NCBI GenBank assembly: GCA_043808785.1
Contig: JAZDEL010000009.1
Span: 150,653-182,652 of the forward strand
Reading direction: 5' to 3'
DNA from: Candidatus Iainarchaeum sp.
Lineage (GTDB): Archaea; Iainarchaeota; Iainarchaeia; Iainarchaeales; JAZDEL01
Length of the DNA stretch: 32,000 nt
The notes below the pieces were generated by a model. The model was not told the DNA's origin and did not search any database. It saw only the letters and a list, made by a program, of their open reading frames with translations. Within the stretch, counting starts at the first letter, position 1; each line of letters opens with the position of its first letter. Positions 1 through 32,000 of the stretch are shown here, piece by piece. A program made the position numbers and the translations under genes.

Positions 1-745
1 TCGGTGCAACTATTGTCTTGTGCTTCCAGTAGGGGCAGCTTTTTGGCGGGTTTACCCCGCATATCCTGTAATCAATTTTTGAGAACCCTGTGCGCTTCAG
101 CGCATTTAAGTGCTTTGCCGAGAAGCCTTTTTCCTCGTTTGAGTAGTAAGTGAAAACCCCGCCTTTTTTGAGGAGCGAATACGCCTCCTTGAAAAACGGG
201 TGGTGGTAGCGGAAAACAAGATTCAGCACCTTTTTCTTTGAGGCATCCTCGACTATGCTGAACCGCGTCTTTGCCTTGCTGCAAAGGTGCGCCCCCCCGA
301 GGTAGTAAGAATCAAACAGGATGCCGTCGAAACTCCCCTTAGGGAACCTGCCGATTGCGTCCTCCCAGAAGCCGGTTATTACATTTACCTTCCCTTCGGC
401 AATTTCCTTTTTGAACATTTTTTCGGCGTGTGCGGAGATGCCCGGATGGACCTCTATTATCGTGTGGTTTTTCACCTTCGGGTTTTCCCGGATGGCCCTT
501 GCCGCAAGCCCCATGCCGTAGCCGACCTCAAGGATGTTGCCGCCGTTTTTTGTGGCGATTGATGCCAGCGTTTTCATGTAGCTGCGTATCCAGGTGTCCA
601 TTACCTGCCAGCCGCCCACAGTAAGCGAATTTTTGGTGAAGCAGGCTGGCTGCCTTATGAAATCCTTCTCGTCGGGTATATTGGCGTAGCTTACCCTCGC
701 ATCCCCGGAACCGAGGTAGTTTTGAAGTGATGCGCCTGCAGCCAT
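1..745 (-). CDS. SAM-dependent methyltransferase, guanidinoacetate N-methyltransferase (GAMT)/RMT2-like; 3' end runs off the window
   Basis: Minus-strand open frame missing from the supplied ORF track because it has no stop inside the window. In-frame stop upstream at 782-784; ATG at 745, with alternative ATG at 601 and GTG at 769. My translation: MAAGASLQNYLGSGDARVSYANIPDEKDFIRQPACFTKNSLTVGGWQVMDTWIRSYMKTLASIATKNGGNILEVGYGMGLAARAIRENPKVKNHTIIEVHPG...VITGFWEDAIGRFPKGSFDGILFDSYY...FFKEAYSLLKKGGVFTYYSN...CGVNPPKSCPYWKHKTIVAP. It follows the GAMT pattern as I remember it (VMExWExPYM; LEVGFGM motif I; GLWEDV..DGxFDGILYDTY; LKPGGVLTY; PPxxCxYY close to the C-terminus), so only a few residues should be missing. 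Confidence 0.7.
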   Translation of the reverse strand, partial: MAAGASLQNYLGSGDARVSYANIPDEKDFIRQPACFTKNSLTVGGWQVMDTWIRSYMKTLASIATKNGGNILEVGYGMGLAARAIRENPKVKNHTIIEVHPGISAHAEKMFKKEIAEGKVNVITGFWEDAIGRFPKGSFDGILFDSYYLGGAHLCSKAKTRFSIVEDASKKKVLNLVFRYHHPFFKEAYSLLKKGGVFTYYSNEEKGFSAKHLNALKRTGFSKIDYRICGVNPPKSCPYWKHKTIVAP

Positions 746-823
746 AGTTGAAACCCCCCGGATAACCACTGCTACATTTATCTACAAGCATCTTTATAAG
801 AATTTCACTAGCCAGTTGGTTCT

Positions 824-1507
824 GTGCTGACTATCGTAGTGCCCTGCCACAATGAGGAACAGAACCTGGAGGAATGCATCCGCAGGGTTCCGCAGATGCC
901 GTGGGAAACCGAAATAATTGTGGTTGACGACGGCAGCACGGACCGAACCGCGCATGTTTGCCGCGGGGTTGCGGGGGAAGAAAGGCGGAAAGGCAGGGCC
1001 GTGCGGCTTGTAAGTTACGGGAAAAGCCGCGGCAAGGGGTTTGCATTGAGGCGGGGTTTGGAAAGCGCGAATGGGGGGGTAGTTGCAATACTTGATGCCG
1101 ACATGCAGAACCCGCCGGAGGAGCTGCCGCACATTGTGGAGCCCATAATGAACGGAAGTGCGGATTTTGTCAACACAAACCGCTTTGCGGGGGGAGGGCA
1201 CGGATTCAATTTTCATTCCGCAAGGAACAGGCTCCTCGCATTCTTCTTTGCGGGCATTACAGGCATAAATGTAAGGGACTGCCTGAGCGGAATGAAGATT
1301 TTCAGGGCGGAACCGCTGAAGGGGCGGCTTAAAGAGGACGGCTGGCCCGATTTTGAGCTGCTTGTGCTCGCAAAGAGGCGCGGGATGCGCATTGTCGAAC
1401 TGCCTGTCGCCTACGAACCGCGCGAAAGCGGAAAGTCGAAGATGCTTACCCTGCGCGGAAGCGCGGGGCTTTTCAGGGCTTTTGCAGCCTCGCTGCTGCG
1501 GCGTTAG
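824..1507 (+). CDS. Family 2 glycosyltransferase (dolichyl-phosphate sugar synthase-like, DPM1/AglD-type fold)
   Basis: 227-aa ORF with GTG start. The N-terminus TIVVPCHNEEQNLEECI...EIIVVDDGSTDRT and the DxD-type AILDADMQNPPEEL are classic GT-A/GT2 signatures. The C-terminal ...RESGKSKM resembles Dpm1-like enzymes. Confidence 0.85.
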   Translation: MLTIVVPCHNEEQNLEECIRRVPQMPWETEIIVVDDGSTDRTAHVCRGVAGEERRKGRAVRLVSYGKSRGKGFALRRGLESANGGVVAILDADMQNPPEELPHIVEPIMNGSADFVNTNRFAGGGHGFNFHSARNRLLAFFFAGITGINVRDCLSGMKIFRAEPLKGRLKEDGWPDFELLVLAKRRGMRIVELPVAYEPRESGKSKMLTLRGSAGLFRAFAASLLRR

Positions 1508-3468
1508 CCGCGTTTGCACTGCGCCGCGAATTCCGCGCCCGCGGAGCGCAAAATTGCGGCCTTTTTTTCAGGGAATTCGTAATACAGTTCGTCAAGCGCG
1601 CGGATTATCCCTGCGCAGCAGTCCGCACTGTGTGTGCTGCCGAATGCCGTGCACATTGCACTGAATTCCGCAGGCACGGGCCCGCGGCGGTAAATGCTTA
1701 TGTATGCCGCCCCCGCCGTGCAGTCGCCGTAAAACTCGGCGGGAGTGCCGGTGCATGCGCCCGAAATTGCGCCAAGCTCAAAGTAGCATGCATTTCTGTA
1801 GCGCGGGGAAAGCATTGCGCAGGTTTCGGGGGACTGCGGGATGTATGCTGCAAGGGTTTCGGCACAGCAGTCCGCGCAAACTCCGTCAAGCACGCCGCAC
1901 ATTGCGTTTGCGGTTTCAATGTCGCGCCCGTAGGCCATTGCAATGCCCCACACAATTCCCGAGTGGCAGTGTTTCCTGTATTCCGCGGGAACGGCGGCGC
2001 ACCTGCTGATGGCGCTCTCAAGGCGTTCGCTGCTGTTGCATTCCGTGCCTGCGCATCGCTTTGCGAATATCTCGCCATAGCCTATGCCCTGCCCCAGGCC
2101 CCAATAGCAGTGCGCCCTGTTCTGCGCGTCAAATTTCCCGCACTGTTCAAGCGCGGCGGGAATGTCCGCGCCGTGCATCCCGCCCGGCTTTTTGGCAAGC
2201 CAGCCATAACAGTAAGGCCTGTAAACAGAATCGCCGCCGAAATTGAGGTTGCCCGGCTTGATAAGTGCGAGGTTTGAGGCAAGGCCCGCAAGCAGCAGCA
2301 GGCAGATTGCGGCAAATGCCGCAGGCGCAGCCCAACGCGGCAGGCGCACCACCCCCGCTTTCGCTGTGAGGAGTGAGAACGCCTGCGCGATAATTATGAA
2401 CATAAAGGGCAGCAGCGGCACAAAATACCTGAATCCCTTGCCGCCGAATTCGGGATTGACGGTGAAACTGCCGAGGAGGTAGCCTGCGGAATAAATAATG
2501 AAAAATGCAATAGGGAATGCGGGCAAAAGGCTTTTTATGCCGCCGCTATGCCGTGCTTTGCCGAATAATGAAAACGCAACAAGCAGCAGGGAAAGCAAAA
2601 ACACGGCATAGTAAATGCAATTAAGCATCCAACCGTCCAAAAACAAAAGAGCCCTGAAATTCAGGGATGCGGGAAGTTCAACAAGGATGTAATTGGCTGT
2701 TTTCGCTGGCAGGGCCGCAAGCCTTTCCCCCGCGCCCGAAACAAACACGGCCCTTGCCTGAACAAACACCGAGGTGCCGTACGCAAGCGCATAGTAAATA
2801 GCGGGGCTGAATCCCGCAAGGAATGACGCCGAGAACACTGCAAAATTCCTGCGCAGGAAAAAGCCCCTGTCAATTGCAAGCCAAAAAATAATGCATGTTA
2901 TTAGCATCCCCGCAGTCATGCCCCCGAACCACAACGAGAAGCCCGAGGCAATGCCGAATGCCGCGAAGTCGCGCGCGCGGCTTCTGCCCCCGTAAAAAAT
3001 GCGGAAGAAGAGGAACATCATCAGGAGCGTCAAAAATGTGTCCTCAAACGCGTGCTGGGAAATCAGGCCGCGCACTGTGAAGAGCGGCGGGGAGAGCAGG
3101 GCAAGCAGGGAGGCTGCGATTGCGGTTTTCTTGCCGAAATATCTCCTTGAAATCAGGCAGATAAGCGCAAATGTGCCGAGGGAGAATGTGAAGAGCATCA
3201 TCAGCTTGAGAGTGAAGCCCGAAACCCCGAAAAGCGCAAAGAAGGGCGCAATCAGGAAGGGCAGGGAGAGCCCCGCGCCGTCGTAGGGCACCCACATGTA
3301 ATCAAAGTAGGGCATTCTCAAGCCCCGCATAAGCTCAAGCGCAACCGTGCCGCGCACGCACTCCTCGTAGTCAAAAAGTTCAAGGGATGTTGAGGCAATA
3401 AGAAGCCTCAATATGAGGAATGCGAGGACCAGTGCAATGAAAATTTTGCGTTCGATAACCCGTTCCAT
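1504..3468 (-). CDS. GT-C-like polytopic membrane glycosyltransferase (ArnT/PMT_2-like N-terminal region) fused to a ~240-aa cysteine-rich extracytoplasmic C-terminal domain
   Basis: Long ORF. The track starts it at TTG 3492; the first ATG is 3468 (MERVIERKIFIALVLAFLILRLL...), which leaves room for the divergent promoter. About 12 hydrophobic segments and an acidic first loop (ELFDYEEC...YFDYMWVPYDG) are typical of GT-C enzymes. The C-terminal 239 aa carry 19 Cys in repeated Cx(6-8)[RH]xxC[YHC]xG[LI] units. Confidence 0.7.
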   Translation of the reverse strand: MERVIERKIFIALVLAFLILRLLIASTSLELFDYEECVRGTVALELMRGLRMPYFDYMWVPYDGAGLSLPFLIAPFFALFGVSGFTLKLMMLFTFSLGTFALICLISRRYFGKKTAIAASLLALLSPPLFTVRGLISQHAFEDTFLTLLMMFLFFRIFYGGRSRARDFAAFGIASGFSLWFGGMTAGMLITCIIFWLAIDRGFFLRRNFAVFSASFLAGFSPAIYYALAYGTSVFVQARAVFVSGAGERLAALPAKTANYILVELPASLNFRALLFLDGWMLNCIYYAVFLLSLLLVAFSLFGKARHSGGIKSLLPAFPIAFFIIYSAGYLLGSFTVNPEFGGKGFRYFVPLLPFMFIIIAQAFSLLTAKAGVVRLPRWAAPAAFAAICLLLLAGLASNLALIKPGNLNFGGDSVYRPYCYGWLAKKPGGMHGADIPAALEQCGKFDAQNRAHCYWGLGQGIGYGEIFAKRCAGTECNSSERLESAISRCAAVPAEYRKHCHSGIVWGIAMAYGRDIETANAMCGVLDGVCADCCAETLAAYIPQSPETCAMLSPRYRNACYFELGAISGACTGTPAEFYGDCTAGAAYISIYRRGPVPAEFSAMCTAFGSTHSADCCAGIIRALDELYYEFPEKKAAILRSAGAEFAAQCKRG

Positions 3469-3515
3469 AATCAAAACTAATTTAAAGTGCAAAGTACATA
3501 TAAATATCTGGTTCC
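3469..3515. promoter_or_regulatory. Divergent archaeal-type promoter region with two TATA-like boxes
   Basis: 47-nt A/T-rich spacer aatcaaaactaatttaaagtgcaaagtacatataaatatctggttcc. TTTAAA (3481-3486) lies about 30 nt upstream of ATG 3516. ATTTATAT on the minus strand (about 3498-3505) lies about 30 nt upstream of ATG 3468. This implies short or absent 5' leaders. Confidence 0.45.
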
Positions 3516-3791
3516 ATGGCTCCGGAAAAAGTGTACTTTAGGGGGAAGAACATCCTGCGCAGGACTGTCGGGGGGAAAGAAATGATAGTGGATATTGGCA
3601 AGCAGACATTTTACCAGCTGAACACGGCGGGGACATTTGTGTGGGGGCAGATAAACGGCAGCAGGTGCACGGGTGAAATCGCGGCAAAGGTTGCAAAAAG
3701 GTTTGGCCTGCCCGAGGGGCGGGCAAGGGAAGATGTCGAGTCTTTCCTGAAAAGTATTGAAAAGGAAAAACTCGTAAGGCTGAAAGATTAA
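3516..3791 (+). CDS. PqqD-family protein (RiPP recognition element; lasso B1-like, located directly upstream of the B2-like gene)
   Basis: 91 aa. ...EMIVDIGKQTFYQLNTAGTFVWGQINGSRCTGEIAAKVAKRFGLPEGRAREDVESFLKSIEKEKLV fits the PqqD/RRE pattern (xYxLNxxGxxIWxxxDGxxxxxEIxxxLxxxYxVxxExxxxDVxxFLxxLxxxGLI). The stop lies 2 nt before the next gene. Confidence 0.8.
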   Translation: MAPEKVYFRGKNILRRTVGGKEMIVDIGKQTFYQLNTAGTFVWGQINGSRCTGEIAAKVAKRFGLPEGRAREDVESFLKSIEKEKLVRLKD

Positions 3792-3793
3792 GC

Positions 3794-4282
3794 ATGCTAC
3801 AGGAGATGCATATGCTTTTCAGGCTGAAGAAAAAGCACCTGCGCCAGGCATGGAAGATTGCTGCAAGCCCTTCGGATGCCCTTCTTTTCATAGGGATATT
3901 TTTCAGCATCATAATTATTTCAGCCCTGCTTAAATTTTCAAACAGGAAAAGGATTTTCGAGATTATAAAGCCGGGGCGGGTGTTCAGGCCCGCAAACACG
4001 GACGAATACTGCCTCAAGCTCCGCAGGTATGCAAACTTCCTTTTGTCAAGGCGCACGCCGTGCTTCAGGCTCACCTGCATGAAAAGGGCGATTGTTTACT
4101 ACATTTTTCTGAACATGGCAGGCATAGAATCAAGGCTGTGTTTTGGCGTGAGAAAAAATGACTGGGGGGATAAAGGTGCGCTTATGCATGCATGGGCAAG
4201 CGTGGGCAGCAAGCCCTTTCCCCCGAAAAGCGATGATGCCTCTGTTTTCAGGCAGGTGTGCTCGTTTCCCCGCGCGCGCTAG
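3794..4282 (+). CDS. Lasso-peptide B2-like transglutaminase-fold cysteine peptidase (McjB C-terminal / Transglut_core3-like) with an N-terminal TM helix
   Basis: 162 aa. TCMKRAIVYYIFLNMAGIESRLCFGVRKN...GALMHAWASVGSKPF matches the B2 signature CLxRALALxxLLRRxGIxAxLxIGVR...AHAWVExxG, giving the catalytic Cys and the HAW His. The N-terminal segment ALLFIGIFFSIIIISALLKF is a predicted membrane anchor. Confidence 0.75.
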   Translation: MLQEMHMLFRLKKKHLRQAWKIAASPSDALLFIGIFFSIIIISALLKFSNRKRIFEIIKPGRVFRPANTDEYCLKLRRYANFLLSRRTPCFRLTCMKRAIVYYIFLNMAGIESRLCFGVRKNDWGDKGALMHAWASVGSKPFPPKSDDASVFRQVCSFPRAR

Positions 4283-4431
4283 GAAACCAATACCTGGCAC
4301 CCGGCACCAGATGAGGCCTTCATGCAGGTTAATTTGGATGCATTTTTGTCAGCAACAGTGCATAGCGCGGCTGAAATTCTCTCAAATACCTCTTTGGACT
4401 CAATCGCCGGCTTTTCATATTTCCTCTTCAT
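4279..4431 (-). CDS. Candidate RiPP precursor peptide (50 aa): MKRKYEKPAIESKEVFERISAALCTVADKNASKLTCMKASSGAGCQVLVS
   Basis: I checked this codon by codon. The ATG at 4431 lies 7 nt downstream of the radical SAM/SPASM stop (4439-4441) on the same strand. It is the internal Met17 of the track ORF 4279..4479. The leader has Y5-x-x-P8-x-I10, matching the lasso leader motif YxxPxL. Using the Y(-17) spacing, Ser20 falls at -2 and the core starts at Ala22. The core has 3 Cys, many Ser/Thr/Asp/Asn/Lys and a C-terminal Ser. No database evidence. Confidence 0.5.
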   Translation of the reverse strand: MKRKYEKPAIESKEVFERISAALCTVADKNASKLTCMKASSGAGCQVLVS

Positions 4432-4438
4432 CGCAATA

Positions 4439-5524
4439 TTATGCACTTTTCTCTTTATTATTCTTTTCGTTTGCTGCAAGAGCCCTCCTTACGGCAAGCC
4501 TGTGAATCCTTGCCTGCCTGCAGCTTTCGCGCAACGGCATGTCAATGCCTCCCCCCTCAATCATTCTCAGCCCGGGGCAGGTAATGCAGTATGATTTCAG
4601 CCTGCAGGATGTGCAGGCTTCAAGTATTTGGCTTCCCGTTTCCCTTAGCTGTTTAAATGCTTCGGAATTATGCCAGATTTCCTTAAGGCTCCTTTCCCTT
4701 ATGTTGCCGCCCCATATCCTGCCCAGCTCTATGCATGGAGATACATCGCCATAGGGGGAGATGCGGCAGGTATTCCTCCCCGCATAACAGCCTATCAGGT
4801 AAATGGGCTCTTTGTTATTCTCGCGTTCGGCAATCCTGCGCAGGATTGGGGTTTTTGAGCCCTTAAACCTGTCTGCATGCCATTCCGCCAGCTCCCTGTC
4901 GGAGAGCCTGAATTTGCACGGCCCTAGGGAACCGTCGTTCTTGGGGGTAACAAGCGCGGTGTGTGAAAACGTAATCTTTTTTTTCCTGCAGTGCTCTTTC
5001 AGGGGGGCGAACTCCCCCGCGTTCTGCTTCATGAATGTGCTTTTTGCAACAACCTTAACCCTGCGCTTTTTTAGCAGGCGCATTGCCTCGATGGTTCTTT
5101 CAAGGGAGCCGGGCGTGCGTGTAATGCCGTCGTGTATTTCAGGCTTCAGGGAGAAGAGGCTTATCTCAACAGAGAGCGGGCTGAGGGATGCGAGTTTATC
5201 TGCCGCTTCCTCATCAATCAGCGTGCCGTTTGTAAGTATGCGTATGCCGAAGCCGCGTTTCCTTGCATAGCACGCTATTTCAAAGAAGTCCGCGCGCGCC
5301 AGCACCTCGCCGCCCGTGAATGTCAGAAAAAGGCAGCCCAGCTTTTCAAGCTGCCTTATTGCGGATTTTGCCTCCGCAGTTGTCAGTTCCTTTTCATGCC
5401 TTTGCACATTGTAGCACATTACGCAGTCCTGGTTGCATTTGTTTGTCAGCTCAATAATTGCCGAAATCGGGATGCACGCCTTTTCGGAATATCTCATCAG
5501 TTCTATGTATCCCATTGCCCGCAC
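4439..5524 (-). CDS. Radical SAM enzyme with C-terminal SPASM domain (peptide-modifying maturase type)
   Basis: 361 aa. The motif IELTNKCNQDCVMCYN gives CxxxCxxC. FLTFTGGEVL is a GGE-like SAM motif. SPASM cysteines: CRISPYGDVSPC (Gx4C), CTSCRLKSYCITC (Cx2Cx5Cx2C) and a later ESC. Confidence 0.9.
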   Translation of the reverse strand: MRAMGYIELMRYSEKACIPISAIIELTNKCNQDCVMCYNVQRHEKELTTAEAKSAIRQLEKLGCLFLTFTGGEVLARADFFEIACYARKRGFGIRILTNGTLIDEEAADKLASLSPLSVEISLFSLKPEIHDGITRTPGSLERTIEAMRLLKKRRVKVVAKSTFMKQNAGEFAPLKEHCRKKKITFSHTALVTPKNDGSLGPCKFRLSDRELAEWHADRFKGSKTPILRRIAERENNKEPIYLIGCYAGRNTCRISPYGDVSPCIELGRIWGGNIRERSLKEIWHNSEAFKQLRETGSQILEACTSCRLKSYCITCPGLRMIEGGGIDMPLRESCRQARIHRLAVRRALAANEKNNKEKSA

Positions 5525-5533
5525 CTTGCAAGC

Positions 5534-5809
5534 CTACTTTGATTTCATTACAAGCAGGCCTTCTTTCTCCAATTCATGCAGGAATTTCCGCACATCCCTT
5601 TGCACGGTTGTTTTTGCAGCATCATACTCCGCAAAGATTTTTTCAGCTATGCCGCGCTCGCTGTTCCTGCTGTTTATCTTTCCCCATATTCTGGTGCCCG
5701 AGGCATTTAGCGTATATGCGCGGTAATTGCCTGTTTTTATTATCATTGCCTTTTTGCCAATGGCTCTTGAGGCAGTATCATTAGCCCTGCACGGCACTGC
5801 CGCTTTCAC
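5534..5809 (-). CDS. PqqD-family protein (second stand-alone RiPP recognition element, upstream of the radical SAM gene)
   Basis: 91 aa. The GTG start overlaps the kinase-like stop (GTGA). ...MIIKTGNYRAYTLNASGTRIWGKINSRNSERGIAEKIFAEYDAAKTTVQRDVRKFLHELEKEGLLV fits the PqqD pattern. There is a 9-nt gap to the rSAM start. Confidence 0.8.
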   Translation of the reverse strand: MKAAVPCRANDTASRAIGKKAMIIKTGNYRAYTLNASGTRIWGKINSRNSERGIAEKIFAEYDAAKTTVQRDVRKFLHELEKEGLLVMKSK

Positions 5810-6732
5810 AGAATCCCCCCGAGTTTTGCCCCCTTTTCAAGGCAAAGTTCGTAGCACCTGCTTTGCATTGCGATTTCGCTGCACAAATTAAAAACTGCAA
5901 CTGTTTTCCCCCTGCTTTTGTTCATGTGTATCGCGCACCCCATTAGCATATGCAAGGCCTCGGCTTTCGGCAGTTCCGATTTTGAATTCCCGCGGCCTTT
6001 CTTTAGGAATAGGACTGAATCCATTTTAATGCCTTTGTTACTGCCGCGGTTCCCTGCAAGTGCGCCCCTGCCCCCCCAGAAGGGCGTGCCGAAAACGCGC
6101 AGCGTTTTGTTGACTTTGCGTATTGCGCAAATTTCATCATTAAGCACAAGCAGGCTCCTGCGGTTTGCCATTGAAATTGTTGTTTTGCCTGCCCCGCTCC
6201 TCCCCGGGAAAAGGAAGGCGCGGTTTCCCTTTGCAAGTGCGGCAGCATGCACAAGCATGCCGCCCCTCTCGGCAAGGAAAAAGGAGAAGCAGTTCCTGAG
6301 GAAGACATCCACATTGTCCTCCTGCCCCTTATGCACCCAGACCTTCCCCGCGCTATTTCCTGCATCAATCATGCCGCGAATAAACCCGCATTCAATGAAA
6401 AGCTTCTTCCCTTTTGCATTTGTGAATATTGTTGTGTTTTCCCTGCTTCCTATGCCGTTGGAAACGGCAACCTCGACGCAAAAATGCGGCTTTTGTTTTG
6501 AGCGGAAATCCCTGTACTGCTTGCCTATGTAAGAAATGATTTCCGGGCTGTCAGACATTATGCGTGTGCAGATTCCCGCAACTTCAACAAGGCGCGTTTC
6601 GCAGTTTTTCGGGGGCGAAAAATTCCTGAATTCAATCTCACGCTCAGCCATTGGGAACAGCGGCGGCGGCAGGAAATTTTTTTGCATTGCCATATGAAAC
6701 ACAACATCAAAAATACAACATCGAACCAACAT
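5806..6732 (-). CDS. HPr kinase/phosphorylase C-terminal-domain-like P-loop kinase (HprK-related, RiPP-associated type)
   Basis: 308 aa. GGMLVHAAALAKGNRAFLFPGRSGAGKTTISMA matches the HprK-like core (LHAxAv...G.a.ll.G.SGaGKST). The start is uncertain: ATG 6732, or the downstream Met at MAMQKNF or MAEREIEF. Confidence 0.7.
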   Translation of the reverse strand: MLVRCCIFDVVFHMAMQKNFLPPPLFPMAEREIEFRNFSPPKNCETRLVEVAGICTRIMSDSPEIISYIGKQYRDFRSKQKPHFCVEVAVSNGIGSRENTTIFTNAKGKKLFIECGFIRGMIDAGNSAGKVWVHKGQEDNVDVFLRNCFSFFLAERGGMLVHAAALAKGNRAFLFPGRSGAGKTTISMANRRSLLVLNDEICAIRKVNKTLRVFGTPFWGGRGALAGNRGSNKGIKMDSVLFLKKGRGNSKSELPKAEALHMLMGCAIHMNKSRGKTVAVFNLCSEIAMQSRCYELCLEKGAKLGGIL

Positions 6733-6828
6733 GAAGGCAGTTCCAAAAATAATTAAAACAAAGGTTTTAATATAACGGATTGCTAACTAATTACGAACTA
6801 ATTGCGCTGTAATTGTGTCGGTAATTAT
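6733..6828. promoter_or_regulatory. A/T-rich divergent promoter region with TATA-like boxes and an 11-nt-phased AACTAATT direct repeat
   Basis: AAAAATAATTAAAAC (6745-6759) and TTTTAATATAA (6765-6775) lie between the divergent starts at 6732 and 6829. AACTAATT occurs twice (6785-6792 and 6796-6803); the second copy lies about 26-33 nt upstream of ATG 6829. Confidence 0.4.
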
Positions 6829-7689
6829 ATGGGGCTAAAACTGAGGAAATCTTGGCTTGTACTGCCCGTGGCAGTGGCTGCGCTCGCGGTGATCATTGCG
6901 GCGGAACTCCTCTGGCTGAACCCCGATGCGGCGGAGGGGGACGGTTTAGCGGGGCCGCTTGGTTTGGATGCGGGAGGGCTTACTGCAAACGACCAGAACA
7001 AGGAAATTTGCGGGGAGGGATACTATTACACAATTGAGTTTGACTGCTGGCAGAAAAAGGACAATCGCTTCTGTTACGGGGTGAGGGAAAACCCCGCAGG
7101 TTACTGTGCCGGGCCGAGCAACTGCGGCGTGTCAGGCTGCTGCCCTAACCCGAATGACTGCAGGATGGATGGGCGTTGCTATGTCTCCGGAAAAGTCTTT
7201 ACCGGGGACATGTTAGGCATAATGTGTTATGAGGGAAAATTCGGCCTCTGCCGTGAGGATGACGTATGCGAAGAGGTAGGGGGTTATTACTGTACCGGGG
7301 ATACGTGGGTGGAGGAAGAGCCTGCAAATTGCGAGGGCGGGATTTCAATCAAGCCGCCGGAGCCCGAGGATAGCAATGCGGGTACTGAACCAAAAGGCGA
7401 CTGCCCCGAAGGCGAATTTTACCGCGGCGAGTGGGACTGTTTCGAGCGGGGGGATGATGAAAAGTGCGGCTCCGCGGATGCGGGGCACGGATGCTGCGCT
7501 TCCGAGGGGCAGTGCTGGTTCGGGGGAAGGTGCTATGCGGGGGGGAAGCCGCTTTCTGAAAGTTCGGAGTGGATATGCACGGAAGGGATGTGGGATAAGT
7601 GCATTGCTGATGACAGGTGCGAAAAACAGGGCACGTACCTGTGCAATGGGCTGGTGTGGTCTGCCCTGGCGCCCGAGGGGTGTGAATGA
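6829..7689 (+). CDS. Secreted or N-terminally anchored cysteine-rich protein with an internal tandem duplication (two ~95-110-aa Cys-rich domains)
   Basis: The track begins at TTG 6802. ATG 6829 gives MGLKLRKSWLVLPVAVAALAVIIAAELLWL, a signal or anchor sequence. Domain A spans nt 7009-7332 and domain B spans 7402-7683. Both share CxEGx[YF]Y...[FW]DC[WF]...GCC...C...GRCYx[SG]GK...[MI]CxEGx[FW]xxCxxDDxCExxGxYxCxGxxW...CE. I recognise no family. Confidence 0.7.
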   Translation: MGLKLRKSWLVLPVAVAALAVIIAAELLWLNPDAAEGDGLAGPLGLDAGGLTANDQNKEICGEGYYYTIEFDCWQKKDNRFCYGVRENPAGYCAGPSNCGVSGCCPNPNDCRMDGRCYVSGKVFTGDMLGIMCYEGKFGLCREDDVCEEVGGYYCTGDTWVEEEPANCEGGISIKPPEPEDSNAGTEPKGDCPEGEFYRGEWDCFERGDDEKCGSADAGHGCCASEGQCWFGGRCYAGGKPLSESSEWICTEGMWDKCIADDRCEKQGTYLCNGLVWSALAPEGCE

Positions 7690-7755
7690 TAGGTTTTTAT
7701 ATAAGTAAAGAGGATATTTAAACTGTAAAATGCAAATGCACAGGCCGTTGGGAAC

Positions 7756-8256
7756 ATGGCAAAGGCGCGGGCTGGAAAAGGATTCGGCGGCTTCGCTGCT
7801 GCATGCGCGGTTTTTTTGGCGCTGATGTTTGCCGTGCTCGCGGCAAATTATTTCTATTTCAAGGAGGTTCCGCTGAAAACCCCGATAGTATGGGCGCTCG
7901 AGCCTGTTGCGCACATGCTTGTAATTATTGCGCTGTTCATGTTCTTTGCAAGGATGCGGCTAAATGATATGCCCGCATTTTTCACGGGATTTGCAAAAAG
8001 GTGGCCTTACCTGCTCATAGGCGCTGTGCTTGTCTGGGCAAGGTATTCCGTTGGAACGTTCGAGTTTTCAAAATACCTCACCGCCGCGGGCATCGCATCC
8101 CTAGGGCTTTTCGTTTTCGGCTTCAAACGCCTGAGAAGCCTGCGCAGGCGCTACGAGAGGGAGCTTATCCTTGCCGCACTTGCATACCTCTTCCTCCGGG
8201 TTGTGTTCGGGCTCGATTCGGTTATTTATTCCATGCTCATGATGCTGTTTGGGTAA
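7756..8256 (+). CDS. Small polytopic membrane protein, unknown function
   Basis: 166 aa with 4-5 hydrophobic segments (FAAACAVFLALMFAVLAANYF, HMLVIIALFMFFA, YLLIGAVLVWA, AAGIASLGLFVFGF, AALAYLFLRVVFGL). No recognisable motif. Confidence 0.6.
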   Translation: MAKARAGKGFGGFAAACAVFLALMFAVLAANYFYFKEVPLKTPIVWALEPVAHMLVIIALFMFFARMRLNDMPAFFTGFAKRWPYLLIGAVLVWARYSVGTFEFSKYLTAAGIASLGLFVFGFKRLRSLRRRYERELILAALAYLFLRVVFGLDSVIYSMLMMLFG

Positions 8257-8296
8257 CCGAAAAAACAAAAAACGTAACCAAAAAACAAAAAAACGA
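8255..8296. repeat. Two tandem 21-nt A-rich units immediately after a stop codon
   Basis: AACCGAAAAAACAAAAAACGT (8255-8275) and AACCAAAAAACAAAAAAACGA (8276-8296). On the minus strand these read as T6-T7 tracts. Confidence 0.6.
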
Positions 8297-8300
8297 ACGC

Positions 8301-8330
8301 GCCGGTTTTTTTGGGGGGGTTATTTTTTTG
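8301..8330 (+). terminator. Archaeal-type oligo-T terminator candidate
   Basis: gccggTTTTTTTgggggggttaTTTTTTTg: two T7 tracts (8306-8312 and 8323-8329) lie 50-75 nt downstream of the 8256 stop. CAAAAAAA (upstream) can pair with TTTTTTTG to form a weak hairpin. Confidence 0.5.
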
Positions 8331-8367
8331 TGCGGATAGCGGGGCGGAAGCGCATGCCCCGAATACT

Positions 8368-8382
8368 AAATTATATATATAC
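8368..8382 (+). promoter_or_regulatory. TATA-like box upstream of the large surface-protein gene
   Basis: aaattatatatatac, centred about 33 nt upstream of ATG 8408. Confidence 0.4.
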
Positions 8383-8407
8383 GTATGCCATAATCTAATT
8401 GAAAAAT

Positions 8408-11400
8408 ATGGATAATAAGGGTTATCCGCGCACTGCGGGCAGAGGCGCGGGAAGGGGCTTTGCGGGAAAAAGCCGCGCAGGGGGCTTTGCGTTATTTTTG
8501 CTGGCAGTTGCAGTGCTCGCGCTTGCCTCTTATGCAGGCGCCTTCTGCATAACCAATGCCGAGTGTGCGGCAATAAAATGCCCGCCAGCGGCGAACAAGG
8601 ACACAACGCTCTGCAACAGCAAAACAGGGCAGTGCTACTGCGGGCCGAAAACCTGCGGGAACCTCGGCTGCGACAGGGGGGAAAACTTCATAAACTGCCC
8701 GTCGGAGTGCGCTGCAGGCTGCGGAAACCTCAGCTGCGAGCTCGGGGAAAACGGCAGGAACTGCCCCGCTGACTGCAGGGCTGTGTGCGGCAACAAGGTG
8801 TGCGAAACAGGGGAAACCGAATCAAGCTGCTTCTCGGACTGCGGGGGGAAACTGGACTGCTGTGAATATTCCACTGATGCGTATGCGGGCAAGGGGGCGT
8901 GCGTGTTATACTGCGCTGTGTGCGGCGACGGCTACTGCGACAGGCAGAGGGGCGAGGACAGGCTGACCTGCAGCAGGGATTGCGGAATGGCGGGCTGCGG
9001 CGACGGCATATGTGGAGCGGATGAGGACGCGCTGAACTGCCCTGCCGACTGCCCGAAGGCGGAACTGGCGTGCGACGTGAACGCGCACTGCAATAAGCTT
9101 CCGAGCTGCAATTACGCGCCGCACGAGGAGAACATATATTACCTTGCTGAAAAGCCTGTCTTTAATGTGTGCAGCTGCATCACGGGAATGTGCGCAATAA
9201 CCCTGCGCGCCCGCGATATTTGCGGCGACGGGTTCTGCAGCAGGGACGAGAGTTGCGACCCGACATTCGACAATTTCTGCAACCAGGACTGCGGAACATG
9301 CAGGCTTCCGGACCTTGCACTGGCGGGGCTGGAGGCCGACAAGGCTGTCGCTGAAAGCGGGGAAGGGGTTGCAATAACCGCCGCAGTAGAGAACCTCGGC
9401 TCAAAGGAGGCGGGCAAGTTTTCAATCTCGGTTTTCAGGGGAAGCGAGGGCGGGCAGATGCTTGAAACAGCGGAAATCCCCGGGCTGTTCCTTACCCCCG
9501 GAACAGGCGAAGAAAAGGTAGTAAGGTTCGGGAGCGAGGGGCAGCAGGGCGTGGCGCCGCTTGCAGTGGAGTTCGAATTCAGGGCTGAAGAGGGGAAGAC
9601 TGTCGAGAGGTACGACCTTGATTTCGACGGGGATGGGACTTTCGACCTTTCGCTGAAGCCGCCTGTTTCAAAGGTTTCGCACACATACGGAAAGCCCGGC
9701 TTTTACAGGGCCACGACAACCGTAAGGTATGCCGACGGCAGCGGCGGGGAGAGCAGCGCGAACATAACCGCGCTTGAGCCGCAGCTGAGGCACACATTTA
9801 ATCTTGACACAACAGGGATGTGTGGGGAGGTTCTGCTTGTCGTGAAGGCGGATGCGGAAGGGATTATTTCCGAGGCGAGCAGGGAGAACAACAGCAGGGC
9901 AATAGCGCTTAACATAAACTGCCCTGCGCTGCCCGTTGCTGTGTTCACGGTTTCTCATGAGGGTAGGTTTGCGAAGTTTGACGCTTCCGCATCGCACAGC
10001 GATGAGGGCGATATCGTGCAATACAGGTGGGATTTTGGGGGCGGAAAAACAATTGAAGCGGCGGATGCAATTGCGGAGCACACATATGAAACGGACGGCA
10101 ATTTTTCAGTGAAGCTTGTTGTAGTGAATGCAGGCGGCAAGAAGGGCGCCGCTATCAAAAATGTTGTTGTCGGCACCCCCCCAAGCGCGAAAATAAGGCT
10201 CACTAATGGCAGCGGAATCGTGCCGCTGAAGATAGGGGCTGATGCCTCTGCGTCCTCCGACAGCGACGGGGAAATAGTTTCATACGCCTGGAAGTTCGGG
10301 GACTTGGAAAGCGCTGAGGGCATTCAGGCTGAGCACACATACCTCTCCCCCGGAGTTTACTCCCTGCTGCTCGAGGTTGTCGATGATGCGGGCCTGAGGG
10401 GAAGCGCTGTTTCGGAGGTTGTTGTTTTCGGCTCGCAGAAGGCGGACATTGCCATAAAAATGCCGGCGCAGCCGGGCGATGTGGAACGGGAAAATGAAAT
10501 TACTCTTGAGTTTTTGCTTTCAAACATCGACGGCGGGAATGCGGGGGCATTTGATTTAGTGCTGAGGGAAGGGAAGCCCGACGGGAAAGAAGTCGCAAGG
10601 GAAAGCGTGCAGGGCATTAAATCAACGGAGTCCGTAACCGTAAAACTGAAAATAAAAACTCCCGAGGACCTCGGGCCCGTGGATTATTATGTTGTTGCCG
10701 ACCCCGAAGACAGGGTAAGGGAATCGAACAAACGCGACAATGTGCTGCAGATTAGCCTGAATGTCATCCTGCCCGAGATTTGCGGCAACGATACGGATGA
10801 TGATATCGACGGCTATGTGGATGAGGGCTGCGGGGTAAGCGTTGAGGTATGCGCGAACAAAATCGACGATGATGGGGACGGGAAAATTGACGAGGGCTGC
10901 ACGTGGACAGAGGCAATACTTGAGGGCGGGCATCTCATTGTTTCCGCAAAGGAGGAAGTGGTTACTGGGGAGCGGGCTGTTGTTGAGGTAAGCCACCCTC
11001 GGCTTGGGCCTGTTGAGGGTGCGGAACTTAAAATTATTTCACCGCAGGGGAAGGAAACGCGGCTGGCAACGGACAGCGAAGGGAAAGCCGTGCTTATGCT
11101 GAACGAGGTCGGGGAATACGCGCTTGTTGCGACAAAATACACGCTCAGGACAAGCCAGGGGCTGGCTGCGGTTTCGCAGGCAATGATTGCGGAAAGGCTT
11201 GCCAAAGTCCTGCCTGTTGCGCTGTTCGGGCAGGTTGCAATCGACCAGCCGCTGCTGATAATGCTGCTGCTTGCTTTGTGCGCGCTTGTTGCTGTGCTTG
11301 TTTTCGAGAGCGCGGAGCGGCTCTTCACAGAGGCGGAGTATGTGCCTGCCGAGGCACGGCAGAAGAGGGCGTTGAAATATGCCCTTGCGCTTGCGGTTGC

Positions 11401-11569
11401 AGCGGTGCCGCTGCTGATTAACAAGGTATACGGCTTTGAATTCGGCACTGGAGTTGCCGCGGCAGGCCTGCTTGCAATGCTTTTCATCACATACAGCGCA
11501 AGAAAGGTCGACAGGCCCTGGGAAGCGGAGGGAGAACAAAGGCAGGAGGAAATGTTCCCGCCGGAATGA
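8408..11569 (+). CDS. Very large surface protein: N-terminal anchor or signal, six CG[ND]xxC..E..C..DC cysteine repeats, CARDB-like and three PKD-like domains, acidic DDD/DEGC motifs, Ig-like domain, three C-terminal TM helices
   Basis: The track starts at TTG 8399; the first ATG is 8408. Cys repeats include CGNLGCDRGENFINCPSEC, CGNLSCELGENGRNCPADC, CGNKVCETGETESSCFSDC and CGDGICGADEDALNCPADC. PKD-like segments include FDASASHSDEGDIVQYRWDFGGG...HTYETDGNFSVKLVVVNAGG and ADASASSDSDGEIVSYAWKFGD...HTYLSPGVYSLLLEVVDDAG. CARDB-like: VAITAAVENLGSKEAGKFSISVF. The C-terminal hydrophobic helices are followed by a charged tail. Confidence 0.85.
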   Translation: MDNKGYPRTAGRGAGRGFAGKSRAGGFALFLLAVAVLALASYAGAFCITNAECAAIKCPPAANKDTTLCNSKTGQCYCGPKTCGNLGCDRGENFINCPSECAAGCGNLSCELGENGRNCPADCRAVCGNKVCETGETESSCFSDCGGKLDCCEYSTDAYAGKGACVLYCAVCGDGYCDRQRGEDRLTCSRDCGMAGCGDGICGADEDALNCPADCPKAELACDVNAHCNKLPSCNYAPHEENIYYLAEKPVFNVCSCITGMCAITLRARDICGDGFCSRDESCDPTFDNFCNQDCGTCRLPDLALAGLEADKAVAESGEGVAITAAVENLGSKEAGKFSISVFRGSEGGQMLETAEIPGLFLTPGTGEEKVVRFGSEGQQGVAPLAVEFEFRAEEGKTVERYDLDFDGDGTFDLSLKPPVSKVSHTYGKPGFYRATTTVRYADGSGGESSANITALEPQLRHTFNLDTTGMCGEVLLVVKADAEGIISEASRENNSRAIALNINCPALPVAVFTVSHEGRFAKFDASASHSDEGDIVQYRWDFGGGKTIEAADAIAEHTYETDGNFSVKLVVVNAGGKKGAAIKNVVVGTPPSAKIRLTNGSGIVPLKIGADASASSDSDGEIVSYAWKFGDLESAEGIQAEHTYLSPGVYSLLLEVVDDAGLRGSAVSEVVVFGSQKADIAIKMPAQPGDVERENEITLEFLLSNIDGGNAGAFDLVLREGKPDGKEVARESVQGIKSTESVTVKLKIKTPEDLGPVDYYVVADPEDRVRESNKRDNVLQISLNVILPEICGNDTDDDIDGYVDEGCGVSVEVCANKIDDDGDGKIDEGCTWTEAILEGGHLIVSAKEEVVTGERAVVEVSHPRLGPVEGAELKIISPQGKETRLATDSEGKAVLMLNEVGEYALVATKYTLRTSQGLAAVSQAMIAERLAKVLPVALFGQVAIDQPLLIMLLLALCALVAVLVFESAERLFTEAEYVPAEARQKRALKYALALAVAAVPLLINKVYGFEFGTGVAAAGLLAMLFITYSARKVDRPWEAEGEQRQEEMFPPE

Positions 11570-11617
11570 TGTTCTTCGGGTGCAGAAAGTTTATTCCCAA
11601 AGTCTGCCGAATTTGCC

Positions 11618-12061
11618 CTACTCCGCGCTTGCCCCGCTTCCCTTTATCCAGAAAAAGGCTTCCTGCCCGCTTCCACTGTATGACGCCACAACCCTTATTT
11701 TGAAAGGGTATGTTCGAAGTTCGGCAGGCACGTCAAGGGCTGCGGGAACTTCAATGCTTTTCCCCGCAGGAACGAAAATATCCCCGCTCTTTATCAGCGT
11801 GCCCGCTGCAAAGAACCTGACGGCGTAATTCATGTCCCTGCCCTCCCGGTTTTCAATGCCGTATGTGAATACTGCCTTTCCGCCCCTTAGATAGCTGTCC
11901 CAGCTGTCGTGCACAAGGTAAACCGCTGTGCCGTGTTCTGGCTCATTGTAAGCGAGCATAACAAGCAGGGCAACAAGGCTGCCGGCTATAATAAGCGCAA
12001 CGGTTGCCCTAAAAGCGAGGTTAACCAGTTCAGTATTTTCCTTTTCAGTTGCTTGGTTCAT
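11618..12061 (-). CDS. DUF1616-like protein, C-terminal (TM plus extracellular beta-rich) half
   Basis: The ATG at 12061 overlaps the upstream stop (ATGA). MNQATEKENTELVNLAFRATVALIIAGSLVALLVMLAY is a TM segment. It is followed by ...FTYGIENREGRDMNYAVRFF..., which resembles the NhEg...Y.v motif of archaeal DUF1616 proteins. The family call is from memory. Confidence 0.55.
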   Translation of the reverse strand: MNQATEKENTELVNLAFRATVALIIAGSLVALLVMLAYNEPEHGTAVYLVHDSWDSYLRGGKAVFTYGIENREGRDMNYAVRFFAAGTLIKSGDIFVPAGKSIEVPAALDVPAELRTYPFKIRVVASYSGSGQEAFFWIKGSGASAE

Positions 12062-12420
12062 TTTAAAGGCCTCACAATGCATATCGCGTAAAGGAATACT
12101 GCTTCCGCCCCGACAACAATCGCGCTGTTCAGGAAGTTCATGGGCAGATTAAGGATGAAATATGAAACAAGCACGCCGAAAACAACCGAAGGCACGGACA
12201 ATGCGATTGCAAGCATAATTGTTTCAGCAAGCCCTGTCTCCCTCCGCAGCATTGCCGAGCACAACAGCGCGCCCACAGGGAAGAAAACAAGGTAAATTCC
12301 GAGCAATGCCTGCAGGTCGCGCAGCATTGCCATGCCTGAGAGGCGTATTGCGGCAATCGCGAGAAGCGAAACTACGGCGCTTGCGAAAACAAGCGTGTCA
12401 GCGGTTCGGGACATAAACAT
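12058..12420 (-). CDS. DUF1616-like protein, N-terminal membrane half
   Basis: 120 aa with 4 TM segments. LLGIYLVFFPVGALLCSAMLRRETGLAETIMLAIALSVPSVV resembles the FLPGYALxxALFP...ERxALSxGLS start of DUF1616 proteins. It overlaps the 3' end of the upstream gene by about 20 nt. Confidence 0.55.
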   Translation of the reverse strand: MFMSRTADTLVFASAVVSLLAIAAIRLSGMAMLRDLQALLGIYLVFFPVGALLCSAMLRRETGLAETIMLAIALSVPSVVFGVLVSYFILNLPMNFLNSAIVVGAEAVFLYAICIVRPLK

Positions 12421-14092
12421 GATACCCTCCTTTGCTGTATGCGAGGTCCAAAAATTCGCAGTCTATGTACGCCTCGCCGCCGTAAACAATGTCGGGCTTA
12501 TATTTTGCAACGGTTTTTTCCCTGTCTTCGCAGCCTGCTGTCGGGAACTCAATTACATCCTGCAGCGACTGCAGGCTTGCGCCAAGCCTTGCGGCGCCTG
12601 TTTCAACAACTTTCCTCTCGGAGATAAGGTAAACAGGCTTCGCAGCCCAGGGCAAAGCCATTACTACATAATCCGAGTGGGAATTTTCTGCAATCCATTT
12701 TATTGCATCGGCCTCCCCGAGCTCGATGTTATGGTAAAAGCCCGCCCTGTTTGTGTATGGTTCGGCAGTGAGCTGCTGCAGGAGGAAAACCGCAAGCGCA
12801 AAAACCGCAACAGCGTGCAGAACCCTTGAGGGCCTTGGAGGAATCTGCGCCGCGATTTTCGAAAGCGCATTTATTATTGCGAAAAGCCCTATTCCCGCTG
12901 CAATAAGCGCCATCACGGCAAATGCGGGGGTTGTGCGCCTGCAGGGGCCGAGCAGGCATATGCCGCTGCTGTCCGCATATGCGCGCACAAGGAAGAGGAG
13001 GGCGATGAAAAAGAGCATGAGTTTAGGGAAGTGCGTGCGCGCATTGCGCAGTGCGGAGGAATATGCATCGGATTTTGGCAATGCGCTGGCAGTGCGCGAA
13101 CCAGCGGTTTCTTTTGCCCCTGCGCGCGCTGTGCCCGAGCCTGCAGCAGTTTTCCTCCCCGCAAGCGCCGCCCTTACTAAAGGCAGGAGCAGCCATCCAA
13201 GCCCCGCCAATGCAAGCGCAAAAGTGAGCGGCGTGATGTAAGGGATAAGCTGGTATGTTGCCGTCGTGTCCCCGTAATTCCACACAAGGAAATCCACGAT
13301 GCGCTGCAGCGTTAGTAAAGGGTTCGAGAAATCCCACTGCACAAAGCGCGCTGAAAGCGCGATAAGCACCGCAGTGCCGAGCACGATTTTTGGCAGGTTC
13401 CTTTTCAGCCCGCGAGGGGCTGAGATAATGTAAAGGGCAAATACAGGTATGAAAACCACCGCATAAACCGCGTGCGTGAGGGTTATGTTAATGAAAACCG
13501 CGAGCAGCAGCAGGAAGTACGCCCAGGAGCCAAGGCCGCGCAGGAAAAGGTAGGCCATAACGGGAATTGCGGCAAGGCCCATTGCCATTGGCACAAGAAT
13601 CCAGTAGCCGAGGAATGCTATGTTGTTGTGCAGGAACAGGACAAAGACTGCTGAGAGCAGCGCTGCAAAGCGCTTTCCCGTGATGAATTTCACAAGCACG
13701 AATGCCGAGAGCGACATAAGGAATGTGAGCATGGGCGGGATAACGAGCGGAATAAGCGTGAAGTCAAGGCCGGTGAACTGGCGGAAAACAAGCAGGAATA
13801 TGTCGTAGTTCAGCTCAAGGTTCCTCACAGCAAACCTGTACTGCGTTATGTAAGGGTCGTAAAGCACCCTGCCCTCCGTCCTTTCCATTTCCGCAACTGT
13901 TGCAAGGTGGTCGTATTCATCGGAGTGTATCGGAAGCGGGTAATTGTAGTGCATGGAATAGTTCAGGGCAATTGAGAGAAGGAAAAGCGCTGCAATAACC
14001 GCTATTTCAGAGCGCGGGGTTTTTGCGCGTTGCCGCTCCGCCGAAGGGCGGAGCATGTCCTGAAAAGCCTGCGGAAGGCCTGCACCCATCAT
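12398..14092 (-). CDS. Large polytopic membrane protein, GT-C-like (putative glycosyl- or oligosaccharyl-transferase, or glycan polymerase)
   Basis: 564 aa with at least 12 hydrophobic segments. The acidic first-loop motifs IHSDEYDHL and LYDPYITQYRF are reminiscent of STT3/AglB-type loop 1. It has a soluble C-terminal domain of about 140 aa. I saw no WWDxG motif, so it is not called AglB. A low-complexity Ala/Gly/Thr/Arg loop sits mid-protein. Confidence 0.6.
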   Translation of the reverse strand: MMGAGLPQAFQDMLRPSAERQRAKTPRSEIAVIAALFLLSIALNYSMHYNYPLPIHSDEYDHLATVAEMERTEGRVLYDPYITQYRFAVRNLELNYDIFLLVFRQFTGLDFTLIPLVIPPMLTFLMSLSAFVLVKFITGKRFAALLSAVFVLFLHNNIAFLGYWILVPMAMGLAAIPVMAYLFLRGLGSWAYFLLLLAVFINITLTHAVYAVVFIPVFALYIISAPRGLKRNLPKIVLGTAVLIALSARFVQWDFSNPLLTLQRIVDFLVWNYGDTTATYQLIPYITPLTFALALAGLGWLLLPLVRAALAGRKTAAGSGTARAGAKETAGSRTASALPKSDAYSSALRNARTHFPKLMLFFIALLFLVRAYADSSGICLLGPCRRTTPAFAVMALIAAGIGLFAIINALSKIAAQIPPRPSRVLHAVAVFALAVFLLQQLTAEPYTNRAGFYHNIELGEADAIKWIAENSHSDYVVMALPWAAKPVYLISERKVVETGAARLGASLQSLQDVIEFPTAGCEDREKTVAKYKPDIVYGGEAYIDCEFLDLAYSKGGYHVYVPNR

Positions 14093-14101
14093 TGTTTCCC
14101 C

Positions 14102-14926
14102 CTAATAGCCCTGCACGCTCATAACCCTGAAGAGCCTGCGGAAAAGGTAAACCGCCGCAAGAGGCGCGACAACCGCAAAGAAGAGCAGGTACATCAGCGG
14201 CTCGAAAGGCACAATGCCGTGGAGCCATATCGACCTGATTACATTAACGCCCTGATATATGGGGTTGAAGTACGCTATCGTGGGGAGGATGCCGCCTATC
14301 GCGCCGAACTGCGGCACGCGCAGCACCTCAAGAGGGTAATAGAAGCACGAGAAAAACACGACAACAATCCGCATATAGCCGAAGAGCGGGACAAAGTTCT
14401 CGTTGAACAGGCCTGCACAGCCGACAATGAGCCCTATGCTCAGCGAAACAGTGAAAAGGAGCAGGAGCGCAAAGAGCACAAGCGCGAGATTGACGAAAGA
14501 AATCGGCATCAGGAAAAAGCAAAGCGCAAGGAACATCAGCGTCGAAGGGAAGAGGGAAATAGCCTCCGCAAGCCCCACACCGAAGATGAGCGAGAGCCTG
14601 TTTATGGGCGCGAGCAGGGTTGCATCAACGGTCTGCCAGTATTTCTCCGCGGTGAACTTCTGCAGGAACGTGGACCATCCGCTGAAAAAGAACACGTCCG
14701 CAAGCATGCCGAGCACAAGGAAAACAACGAAGTTCTGCGAGGTTACCTCGTTGCCTATTGCGGCAGTGCCCTGCCCCAGAAGAAAGAAGCCCCAGTAAAC
14801 CAGGAGGAACGGCATTATGCGCATCAGCGGGGAAATCATGCTGTCCGCGAAGAATGCGAACTTGAAACGCATGGCAAGCGTTGTTTCCTTCTCGCCTATG
14901 GCAAGCGACTCGTCTATTATGCTCAT
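14102..14926 (-). CDS. ABC-2 type transporter permease
   Basis: 274 aa with six TM segments. EKYWQTVDATLLAPINRLSLIFG matches the ABC-2 motif (E...GTlE.ll..P.sr). It overlaps the upstream ATPase gene by 4 nt. Confidence 0.8.
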   Translation of the reverse strand: MSIIDESLAIGEKETTLAMRFKFAFFADSMISPLMRIMPFLLVYWGFFLLGQGTAAIGNEVTSQNFVVFLVLGMLADVFFFSGWSTFLQKFTAEKYWQTVDATLLAPINRLSLIFGVGLAEAISLFPSTLMFLALCFFLMPISFVNLALVLFALLLLFTVSLSIGLIVGCAGLFNENFVPLFGYMRIVVVFFSCFYYPLEVLRVPQFGAIGGILPTIAYFNPIYQGVNVIRSIWLHGIVPFEPLMYLLFFAVVAPLAAVYLFRRLFRVMSVQGY

Positions 14927-15918
14927 ACAACAGACCTCGCGGCGGTGAGCCTGACAAACACGTCTATAAGGCTGGGCTGCTCCTCGCGTATTGTCGTTAT
15001 CTTATAGCAGGAGAGGAATGAAAGAAGGTCGGGCAGGAATTTCTTGTCCTCGAGAAGGACGCGCACCCCGACCTCGGAAAGTTCAACCGAGTGTATGTAG
15101 TCCTGCTTCCTGAGCTGACCGAGCACGGATTCGTCGACATAGCTCAGCCCGATATCAACAGCAACATTCTTTGCAATAACCTTCTTCAGGTTTGCGGGCG
15201 TGTCCTCCATCACAAGCCTGCCCCTGTTCATTATGCCTATCCTGTCGCAGAGGTCGTTCGCCTCGTCCATGTAGTGCGTCGTTATGACAACCGTTTTTTC
15301 CATTTCCTTTATTAACTGCCTTATCTGCAGGGATATTTTCGGGTCAAGGCCGAGCGTGGGCTCGTCAAGGAACAAAATATCGGGGTCGTGCAGCAGTGCG
15401 CGCGCAAGCGCAAGCTTTGATTTCATTCCCGAGGAGTAATGCTCCACATATGAATCAAGCCACTGCCCGAGGCCTAAGAAGTCTGTAAGTTCGCGTATGC
15501 GCTCATCAAGGTTTTTCACCTTGTAGAGCTTGCCGAAAAACCTGAGGTTGTCCCTGCCCGTCATCCTGTGGTAAATCATCGAGAAGCCGAACATGACGCC
15601 TATGCGCTGCCAGGCTTCCTGCGGGGGCCTGCCCTCTATAACAACCCTGCCTTCGGTCGGCGTAATCAGGCCGACAAGCATCTTTGTTGTTGTTGTCTTT
15701 CCCGCGCCGTTGGGGCCGAGGAGGCCGTAAATCTCGCCCTCCTTTATCCTGAGCGAAACATCATCAACCGCACGGAACATCTGGTGCTGCGGGAAAAGGA
15801 AATCCACGAACATATTTCCCGTGTGCTGCGCCTTCGAATAGGTTTTCACAAGGTTGTCGGCTTCGATTACGTAATCGCGCTTCTTTACCCCTGCTTCTAC
15901 CTCGAGGCCGAATGGCAT
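14923..15918 (-). CDS. ABC transporter ATP-binding protein (ABC-2/DrrA-like exporter ATPase)
   Basis: Walker A GPNGAGKTT, Q-loop region, signature YSSGMKSKLALARAL, Walker B ILFLDEPTLGLD, H-loop ITTHYMDEA. Confidence 0.92.
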   Translation of the reverse strand: MPFGLEVEAGVKKRDYVIEADNLVKTYSKAQHTGNMFVDFLFPQHQMFRAVDDVSLRIKEGEIYGLLGPNGAGKTTTTKMLVGLITPTEGRVVIEGRPPQEAWQRIGVMFGFSMIYHRMTGRDNLRFFGKLYKVKNLDERIRELTDFLGLGQWLDSYVEHYSSGMKSKLALARALLHDPDILFLDEPTLGLDPKISLQIRQLIKEMEKTVVITTHYMDEANDLCDRIGIMNRGRLVMEDTPANLKKVIAKNVAVDIGLSYVDESVLGQLRKQDYIHSVELSEVGVRVLLEDKKFLPDLLSFLSCYKITTIREEQPSLIDVFVRLTAARSVV

Positions 15919-16047
15919 TCGGAAAACACCGCCTAAGCGTCAATTTCTAAGAAGAGTAAACCAAACTGTTTAATATAACTTTTCCCGCGGCTTTTTTCGG
16001 CCTGTTTTCGTTTTTTTCGCATTTCCCGGGAATGCCTTACCCTGCAA

Positions 16048-16060
16048 CTTTTAAATAAAG
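16048..16060 (+). promoter_or_regulatory. TATA-like box upstream of the KaiC-like ATPase gene
   Basis: cttttaaataaag lies about 45 nt upstream of ATG 16099. A purine-rich AGGGGA (16085-16090) lies 8-9 nt upstream of the ATG and is SD-like. Confidence 0.4.
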
Positions 16061-16098
16061 ATTACCCTATTTACTATGGTTTTTAGGGGATGCCATAG

Positions 16099-16884
16099 AT
16101 GCCGTTTGGGATAAAGTTTCCGGAAGAGCTTTTGCAAAGCGAAAAACGGGCGAAAGAGCGCGAGACCGCGCTGCCGCTCCGTGTCCCCGGGCTTGACGCA
16201 ATGATAAGCAGGCACGGCATAGAACGCGGCTCCACTCTCCTTATTTCCGGCGGCTGCGGCACGGGAAAAAGCACGCTCGTGCTGCAGTCAATTTACAACG
16301 GCATGCTAAAGGGCGAGAAGGCGGTTTACATTTCATTCGAGCAGGAGGTTGCGGCAATAAAAAAGCACGCAAGGGTTAACTTTGGCTGGGACCTCGAAAA
16401 AATGGAGCGCGAGCGCAGGCTTTTCATGCTGCGCATGGACCCTTTCAAGATTGCGAGAAGCGTCGAGGCGTTCCTTGCGCAGAAGAAGGGCGACCTGCTT
16501 GTGAGCGTGGATGAAATCGAGTTTCCGTTCATACCCGACAGGATTGCCATAGATTCATTGTCCGCACTGAACATCGCCTTCATGGGAAACATGGAGAACT
16601 ACAGGTACTATGTGAGTTACATGTTCGACATGCTGAACAGGTACAACTCGCTGAACTTTGTTGTAAGCGAAACCGAGCTCACAGCGGGAACATACAGCAA
16701 GACCGGCATTGAGGAGTTCCTTGCCGACGGCGTAATTGTGCTCTACAACACGAGCGAGAATTTCGGCGGCGAAAGGAAGCGCGCGCTCGAGATACTGAAG
16801 CTCAGGTTTTCCGAGCACGTGCACAGGCCAGTGCCTTTTAAAATCGGGAAATCAGGAATAAGCCTGCAGAAGCAGGGGATGTAG
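16099..16884 (+). CDS. KaiC/RecA-superfamily single-domain ATPase
   Basis: 261 aa. VPGLDAMISRHGIERGSTLLISGGCGTGKSTLVLQSIYNGMLKGEKAVYISFEQ is the KaiC-domain N-terminus with its Walker A. Walker B-like RIAIDSLSAL. The C-terminal RALEILKLRFSEH matches the KaiC-like R.l.I.K.Rgs.h. Confidence 0.85.
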   Translation: MPFGIKFPEELLQSEKRAKERETALPLRVPGLDAMISRHGIERGSTLLISGGCGTGKSTLVLQSIYNGMLKGEKAVYISFEQEVAAIKKHARVNFGWDLEKMERERRLFMLRMDPFKIARSVEAFLAQKKGDLLVSVDEIEFPFIPDRIAIDSLSALNIAFMGNMENYRYYVSYMFDMLNRYNSLNFVVSETELTAGTYSKTGIEEFLADGVIVLYNTSENFGGERKRALEILKLRFSEHVHRPVPFKIGKSGISLQKQGM

Positions 16885-16930
16885 AGGTTGCGATGCGTGC
16901 AGGGATGCACTGCACAGGGAGGCAGTTGCA

Positions 16931-18736
16931 ATGAACTTCTGGCGGATGAAGGCGGGCAATGTGCGCATTTTGCAGGTGCTTGCGGCACTGCTGCTTATTG
17001 TGCCCCTATCATATGCCGAATGCGGCAACCTTGTCTGCGAGAGCGGCGAGAACGAGTGCAACTGCGCCGCGGACTGCGGCTCCTGCGGCGGCTGGGTTGA
17101 AAATGCGATGTGCCAGACATACACCTGCGCAACAGGCGCATGCGCTCCGACGCTCGCGCTCGACTGCTGCGGAAACGGCATATGCGAGAGGGGCGAAAGC
17201 TTCGGCAGCTGCGAATGGGACTGCGCGCCGAAAACAGTGGAGGTAAGGCTTGAAAAATTCGAGCAGCGGGATTACCTGCGCGGGGACAATGCGTTCGTGC
17301 AGGTTTACGTTTCCGCGGATTCGAAGCCCGCAATTGGCGCTTCGGTAAAGGCAAGCGGCATAGGGGATGTTGCGCTTTACGACGACGGCAACCATTCCGA
17401 CGTCAGGGGCGGCGACGGGATTTATGCAAACAGCATACAAATACCCCTCGGCGCAAAGAAGGGGGATTATGTTGTCACTGTTGCCGCTGTAAAGACAGGG
17501 GTTACTGGCACGAAAACATTCACGCTTGCGGTTAACCCTGAAATAGAAATAAAGCTGAATCTTGGCAAGGCGCAATACAGCCTCGGGGACATAATAACTG
17601 CAAGCGGCACGCTCTTGCGCGCGGGAAAGCCGTGCAGGGAAAATGTTTCGCTGGATTTCATCGTAAGCGGGCGCGGCATATTCCACGCCGATGTCAAGCC
17701 CGATGCCGCGGGAAATTTCAGCATCGCACGCAGGACAAGCCTGATAGACCCCGCAGGAACCTGGACACTGAAGGCAGGCGCAAGGGATGAGAATTACAAC
17801 GAGGGCATCATAGAGCAAGAGTTCGGGGTTCTGGCTGCGGAGGGCGGAAAATATTACGTAGTGAGTTTTATAGAGCCCGTTAGGAAGGTGTTCACGCGCG
17901 GCGAGGAGATAAGCTTCCTTGTCAGGGTCGAGGACCTGAACGGCGAAAGCATTCAGGGCGCTGATGCCGAGGTCGCGCTTTCGGACGAGGCAAAGGTCGC
18001 GCTTAAGGAGCTTGCCCCGGGAAATTACGGCGGCACAATGCGCATACCCCTGGATTTCGGGCTCGGCAAGCAGAAGATAACTGCAAACGTTTCAAGATAT
18101 GACGGCGGCGCCCTGCACTCAGGGTTTGCTGAGGGCGTGCTATACACGAACGAGAGCCCCATAACAATAGAGATTATTTCGCCATTGAGGTCGACATTCA
18201 GCGCGGGGGAGAAGATTGATTTCAGGGTAAGGCTGCTTTACTCATTCGACAGGCCCGTGGAGAATGCCGCGCTCGACCTGAACCTTAACGGCAAGATAGC
18301 AAGGGCAAAGGAGGTGGGGGGCGGGATTTATTTCCTGTCGCACACGCTTGCAAAGGACGCCCCTGCGGACTACTATGTTGCGGTTTCTGCAGCGGACAAA
18401 TACATGAACACGGAAACAAAGAACCTTGTTTTCAGCATCAACTCCGAGTTTTCCCTGTTCTATTTCATAGCAAACGACCCGCTTGCGGTTGCCGCTGCAA
18501 TAGTCGTGCTGCTTTTTGCCGTTATTGTGGGGGGGCTTTTTGCCTCGAACTACATAAGGCTGAGGCTGCTAACAGGCAGGAAATGGCGGCTGACCGAAAC
18601 GAAAAAGAAACTGCAGAACGCGTACTTCAACGAACGCGTGATAGGCAGCGAGGAATACTATCCGCTTATGGACAAATACAACGAGGAGCTCGGGAAGATA
18701 GATGCCACGCTGCAGACGCTGCAGCCCAAGAAATAA
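16931..18736 (+). CDS. Surface protein: signal peptide, two CGNxxCExGE..C..DC cysteine repeats, several Ig-like beta domains, C-terminal TM and a conserved cytoplasmic coiled-coil tail
   Basis: 601 aa. The signal peptide is VRILQVLAALLLIVPLSYA. Cys repeats: CGNLVCESGENECNCAADC and CGNGICERGESFGSCEWDC. TM: AAAIVVLLFAVIVGGLFA. The tail ...LQNAYFNERVIGSEEYYPLMDKYNEELGKIDATLQTLQ is shared with the 20866-22119 product. Confidence 0.8.
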   Translation: MNFWRMKAGNVRILQVLAALLLIVPLSYAECGNLVCESGENECNCAADCGSCGGWVENAMCQTYTCATGACAPTLALDCCGNGICERGESFGSCEWDCAPKTVEVRLEKFEQRDYLRGDNAFVQVYVSADSKPAIGASVKASGIGDVALYDDGNHSDVRGGDGIYANSIQIPLGAKKGDYVVTVAAVKTGVTGTKTFTLAVNPEIEIKLNLGKAQYSLGDIITASGTLLRAGKPCRENVSLDFIVSGRGIFHADVKPDAAGNFSIARRTSLIDPAGTWTLKAGARDENYNEGIIEQEFGVLAAEGGKYYVVSFIEPVRKVFTRGEEISFLVRVEDLNGESIQGADAEVALSDEAKVALKELAPGNYGGTMRIPLDFGLGKQKITANVSRYDGGALHSGFAEGVLYTNESPITIEIISPLRSTFSAGEKIDFRVRLLYSFDRPVENAALDLNLNGKIARAKEVGGGIYFLSHTLAKDAPADYYVAVSAADKYMNTETKNLVFSINSEFSLFYFIANDPLAVAAAIVVLLFAVIVGGLFASNYIRLRLLTGRKWRLTETKKKLQNAYFNERVIGSEEYYPLMDKYNEELGKIDATLQTLQPKK

Positions 18737-18881
18737 GGGGGAGTAAAGGCAAGCGATTTCCCTCCCGCAGTGCCGCCTTGTACAGCAACTGCACTTCACG
18801 CCCTACCGCGTTGCTTCACACAGGCAAGGCATCTTCGGCAGCAAAGCCCCGCAAAGCAGATGCACTTACTCCCCTGCTGCG

Positions 18882-20141
18882 CTACTTCATGCAGCGCACC
18901 GACCCGAGCACGTGGTCGCTTATGTCCTTGATTTTCGGGACCTCTTCCTTAAGGGATTTCACAGCAACCGTGTAGAACTTGGAGTTGCACTCCACAATTT
19001 TCGCCTTGTAAAGCCACTCGAGCCTGCCCTGCATGAAAACAAATTCCAAATATGCGCTGTCCACGCCTGTTTTCTCAACAAGTATTGTGGCCTTTAGCTG
19101 GCTCTTCACAAGCGAAACAACCTTGCTCACATATCCGCCGAATGTAAGCGGATATAGTTCCTTTACCGACGACTCCACGCCGCACGCCCCGCTCGAAACC
19201 GAAAGCAGCACATCCTCGGAAACATTAAGGTCCGGCACCCAGCCGGGGTACTCGAAATAGAAGTTGCCGTGCGTGAAAGGGTGGAACTTCACCTTGCGCT
19301 GGAAGAGCTTGCGCGCGTCGATTATGGAGGAGATGCCCTGCACAAACTTTGAGATTCCCTTAGGCGCCTCTTCCGCCTTTCCGATTTCCGCTGCGGCACC
19401 GTATCCGAAAACCACTTTCCCCCTTTCGGGCAGGAGCTCTGTTTCCCTCACTGAAAATTTTTCCTGCAGTGCGGTGCGCGTTTCCGGAACCGCGGCTGCT
19501 GCGGCTTTCCCGCGCCTCCCTGCCGCCTGCTTTGCCTTCACTGCACCCTTTCCTCCCGCCGACCTTAGCGCATCCAGTTCCGCTGCAAAGGATTTGTTTG
19601 CCCCCTCCTTTTCCTGCAGTTCGTTCTGCAGAAGCTCTATCCTCCTGTGCAGGCGCTCTGCCTCGCGCCTGTAATCGCCCTCATTGCCCGCGGCCGCGGC
19701 GCCGGAAGTTTCCGCTGACTTCTCCAGTTCCGCCTCGAGCCCCTCTATGCGCCTGTTTAATTTTTCAACAAGCGCCTCGAGGGATTTTGTGCCCGCACCG
19801 CCGTGCGCGTGCTGCTTGCCCGCAACGGAAATATCCTTAAACTGATCGAGCAGGCTGCCCGAAATCAGGTATTCCGCAATCCCCATTTCCCCGCGCTGCG
19901 GGTCCTTTACGGTTACGCTGTCAAGTATGAGCTGCTGGTTCATGAGCAGCTGCTGCTGCCCCTTCTCCAATGCCGAAAGAAGCTCGTTGTCGAACGCGTA
20001 TTTCATGTACGGGTTCTTGCGTATTATGTTTATTGTGGTGTCAAGATCTGTTGCGCCTTCCGAGAGCTGGCGGATGCTTCTTCTCTCGCGTGCGGCATCT
20101 GCGCCTTTTTTATCCTTCGAGAAAAAATCGAGAAAACCCAT
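18882..20141 (-). CDS. Cytoplasmic coiled-coil protein with a globular C-terminal domain, unknown function
   Basis: The track ORF starts at 20258. I prefer ATG 20141 (MGFLDFFSKDKKG...) because a TATA-like TTTATAATT lies about 29 nt upstream on the minus strand. The central part is heptad-like and charged (LEALVEKLNRRIEGLEAELEK, LHRRIELLQNELQEKE), followed by an Ala/Lys/Gly-rich linker and a C-terminal domain of about 150 aa. Confidence 0.65.
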   Translation of the reverse strand: MGFLDFFSKDKKGADAARERRSIRQLSEGATDLDTTINIIRKNPYMKYAFDNELLSALEKGQQQLLMNQQLILDSVTVKDPQRGEMGIAEYLISGSLLDQFKDISVAGKQHAHGGAGTKSLEALVEKLNRRIEGLEAELEKSAETSGAAAAGNEGDYRREAERLHRRIELLQNELQEKEGANKSFAAELDALRSAGGKGAVKAKQAAGRRGKAAAAAVPETRTALQEKFSVRETELLPERGKVVFGYGAAAEIGKAEEAPKGISKFVQGISSIIDARKLFQRKVKFHPFTHGNFYFEYPGWVPDLNVSEDVLLSVSSGACGVESSVKELYPLTFGGYVSKVVSLVKSQLKATILVEKTGVDSAYLEFVFMQGRLEWLYKAKIVECNSKFYTVAVKSLKEEVPKIKDISDHVLGSVRCMK

Positions 20142-20345
20142 GCTGAACCAATATAACTGTTCAGAATTATAAACCTTTCGCAAGGTTTTTGGTTCGGAAT
20201 CCCGCGAAGGGAGGGCGGGGCAACGCACCAAAGGCAAAAACTGCCCATGCCCGCCCATACGAAAATTTAATAAAGGGTTAGATGGTATTAGATATAGAAA
20301 ATCGGTAGCAAAACTTTACAGCCGAAACTTTGAACGGAGAAGAAA

Positions 20346-20744
20346 ATGGTTTCAAAAGAAATTGTAGGGTATGCGAGGATCGCTTTCCTCGGGGGCTTTG
20401 TTGTTGCGCTCCTGAGCGGATTCATAATTCCCGAGGAACTCGGCGGATACAGGCCGATGTTCAATATGGGCGTAGTGCTGCCGCTTGTTATAATGCTCAT
20501 TCTCGGTTTGACAGGGGTTTTCATTGCGTTCTTTGCAATAAAGCAGGAGGACGAGGTCCGCGTGCTCACAGGCATGACAACCCTGCTTGTTGCAGCGATT
20601 GCGGTATTCACTGTTTCCCCGCCCTCGCTTGCGATAGAGGGCTACACAATAAGGGGCGCGATATCCGCGCTCAGCCTGCTCATTGGGCCGCTTGCGCTCG
20701 TTATTTCGTTCAAGACTATTTTCAGGGCAGTGCTCAGGGAGTAG
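20346..20744 (+). CDS. Small 4-TM membrane protein, unknown function
   Basis: 132 aa with four hydrophobic segments. GGAGA lies 5-6 nt upstream of the ATG (SD-like). A T6 tract (20768-20773) lies downstream. Confidence 0.6.
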   Translation: MVSKEIVGYARIAFLGGFVVALLSGFIIPEELGGYRPMFNMGVVLPLVIMLILGLTGVFIAFFAIKQEDEVRVLTGMTTLLVAAIAVFTVSPPSLAIEGYTIRGAISALSLLIGPLALVISFKTIFRAVLRE

Positions 20745-20834
20745 GCCTGCTCCCAAAGTTGCGGCGGTTTTTTCAACGCATGATTAGCGGCAAGGCAGCA
20801 CTTTTGTTTGCCTGTTCCCCGCCCTACCACGCGG

Positions 20835-20848
20835 TTTATAAATATAAA
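20835..20848 (+). promoter_or_regulatory. TATA-like box, leaderless spacing
   Basis: tttataaatataaa, centred about 25 nt upstream of ATG 20866. Confidence 0.5.
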
Positions 20849-20865
20849 TCGCACTATATATCAGC

Positions 20866-22119
20866 ATGCTTACAGTCAATGCAAAGCAACGCGCACTCAC
20901 GCTCCTGCTTGCGGCACTTGCAGCGGTTTCGCTATTTCATTGTGCCTCGGCAATAGGAGATTTGCGCCTTGAAATTCCCGTGCAGGGCATCGAGAGGGGC
21001 AATGGGGAGTTCGGGGTATCGGGCATTGCGCAGGGCGCTGTCTCTATAAGGGCATTTCTCGGCGATGTGGAAGGGGGAAACGAGATATTCAGCCGCACTG
21101 TGCAGCCAGATGAGCGAGGCAGGTTCAGCTATGTGCACCAGTTGACTATGCGCGAGCCGAGCGGAAGATGGCTGCTGCTTGTAAGCGACGAGAACAGCAC
21201 CGAAAGGCTTTCCCTGTACGTTCCCCCGACAAGGGAATCCTCGTTCCTTGTGGTAAGCTTCCTCAGCCCCTCGCCAACGAGATATTACCGAACCTCGGAA
21301 CTCACTGTGTCGGCGCTTGTGCTGGATGCCGGCACCCCGATAAAGGGCGCAACGGTTTATGCGTGGGATATCTCCGGCAAGCGGCAGAAACTGCGGGACA
21401 ATGGTGACGGGAGCTATTCCCTAAGCATGGACATACCGTATGACGCGGAAACAGGGGAGTTTGAAATACTTGCGCTTGCATTCGCGCGCCTTGAAGACGG
21501 GACGCTTGCAGGCGGGCAGAATTCCATGAAAATAACCGTGGAAAAAAACCCGATTAACGTGGAATTCATTTCCCCGAAAACAGACGAGTATGCTGTCGGG
21601 GAGAACCTGCCCATAGAAATCAAACTTTCATATGCCGGGGGAAAGCCCGTAGAGGGCGCGAAAGTTTATGCTTTCGTGAATCTCCTTGCGCTCGACCTTG
21701 CGCCAAAGGGCGGGGGAATTTATGCAGGCACCCATTTCCCCAAGTACGCAAAGAACGATGTCATAACCCTGTCGGTCAAAGCCGAAGATTCCGCAATGAA
21801 CAGCGGCGAAGCCCTGAAATCGCTGAAGCCGGGCAACTACCTCATTTGGCAATTGAAGAGCAACGCAATATTCTACATATTCCCCGCGCTCATAATAATT
21901 TACATCCTCTACATTTCACTCAAGGAATTCAGGGTTTTCTTCTCGAAATCCATGCTCAAGAGGGAGAGGCAGGAACTGCTCAGGCTCAAGGTGCACCTGC
22001 ATGAAGATTTTTACCGGCGCAACATAATAGGCGAGCGCACCTTCCAGCAGCGCAATGCGGAATACAACGCGAAGCTTGACAGGATAGAGGCTGGGCTTTC
22101 GCAGCTTAAAGATGCGTGA
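20866..22119 (+). CDS. Surface protein: signal peptide, Ig-like beta domains, C-terminal TM and the same conserved cytoplasmic tail as the 16931-18736 product
   Basis: 417 aa. The signal peptide is ALTLLLAALAAVSLFHCASA. Beta-rich repeats follow. TM: IFYIFPALIIIYILYISL. Tail: ...LHEDFYRRNIIGERTFQQRNAEYNAKLDRIEAGLSQLK. Confidence 0.75.
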   Translation: MLTVNAKQRALTLLLAALAAVSLFHCASAIGDLRLEIPVQGIERGNGEFGVSGIAQGAVSIRAFLGDVEGGNEIFSRTVQPDERGRFSYVHQLTMREPSGRWLLLVSDENSTERLSLYVPPTRESSFLVVSFLSPSPTRYYRTSELTVSALVLDAGTPIKGATVYAWDISGKRQKLRDNGDGSYSLSMDIPYDAETGEFEILALAFARLEDGTLAGGQNSMKITVEKNPINVEFISPKTDEYAVGENLPIEIKLSYAGGKPVEGAKVYAFVNLLALDLAPKGGGIYAGTHFPKYAKNDVITLSVKAEDSAMNSGEALKSLKPGNYLIWQLKSNAIFYIFPALIIIYILYISLKEFRVFFSKSMLKRERQELLRLKVHLHEDFYRRNIIGERTFQQRNAEYNAKLDRIEAGLSQLKDA

Positions 22120-22828
22120 GGTCGAGAGGGCATGGACGCACTTTCAAAAAAAAATAGGCGCGTTCATCAAAAACCCGAAATTTGCAATCGCGCGGCTGTT
22201 CGGCAGGAGGCGCGGCTGGCAGGAAAGCGGCGAAGGCGGCGGGCTTAAGGCGAAAAACTACATGAGTTACGGGGAATACCTCGCGCACCAGAAATCGAAA
22301 CTCGGGCTGATGCGGAAAGAAACACTCCTCAAACACGATGAAAAATACCGTCCCGCGCTCATGGAAAGGCTTATGGGGAACGGCATCGCGAAGCGGGGCA
22401 TGAACGTGCTCTGCCTGGGCGCGCGCACGGGCGCGGAGGCAAAGTCCTCCCTCGACCTCGGCTGTTTTGCGGTCGGCATAGATATCAACCCGGGAAAGGA
22501 AAACAAATATGTGCTTTACGGGGATTTCCATAAAATCCAGTTCCCGGCGCAGAGCGCGGACATCGTATTCACTAATTCCCTCGACCATGCCCTCGATTTC
22601 GGGCTGCTTATGAGCGAAATAAAAAGGGTGCTCAAGCCCGAGGGCAGGCTGATAATAGAAATCGCTGATAAAAAAGAGATGCCATGCCCCGGCTATTACG
22701 AGTCTGCGGCGTGGGAAAGCGCAGGGGACATAATTTCATTGTTCCTGAAATCCGGCTTCAGGGCGGAAAGCGAGTCGCGCTTCAGGGTTCCCTGGGAAGG
22801 CAGGCATTTTTCGCTTGCGTTTGAATAA
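22112..22828 (+). CDS. Class I SAM-dependent methyltransferase
   Basis: Motif I is VLCLGARTGAEAKSSLDLGCFAVGIDINP; the post-I/II region is IVFTNSLDHALDF...VLKPEGRLIIEI. The ATG at 22112 overlaps the upstream gene by 8 nt. An alternative start is Met51 (22262, MSYGEYLAHQKSKL). Confidence 0.8.
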   Translation: MREVERAWTHFQKKIGAFIKNPKFAIARLFGRRRGWQESGEGGGLKAKNYMSYGEYLAHQKSKLGLMRKETLLKHDEKYRPALMERLMGNGIAKRGMNVLCLGARTGAEAKSSLDLGCFAVGIDINPGKENKYVLYGDFHKIQFPAQSADIVFTNSLDHALDFGLLMSEIKRVLKPEGRLIIEIADKKEMPCPGYYESAAWESAGDIISLFLKSGFRAESESRFRVPWEGRHFSLAFE

Positions 22829-22876
22829 TTCTTTTCACAAGCCCCGGCTTGCGCTTGAACAGAAGGGACATTGCCT

Positions 22877-23746
22877 TTATTTCAATTCCTTATTTTTTTC
22901 AAGCAGCGCAAACCCTCCCGCGGGACGGCAAAACCTTTTCCCAAAAAGCAACGGGTCGAGCATCTCTACACTGCCCTCAAGCAGCCAAAACAATTTTCCA
23001 ATCGCATTCGGTCTTTTTATCTCCAAAGCTTTGCCCGGGCTCGGAGGCCTGCCATACTTCGCCTCCTCAAACATTTTTTCCCTGGCAGGGCGGACAAATG
23101 ACACCACCCTCCTTGCAATGGGCATAAAAAATTGCCCGTAAACCACGAATTTCCTGACTGCAAATCCGGACTTTTCGGCAAGTTCCGCAAACTCGCTTTC
23201 CGAGTACAGCGAAACATGACCGTGGCAATCATCCTCCAAAAGCGTGCGCCTCAGGCGCTTTTTTGATTCCGGGATAAAGCCCGTGAAAACAACCAGCTTC
23301 CCCGCAGGCTTCAGCACCCTGTTGAACTCCCCCATGCATTTCAAGGGATCCGCAACATGCTCCATGAAATCCATTGCGAATGCCTTGTCAAAATAAGCAT
23401 CCCCGAACTCCAGTGCCGAGACATCGCCTGTTGAAAAGAAGGCGTTTTTGGCGCCGGCGGATTTTTTGTACTCTAACGCGAATTCTATTATCGGCGGGTT
23501 TATATCCACCCCGCATACTGCTTTGCAACAATCGGACAAATTGACTGCATAATGCCCGGGGCCGCATGCCGCATCCAGCACCACATCGCCTTGCGCGGGC
23601 TTAAGGAAATTTTTCAGCAGCCTGAACTTGGCCCTATACCTGAAATACGCCCCTGGGGAGAGTGATATCTGCGATTTCACATACTCCGCCAAATCCATAG
23701 TTGCATAATTTTTGGCCTGACCGGGATTCCCGTAGCATTCGACCAT
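22877..23746 (-). CDS. Class I SAM-dependent methyltransferase (Methyltransf_11-like)
   Basis: VVLDAACGPGHYAVNLSDCCKAVCGVDINP is motif I. FDKAFAMDFMEHVADPLKCMGEFNRVLKPAGKLVVF covers motifs II-III. Confidence 0.85.
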   Translation of the reverse strand: MVECYGNPGQAKNYATMDLAEYVKSQISLSPGAYFRYRAKFRLLKNFLKPAQGDVVLDAACGPGHYAVNLSDCCKAVCGVDINPPIIEFALEYKKSAGAKNAFFSTGDVSALEFGDAYFDKAFAMDFMEHVADPLKCMGEFNRVLKPAGKLVVFTGFIPESKKRLRRTLLEDDCHGHVSLYSESEFAELAEKSGFAVRKFVVYGQFFMPIARRVVSFVRPAREKMFEEAKYGRPPSPGKALEIKRPNAIGKLFWLLEGSVEMLDPLLFGKRFCRPAGGFALLEKNKELK

Positions 23747-23875
23747 GAGATAAGAAAGGGGCGAAATAGTTAAAATAAGCTACATAGCCGCAAGACCGCT
23801 TCCCAGCCGAATAATAGCCCGCCTGCGGCACACGGCATATCAAGCAGCACGGCCTGCCTAATGCCATACCTCGCT

Positions 23876-23884
23876 TTTTATATT
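23876..23884 (+). promoter_or_regulatory. TATA-like box, leaderless spacing
   Basis: TTTTATATT, centred about 26 nt upstream of ATG 23906. Confidence 0.5.
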
Positions 23885-23905
23885 CACGAATGGCGTTATT
23901 AGTTT

Positions 23906-24751
23906 ATGCTCACCGCAGGAATCTGTGCATACAACGAGGGCAGGAGCATCGGGAAGGCAATCGCTTCCGTTCTGCCACAGCTCGGAAGCAACGATGAATT
24001 GATTGTGGTCGCAAGCGGATGCACGGACAGCACAGCCCCTGTTGTGCGCGAAATTGCCGAAAAGGATGCAAGGGTAAGGCTTATGGAGGAGCCAGAGAGG
24101 CGCGGCAAGTCGTCCGCGATAAACTTTATCCTGAAGAATGCGAAAGGCGGCACAATAGTGCTTACAGACGCGGATGTCATTGTCGGCAGCGGCGCAATCA
24201 AGGCGCTCGAGGAAAGGCTCGAAGAAAGCGGCGCGGGCGCGGTTATTGCCAGCACGTGCCCCTACAAAACCGAAAACTTTTTCGACAGGCTGCAGGCATT
24301 CGCATGGCGCGCATTCAACAGCACGCGCGCGGAGCAGTCGCAGAGCGGGGAGCTTTTCGCGCTTAACGGCTATCTCAGTGCCTTGAGGGCGGGAATTGTG
24401 GAACAAATCCCCGAAGGAAATCTTGTCGAGGACTGGCTCCTCGGCTGGGAAATAAAAAAGGCGGGGCATGCGGTGCTCTATGAGCCGCGCGCGGAGGTTT
24501 ATGTCCAGGCCGCGCAGAACCTCGGGGATTACATAAGGCAGAAGGAACGCGTAAGGACCGGCCAGTGGCAGATGAGGCGCGAGGGGATGAAACTTTCATA
24601 CCTGAGGAAGCCCGTGCACCTGAAGCACCTGCTGAAAAGCCCGTACGCTTTGCCATACCTTGCGCTTGATGCGGCAATACTTGCAAAGGCATTCCTGAAC
24701 TTCAGCACAGGCAGGCGCGCATGGGAGCCTGTTGCATCTTCAAAAATTTAG
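23906..24751 (+). CDS. Family 2 glycosyltransferase
   Basis: AGICAYNEGRSIGKAIASVL...ELIVVASGCTDSTAPVV...IVLTDADVIV carries the GT-A fold N-terminal motifs and DxD. Confidence 0.85.
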   Translation: MLTAGICAYNEGRSIGKAIASVLPQLGSNDELIVVASGCTDSTAPVVREIAEKDARVRLMEEPERRGKSSAINFILKNAKGGTIVLTDADVIVGSGAIKALEERLEESGAGAVIASTCPYKTENFFDRLQAFAWRAFNSTRAEQSQSGELFALNGYLSALRAGIVEQIPEGNLVEDWLLGWEIKKAGHAVLYEPRAEVYVQAAQNLGDYIRQKERVRTGQWQMRREGMKLSYLRKPVHLKHLLKSPYALPYLALDAAILAKAFLNFSTGRRAWEPVASSKI

Positions 24752-24778
24752 GCACGGCGCCGCGGCAAAAAACAAAAA

Positions 24779-24786
24779 TTTATATT
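24779..24786 (+). promoter_or_regulatory. TATA-like box, leaderless spacing
   Basis: TTTATATT, centred about 27 nt upstream of ATG 24809. Confidence 0.5.
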
Positions 24787-24808
24787 CAGGTCGGGCGTAA
24801 TACTTCGG

Positions 24809-25825
24809 ATGAACTGGCTGCTTCTTGCCCTTGCTTTTGCGCTTGCATTCATCCCAACGGCATATTACATGCCTCATTTTATAGGCCTGCTGCGCACAAG
24901 GAAGGAGCTGCTGCGCCCGGACATGAACAAAGCGGGGAAACCGCTGGTGCCTGCGCTCGGCGGGATTGCGCTTGTAACCGGCTTCATGTTTTCCCTCGCA
25001 AGCGTTGTCCTTATTTCGGTATTATTCTCCGCGAATTCGGTGAATCTTGCGGTGCTGCTGCCAGCAATGCTCACCCTTGCCCTCATAGCCCTGCTCGGGC
25101 TTGTTGACGACATAATTGTGATTCCAAAGAGGTTCACAAAGCCCATACTCACGCTTTATGCCTCGATACCGATGATGGCGCTTGCAGGGCTGAACACGGT
25201 TATTTACCTGCCGCTTTTTGGGGGCATAGACTTCGGCATACTCTACGGCCTTGTTTTTGTCCCGCTTGCGATAGTCTTCTGCGCAAATGCCGTGAACATA
25301 CTCTCGACATACAACGGAATCGAGGCCGGAATGGGCCTTGTTGCCGCGTTCGGGATTTTCCTTGCGGCATACATAAAAGGGGAATTCACTGGCATGCTGA
25401 TTGCCGTGCCGTTCATTGCAGTGCTCATTGTTTTCCTGCGCTACAACATGCTCCCCGCGAAAATATTTCCGGGGAATGTGGGGGCGCTTTTCATAGGCGG
25501 CGCGCTTGCTGTTGCAGCAATCCTCGGCAACGTGGAACGCACGCTCGTGATAATAATGATACCCTACTTCGCACATTTCCTCCTTTATTCCCGCAACCTC
25601 TTCAGATGGAAGCCCGAAATGTGGGGCGTTCCGCAAAAAAACGGCACGCTGAAATGCGGCTACAACAGGCCATACGGAATTATGCACTGGCTGATTATGA
25701 ACAGGCAGGGCATGACCGAAAAAAAGGTTGTTTATTCCCTTATCGCACTCGAGGCGCTGTTTGCGGCTGCGGCAGTTATGGCTGAATTAACGCGCCTCAG
25801 GATTCCGGAGGTTTTTGCGCTTTGA
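24809..25825 (+). CDS. Polyprenyl-phosphate N-acetylhexosamine-1-phosphate transferase (GT4 MraY/WecA/ALG7 superfamily; archaeal AglH-like)
   Basis: 338 aa with about 10 TM segments. LGLVDDIIVIPKRFTKP and CANAVNILSTYNGIEAG match the eukaryal/archaeal GPT motifs (VDD...; NAINIlAGiNGLEaG). Confidence 0.85.
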   Translation: MNWLLLALAFALAFIPTAYYMPHFIGLLRTRKELLRPDMNKAGKPLVPALGGIALVTGFMFSLASVVLISVLFSANSVNLAVLLPAMLTLALIALLGLVDDIIVIPKRFTKPILTLYASIPMMALAGLNTVIYLPLFGGIDFGILYGLVFVPLAIVFCANAVNILSTYNGIEAGMGLVAAFGIFLAAYIKGEFTGMLIAVPFIAVLIVFLRYNMLPAKIFPGNVGALFIGGALAVAAILGNVERTLVIIMIPYFAHFLLYSRNLFRWKPEMWGVPQKNGTLKCGYNRPYGIMHWLIMNRQGMTEKKVVYSLIALEALFAAAAVMAELTRLRIPEVFAL

Positions 25826-26417
25826 CAACAACCGAAATCGCAAGCCTCGGGAAAATTGCCGCAACAAAGTTAAACCAGTAAAAGCCGCAGCCTGTTGTTT
25901 TTTTTACTTCGAAACCGTGCGATTTTATTTTTTCCGTGATTTCATCCATTGAATATTCGTGAAGGTGCAGCGGGTTTGTTGGCGGGTTCATGCCGAGAGC
26001 GCGCAGAATCCTCCTGTTCATCCTGTTCCTGTTCGGCACCGTGACTACGAGCGTGCCGCCCGCCTCAAGCACGCGCAGCGCCTCCTGCAATGCCGCGCCC
26101 CCGTCCTGCATGTGCTCCATTATTTCGCTCATCACAACCGAGGAAAAAACCCCGCCCCTGAAGGGCAGGGCTGCGGCGTCGGCAATCGCAATCCTGCTCC
26201 TGCGCTTTGCCCAGTGCTTCGACCATTCGCCGCAACATTTCAATTCATTTTCTATCCCGAACGTGCTGTCCGCGCGCGCGAGGAAGCTGTCGGTCTGGCT
26301 TGCAACAAAGCAGCCCACGTCCAGCAGCCGCCCCCCCTGCGGCAACAGCCCGAGAACCAGCCTTGCCCTTGCCTTCCATAGCTTTTTGCTCCTGAAAGAC
26401 TGCTCGCTCAGGCTCAT
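25797..26417 (-). CDS. Class I SAM-dependent methyltransferase
   Basis: I prefer ATG 26417 (MSLSEQSFRSKKLW...) over the track TTG at 26591. Motif I is RLLDVGCFVASQ, and VFSSVVMSEIMEHMQDGGAALQEALRVLEAGGTLVVTVP follows. Its 3' end overlaps the convergent gene by 29 nt. Confidence 0.75.
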   Translation of the reverse strand: MSLSEQSFRSKKLWKARARLVLGLLPQGGRLLDVGCFVASQTDSFLARADSTFGIENELKCCGEWSKHWAKRRSRIAIADAAALPFRGGVFSSVVMSEIMEHMQDGGAALQEALRVLEAGGTLVVTVPNRNRMNRRILRALGMNPPTNPLHLHEYSMDEITEKIKSHGFEVKKTTGCGFYWFNFVAAIFPRLAISVVVKAQKPPES

Positions 26418-26626
26418 GCCCCTGAGAATTTCAAAAAAGCCCACAATAAATAGAAGCCTTAACAAAATAAAAACCGCACTGCGGGAGACCGGCGCAGCAG
26501 AAATTAAAGAAACCTGAACCCGTGGAAAATTTGGTTGTGAAAAAGAAAAACCGCGGAAGCGGTTGGTTTGCGGGGTTTGCGAGCAGCGCAACCGCGCTAT
26601 TCGGGCGCGCTAATCGGGCAGGGGCA

Positions 26627-28903
26627 ATGAAAAGCGATAAATATAAGTTGCCACCAATTATTGCAAAATCGGGGGATACCATGGCGGGAAACGGCATATG
26701 CAGGGCTGCGGCAGTTATTGTGATTTTTTTCGCGCTCGCCGCTCCCGTGCACGCATCATACGACAAAGGCAGATACAATACGGACGTGGATTACCTCGCC
26801 CTCCACCTTGCCGAGATAGATAAGGACGGCTTTACCAAATACAGCGACGAATACGCGAGCTTCAGGTGGCGCAACCTCGCATTCCTCCCGGAAAAAATCC
26901 CCGTGATGGGGCTGGGGCCGCTCGCCTCAGACGCCCTTGTTGTAATGGAACTCAAAGACATAAACGGCACGGTTTTCATGCACACTTTCATAAATTTTGA
27001 CGGCATGGAAAAATATCCCATAATAGAAGGGGCGGACTATTTTGAAGGCGACCCGAAGGCTCTCGGCCTTTTCAGGAAGGTTGACGATGCAAACGAACTT
27101 ACCATCTGGCGCGAGCATCCCGTGATTTCAATCTTCGGCAACAGCATGTTCGACCCGCCGTCGGGAGTTCCTTTCAGGGTGAACAACAGCGGGGCATTCG
27201 GCAATATTTCGATATTTGTCCCGAAAAACCTGGCTATGCTGGATTATTACAGCAACCAGTACATATTCAAGACAAACGAGAACTCGGTATTTGCATACCA
27301 TTACAATGTAACCTCTGTTGTATATGCCGACCTCGGCTTCAAGCTTGCGATACAGATTGCGCTCGGCTTAATAACCATGCTCGTTGTTTTCACAATACTC
27401 TGGCTGTACAAATACATCCCGCAGTTCAACATAAGGCCGAAGCACTTCGTGCTTGCGATGCTTGCCTGCGGCCTGTTAATGGCACAACTGGCGTTTCTTA
27501 TCCCCAACCCGAATGCGCTTAATATCGACTGGTGGCTGAAACCACAGTACGGCGAGGAAGTGGTTCCGTTCTACCTGCGCTTTATCCTCGGCATGACCGA
27601 TTCCGCGGACGGAATATTCATCCACAGCTTCAGCTGGAACGAGAACGAGCCGTTCAGCAAGGACAGGGGAACATTCCTCCTTATGAAAAGTGCTGGGAAA
27701 ATTTACATCTTAGAGGGGCTTGAGGACAGCAGGGGCACTGTGCAGCTCATAAAGGAAAATGCGGGCGCGGAAAAGGTCGAGTTAATATCGGAAGCACAGC
27801 TTCAGGAAAAGAAACAGGAGATGTCGCGCGCTTATCCGTGGGATTTCCTCTTCCAATACGTAAGGGCGCCGATATATTTCCTGTTCCTCATTATATCGTT
27901 TGCCGCCACTGCATTCATAATAACCCTTGCTTTCGAGATAAAAGGAGTGCGCGCATTGGTTGCTGCCGCGGTTATCCTGTTTGTGACGCCGTTCGCGCTC
28001 CAGTTCCTCAACATACTCGCCGGTTTCCAGGCGCATCTCCCGGTGACATACCACGGCGCAAGCACGCTCCCGCTTACTATGTCATCGCGCTCGATCCCTT
28101 TCCTCGAGCAGGCGCACTCGGTAAGGGCTGTGCTGCTCATGCTCGGCGTAGGGTTTGCTTTCATTTTTGTGCGGGCGGTGCGCAGGCGCATCAGCATCCG
28201 CGCGTTCCTTGTGCCTATCCTTATATTCGCGCTTTTGCTGACCCTGCCGCAGACTGAATTTTCCGCAAAAAGGACAATAGGCGCCTTTGCATGCGGCGAC
28301 TGCGGCATAAACTACCGCGGCCAGCTTGACTGGCTGAATACCATTAACCTATATTCCGCGGTAAGGGCAAACAGCGACCTCTCGGCGCTCTTCGAGGAAA
28401 GTTCCCAGGACATGCTGAATAAGGCAAGGGGCCTGCGCCTGCAGGGAAAATACCCTGAAGCGATAGAGGCGTTCGAGGAGATACTTTATTCGAGGCCTAT
28501 TGATAGGGACCTGATTCCTCCGCTGATTGAGCTTGCCGACCTCAGTTCATATACCGGCGATTACGGGAAGGCGATAACCGCGCTGCAAATAGCGCTCGAC
28601 ACAGGCCCCGACCAGAGCGAAAAAGGCAACATACTGCTTGGATTGGGAACCGTGTATGAAAGGCAGGGCGGCGCGGAGAATTTTAAGAAGGCAATGGACA
28701 TTTACACCGAATGTATAGGGAGCGTTGGGGTCGAGGATTATGTTGTAGTGTGCATGTTCCGCAGGGCGGAGAAATACGGGCAGAACGGGGAATTCGCAAA
28801 TGCGGTAAAGGATTATAAGGAAATAGTCGAAAAATACCCCGAACATAGGATGGCGCCTACGGCACGGCAGAGGCTGGAGGGCCTGATGGGGGCGAAAAAA
28901 TGA
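26627..28903 (+). CDS. Large membrane protein: N-terminal anchor, ~200-aa external domain, polytopic core, C-terminal TPR repeats
   Basis: The start is uncertain: GTG 26522 (track), ATG 26627 (MKSDKYKLPP...) or ATG 26681 (MAGNGICRAAAVIVIFFALAAPVHA). There are at least 8 hydrophobic segments. The C-terminal region ...ARGLRLQGKYPEAIEAFEEIL...GDYGKAITALQIAL...GEFANAVKDYKEIVEKYPEH is TPR-like. Confidence 0.7.
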   Translation: MKSDKYKLPPIIAKSGDTMAGNGICRAAAVIVIFFALAAPVHASYDKGRYNTDVDYLALHLAEIDKDGFTKYSDEYASFRWRNLAFLPEKIPVMGLGPLASDALVVMELKDINGTVFMHTFINFDGMEKYPIIEGADYFEGDPKALGLFRKVDDANELTIWREHPVISIFGNSMFDPPSGVPFRVNNSGAFGNISIFVPKNLAMLDYYSNQYIFKTNENSVFAYHYNVTSVVYADLGFKLAIQIALGLITMLVVFTILWLYKYIPQFNIRPKHFVLAMLACGLLMAQLAFLIPNPNALNIDWWLKPQYGEEVVPFYLRFILGMTDSADGIFIHSFSWNENEPFSKDRGTFLLMKSAGKIYILEGLEDSRGTVQLIKENAGAEKVELISEAQLQEKKQEMSRAYPWDFLFQYVRAPIYFLFLIISFAATAFIITLAFEIKGVRALVAAAVILFVTPFALQFLNILAGFQAHLPVTYHGASTLPLTMSSRSIPFLEQAHSVRAVLLMLGVGFAFIFVRAVRRRISIRAFLVPILIFALLLTLPQTEFSAKRTIGAFACGDCGINYRGQLDWLNTINLYSAVRANSDLSALFEESSQDMLNKARGLRLQGKYPEAIEAFEEILYSRPIDRDLIPPLIELADLSSYTGDYGKAITALQIALDTGPDQSEKGNILLGLGTVYERQGGAENFKKAMDIYTECIGSVGVEDYVVVCMFRRAEKYGQNGEFANAVKDYKEIVEKYPEHRMAPTARQRLEGLMGAKK

Positions 28904-29427
28904 GGGCAAGGAATGCGGCACTGCTTATCGGGTTTTTCCTGCTTATGCTTATGCCGTCCGCGTTCTCGCGCGCAGGATTTGAAAGCCTTTTCGAGGCGCA
29001 GATTGCGAGCAGGGGCATGCTGCTTTATTTCGCCGCATTTGTTGTGCTGCTTGCAATCCCCTTTATGAACAGGTATCTGGCGATTGTGGCAATTTATTTT
29101 ATAGCCTTTGCATTGAGCAGGGGGCTTATGCGCATAACCGACGAGCAGGATACCGTAAGGACGGTTTACAGCATCGGCGCGGGCTTCGAACTCGGTTTGA
29201 AGGTCGCTTTGCCGCTACTTGCAGCCGCGGCATTATGGCTCGGGATAATTCTCCTGCTGAAGAGGCTGAAGTTTGTCTCCGCAACATCGGGAGAGGAAAT
29301 AATCGAGCGCATAAACAGGGAAAGGCGCAAAGGAAAAAGCCTGGATGCAATAAAAGGCGAGCTAATCGGCGAGGGCGTGAGCGCGGAGGAGATAGGCAAG
29401 GCGCTCCGCGGGAAAGGGGGGAATTGA
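28900..29427 (+). CDS. Membrane protein (4 TM) with a charged helical C-terminal tail, unknown function
   Basis: 175 aa. Its ATG overlaps the upstream stop (ATGA). Tail: EEIIERINRERRKGKSLDAIKGELIGEGVSAEEIGKAL. Confidence 0.6.
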   Translation: MRARNAALLIGFFLLMLMPSAFSRAGFESLFEAQIASRGMLLYFAAFVVLLAIPFMNRYLAIVAIYFIAFALSRGLMRITDEQDTVRTVYSIGAGFELGLKVALPLLAAAALWLGIILLLKRLKFVSATSGEEIIERINRERRKGKSLDAIKGELIGEGVSAEEIGKALRGKGGN

Positions 29428-29428
29428 T

Positions 29429-29839
29429 TTGAGGGAAAGGCTTAAGGAAGCGCTTGCGGGCAAAGTGGAATCAATTTTGAGGAGCAGGAAATTTGCCGCG
29501 GCACTGCACCTGCCTGTTGCTGGCGCGCTCCTCTGCATGGCTTTCGGGTTTTTTATCGCAAAAAGCTGGCGGACGCTCGGCGAGGACGTGAAGCTCGGGG
29601 TTGCGGCGCAGTTCTGTTTTCCACTTGTTTTCCTTTTTGGCCTTGCAGTGAGATACCTTTTCTGGCTCTTTTGGTTCGAGTGGGTGAATCTCGCAATGCA
29701 GTATGCGCTTTCGGCATATATGGTAGCTGCATATGCCGCAATGCTGCTTGCCGCATTTGGCATTTACACAGGGCGCAACTTCAGGTATGGGCGCCTCAAG
29801 CCCGCATTGCTCGGGTTTGCGGAATGGCTCTTCGGGTGA
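29429..29839 (+). CDS. Small membrane protein, unknown function
   Basis: 136 aa. The TTG start lies 1 nt after the upstream stop, and an alternative GTG lies 11 codons in. Three to four hydrophobic segments. Confidence 0.5.
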   Translation: MRERLKEALAGKVESILRSRKFAAALHLPVAGALLCMAFGFFIAKSWRTLGEDVKLGVAAQFCFPLVFLFGLAVRYLFWLFWFEWVNLAMQYALSAYMVAAYAAMLLAAFGIYTGRNFRYGRLKPALLGFAEWLFG

Positions 29840-29905
29840 GTATGGTGAAAGCCCCGAGTGAACTGCCTGCCGCTGAAGCGGGTGAGGGTTCTCTCGGGCT
29901 GCGCC

Positions 29906-29962
29906 CTAAAGGCCGGGCGTTTCCCGCGCACGGGCTAAAGGCGGGCGTTTCCCGTGCCACGG
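29906..29962. repeat. Tandem direct repeat (29 nt + 28 nt) in a convergent intergenic spacer
   Basis: CTAAAGGCCGGGCGTTTCCCGCGCACGGG (29906-29934) and CTAAAGGCGGGCGTTTCCCGTGCCACGG (29935-29962). They are followed by CTA, the reverse-strand stop of the next gene. Each unit contains CGGG...CCCG hairpin potential. Confidence 0.6.
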
Positions 29963-30904
29963 CTAGCCGCGGTAGTGCGCGAGTATTTCCCCCGCAGCCC
30001 TTTCCCAAGAAAAATCCTCCATTTCGCGCCTGAATTCACGTACGCACGAGGGCCTGTCTTTCAGGATGCCCAGAACCTTCTCAATAAACTCCCGACCGCT
30101 TGAAGCAGTAATAGTCAGCTGGCTTTTCATGGAATCGGGACCGATTACGGGGACGCGGAAGCAGTATGCCACGTGCGCAACCCCGCTCCAGTTGTTCTGT
30201 GTGTTTGTAAGCAGCGCGGCATCCGCAATCGTGAACAGCTCCGCTGTTTCCTTTTCACCCATATATTTCGGGTGCAAAACCGCAAAATCCGGAAGTTCCT
30301 TGAGGCCGCACTCGCCAAGGCTTGCGTATCCCTGCTGCCCCGCAATCAGAAGCATGGCATTCGGCCTTTTCCGCACAACGTCACGCATAATCCGCAGCAT
30401 TGACGCATAGCCCTTGCTCGGCCGTATTATGCCGTACGAAAGCACAACATCCTTTCCGGAAACGCCCCACTTTTTCTTGAGCATTGAGCGCGGCTGTTTG
30501 CTTCTGTGCTTCAGGTAAAACGAGAAGTTGCCGTGGGGAATCGCCGCTGTTTTATATGAAAAGCCCCACTCTGTTTTGTCGTGCACGAGTATTTTGTGCG
30601 CGGTTTTGTAGAGCAGGCGCTCGTACAGCCTGCTCTTCAGGGGCTTTGCGCCGCGCGCAGTCGGGCAGAAGCTCGTCACAATAACCCTCTTTCCTGCCGC
30701 GCGCCCGAGCATGAGAAGCGCTAGGAGAAAAACCTGCTTCGCATTGCCGAAGGTGTCGAAATTGTAGTGCAGCACGTTTGCGGAGGGAAAATCCCGCCAG
30801 CCAGCCGAGGCATGCACGCCCTTTTCCTTCAGCGCCCTCTCAAGCTCCCGCACATAGTAGTAAATGCCGCCTCTTTTCCCCCTGCCGAACAAAACCGCGT
30901 TCAA
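29963..30904 (-). CDS. GT-B fold glycosyltransferase (Glycos_transf_1 / GT4-like)
   Basis: 313 aa. The TTG start overlaps the upstream stop (TTGA). LSYGIIRPSKGYASMLRIMRDVVRKRPNAMLLIAGQ and ELFTIADAALLTNTQNNWSGVAHVAYCFRVPVIG fit the C-terminal GT-B signature. Confidence 0.7.
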   Translation of the reverse strand: MNAVLFGRGKRGGIYYYVRELERALKEKGVHASAGWRDFPSANVLHYNFDTFGNAKQVFLLALLMLGRAAGKRVIVTSFCPTARGAKPLKSRLYERLLYKTAHKILVHDKTEWGFSYKTAAIPHGNFSFYLKHRSKQPRSMLKKKWGVSGKDVVLSYGIIRPSKGYASMLRIMRDVVRKRPNAMLLIAGQQGYASLGECGLKELPDFAVLHPKYMGEKETAELFTIADAALLTNTQNNWSGVAHVAYCFRVPVIGPDSMKSQLTITASSGREFIEKVLGILKDRPSCVREFRREMEDFSWERAAGEILAHYRG

Positions 30905-31866
30905 AGTTTATCGCCCGCCCGCAGCGCGCCATAAATTGTGCCGAAAACAAAAGCGAAGCCGTCCGCAAAGCTGAGCGCGGCAAGCCCCGCAATATAATGC
31001 GCGCTGCGGAAGCCGAGGACTGAAATGCCGTTCCTCCTTATCGCGTGGTTCAGGATGGCTGCGGCAAAAGCCGCAATGGCGGTTGCCGCAAAAACAAAAA
31101 AAGCCGTAGACCAAAACAGCGATGCTATTCCCGCAAGGGGAATTGCGGCAAACAATGCGAATTTTGCAGCGGGAAATTCGCTTGGGTACGCGCGGAAGTA
31201 TGCAACACGCCCCGCGCTGTGCAGGAAAGAGCGTGAAATGCCCTGCAAAAAATTGCGCGGCTTGCCTGCATGGAACTGCACCGCGCTTGGCTCGAAGCCG
31301 ATTGTGAAGCCCGAGGCAAGCATGCGCTTCCCCAAGTCGCGTTCCTCCGCGACATTCAGCGATTCATTGAAGCCGCCCGTTGCCCCAAGAACCCCGCGCT
31401 TCATAACCCAGGCACAGAAAGGCGTGTAGTTTGCGTAATTCAAATCGTAATTCGCCTGCAGCAGGCGCAGGTAAAAAGTTTCGGGCTCATGCACCGCGCG
31501 CCTGTCCGCAACTGCATCAAAACTGCCGAGCGCGCCAGCGGCGAGGCCAAGCCACTCCCGCGAAAAAACAGTGTCCGCATCGCAGAATGCGACCACATGG
31601 CAGCGCGCAGCGCGCCACCCCGCGTTCCTTGCCGCGCTCCTGCTCCTTTTTCTGCGCGGAAAAACTACTTTCGCGCCCATGCGCCTTGCTATTTCAACGG
31701 TTCTATCATTGGAGCCGCTGTCGGAAAGTATTATTTCCGCTGGCACGAGGCTCTGGCCAAGCAGAGAGGATATGCATGCGGAAATAGTGCGCTCTGAATT
31801 AAGTGCGGGAATAACAACAGAAACCTTTATCGCACGGAACGGGCCGCGATTTCGCTTATCCTGCAT
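30901..31866 (-). CDS. Family 2 glycosyltransferase
   Basis: VSVVIPALNSERTISACISSLLGQS...EIILSDSGSNDRTVEIA...VAFCDADTVF carries the GT-A motifs and DxD. The C-terminal TM segments are typical of membrane-associated GT2 enzymes. Confidence 0.85.
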   Translation of the reverse strand: MQDKRNRGPFRAIKVSVVIPALNSERTISACISSLLGQSLVPAEIILSDSGSNDRTVEIARRMGAKVVFPRRKRSRSAARNAGWRAARCHVVAFCDADTVFSREWLGLAAGALGSFDAVADRRAVHEPETFYLRLLQANYDLNYANYTPFCAWVMKRGVLGATGGFNESLNVAEERDLGKRMLASGFTIGFEPSAVQFHAGKPRNFLQGISRSFLHSAGRVAYFRAYPSEFPAAKFALFAAIPLAGIASLFWSTAFFVFAATAIAAFAAAILNHAIRRNGISVLGFRSAHYIAGLAALSFADGFAFVFGTIYGALRAGDKL

Positions 31867-32000
31867 CTATGAAAACCCCTTTAAACCTTTACCTTTTTCT
31901 GCCATCCCATATGCCTCGTAGACATGCATCTATTCGTGCGTCGCGCTTAGCCGAGAGGGCCCCGGCGTGAGAGGCACACTATGTAAAGTCCGTATCGGGC

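Follow-up and report, generated by a model that had tools for sequence, protein, structure and literature searches.

The HprK-like kinases of lasso peptide clusters use a His-Lys-Asp-Asp motif to phosphorylate a conserved Ser at the C-terminus of the precursor (PMC9266682, PMC6993621). Linear polyphosphorylated peptide (LPP) clusters, described as restricted to Bacillota (Popov et al. 2026, PMC13381572), combine an HprK-like kinase with a RiPP recognition element (RRE), an SpI peptidase and an NTP-transferase; their precursors have YxxP leaders, the clusters lie in polysaccharide loci, and the target of the kinase LppK is Ser3 of the core, not the C-terminus (PMC13381572). The SynChlorMet cassette (TIGR04248 ScmD, TIGR04249 ScmC, TIGR04250 ScmE, TIGR04251 ScmF; PF27840) is a bioinformatically defined set.

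Here we describe six genes in a 32-kb stretch of DNA (‘the window’) from a Candidatus Diapherotrites (DPANN) archaeon MAG, a host assignment taken from the NCBI naming of identical proteins. Judged from sequence, the six genes form a genuine cluster, most likely for a small Cys-crosslinked, phosphorylated peptide, and the cluster is a member of a large, little-explored family. We consider it likely, with some reserve, that the product is a RiPP other than a lasso peptide. No paper was found that describes or characterises the six-gene set.

Layout of the locus and its peptidase genes

Two genes on the plus strand converge with four on the minus strand. B1 (3516-3791, plus), a discrete PqqD-type RRE, is followed after 2 nt, as read from the sequence, by its partner B2 (3794-4282, plus), a lasso-type transglutaminase-like cysteine leader peptidase. 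The minus strand encodes an ScmC-type P-loop kinase-like protein (maximal ORF 5806-6732, within which the likely start is 6651, also NCBI's choice, or 6687), a second discrete PqqD (5534-5809; here the cassette RRE, partner of the radical SAM enzyme and probably also of the kinase), a radical SAM/SPASM peptide maturase (4439-5524) and a 50-aa precursor peptide (4279-4431). The stop of the kinase gene and the GTG start of the cassette RRE gene overlap as GTGA, and the radical SAM stop (TAA, 4441-4439) is separated by 7 nt from the precursor ATG, which is internal (position 4431) to an ORF spanning 4279-4479. The precursor stop overlaps the stop of the convergent B2. AT-rich TATA-like boxes are seen immediately upstream of B1.

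An earlier note on this DNA had described six tightly packed genes in an archaeal-looking locus: a split B1/B2 pair, a radical SAM/SPASM enzyme with its own PqqD, a Cys-containing 50-aa ORF and an HprK-like kinase, with no lasso cyclase in the 32 kb. All six ORFs are present, the archaeal appearance agrees with the MAG assignment, and the scans and searches given below bear out the remaining points, in the case of the kinase only in part.

In Pfam scans, B1 matches PF05402 (E 1.2e-13) and B2 matches Transglut_core3, PF13471 (E 5.1e-11). The top NCBIfam matches of B1 are lasso PqqD chaperone models, under their cutoffs; B2 scores 45.2 bits against lasso_biosyn_B2 (NF033537, cutoff 33), and NCBI names an identical protein ‘lasso peptide biosynthesis B2 protein’. 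Residues C95 (TCMKRA), H132 (HAW) and D147 of B2 are unchanged across three orthologs; the Cys and His are putatively catalytic, and their motifs agree with the genuine lasso-cluster B2 of locus L168. Structure prediction for B2 gives a low-confidence model, and none of the fold matches to it reaches significance.

Among the family loci surveyed, an in-cassette B2 is limited to the window and two other contigs, L001 and L087. All three have the convergent layout in which B2 faces the precursor and radical SAM genes, and their B2 proteins are 52-66% identical. B1 is 51% identical to its ortholog in L001, where two genes are inserted between B1 and B2, and 34% identical to the other PqqD of the window. 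SpI, a signal peptidase I of the archaeal type, was not detected in any of the three; the L087 contig is just 2.4 kb long, so that only in the window and L001 can SpI be called missing with confidence. Comparison with the wider family indicates that B1/B2 replaces SpI, rather than simply being added.

The cassette family and its precursors

At E<=1e-30, a profile search with the kinase-like protein returns 3,739 protein clusters, formed at 50% identity; with the threshold relaxed to E<=1e-10 the number is 18,664. Across 185,579 species genomes, 194 relatives were found. For 45 of these loci, referred to as well-flanked, at least 5 kb is available on both sides of the kinase relative. The genes are co-conserved: a radical SAM/SPASM enzyme is present in 41 of the 45 (91%), a discrete PqqD in 39 (87%, at the same position beside the kinase or radical SAM gene), a precursor in 38 (84%), SpI in 37 (about 80%) and NTP_transf_5 in 10. 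The SpI copy in L012 scores 57.2 bits against TIGR02228 (cutoff 51.85). ABC exporters adjoin the cassette in many family loci.

The 50-aa ORF is a real gene, annotated by NCBI as V1676_06415 and with orthologs in L001 and L087. Its predicted leader is MKRKYEKPAIESKEVFERISA and its predicted core ALCTVADKNASKLTCMKASSGAGCQVLVS. Across the three orthologs the 21-aa leader is nearly invariant and conservation ends exactly after ...ERISA; the core is hypervariable, contains three Cys and ends in Ser. Of the three cores, only that of the window (predicted) has an acidic residue within positions 7-9, an Asp at position 7. A second precursor was not detectable in the window.

The window peptide belongs to a sequence family, newly recognised in this analysis, of 66 unique peptides with a [Y/W/F]xxPx[LIVMFA] leader and the first Cys 18-20 residues past the Tyr. 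Fifty of them have three Cys and 13 have two. A C-terminal Ser is found in 61 of the 66 and, after redundancy removal, in 33 of 37; of the small ORFs in these loci taken together, 11.4% end in Ser. This Ser is the sole near-invariant hydroxyl residue of the peptides.

Precursors from SpI-type loci have a small residue at -3 (92%) and at -1 (90%) relative to the first Cys; those from B2-type loci have Leu or Ile at -1. Lasso precursors follow a spacing rule that places Thr(-2) at a set distance after the leader Tyr. At exactly that position, 15-16 residues past the Tyr, the B2-type precursors have Ser-Ala, with Ser rather than the canonical Thr at -2; Ser at the same offset also occurs in three SpI-type precursors with W leaders. 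By these features the B2-variant precursors appear to be altered in step with the change from SpI to B1/B2, Ser-Ala occupying the position of lasso cleavage, and the leader of the window precursor can be classed as lasso-type.

Maturation enzymes, proposed pathway and alternatives

The radical SAM enzyme matches Radical_SAM (E 1.9e-26) and SPASM (E 3.1e-13) in Pfam. Its C30-x3-C34-x2-C37 motif (CX3CX2C) and the full SPASM Cys set (C246, C253, C264, C304, C307, C313, C316, C335) are unchanged among orthologs. Among NCBIfam models it is matched best over its full length by MftC, which ranks highest, PqqE, StsB and the GeoRSP radical SAM protein, with every equivalog cutoff missed by a wide margin; among solved structures, SkfB, PqqE and SuiB are closest to it in sequence. 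Because all of these scores are so low and the best match, MftC, is no thioether synthase, any assignment of crosslink type is a guess. The cassette RRE matches PF05402 (E 1.2e-14) and is 58% identical to its L001 ortholog.

The kinase-like protein has no match to Pfam Hpr_kinase_C (PF07475), which the earlier note had expected. Pfam and NCBIfam scans give only weak matches in the P-loop region, to PEPCK_ATP, HprK_rel_A/B and ScmC; PF27840 (ScmC) is the public-database label of the protein and of nearly all its listed homologs. In 48 homologs H135, G150, G155, K156, T158 and D172 are invariant, and D172 is followed by E or D. The top PDB fold matches of the AlphaFold model (pLDDT 92.7, pTM 0.90) are ATP-dependent PEPCKs (E 1.6e-9). 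Similarity to a true lasso-cluster kinase is confined to 44 P-loop residues, and the protein is matched as cassette-type at E 2.5e-26 vs 0.002 as lasso-type. By sequence and model, it is best described as ScmC-type with a PEPCK-like fold; the proposed P-loop kinase-like protein stands, and ‘HprK-like’ applies at the level of the PEPCK/HprK superfamily only.

In the pathway that we propose, the discrete PqqD-type RREs would bind the precursor through its lasso-type leader (Y-E-K-P-A-I...), both the motif and the partner proteins being present in the locus. The cassette RRE would present the precursor to the radical SAM enzyme, which may crosslink the core at its three conserved Cys; thioethers of the sacti-/ranthipeptide kind would be the most likely form. 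The near-invariant C-terminal Ser and the lasso-type leader provide a concrete predicted target for the ScmC-type enzyme, which would phosphorylate the Ser side chain, a reaction known in phosphorylated lasso peptides from PadeK, ThcoK and PsmK; since LppK acts on core Ser3, it is conservation that points to the C-terminal Ser. B1 would deliver the leader to B2, the cysteine peptidase, for which conservation and lasso rules predict a cut after ...E-R-I-S-A, giving a core of ~29 residues (ALCTV...QVLVS). No macrolactam ring would be formed. In evolutionary terms, the lasso-type pair may have taken over from the SpI leader peptidase in this variant.

The same enzymes could be put to other uses. 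It is rather unlikely that the ScmC-like protein leaves the C-terminal Ser alone and phosphorylates internal Ser/Thr so that elimination and addition of Cys give lanthionine-like rings, or acts as an ATP-dependent scaffold, with radical SAM chemistry that is then non-thioether (epimerisation, C-C crosslinking, C-terminal decarboxylation). LppK does act on an internal Ser, the cores are rich in Ser/Thr, close relatives of the kinase-like protein include no characterised kinase, and MftC-like enzymes, the best match, modify peptide C-termini. However, the cassette contains no lyase or cyclase domain, the C-terminal Ser is the only hydroxyl residue so conserved, the catalytic set of His, Lys and Asp-Glu shows no variation, and two to three conserved Cys fit the classic thioether donors of SPASM enzymes. 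That the cassette yields a redox cofactor derived from a peptide, and not a peptide that is itself secreted or bioactive, seems hardly credible to us: in cofactor precursors the core is invariant, whereas here close orthologs differ widely in it except at the Cys and C-terminal Ser. Although the best full-length matches (MftC, PqqE) and the pairing of PqqD with a radical SAM enzyme follow PQQ/mycofactocin logic, all scores are far under the MftC and PqqE cutoffs; no dedicated exporter adjoins the six genes in the window, where the nearest ABC transporter is ~8 kb off, but such exporters stand beside many family loci.

Other readings turn on B1/B2. The pair might be a decayed lasso remnant, inactive on the precursor, that merely neighbours an unrelated kinase/RRE/radical SAM cassette: the two modules are on opposite strands, B1 and B2 are parted in L001, the two PqqDs of the window are so dissimilar, and L168 shows that a lasso cluster and a cassette can co-localise as separate units. 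We allow this a small chance, given that the convergent layout is kept in three contigs despite the divergence of B2, the same loci have no detectable SpI (firmly so in two), the putative catalytic residues of B2 are conserved, the precursor has Ser-Ala at the lasso cleavage offset in place of an SpI-type small -1 residue, and the window shows no other precursor. There is a very small chance that the locus belongs to a paeninodin-type lasso cluster (kinase, B1 and B2) that is ordinary except for being split up, with its cyclase elsewhere in the genome and the radical SAM enzyme as tailoring only. The lasso-type B1 and B2 (the latter above its NCBIfam cutoff), the lasso RRE motif in the leader, the C-terminal Ser as in paeninodin, Asp at position 7 of the predicted core and the full lasso cluster beside the L168 cassette all fit, and the visible portion of this genome, which the cyclase search covered, is the 32-kb window of one 182-kb contig. 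There, the large ORFs showed no Asn-synthetase-like cyclase when scanned against Pfam and NCBIfam, and seeds of E. coli AsnB and a genuine lasso cyclase gave zero matches (as a positive control, the AsnB seed picks up the genuine cyclase at E 1.8e-15). Nor did either seed match in the kinase-anchored loci L001-L085, which include the syntenic L001; orthologs of the kinase, RRE, radical SAM and precursor genes form a cassette without its own cyclase in ~85 other loci. The kinase is moreover cassette-type, not lasso-type, and two of the three orthologous cores have no acidic residue at positions 7-9.

Comparison with known systems

For the cluster as we read it, that of a non-lasso RiPP, the closest known systems are the SynChlorMet cassette, LPPs and paeninodin-type lasso peptides, and it has full membership in none. 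With SynChlorMet it shares an ScmC-type P-loop protein, a PqqD homolog and a PqqE-like radical SAM/SPASM enzyme, at scores far under the equivalog cutoffs (ScmC 24.9 vs 125, ScmD ~20 vs 100, ScmE 111.5 vs 400). SynChlorMet has two radical SAM enzymes and the window one; B1/B2 also sets the window apart, as does an identified precursor family, there being, to our knowledge, no precursor reported in the TIGRFAM description of SynChlorMet. The suggestion in the earlier note of a distant relative of TIGRFAM HprK-related/PqqD/radical SAM systems with an added B2 was essentially right, except that the nearest named set is SynChlorMet, not GeoRSP, and that B2 is a replacement for SpI.

LPPs, likewise, are related to phosphorylated lasso peptides and lack a cyclase; they combine an HprK-like kinase with a discrete RRE and a [Y/W]xxP leader, frequently have an NTP-transferase as well, and are found in glycan loci. 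However, their kinase acts on core Ser3, and a radical SAM enzyme is never mentioned for them (PMC13381572). The paeninodin/pseudomycoidin type (PadeK, ThcoK, PsmK, PsmN) resembles the window in its split B1/B2, lasso-type leader motif, conserved C-terminal Ser and P-loop kinase with His-Lys-Asp-Asp/Glu, and in the NTP_transf_5 gene of relatives such as L001. It differs in having a macrolactam cyclase and a conserved Asp/Glu at core positions 7-9, whereas the window has a radical SAM/SPASM enzyme with its own RRE and an ScmC-type kinase that is alike only over the P-loop.

Sacti- and ranthipeptide systems (AlbA, SkfB, PapB, StsB) share the RRE-guided radical SAM/SPASM enzyme and the Cys-containing core on which it acts. 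By sequence, the nearest solved structure is that of SkfB (E 2.6e-14), and the StsB, AlbA and PapB models give partial matches far under their cutoffs; in the window the RRE is discrete, not fused, thioether formation is predicted only, and the radical SAM enzyme has a kinase and a lasso-type peptidase beside it. Mycofactocin (MftB/MftC) and PQQ (PqqD/PqqE) also pair a discrete PqqD-type chaperone with a SPASM radical SAM enzyme, the window enzyme scoring 133 bits against MftC (cutoff 265), its best full-length match, and 101 against PqqE (cutoff 381), and the lasso-like RRE motif is also seen in PQQ leaders. Unlike those systems, the window has a hypervariable core without conserved cofactor-forming residues, together with a kinase and a leader peptidase.

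Gene layout and domain assignments

ORF calling in the window returned six genes at the positions given in the earlier note, in two convergent units that finish on overlapping stop codons (4279-4282). The plus-strand unit holds a PqqD-type RRE gene (B1, 3516-3791) and a lasso-type leader peptidase gene (B2, 3794-4282); the minus-strand unit holds a kinase-like gene (6732-5806), a second PqqD/RRE gene (5809-5534), a radical SAM/SPASM (rSAM) gene (5524-4439) and a 50-aa ORF (4431-4279). The junctions are as tight as had been claimed, with 2 nt between B1 and B2 and a GTGA overlap of the kinase stop and second PqqD start; a sequence check also gave 7 nt from the rSAM stop codon to the ATG of the 50-aa ORF. 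Pfam recovered the two predicted PqqD domains (PF05402; E = 1.2e-13 in B1, 1.2e-14 in the second PqqD) and Transglut_core3 in B2 (PF13471, E = 5.1e-11), and Pfam and NCBIfam supported the Radical_SAM and SPASM assignments. On the NCBIfam model NF033537 (lasso_biosyn_B2), B2 scores 45.2 bits against a curated cutoff of 33; the best NCBIfam matches of B1 are lasso PqqD models, with scores below cutoff. The CX3CX2C motif and the full SPASM cysteine set of the rSAM enzyme are invariant in three orthologs. The archaeal host read from the sequence was also right: identical NCBI proteins come from the MAG of a Candidatus Diapherotrites (DPANN) archaeon, where the 50-aa ORF is annotated and the B2 entry is titled ‘lasso peptide biosynthesis B2 protein’.

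For the kinase-like protein the assignment has to be corrected. The predicted Hpr_kinase_C domain (PF07475) found no match at E<=1, and Pfam and NCBIfam gave only weak matches in the P-loop region, to PEPCK, ScmC and HprK-related kinase A/B (HprK_rel_A/B, E about 5e-7). ScmC, a recent Pfam family (PF27840), is the precomputed label on the identical protein and, with two exceptions, on every homolog listed. Across 48 aligned homologs, which share 20-59% identity with the window protein, H135, G150, G155, K156, T158 and D172 are invariant, the P-loop reads GxSGxGKT, and the residue after D172 is Glu or Asp. An AlphaFold model from this alignment (pLDDT 92.7, pTM 0.90) has as its best PDB fold matches ATP-dependent PEP carboxykinases, with both domains matched (E = 1.6e-9, TM about 0.53). 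HPr kinase and PEPCK belong to one P-loop superfamily. The description ‘HprK-like’ thus suits the superfamily and the catalytic residues, but the protein is not close to the lasso-cluster kinases. On L168, a bacterial contig carrying both a cassette and a lasso cluster, the window kinase matches the cassette kinase at E = 2.5e-26 over 268 residues, and the lasso kinase at E = 0.002 over 44 P-loop residues only. The lasso kinases studied so far work with a His-Lys-Asp-Asp motif (PMC9266682).

Several flanking genes are syntenic on L001, a contig with a related cluster. Directly next to the cluster they encode a secreted, Cys-rich protein of 295 aa with two repeats (6802-7689) and a small membrane protein (7756-8256), both without a family match, and a PKD/CARDB surface protein of 1056 aa that has many repeats rich in Cys (8399-11569). 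Further out they encode a polytopic membrane protein of 564 aa (12398-14092), again without a family match, and an ABC transporter made up of an ABC-2 permease (14102-14926) and an ATPase (14923-15918). The set at 12398-15918, about 8 kb off the cluster, is a possible exporter. Beyond it, within 16099-18736, a KaiC-family ATPase gene (16099-16884) is followed by one whose 601-aa product has a ‘choice-of-anchor X’ domain (NF041940) and, weakly, an MG2-like region. On the other side, divergent from B1, is a gene for a 662-aa protein (1504-3492) with a polytopic membrane N-terminal half, a Cys-rich C-terminal half and no Pfam or NCBIfam match; its TTG start is probably over-extended. On L001 itself, two genes that the window lacks, one of the arginase family (PF00491) and one for NTP_transf_5, are inserted between B2 and B1 (13080-14766). 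The arginase-family enzyme might turn Arg into Orn, and the L001 core has two Arg.

Glycan and polysaccharide genes repeatedly adjoin such clusters: GT2, GT1 and GT4 glycosyltransferases with methyltransferases in the window (22112-31866), PS_pyruv_trans and Polysacc_synt on contig L002 (1-5212) and rml genes on L168 (5661-8978). Neither Rfam nor a tRNA scan gave a match in the window, and a sigma-70 promoter and terminator scan, whose model does not apply to an archaeon, gave nothing above shuffled expectation. A reading as a defence system was dropped; PADLOC showed only generic similarity to the viperin rSAM core.

The cassette family and its precursor peptides

The minus-strand genes belong to a large family of cassettes, each with a ScmC-like kinase, a PqqD (RRE), an rSAM/SPASM enzyme and a precursor, usually accompanied by SpI, an S24-like leader peptidase of the signal-peptidase type. 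Run against 1.84 billion representative proteins, a kinase profile gave 3,739 clusters with a threshold of E<=1e-30 and 18,664 with one of E<=1e-10. Scanning one genome per species with a narrower, 8-sequence kinase alignment, in a set that did not include the window's own genome, gave 194 relatives. Relatives are found mostly in MAGs of Nitrospirota/Thermodesulfovibrionia, Elusimicrobiota, Methylomirabilota, Desulfobacterota, Planctomycetota and Acidobacteriota, and the archaeal ones in the one-genome-per-species scan are from Methanobacteriaceae and Woesearchaeota.

ORFs were called in 86 loci and searched with profiles for which the window and related loci served as seeds, and co-occurrence was counted in the 45 loci with >=5 kb either side of the kinase gene. 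The genes are co-conserved, with PqqD in 39/45 loci and rSAM/SPASM in 41/45; SpI is present in 37 (82%) and NTP_transf_5 in 10 (22%). The peptidase of one locus (L012) passes the TIGR02228 cutoff (57.2 vs 51.85 bits). The genes recur in two orders, (SpI)-kinase-PqqD-precursor-rSAM and PqqD-rSAM-precursor-kinase-SpI, and both kinase-SpI and PqqD-rSAM fusions are seen. Polyangia-type loci carry a kinase-SpI fusion of about 460 aa (L038 9596-11005, L051 238-1677, L055 9566-11011), and their precursors have a Trp-type leader (W-Q/R-R-P-R/Q-V-K...). A metagenome scan with the rSAM enzyme found only relatives of <=38% identity and, past about the tenth locus, generic rSAM enzymes. The closest of these relatives (30-38%) are PqqD-rSAM fusions (L088 468-1877, L089 462-1865, L090 3-1283, L095 162-1400); the L088 and L089 precursors are longer, with four Cys, and also end in Ser. 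A second DPANN lineage with an SpI-type cassette is represented by a Candidatus Woesearchaeota MAG (L085 3943-9004), which has an rSAM, a kinase-like gene, PqqD, SpI, NTP_transf_5 and a second rSAM; no precursor of the family type was found there.

Small precursor ORFs were recovered in 69 loci (66 unique sequences), the 50-aa ORF of the window among them; in L004 none directly follows the rSAM gene, and the precursor is located upstream. The peptides have a basic N-terminus followed by the motif [Y/W/F]xxPx[LIVMFA], which is YEKPAI in the window peptide. This is the motif recognised by PqqD and by the discrete RREs of lasso and LPP pathways (PMC13381572), LPP being the linear polyphosphorylated peptides of Bacillota. 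The first Cys comes 18-20 residues past the aromatic residue, and 50 peptides have three Cys and 13 have two. Ser is C-terminal in 61/66 precursors and Thr in three more; after crude redundancy removal the figure for Ser is 33/37, against 11.4% for all small ORFs of the same loci, so that C-terminal Ser is well above background. No NCBIfam model matches the window peptide or two typical precursors, and in Pfam the window peptide has a chance-level match only.

The precursors of the window and of its two relatives with B2, on L001 and L087, are MKRKYEKPAIESKEVFERISA-ALCTVADKNASKLTCMKASSGAGCQVLVS, MKAKYEKPAIESKESFERISA-SLCLTTRTSSRPTCQKVSGTNCPAAKLS and MKAKYEKPAIESKEVFERISA-VICNLPSRNSGRTTCAKQPEFLYCGGGNYS, respectively. 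Conservation among the three ends exactly after ...ERISA, and three Cys are conserved in the core. Given the co-conservation of the genes, the conserved leader with its hypervariable core and the RREs, the window locus is very probably a RiPP cluster.

Probable exchange of the leader peptidase and the lasso question

Among the loci examined, B2 lies within the cassette only in the window, L001 and L087. The first two are syntenic (kinase 57% and B2 66% identical), B2 of L087 is 52% identical, and common to all three is the convergent layout in which B2 faces the precursor and rSAM genes. SpI was undetected in these three loci, the L087 contig being only 2.4 kb long. Upstream of the first Cys, 63 precursors of SpI type have small residues at -3 (A/G/S, 92%) and at -1 (G/A/S, 90%). 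Small residues at -3 and -1 are the signal-peptidase rule, which the SpI-type junctions fit. In the three precursors of B2 type, by contrast, the residue at -1 before the first Cys is Leu or Ile, and their leaders place a Ser 15 residues past the Tyr, which is where the YxxPxLx3Gx5Tx rule puts the lasso Thr(-2). That the context of the cleavage site shifts in step with the peptidase is the best argument for B1/B2 acting on the window peptide and having replaced SpI. Conservation and the lasso rules together suggest that B1/B2 would probably cut off the leader after Ala21.

B1 is 34-37% identical to its RRE paralogs of the cassette, about as distant as cassette RREs are across lineages, and this comparison fits either origin for B1, duplication of the cassette RRE or arrival with B2. 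Contig L168 shows a plausible source of the swap, with a lasso cluster at a distance of about 6 kb from a cassette of SpI type. Its complete paeninodin-like lasso cluster (L168 1-12239; JGI 3300079084, Ga0665309_00000858, 46711-67532) comprises an HprK-like kinase, B2, B1 and an Asn_synthase cyclase; the cassette nearby consists of SpI, ScmC-like, PqqD and rSAM genes; and between the two are dTDP-sugar genes, a methyltransferase gene and a JmjC/cupin gene. In Bacilli, LPP and paeninodin clusters have been reported to lie together in a similar way. Metagenomes scanned with the B2 alignment yielded zero relatives, and the B2 sequence had no PDB match. The AlphaFold model of B2, built from three sequences, has a pLDDT of 66.6 and a best fold match at E = 0.19, which is not significant; the top of this non-significant list is dominated by transglutaminase-like peptidases.

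The presence of B2, with B1/RRE 2 nt upstream of it, and of the YEKPAI leader motif would also suit a lasso cluster. The -2 residue of the window leader is Ser, not the penultimate Thr that is the usual recognition element for B proteins (PMC10368454). The earlier note had reported no lasso cyclase in the 32 kb, and this stands: all large ORFs were scanned with Pfam and NCBIfam, and the window was searched with E. coli AsnB and a genuine lasso cyclase as seeds, and no Asn-synthetase-like gene was found. As a positive control, the AsnB seed picks up the genuine lasso cyclase at E = 1.8e-15. The 564-aa ORF at 12398-14092 was considered as a hidden cyclase and rejected as a polytopic membrane protein of no matched family. 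Syntenic L001 has no cyclase either, nor does any cassette have one of its own in the window or the kinase-anchored loci L001-L085, within the retrieved flanks; the sole cyclase found, that of L168, belongs to the separate, complete lasso cluster. An acidic residue at core position 7-9 is present in the window alone (Asp7) and missing from both orthologous cores (1/3). The kinase, RRE, rSAM enzyme and precursor are members of the cassette family, not of lasso clusters. The missing cyclase, the unconserved acidic core residue and the cassette-type genes lead us to conclude that, judged on the 32 kb of the window, this is most likely not a lasso cluster.

Predicted pathway and comparison with known systems

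The PadeK, ThcoK, SyanK and PsmK kinases (poly)phosphorylate a conserved C-terminal Ser of the linear precursor, and the NTP-transferase PsmN then puts a hexose on the phosphate (PMC9266682, PMC6993621). Because lasso kinases modify exactly such a residue, we predict a like role for the ScmC-like enzyme; its catalytic residues, its fold and the near-invariant Ser tip the balance slightly in favour of the C-terminal Ser being phosphorylated. The chances are about even that the rSAM enzyme makes Cys-derived thioethers, the chemistry that its SPASM domain, the RRE and the conserved Cys make likeliest; it reached none of the equivalog models (AlbA, SkfB, StsB, PapB), and its best full-length match is MftC. 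The window lacks the NTP_transf_5 gene present on L001, and therefore sugar decoration of the phosphate may be absent; otherwise, the many neighbouring glycosyltransferases may supply it.

Taken together, the cassettes could represent an undescribed RiPP class of linear, Cys-crosslinked peptides with a (poly)phosphorylated C-terminal Ser, found in many phyla of bacteria and in at least three lineages of archaea. The DPANN variant would then be the first case of lasso B1/B2 in a non-lasso pathway, with one leader read by two RREs in turn and with SpI and B1/B2 interchangeable. We offer this full picture tentatively, as somewhat less probable than its opposite. If true, it gives a concrete precursor and enzyme set to a large family known from bioinformatics only, with thousands of clusters including SynChlorMet-type systems, and it extends the cyclase-less logic of Bacillota (HprK-like kinase, RRE and SpI) far beyond that phylum, here with radical SAM chemistry. 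A natural exchange of SpI for B1/B2 would mean that leader-peptidase modules can be swapped across RiPP classes, which would be useful in pathway engineering. Genome-mining rules would be affected as well, B2 now being treated as diagnostic of lasso peptides and the window gene being labelled as lasso biosynthesis at NCBI. For a DPANN archaeon with a small genome, the result would also be a rare case of a well-defined RiPP pathway, and the cell-surface and glycan gene setting hints at a role in cell-cell interaction.

An open full-text literature search, with subscription titles outside its scope, found nothing on a cassette of rSAM, HprK/ScmC-like kinase and SpI or B2, on its precursors or on SynChlorMet. 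The SynChlorMet cassette (ScmC/D/E/F in NCBIfam), itself defined only bioinformatically, has the same enzyme logic, but it has two rSAM/SPASM enzymes where the window has one, and the window proteins fall short of its cutoffs (ScmC 24.9 vs 125, ScmD 19-22 vs 100, ScmE 111.5 vs 400). Because typical family members also fail these equivalog cutoffs, the cassette family is related to SynChlorMet and not identical with it. LPP clusters, reported in a similar polysaccharide setting, have the logic of kinase, RRE, SpI and NTP-transferase in common with the cassette family but are without an rSAM enzyme, and the LPP paper makes no mention of radical SAM enzymes (PMC13381572). The window has the RRE and kinase-like protein of LPP clusters together with an rSAM/SPASM enzyme, and no SpI, NTP_transf_5 or MsbA-like pump, all of which are LPP components. 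With paeninodin-type lasso peptides the window has B1/B2, the leader and the C-terminal Ser in common, but not the cyclase. With sacti- and ranthipeptides it has the rSAM logic in common, through its SPASM rSAM enzyme, discrete adjacent RRE and three core Cys. The cluster is a member of an uncharacterised RiPP family built of known module types, and the window holds a rare, peptidase-swapped variant of it in a DPANN archaeon.

Follow-up and report, generated by a model that had tools for sequence, protein, structure and literature searches.

A putative radical SAM-associated precursor peptide encoded beside lasso-type B1 and B2 genes in a DPANN archaeon

Gene content of the locus

The window, by which we mean the whole 32,000-nt stretch of Candidatus Iainarchaeum DNA that was analyzed, contains an ORF of 50 codons whose ATG lies at 4431–4429, flanked by a radical SAM (rSAM)/SPASM gene on the same strand and by a convergent lasso-type B2 gene (Table 1). 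Translation of 4279–4479 on the minus strand reads ...IAMKRKYEKPAIESKEVFERISAALCTVADKNASKLTCMKASSGAGCQVLVS*, and the ATG follows the rSAM/SPASM stop (gene end 4439) by 7 nt, in agreement with the coordinates of the first-pass annotation; Y5, P8, I10, S20, C24, C36, C45 and S50 likewise all fall where it had placed them. That annotation had left the strand of the ORF, which is minus, unstated. It had also called the ORF unannotated, which is wrong, as a homology search identified an identical 50-aa protein in NCBI (hypothetical protein V1676_06415, from a Candidatus Diapherotrites MAG). An exact-sequence contig lookup with the 50-aa peptide gave no match, and searching the peptide together with five bacterial relatives against NCBIfam and Pfam gave no match either, even at E ≤ 10. 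A scan for sigma-70 promoters and terminators was uninformative, the host being an archaeon.

Table 1. Features around the putative precursor gene, with positions counted from the first letter of the window
Feature	Position	Strand	Remarks
Putative precursor peptide gene	4279..4431	-	50 aa + stop, MKRKYEKPAIESKEVFERISAALCTVADKNASKLTCMKASSGAGCQVLVS
Predicted leader, residues 1–21	4369..4431	-	RRE-type motif and S20-A21
Predicted core, residues 22–50 + stop	4279..4368	-	C24, C36, C45, C-terminal S50
Radical SAM/SPASM maturase	4439..5524	-	361-aa ORF; NCBI model 358 aa
PqqD_a, discrete PqqD-family RRE	5534..5809	-	Pfam PqqD 1.2e-14; partners rSAM and kinase-like genes
ScmC-like P-loop protein, PEPCK/HprK kinase fold	5806..6732	-	longest ORF 308 aa
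PqqD_b, second PqqD-family RRE	3516..3791	+	Pfam PqqD 1.2e-13
Lasso-type B2 cysteine protease (transglutaminase-like)	3794..4282	+	convergent with peptide gene

The rSAM enzyme matches Pfam Radical_SAM (1.9e-26) and SPASM (3.1e-13) and carries an invariant CxxxCxxC motif (C29/C33/C36) plus seven invariant C-terminal Cys; its gene adjoins both a PqqD gene and a precursor with three conserved Cys. Against NCBIfam equivalogs it reached no cut-off, including those of the curated sacti- and ranthipeptide models. Among its full-length NCBIfam matches, the mycofactocin maturase MftC ranks first, and in the PDB the enzyme comes closest to SkfB and PqqE. The ScmC-like protein, for which the NCBI model has 281 aa (roughly 5806–6651), gave weak NCBIfam matches to HprK_rel_A, HprK_rel_B and ScmC (E about 1e-7 over roughly 45 residues), and its homologs carry PF27840. 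By sequence, its PDB match is confined to the P-loop region, and a fold search was needed to place it: the AF2 model (pLDDT 91.8) has ATP-PEPCK as its top Foldseek matches (E 2e-9), and the closest folds are PEPCK, not HprK/P. H135, GxSGAGKT and D172 are invariant.

Among solved structures, the two PqqD proteins of the window have their best matches in lasso B1 RREs and another PqqD-family chain, and B2 clears the curated NCBIfam threshold for its family. The best PDB matches of PqqD_a are the lasso RRE TbiB1 (8.5e-7) and then 9x8z_B ("PqqD family protein"; 1.3e-5), and that of PqqD_b, which is 34% identical to PqqD_a and lies directly upstream of B2 as B1 does in lasso clusters, is the lasso PqqD chaperone 9x90_B (2e-4). 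B2 scores 45.2 bits with NCBIfam lasso_biosyn_B2 (NF033537), for which the cut-off is 33, and matches Pfam Transglut_core3 (5e-11); a sequence search of the PDB gave no match. The stop codons of B2 and the peptide gene overlap in a CTAG at 4279–4282.

The ORF is conserved in three archaeal-type loci

An orthologous ORF occupies the same position in two further archaeal-type loci, L001 (1225–1380) and L002 (9196–9345), as the first-pass annotation had anticipated for short ORFs downstream of related rSAM genes; the three archaeal loci are close relatives and count as roughly one observation. Scans of metagenome contigs with the trio peptide alignment and with the B2 alignment confirmed no relatives, so the known archaeal-type loci number three only. 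In L001 and L002, no other start codon intervenes between an in-frame stop and the ATG, and TAA triplets stand immediately 5' of it in L001. A 66-aa form starting at a TTG was rejected, as the extension upstream of the ATG is unconserved; the annotation had asked whether this longer form might be the only one conserved, and the conserved form is the 50-aa ATG form. Two antisense ORFs (4158–4505 and 4322–4594, plus strand) were taken as spurious because it is the minus strand that carries the conserved frame.

Across the trio, 20 of the 21 leader residues are invariant, and synonymous differences outnumber non-synonymous ones over leader codons 1–24 in all three pairwise comparisons (8:3, 13:3 and 9:3), which bears out the coding constraint expected of a gene and indicates that the leader is under purifying selection. 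The core is variable, yet its three Cys, T35, K38 and S50 are invariant; in L002, Cys 24/36/45 line up once one or two single-residue indels are admitted. Residues kept throughout the trio include Y5, K7, P8, I10, S20, A21, C24, T35, C36, K38, C45 and S50. The earlier description of a precursor-type peptide thus fits: judged by these alignments, a conserved leader precedes a hypervariable core in which both orthologs keep Cys 24/36/45, and the combination is the classic RiPP pattern. The switch from conserved to variable sequence falls at 21/22, where we place the predicted leader/core boundary.

Within the leader, the RRE-type motif Y5-E-K-P8-A-I10 (nt 4402–4419) is invariant in the trio as YEKPAI, and the residue at Y+15 is Ser, where the lasso motif has Thr at -2. 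In lasso systems, YxxPxL spans -17 to -12, and B1 is required for both the kinase and B2 (PMC10368454). The three loci with B2 and a single bacterial peptide (L011) have Ser at Y+15, and Ala takes this position in 52 of the 61 unique peptides of the wider family. A Ser at -2 in the lasso numbering and an A21/A22 cleavage site, both proposed by the first-pass annotation, are plausible and compatible with these data, the Ser-for-Thr replacement and the predicted B2 cut site resting on three closely related sequences.

We also searched the archaeal loci with a peptide HMM trained on 58 bacterial family members alone, with the archaeal sequences left out. Among the 648 ORFs of the three archaeal loci, the window ORF ranked first (E=9e-9), the next unrelated ORF being at 0.46. 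We give next to no credence to the idea that the ORF arose by chance or encodes a small protein unrelated to RiPPs, for which the small size and the missing curated family match are the sole arguments; the purifying selection on the leader, the position conserved across loci, the independent HMM match and the pattern of conserved leader and variable core all speak against it. Together, these comparisons indicate that the 50-codon ORF is genuine and that its product is a conserved precursor peptide.

Bacterial relatives share the leader motif and the C-terminal Ser

In an rSAM-anchored scan of 80 bacterial genomes, the peptide HMM picked up homologous short ORFs, oriented like the rSAM gene, at no fewer than 63 of 85 non-redundant loci. 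The family shares a [Y/W]xKPx[ILVF] leader motif, and the YxxPx[I/L/V] element noted in the first-pass annotation is thus kept family-wide. Counted from the Tyr, the first Cys comes 18–20 residues later in 59 of 61 unique peptides, and the cores hold 2–4 Cys. The C-terminal Ser, which that annotation had singled out, is near-invariant: a Ser ends 60 of the 61 unique peptides, compared with 11% of short ORFs in the background.

Among the partner genes at the 85 loci are those for ScmC-like proteins (79), PqqD (78), SpI-like (archaeal-type signal peptidase I) proteases (62) and NTP_transf_5 proteins (31). NTP_transf_5 is absent from the window and present in L002. The data indicate that the peptide family is encoded beside an ScmC-like kinase-fold protein, a PqqD RRE and an rSAM/SPASM enzyme, and that it is widespread, presumably enzyme-modified and apparently undescribed. 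B2 occurs in only three of the 85 loci and never together with the SpI-like protease; an SpI-like HMM found no match in the window, L001 or L002, and the three archaeal loci have a lasso B2 and a second PqqD in its place.

This distribution bears on whether the B1/B2 pair acts on the peptide at all. The peptide could be a real precursor of an rSAM pathway beside the convergent remnant of an unrelated lasso cluster, with its leader retained or removed by another protease; B1 and B2 do lie on the opposite strand, and in L002 they are parted by arginase-family and NTP_transf_5 genes. Against this, B2 lies tail to tail with the peptide gene at each of the three archaeal loci, with overlapping stops in two; all three B2 orthologs retain its Cys, His and Asp (C95, H132 and D147); just where B2 occurs, the SpI-like protease seen at 62 of 82 bacterial loci is lacking; and the trio has FER for the SpI recognition triplet FET and a Ser at the lasso -2 position. 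We regard the remnant scenario as improbable.

The peptide is not a lasso precursor

The first-pass annotation had read the ORF as a candidate precursor with a lasso-style leader and lasso-like core features. Part of this reading stands, namely the YxxPx[I/L/V] leader and the lasso-type B1 RRE and B2, and part does not, namely the ring residue. The Asp at core position 7 that it proposed for the macrolactam ring (Asp28) gives way to Ser in L001 and to Arg in L002, and neither of these peptides has an Asp or Glu at core positions 7–9. No Asn_synthase/PP-loop cyclase was found among the ORFs of the 32-kb window or in L002, and PP-loop ORFs occur in 2 of 87 related loci only. A lasso assignment was therefore rejected: no cyclase is present in the window or L002, and the Asp is not conserved.

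Could the cyclase be encoded elsewhere and join Ala1 to Asp7, with the rSAM enzyme and the kinase as tailoring enzymes? B1, B2, YxxPxI and the Ser at Y+15, together with Ala1 and Asp7 in the window peptide, would suit a true lasso precursor. The missing Asn_synthase-like ORF, the rarity of PP-loop ORFs and the unconserved Asp28 weigh against it, as do the 62 bacterial relatives with an SpI-like protease and without B2, and we consider it highly improbable. Judged by its sequence and neighbors, the peptide is not a lasso peptide, despite the lasso-type leader protease. Since the lasso-core features fail and neither the window nor L002 has a cyclase, the nearest described relatives are linear polyphosphorylated peptide (LPP) systems and phosphorylated lasso systems, not lasso peptides proper.

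A proposed pathway for leader recognition, crosslinking and phosphorylation

The best explanation of the locus, mechanism included, is that the ORF probably specifies the A peptide (precursor) of a RiPP pathway that depends on RREs. We infer that its Cys are crosslinked, that its terminal Ser is phosphorylated and that B2 cleaves near A21/A22. By analogy with lasso and LPP systems, the discrete PqqD RREs would bind the leader segment Y5-x-K-P8-x-I10 as a beta-strand. PqqD_a would hand the peptide to the rSAM/SPASM enzyme, which would modify Cys 24/36/45, in our proposal most likely through thioether-type crosslinks; because the best matches of the enzyme are MftC, SkfB and PqqE, C-terminal chemistry or C–C/C–O crosslinks are judged as possible as thioethers. 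The ScmC-like P-loop phosphotransferase would then phosphorylate the C-terminal Ser, the sole family-invariant Ser, like the kinases of paeninodin-type systems. PqqD_b (B1) would pass the modified peptide to B2, which would remove the leader at or near A21|A22, the SpI-like protease having been swapped for a lasso B1/B2 pair in the Diapherotrites lineage. Neither a macrolactam nor a lasso fold would form.

One alternative concerns the phosphorylation of the C-terminal Ser. In lasso systems, HprK-like kinases phosphorylate the C-terminal Ser of linear precursors, paeninodin-type kinases requiring exactly this residue and little else, and an NTP transferase puts a hexose on the phosphate after the kinase step (PMC8498205). 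LppK and BsfK instead phosphorylate core Ser3, not the C-terminal Ser (PMC10368454, PMC13381572), and Ser20 near the junction is an alternative target to the C-terminal Ser in the present peptide. The peptide might be a real precursor whose C-terminal Ser is needed by the rSAM/SPASM enzyme rather than by a kinase, with the ScmC-like protein acting elsewhere or not on the peptide. Examples would be MftC-like chemistry on the C-terminal residue or a crosslink that ties the last Cys to the C-terminus, and the ScmC-like protein could have Ser20 or the junction Ser as its site, as with Ser3 in LPP and Bsf.

Several observations suit such a role of the Ser: MftC, the best full-length NCBIfam match of the rSAM enzyme, modifies a C-terminal residue; in two bacterial subgroups and the window, the terminal Ser always stands at C+5 relative to the last Cys (by inspection of the peptide list); core Ser3 is the LppK/BsfK target; and the ScmC-like protein is only distantly HprK-like. 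Beyond the strict C-terminal Ser requirement of the paeninodin-type kinases, two findings point the other way. No Ser besides the C-terminal one is conserved family-wide, the junction Ser being missing in the AVLGHCK group, with Ala or Thr in its place in some of the ALSCGK group, and an ScmC-like gene accompanies the peptide in 62 of 63 loci. We consider a Ser that serves the rSAM enzyme rather unlikely and favor phosphorylation of the terminal Ser.

Implications

On a wider and more tentative reading, one that is possible though we would not bet on it, the ORF is the archaeal member of an undescribed RiPP class, spread in Acidobacteriota, Omnitrophota, Nitrospirota and other phyla, that combines a lasso/LPP-type phosphorylation logic with rSAM/SPASM Cys crosslinking and a swappable leader peptidase. 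The logic would consist of a lasso-type RRE encoded as a discrete protein, a kinase of the PEPCK/HprK fold and, in some cases, an NTP transferase, directed at the invariant C-terminal Ser; the peptidase module would be SpI-like in bacteria and lasso B1/B2 in the DPANN archaeon. If this is true, the product would be a crosslinked peptide, C-terminally phosphorylated and perhaps phosphoglycosylated, possibly linked to the neighboring cell-surface glycosylation genes.

The simple signature of a [Y/W]xKP leader, a Cys core and a terminal Ser would provide a precursor family for many orphan clusters and would tie the phosphorylated-lasso pathways and the recently described LPP pathway to radical SAM chemistry. 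Orphan clusters of the rSAM/SPASM-PqqD-ScmC type carry the database labels "hypothetical" or, wrongly, "heme synthase". A natural exchange of an SpI-like protease for lasso B1/B2, with the RRE-binding motif kept, may help in understanding and engineering RRE–protease matching. The finding would also assign a RiPP pathway to a member of the DPANN archaea, whose genomes are very small; our literature search for RiPP reports in DPANN archaea found none.

Comparison with known systems

The SynChlorMet (ScmC/ScmD/ScmE/ScmF) and GeoRSP cassettes have the same gene logic, an ScmC-type P-loop protein with a PqqD-related protein and rSAM/SPASM enzymes. The SynChlorMet TIGRFAM scores all lie far below cut-off (ScmC 24.9 against 125, ScmD 22 against 100, ScmE 111 against 400), and the present locus has one rSAM rather than two. 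To our knowledge, no precursor or product has been described for these cassettes, and a literature search on SynChlorMet, ScmC, HprK-related and GeoRSP found nothing relevant. Literature searches also found no report pairing an HPr kinase with SPASM and no radical SAM RiPP with a kinase, C-terminal serine and PqqD; an rSAM-RiPP compendium (PMC10288494) mentions no kinase, and a graspetide survey (PMC8939145) mentions no HPr kinase.

Sacti- and ranthipeptide systems (subtilosin/AlbA, SkfB, freyrasin/PapB) likewise combine an rSAM/SPASM enzyme, complete in its auxiliary-cluster Cys, with leader recognition through an RRE and with cores that contain Cys, but their RRE is fused to the enzyme, whereas here it is discrete and lasso-like, and they have no counterpart to the kinase-fold protein or the terminal Ser. 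The phosphorylated lasso systems (paeninodin, pseudomycoidin, Bsf) share the B1 RRE and B2, the YxxPx[L/I/V] leader and an HprK-like kinase, here a putative one of the ScmC type, the phosphorylation site in the paeninodin type being the C-terminal Ser of the linear precursor. In contrast to these, the present locus has no lasso cyclase, the peptide has no conserved Asp/Glu at core positions 7–9, the trio has Ser for Thr, Ile or Val at -2, and the core maturase is an rSAM/SPASM enzyme.

LPP systems (LppA/K/B/S/N; Popov et al., Nat Commun 2026, PMC13381572) are described from Bacillota only, with no mention of rSAM, and have the leader consensus YxxPxVLxHQxIxFETxxS, cleaved after FET. The Terriglobia relatives of the present family (...YEKPSFRHEQVFET...) share the LPP leader segment ...H-x-Q-x-F-E-T, and the archaeal trio has VFER-ISA. 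The window leader, YEKPAIESKEVFERISA, contains the YxxP and VFE parts of the consensus and departs from the whole, being two residues shorter with Arg for Thr(-1); the Terriglobia relatives fit better. LPP precursors have 35–200 aa, with long cores phosphorylated at Ser3 and no reported Cys pattern or terminal Ser, whereas the present family has an rSAM/SPASM enzyme, 2–4 conserved Cys and the near-invariant C-terminal Ser. Unlike LPP clusters, the window is without an SpI-like protease and without an NTP transferase (LppN, NTP_transf_5 type); of the LPP pair of RRE and HprK-like kinase, it has the RRE, and its kinase-fold protein is of the ScmC type (PF27840), weakly HprK-related. LPP and present loci are alike set among glycosylation genes, and LPP and the present family have in common a [Y/W]xxP leader with a lasso-like RRE of its own, predicted here to bind it, a transferase of the NTP_transf type and a P-loop kinase, in the present family a putative one with a weak relation to HprK. 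At the level of gene content, the family's set is that of the 2026 LPP toolkit with an rSAM enzyme added.

A conserved precursor peptide gene beside a radical SAM gene

The 50-aa ORF proposed in the first-pass annotation is real and reads as described, on the minus strand, and the coordinates bear out its start 7 nt past the stop of the radical SAM (rSAM)/SPASM gene. It had been called unannotated, but an identical 50-aa protein is present in NCBI as hypothetical protein V1676_06415, encoded on a 182-kb contig of a MAG of Candidatus Diapherotrites, a DPANN archaeon; neither NCBIfam nor Pfam has a model for this peptide or its relatives. The stop codons of the peptide and lasso B2 genes overlap in the palindrome CTAG (4279-4282), as they also do in the related archaeal-type locus L001, so each transcript must either run into the other or end within it; in a second such locus, L002, the two genes lie ~90 nt apart without stop overlap.

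Coordinates of the peptide gene, its partners and neighboring features in the window, and of features in related loci
Feature	Position	Strand	Description
Peptide gene	4279-4431	-	ATG at 4431, stop at 4281-4279; product MKRKYEKPAIESKEVFERISAALCTVADKNASKLTCMKASSGAGCQVLVS
rSAM/SPASM gene	4439-5524	-	361 aa; directly upstream of peptide gene
PqqD gene (PqqD_a)	5534-5809	-	91 aa; upstream of rSAM, same strand
ScmC-like ORF	5806-6732	-	308 aa; upstream of peptide gene, same strand
Second PqqD gene (PqqD_b)	3516-3791	+	convergent with peptide gene
Transglutaminase-like gene (lasso B2)	3794-4282	+	162 aa; convergent with peptide gene
Hydrophobic/Cys-rich protein	1504-3492	-	662 aa; long multi-helix hydrophobic N-terminal part, Cys-rich C-terminal part; divergent from PqqD_b/B2
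Cys-rich protein	6802-7689	+	295 aa; apparently secreted; divergent from ScmC-like gene
Glycosylation/export genes	824-1507, 14102-15918, 22112-22828, 23906-24751, 29963-30904, 30901-31866		around the cluster
KaiC-like ATPase	16099-16884
Paralogous surface-type proteins	16931-18736, 20866-22119	+	weak MG2-domain matches
L001, peptide/B2 stop overlap	1377-1380		CTAG
L002, Cys-rich protein	5922-6779	-	counterpart of the 295-aa protein
L002, arginase-family and NTP_transf_5 genes	9958-11916		between B2 and B1-type PqqD
L003, locus	476-6489		rSAM 43% identical; peptide gene upstream of rSAM
L060, PP-loop ORF	1757-3376	+	539 aa; ~2.6 kb upstream of rSAM

A protein search returned one homolog of the peptide (66% identity), encoded on the 2.4-kb contig L001, where an rSAM/SPASM gene flanks it on one side and a convergent B2 gene on the other. 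In L002, which has the next closest rSAM (61% identity to the window's), an uncalled 49-aa ORF, MKAKYEKPAIESKESFERISASLCLTTRTSSRPTCQKVSGTNCPAAKLS, separates the rSAM gene from B2. Aligning these three peptides (the trio) showed that residues 1-21 are nearly invariant and that the remainder is variable save for C24, T35-C36, K38, the third Cys and the terminal Ser, the switch from conserved to variable residues falling at A21/A22. Differences between leader codons are mainly synonymous (synonymous:non-synonymous ratios of 8:3, 13:3 and 9:3 in the three pairwise comparisons), so that both the conserved short ORF and the coding constraint by which the first-pass annotation proposed to judge the peptide were found. 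The conserved form is the 50-aa one starting at ATG; a 66-aa TTG form was rejected because the ATG is the first start codon past an in-frame stop in L001 and L002, and the extension is thus not conserved. PqqD_b and B2 constitute a B1-B2 operon in the window; in L002, the closest long relative, inserted genes displace B1, and a profile search of the window ORFs found no NTP_transf_5.

A large family of Cys-containing, Ser-terminated peptides

Using an alignment of 42 rSAM homologs to scan a genome set with a single representative per species, we found 80 bacterial loci, mainly from Terriglobia/Acidobacteriota, Omnitrophota, Thermoanaerobaculia and Nitrospirota, whose rSAMs are 29-41% identical to the window's. 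Profile searches over all ORFs of 85 non-redundant loci detected the ScmC-like protein in 79, PqqD in 78, a ~180-aa signal-peptidase-I-like (SpI-like) protease in 62, NTP_transf_5 in 31 and lasso B2 in three (window, L001 and L002). The best matches of the ~180-aa protease are archaeal-type signal peptidase I (TIGR02228, 1e-7) and Peptidase_S24, and it occurs together with B2 in 0 of the 85 loci. With a peptide HMM, a homologous short ORF in the same orientation as the rSAM gene was identified in at least 63 of the 85 loci, either directly downstream of rSAM or ~1.6 kb upstream, where it precedes the SpI-like gene (if present) and the ScmC-like and PqqD genes. Examples are ...KPYEKPSFRHEQVFETMALSCGKITGTLGQCQFSGKTS, ...KPYEPPQLVTISLRPEEAVLGHCKNASGGGPTPGCGMILGGCHSIGS and ...KPYTKPKIVYEKRIETLAAVCNSRWVGAGGTCCMKQTCQKRSS. 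A C-terminal Ser ends 60 of 61 unique peptides, compared with 11% of 7,711 background short ORFs; all 61 contain 2-4 Cys, and the motif Tyr lies 18-20 residues before the first Cys in 59. With an HMM built from 58 bacterial peptides only, the window ORF ranked first among 648 ORFs of the archaeal loci (E 9e-9; next unrelated ORF, 0.46), which makes it a divergent member of a large and conserved peptide family. The orthologs, the selection on the leader and this match support the first-pass proposal of a precursor peptide; the conserved trio leaders and the HMM-matched family likewise uphold its lasso-type leader motif, and the Cys and terminal Ser it had singled out are supported as well.

For the three-Cys 'AVLGxCK...GS' group and the bulk of the Omnitrophota group, the terminal Ser has a fixed position at C+5 from the last Cys; the two-Cys 'ALSCGK' group places it at C+7 or C+8. 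In nearly all groups, a conserved Cys has a Lys 1-2 residues after it (CK, CGK, CxK), as C36-x-K38 in the window peptide. These sequence patterns suggest a defined ring or recognition element. The L003 peptide has a WNKPKV leader motif and ends in ...DRRDS, and its locus adds a MiaB-like rSAM, a GNAT acetyltransferase and a B12-binding rSAM.

Partner enzymes and predicted core chemistry

The window rSAM contains Radical_SAM and SPASM domains but falls short of every curated NCBIfam equivalog cut-off; its best NCBIfam matches are NirJ2/AhbD (N-terminal half) and MftC (full length), and its best PDB matches SkfB and PqqE. JGI labels for five homologs (P0019, P0020, P0051, P0069 and P0115) include 'AdoMet-dependent heme synthase', which, given their RiPP context, is probably a mis-annotation inherited from the AhbD/NirJ-like N-terminal half. 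The B2 protein passes the curated NCBIfam lasso_biosyn_B2 cut-off (45.2 bits against 33) and conserves Cys95, His132 and Asp147. Both PqqD proteins, 34% identical to each other, score highest with lasso PqqD models in NCBIfam, and PDB matches comprise lasso B1 RREs and another PqqD-family chain (TbiB1, 8.5e-7; 9x8z_B, 1.3e-5; 9x90_B, 2e-4). The ScmC-like protein weakly matches HprK_rel_A, HprK_rel_B and ScmC in NCBIfam, its homologs belong to Pfam PF27840 'ScmC', and H135, GxSGAGKT and D172 are invariant. An AlphaFold2 model (50 homologs; pLDDT 91.8) finds ATP-dependent PEP carboxykinases as top structural matches (E 2e-9); HprK/P and PEPCK share a structural superfamily. By its modeled fold, the protein is a P-loop phosphotransferase.

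This kinase-fold protein would phosphorylate the C-terminal Ser, its most likely target because this is the sole family-wide conserved Ser and by analogy with paeninodin, and the rSAM would modify the conserved Cys, its likely substrates. Alternatively, the terminal Ser may serve rSAM chemistry, to which the resemblance of the rSAM to MftC and the fixed C+5 spacing in two subgroups point, with phosphorylation near the leader/core junction as in linear polyphosphorylated peptides (LPP) and the phosphorylated lasso system Bsf. Phosphorylation of the terminal Ser is the reading we favor. The family is a large, experimentally tractable set with a crisp signature, all of its chemistry being inferred.

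A lasso-type leader module without a lasso peptide

The first-pass annotation had also pointed to an Asp (D28) at core position 7, within the 7-9 range used for lasso macrolactam rings. We reject a lasso peptide and its macrolactam: neither the whole 32-kb window nor L002 encodes an Asn-synthetase-type lasso cyclase, D28 is replaced by Ser or Arg in the orthologs, and PP-loop ORFs occur in 2 of 87 loci. Only the leader/RRE/B2 module resembles a lasso system. Searching for SGGxDS, we found the SGGLDS form only in the L060 PP-loop ORF (the other is in L067); it is possibly Asn-synthetase-like and might point to a true lasso cluster alongside this locus.

In the trio leaders, the SpI recognition triplet FET has become FER, the Tyr-to-Cys distance is 19 as against 18 in FET/IET-type bacterial leaders, and Ser stands 15 residues after the Tyr (lasso position -2), a site occupied by Ala in 52 of 61 family peptides. 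These features accompany B2, and the Diapherotrites loci have probably swapped their leader-peptidase module from SpI-like to lasso B1/B2, with the leader retuned to B2. On the same three closely related sequences, A21/A22, the site originally predicted, is our best guess for cleavage.

Genomic setting and relation to known systems

The 662-aa protein has no match in Pfam or NCBIfam. The 295-aa protein, which contains an internal duplication (two CxxGxxW...C modules), matches no family; its position is conserved in L002, together with an adjoining 166-aa membrane protein and a ~1050-aa PKD/CARDB protein. The scanned glycosylation/export genes encode an AglJ-like GT2, a GT1 and a methyltransferase; the remaining genes, an ABC-2-type exporter pair among them, were assigned from sequence alone. 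Both MG2-type paralogs appear to end in a hydrophobic segment and a charged tail.

Full-text literature searches combining HPr kinase, SPASM, radical SAM, PqqD and SynChlorMet turned up no account of the peptide family. The closest described system is LPP (PMC13381572, May 2026). Its discrete RRE is LppB, its HprK-like kinase LppK, its NTP transferase LppN and its leader peptidase, of the archaeal-type SpI-like kind, LppS; a transporter completes the set. LPP precursors carry YxxPxVLxHQxIxFETxxS, are cut after FET in an RRE-dependent manner and are polyphosphorylated at core Ser3; they are reported only from Bacillota, often within polysaccharide loci, and radical SAM enzymes are never mentioned (PMC13381572). 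Phosphorylated lasso peptides are modified by their HprK-like kinase while still linear precursors; the paeninodin-type kinase is specific for the C-terminal Ser, whose phosphate can be extended with hexoses by an NTP transferase (PMC8498205). In Bsf, both the kinase and B2 require B1, and YxxPxL occupies -17 to -12 (PMC10368454). LPP and paeninodin clusters are reported to lie inside capsular-polysaccharide loci (PMC13381572), a setting mirrored by the glycosylation/export genes around the window cluster.

The bacterial relatives carry the LPP toolkit, and their Terriglobia leaders contain ...HEQVFET..., but they add an rSAM/SPASM enzyme and a core that contains Cys and ends in Ser. The Diapherotrites loci retain the ScmC-like protein, RRE, rSAM and peptide; in place of the SpI-like protease, which they lack, they have lasso B2 and a second RRE. 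The window locus, from a DPANN archaeon, is thus an rSAM-bearing relative of the LPP and phosphorylated-lasso systems that carries a B1/B2 protease.
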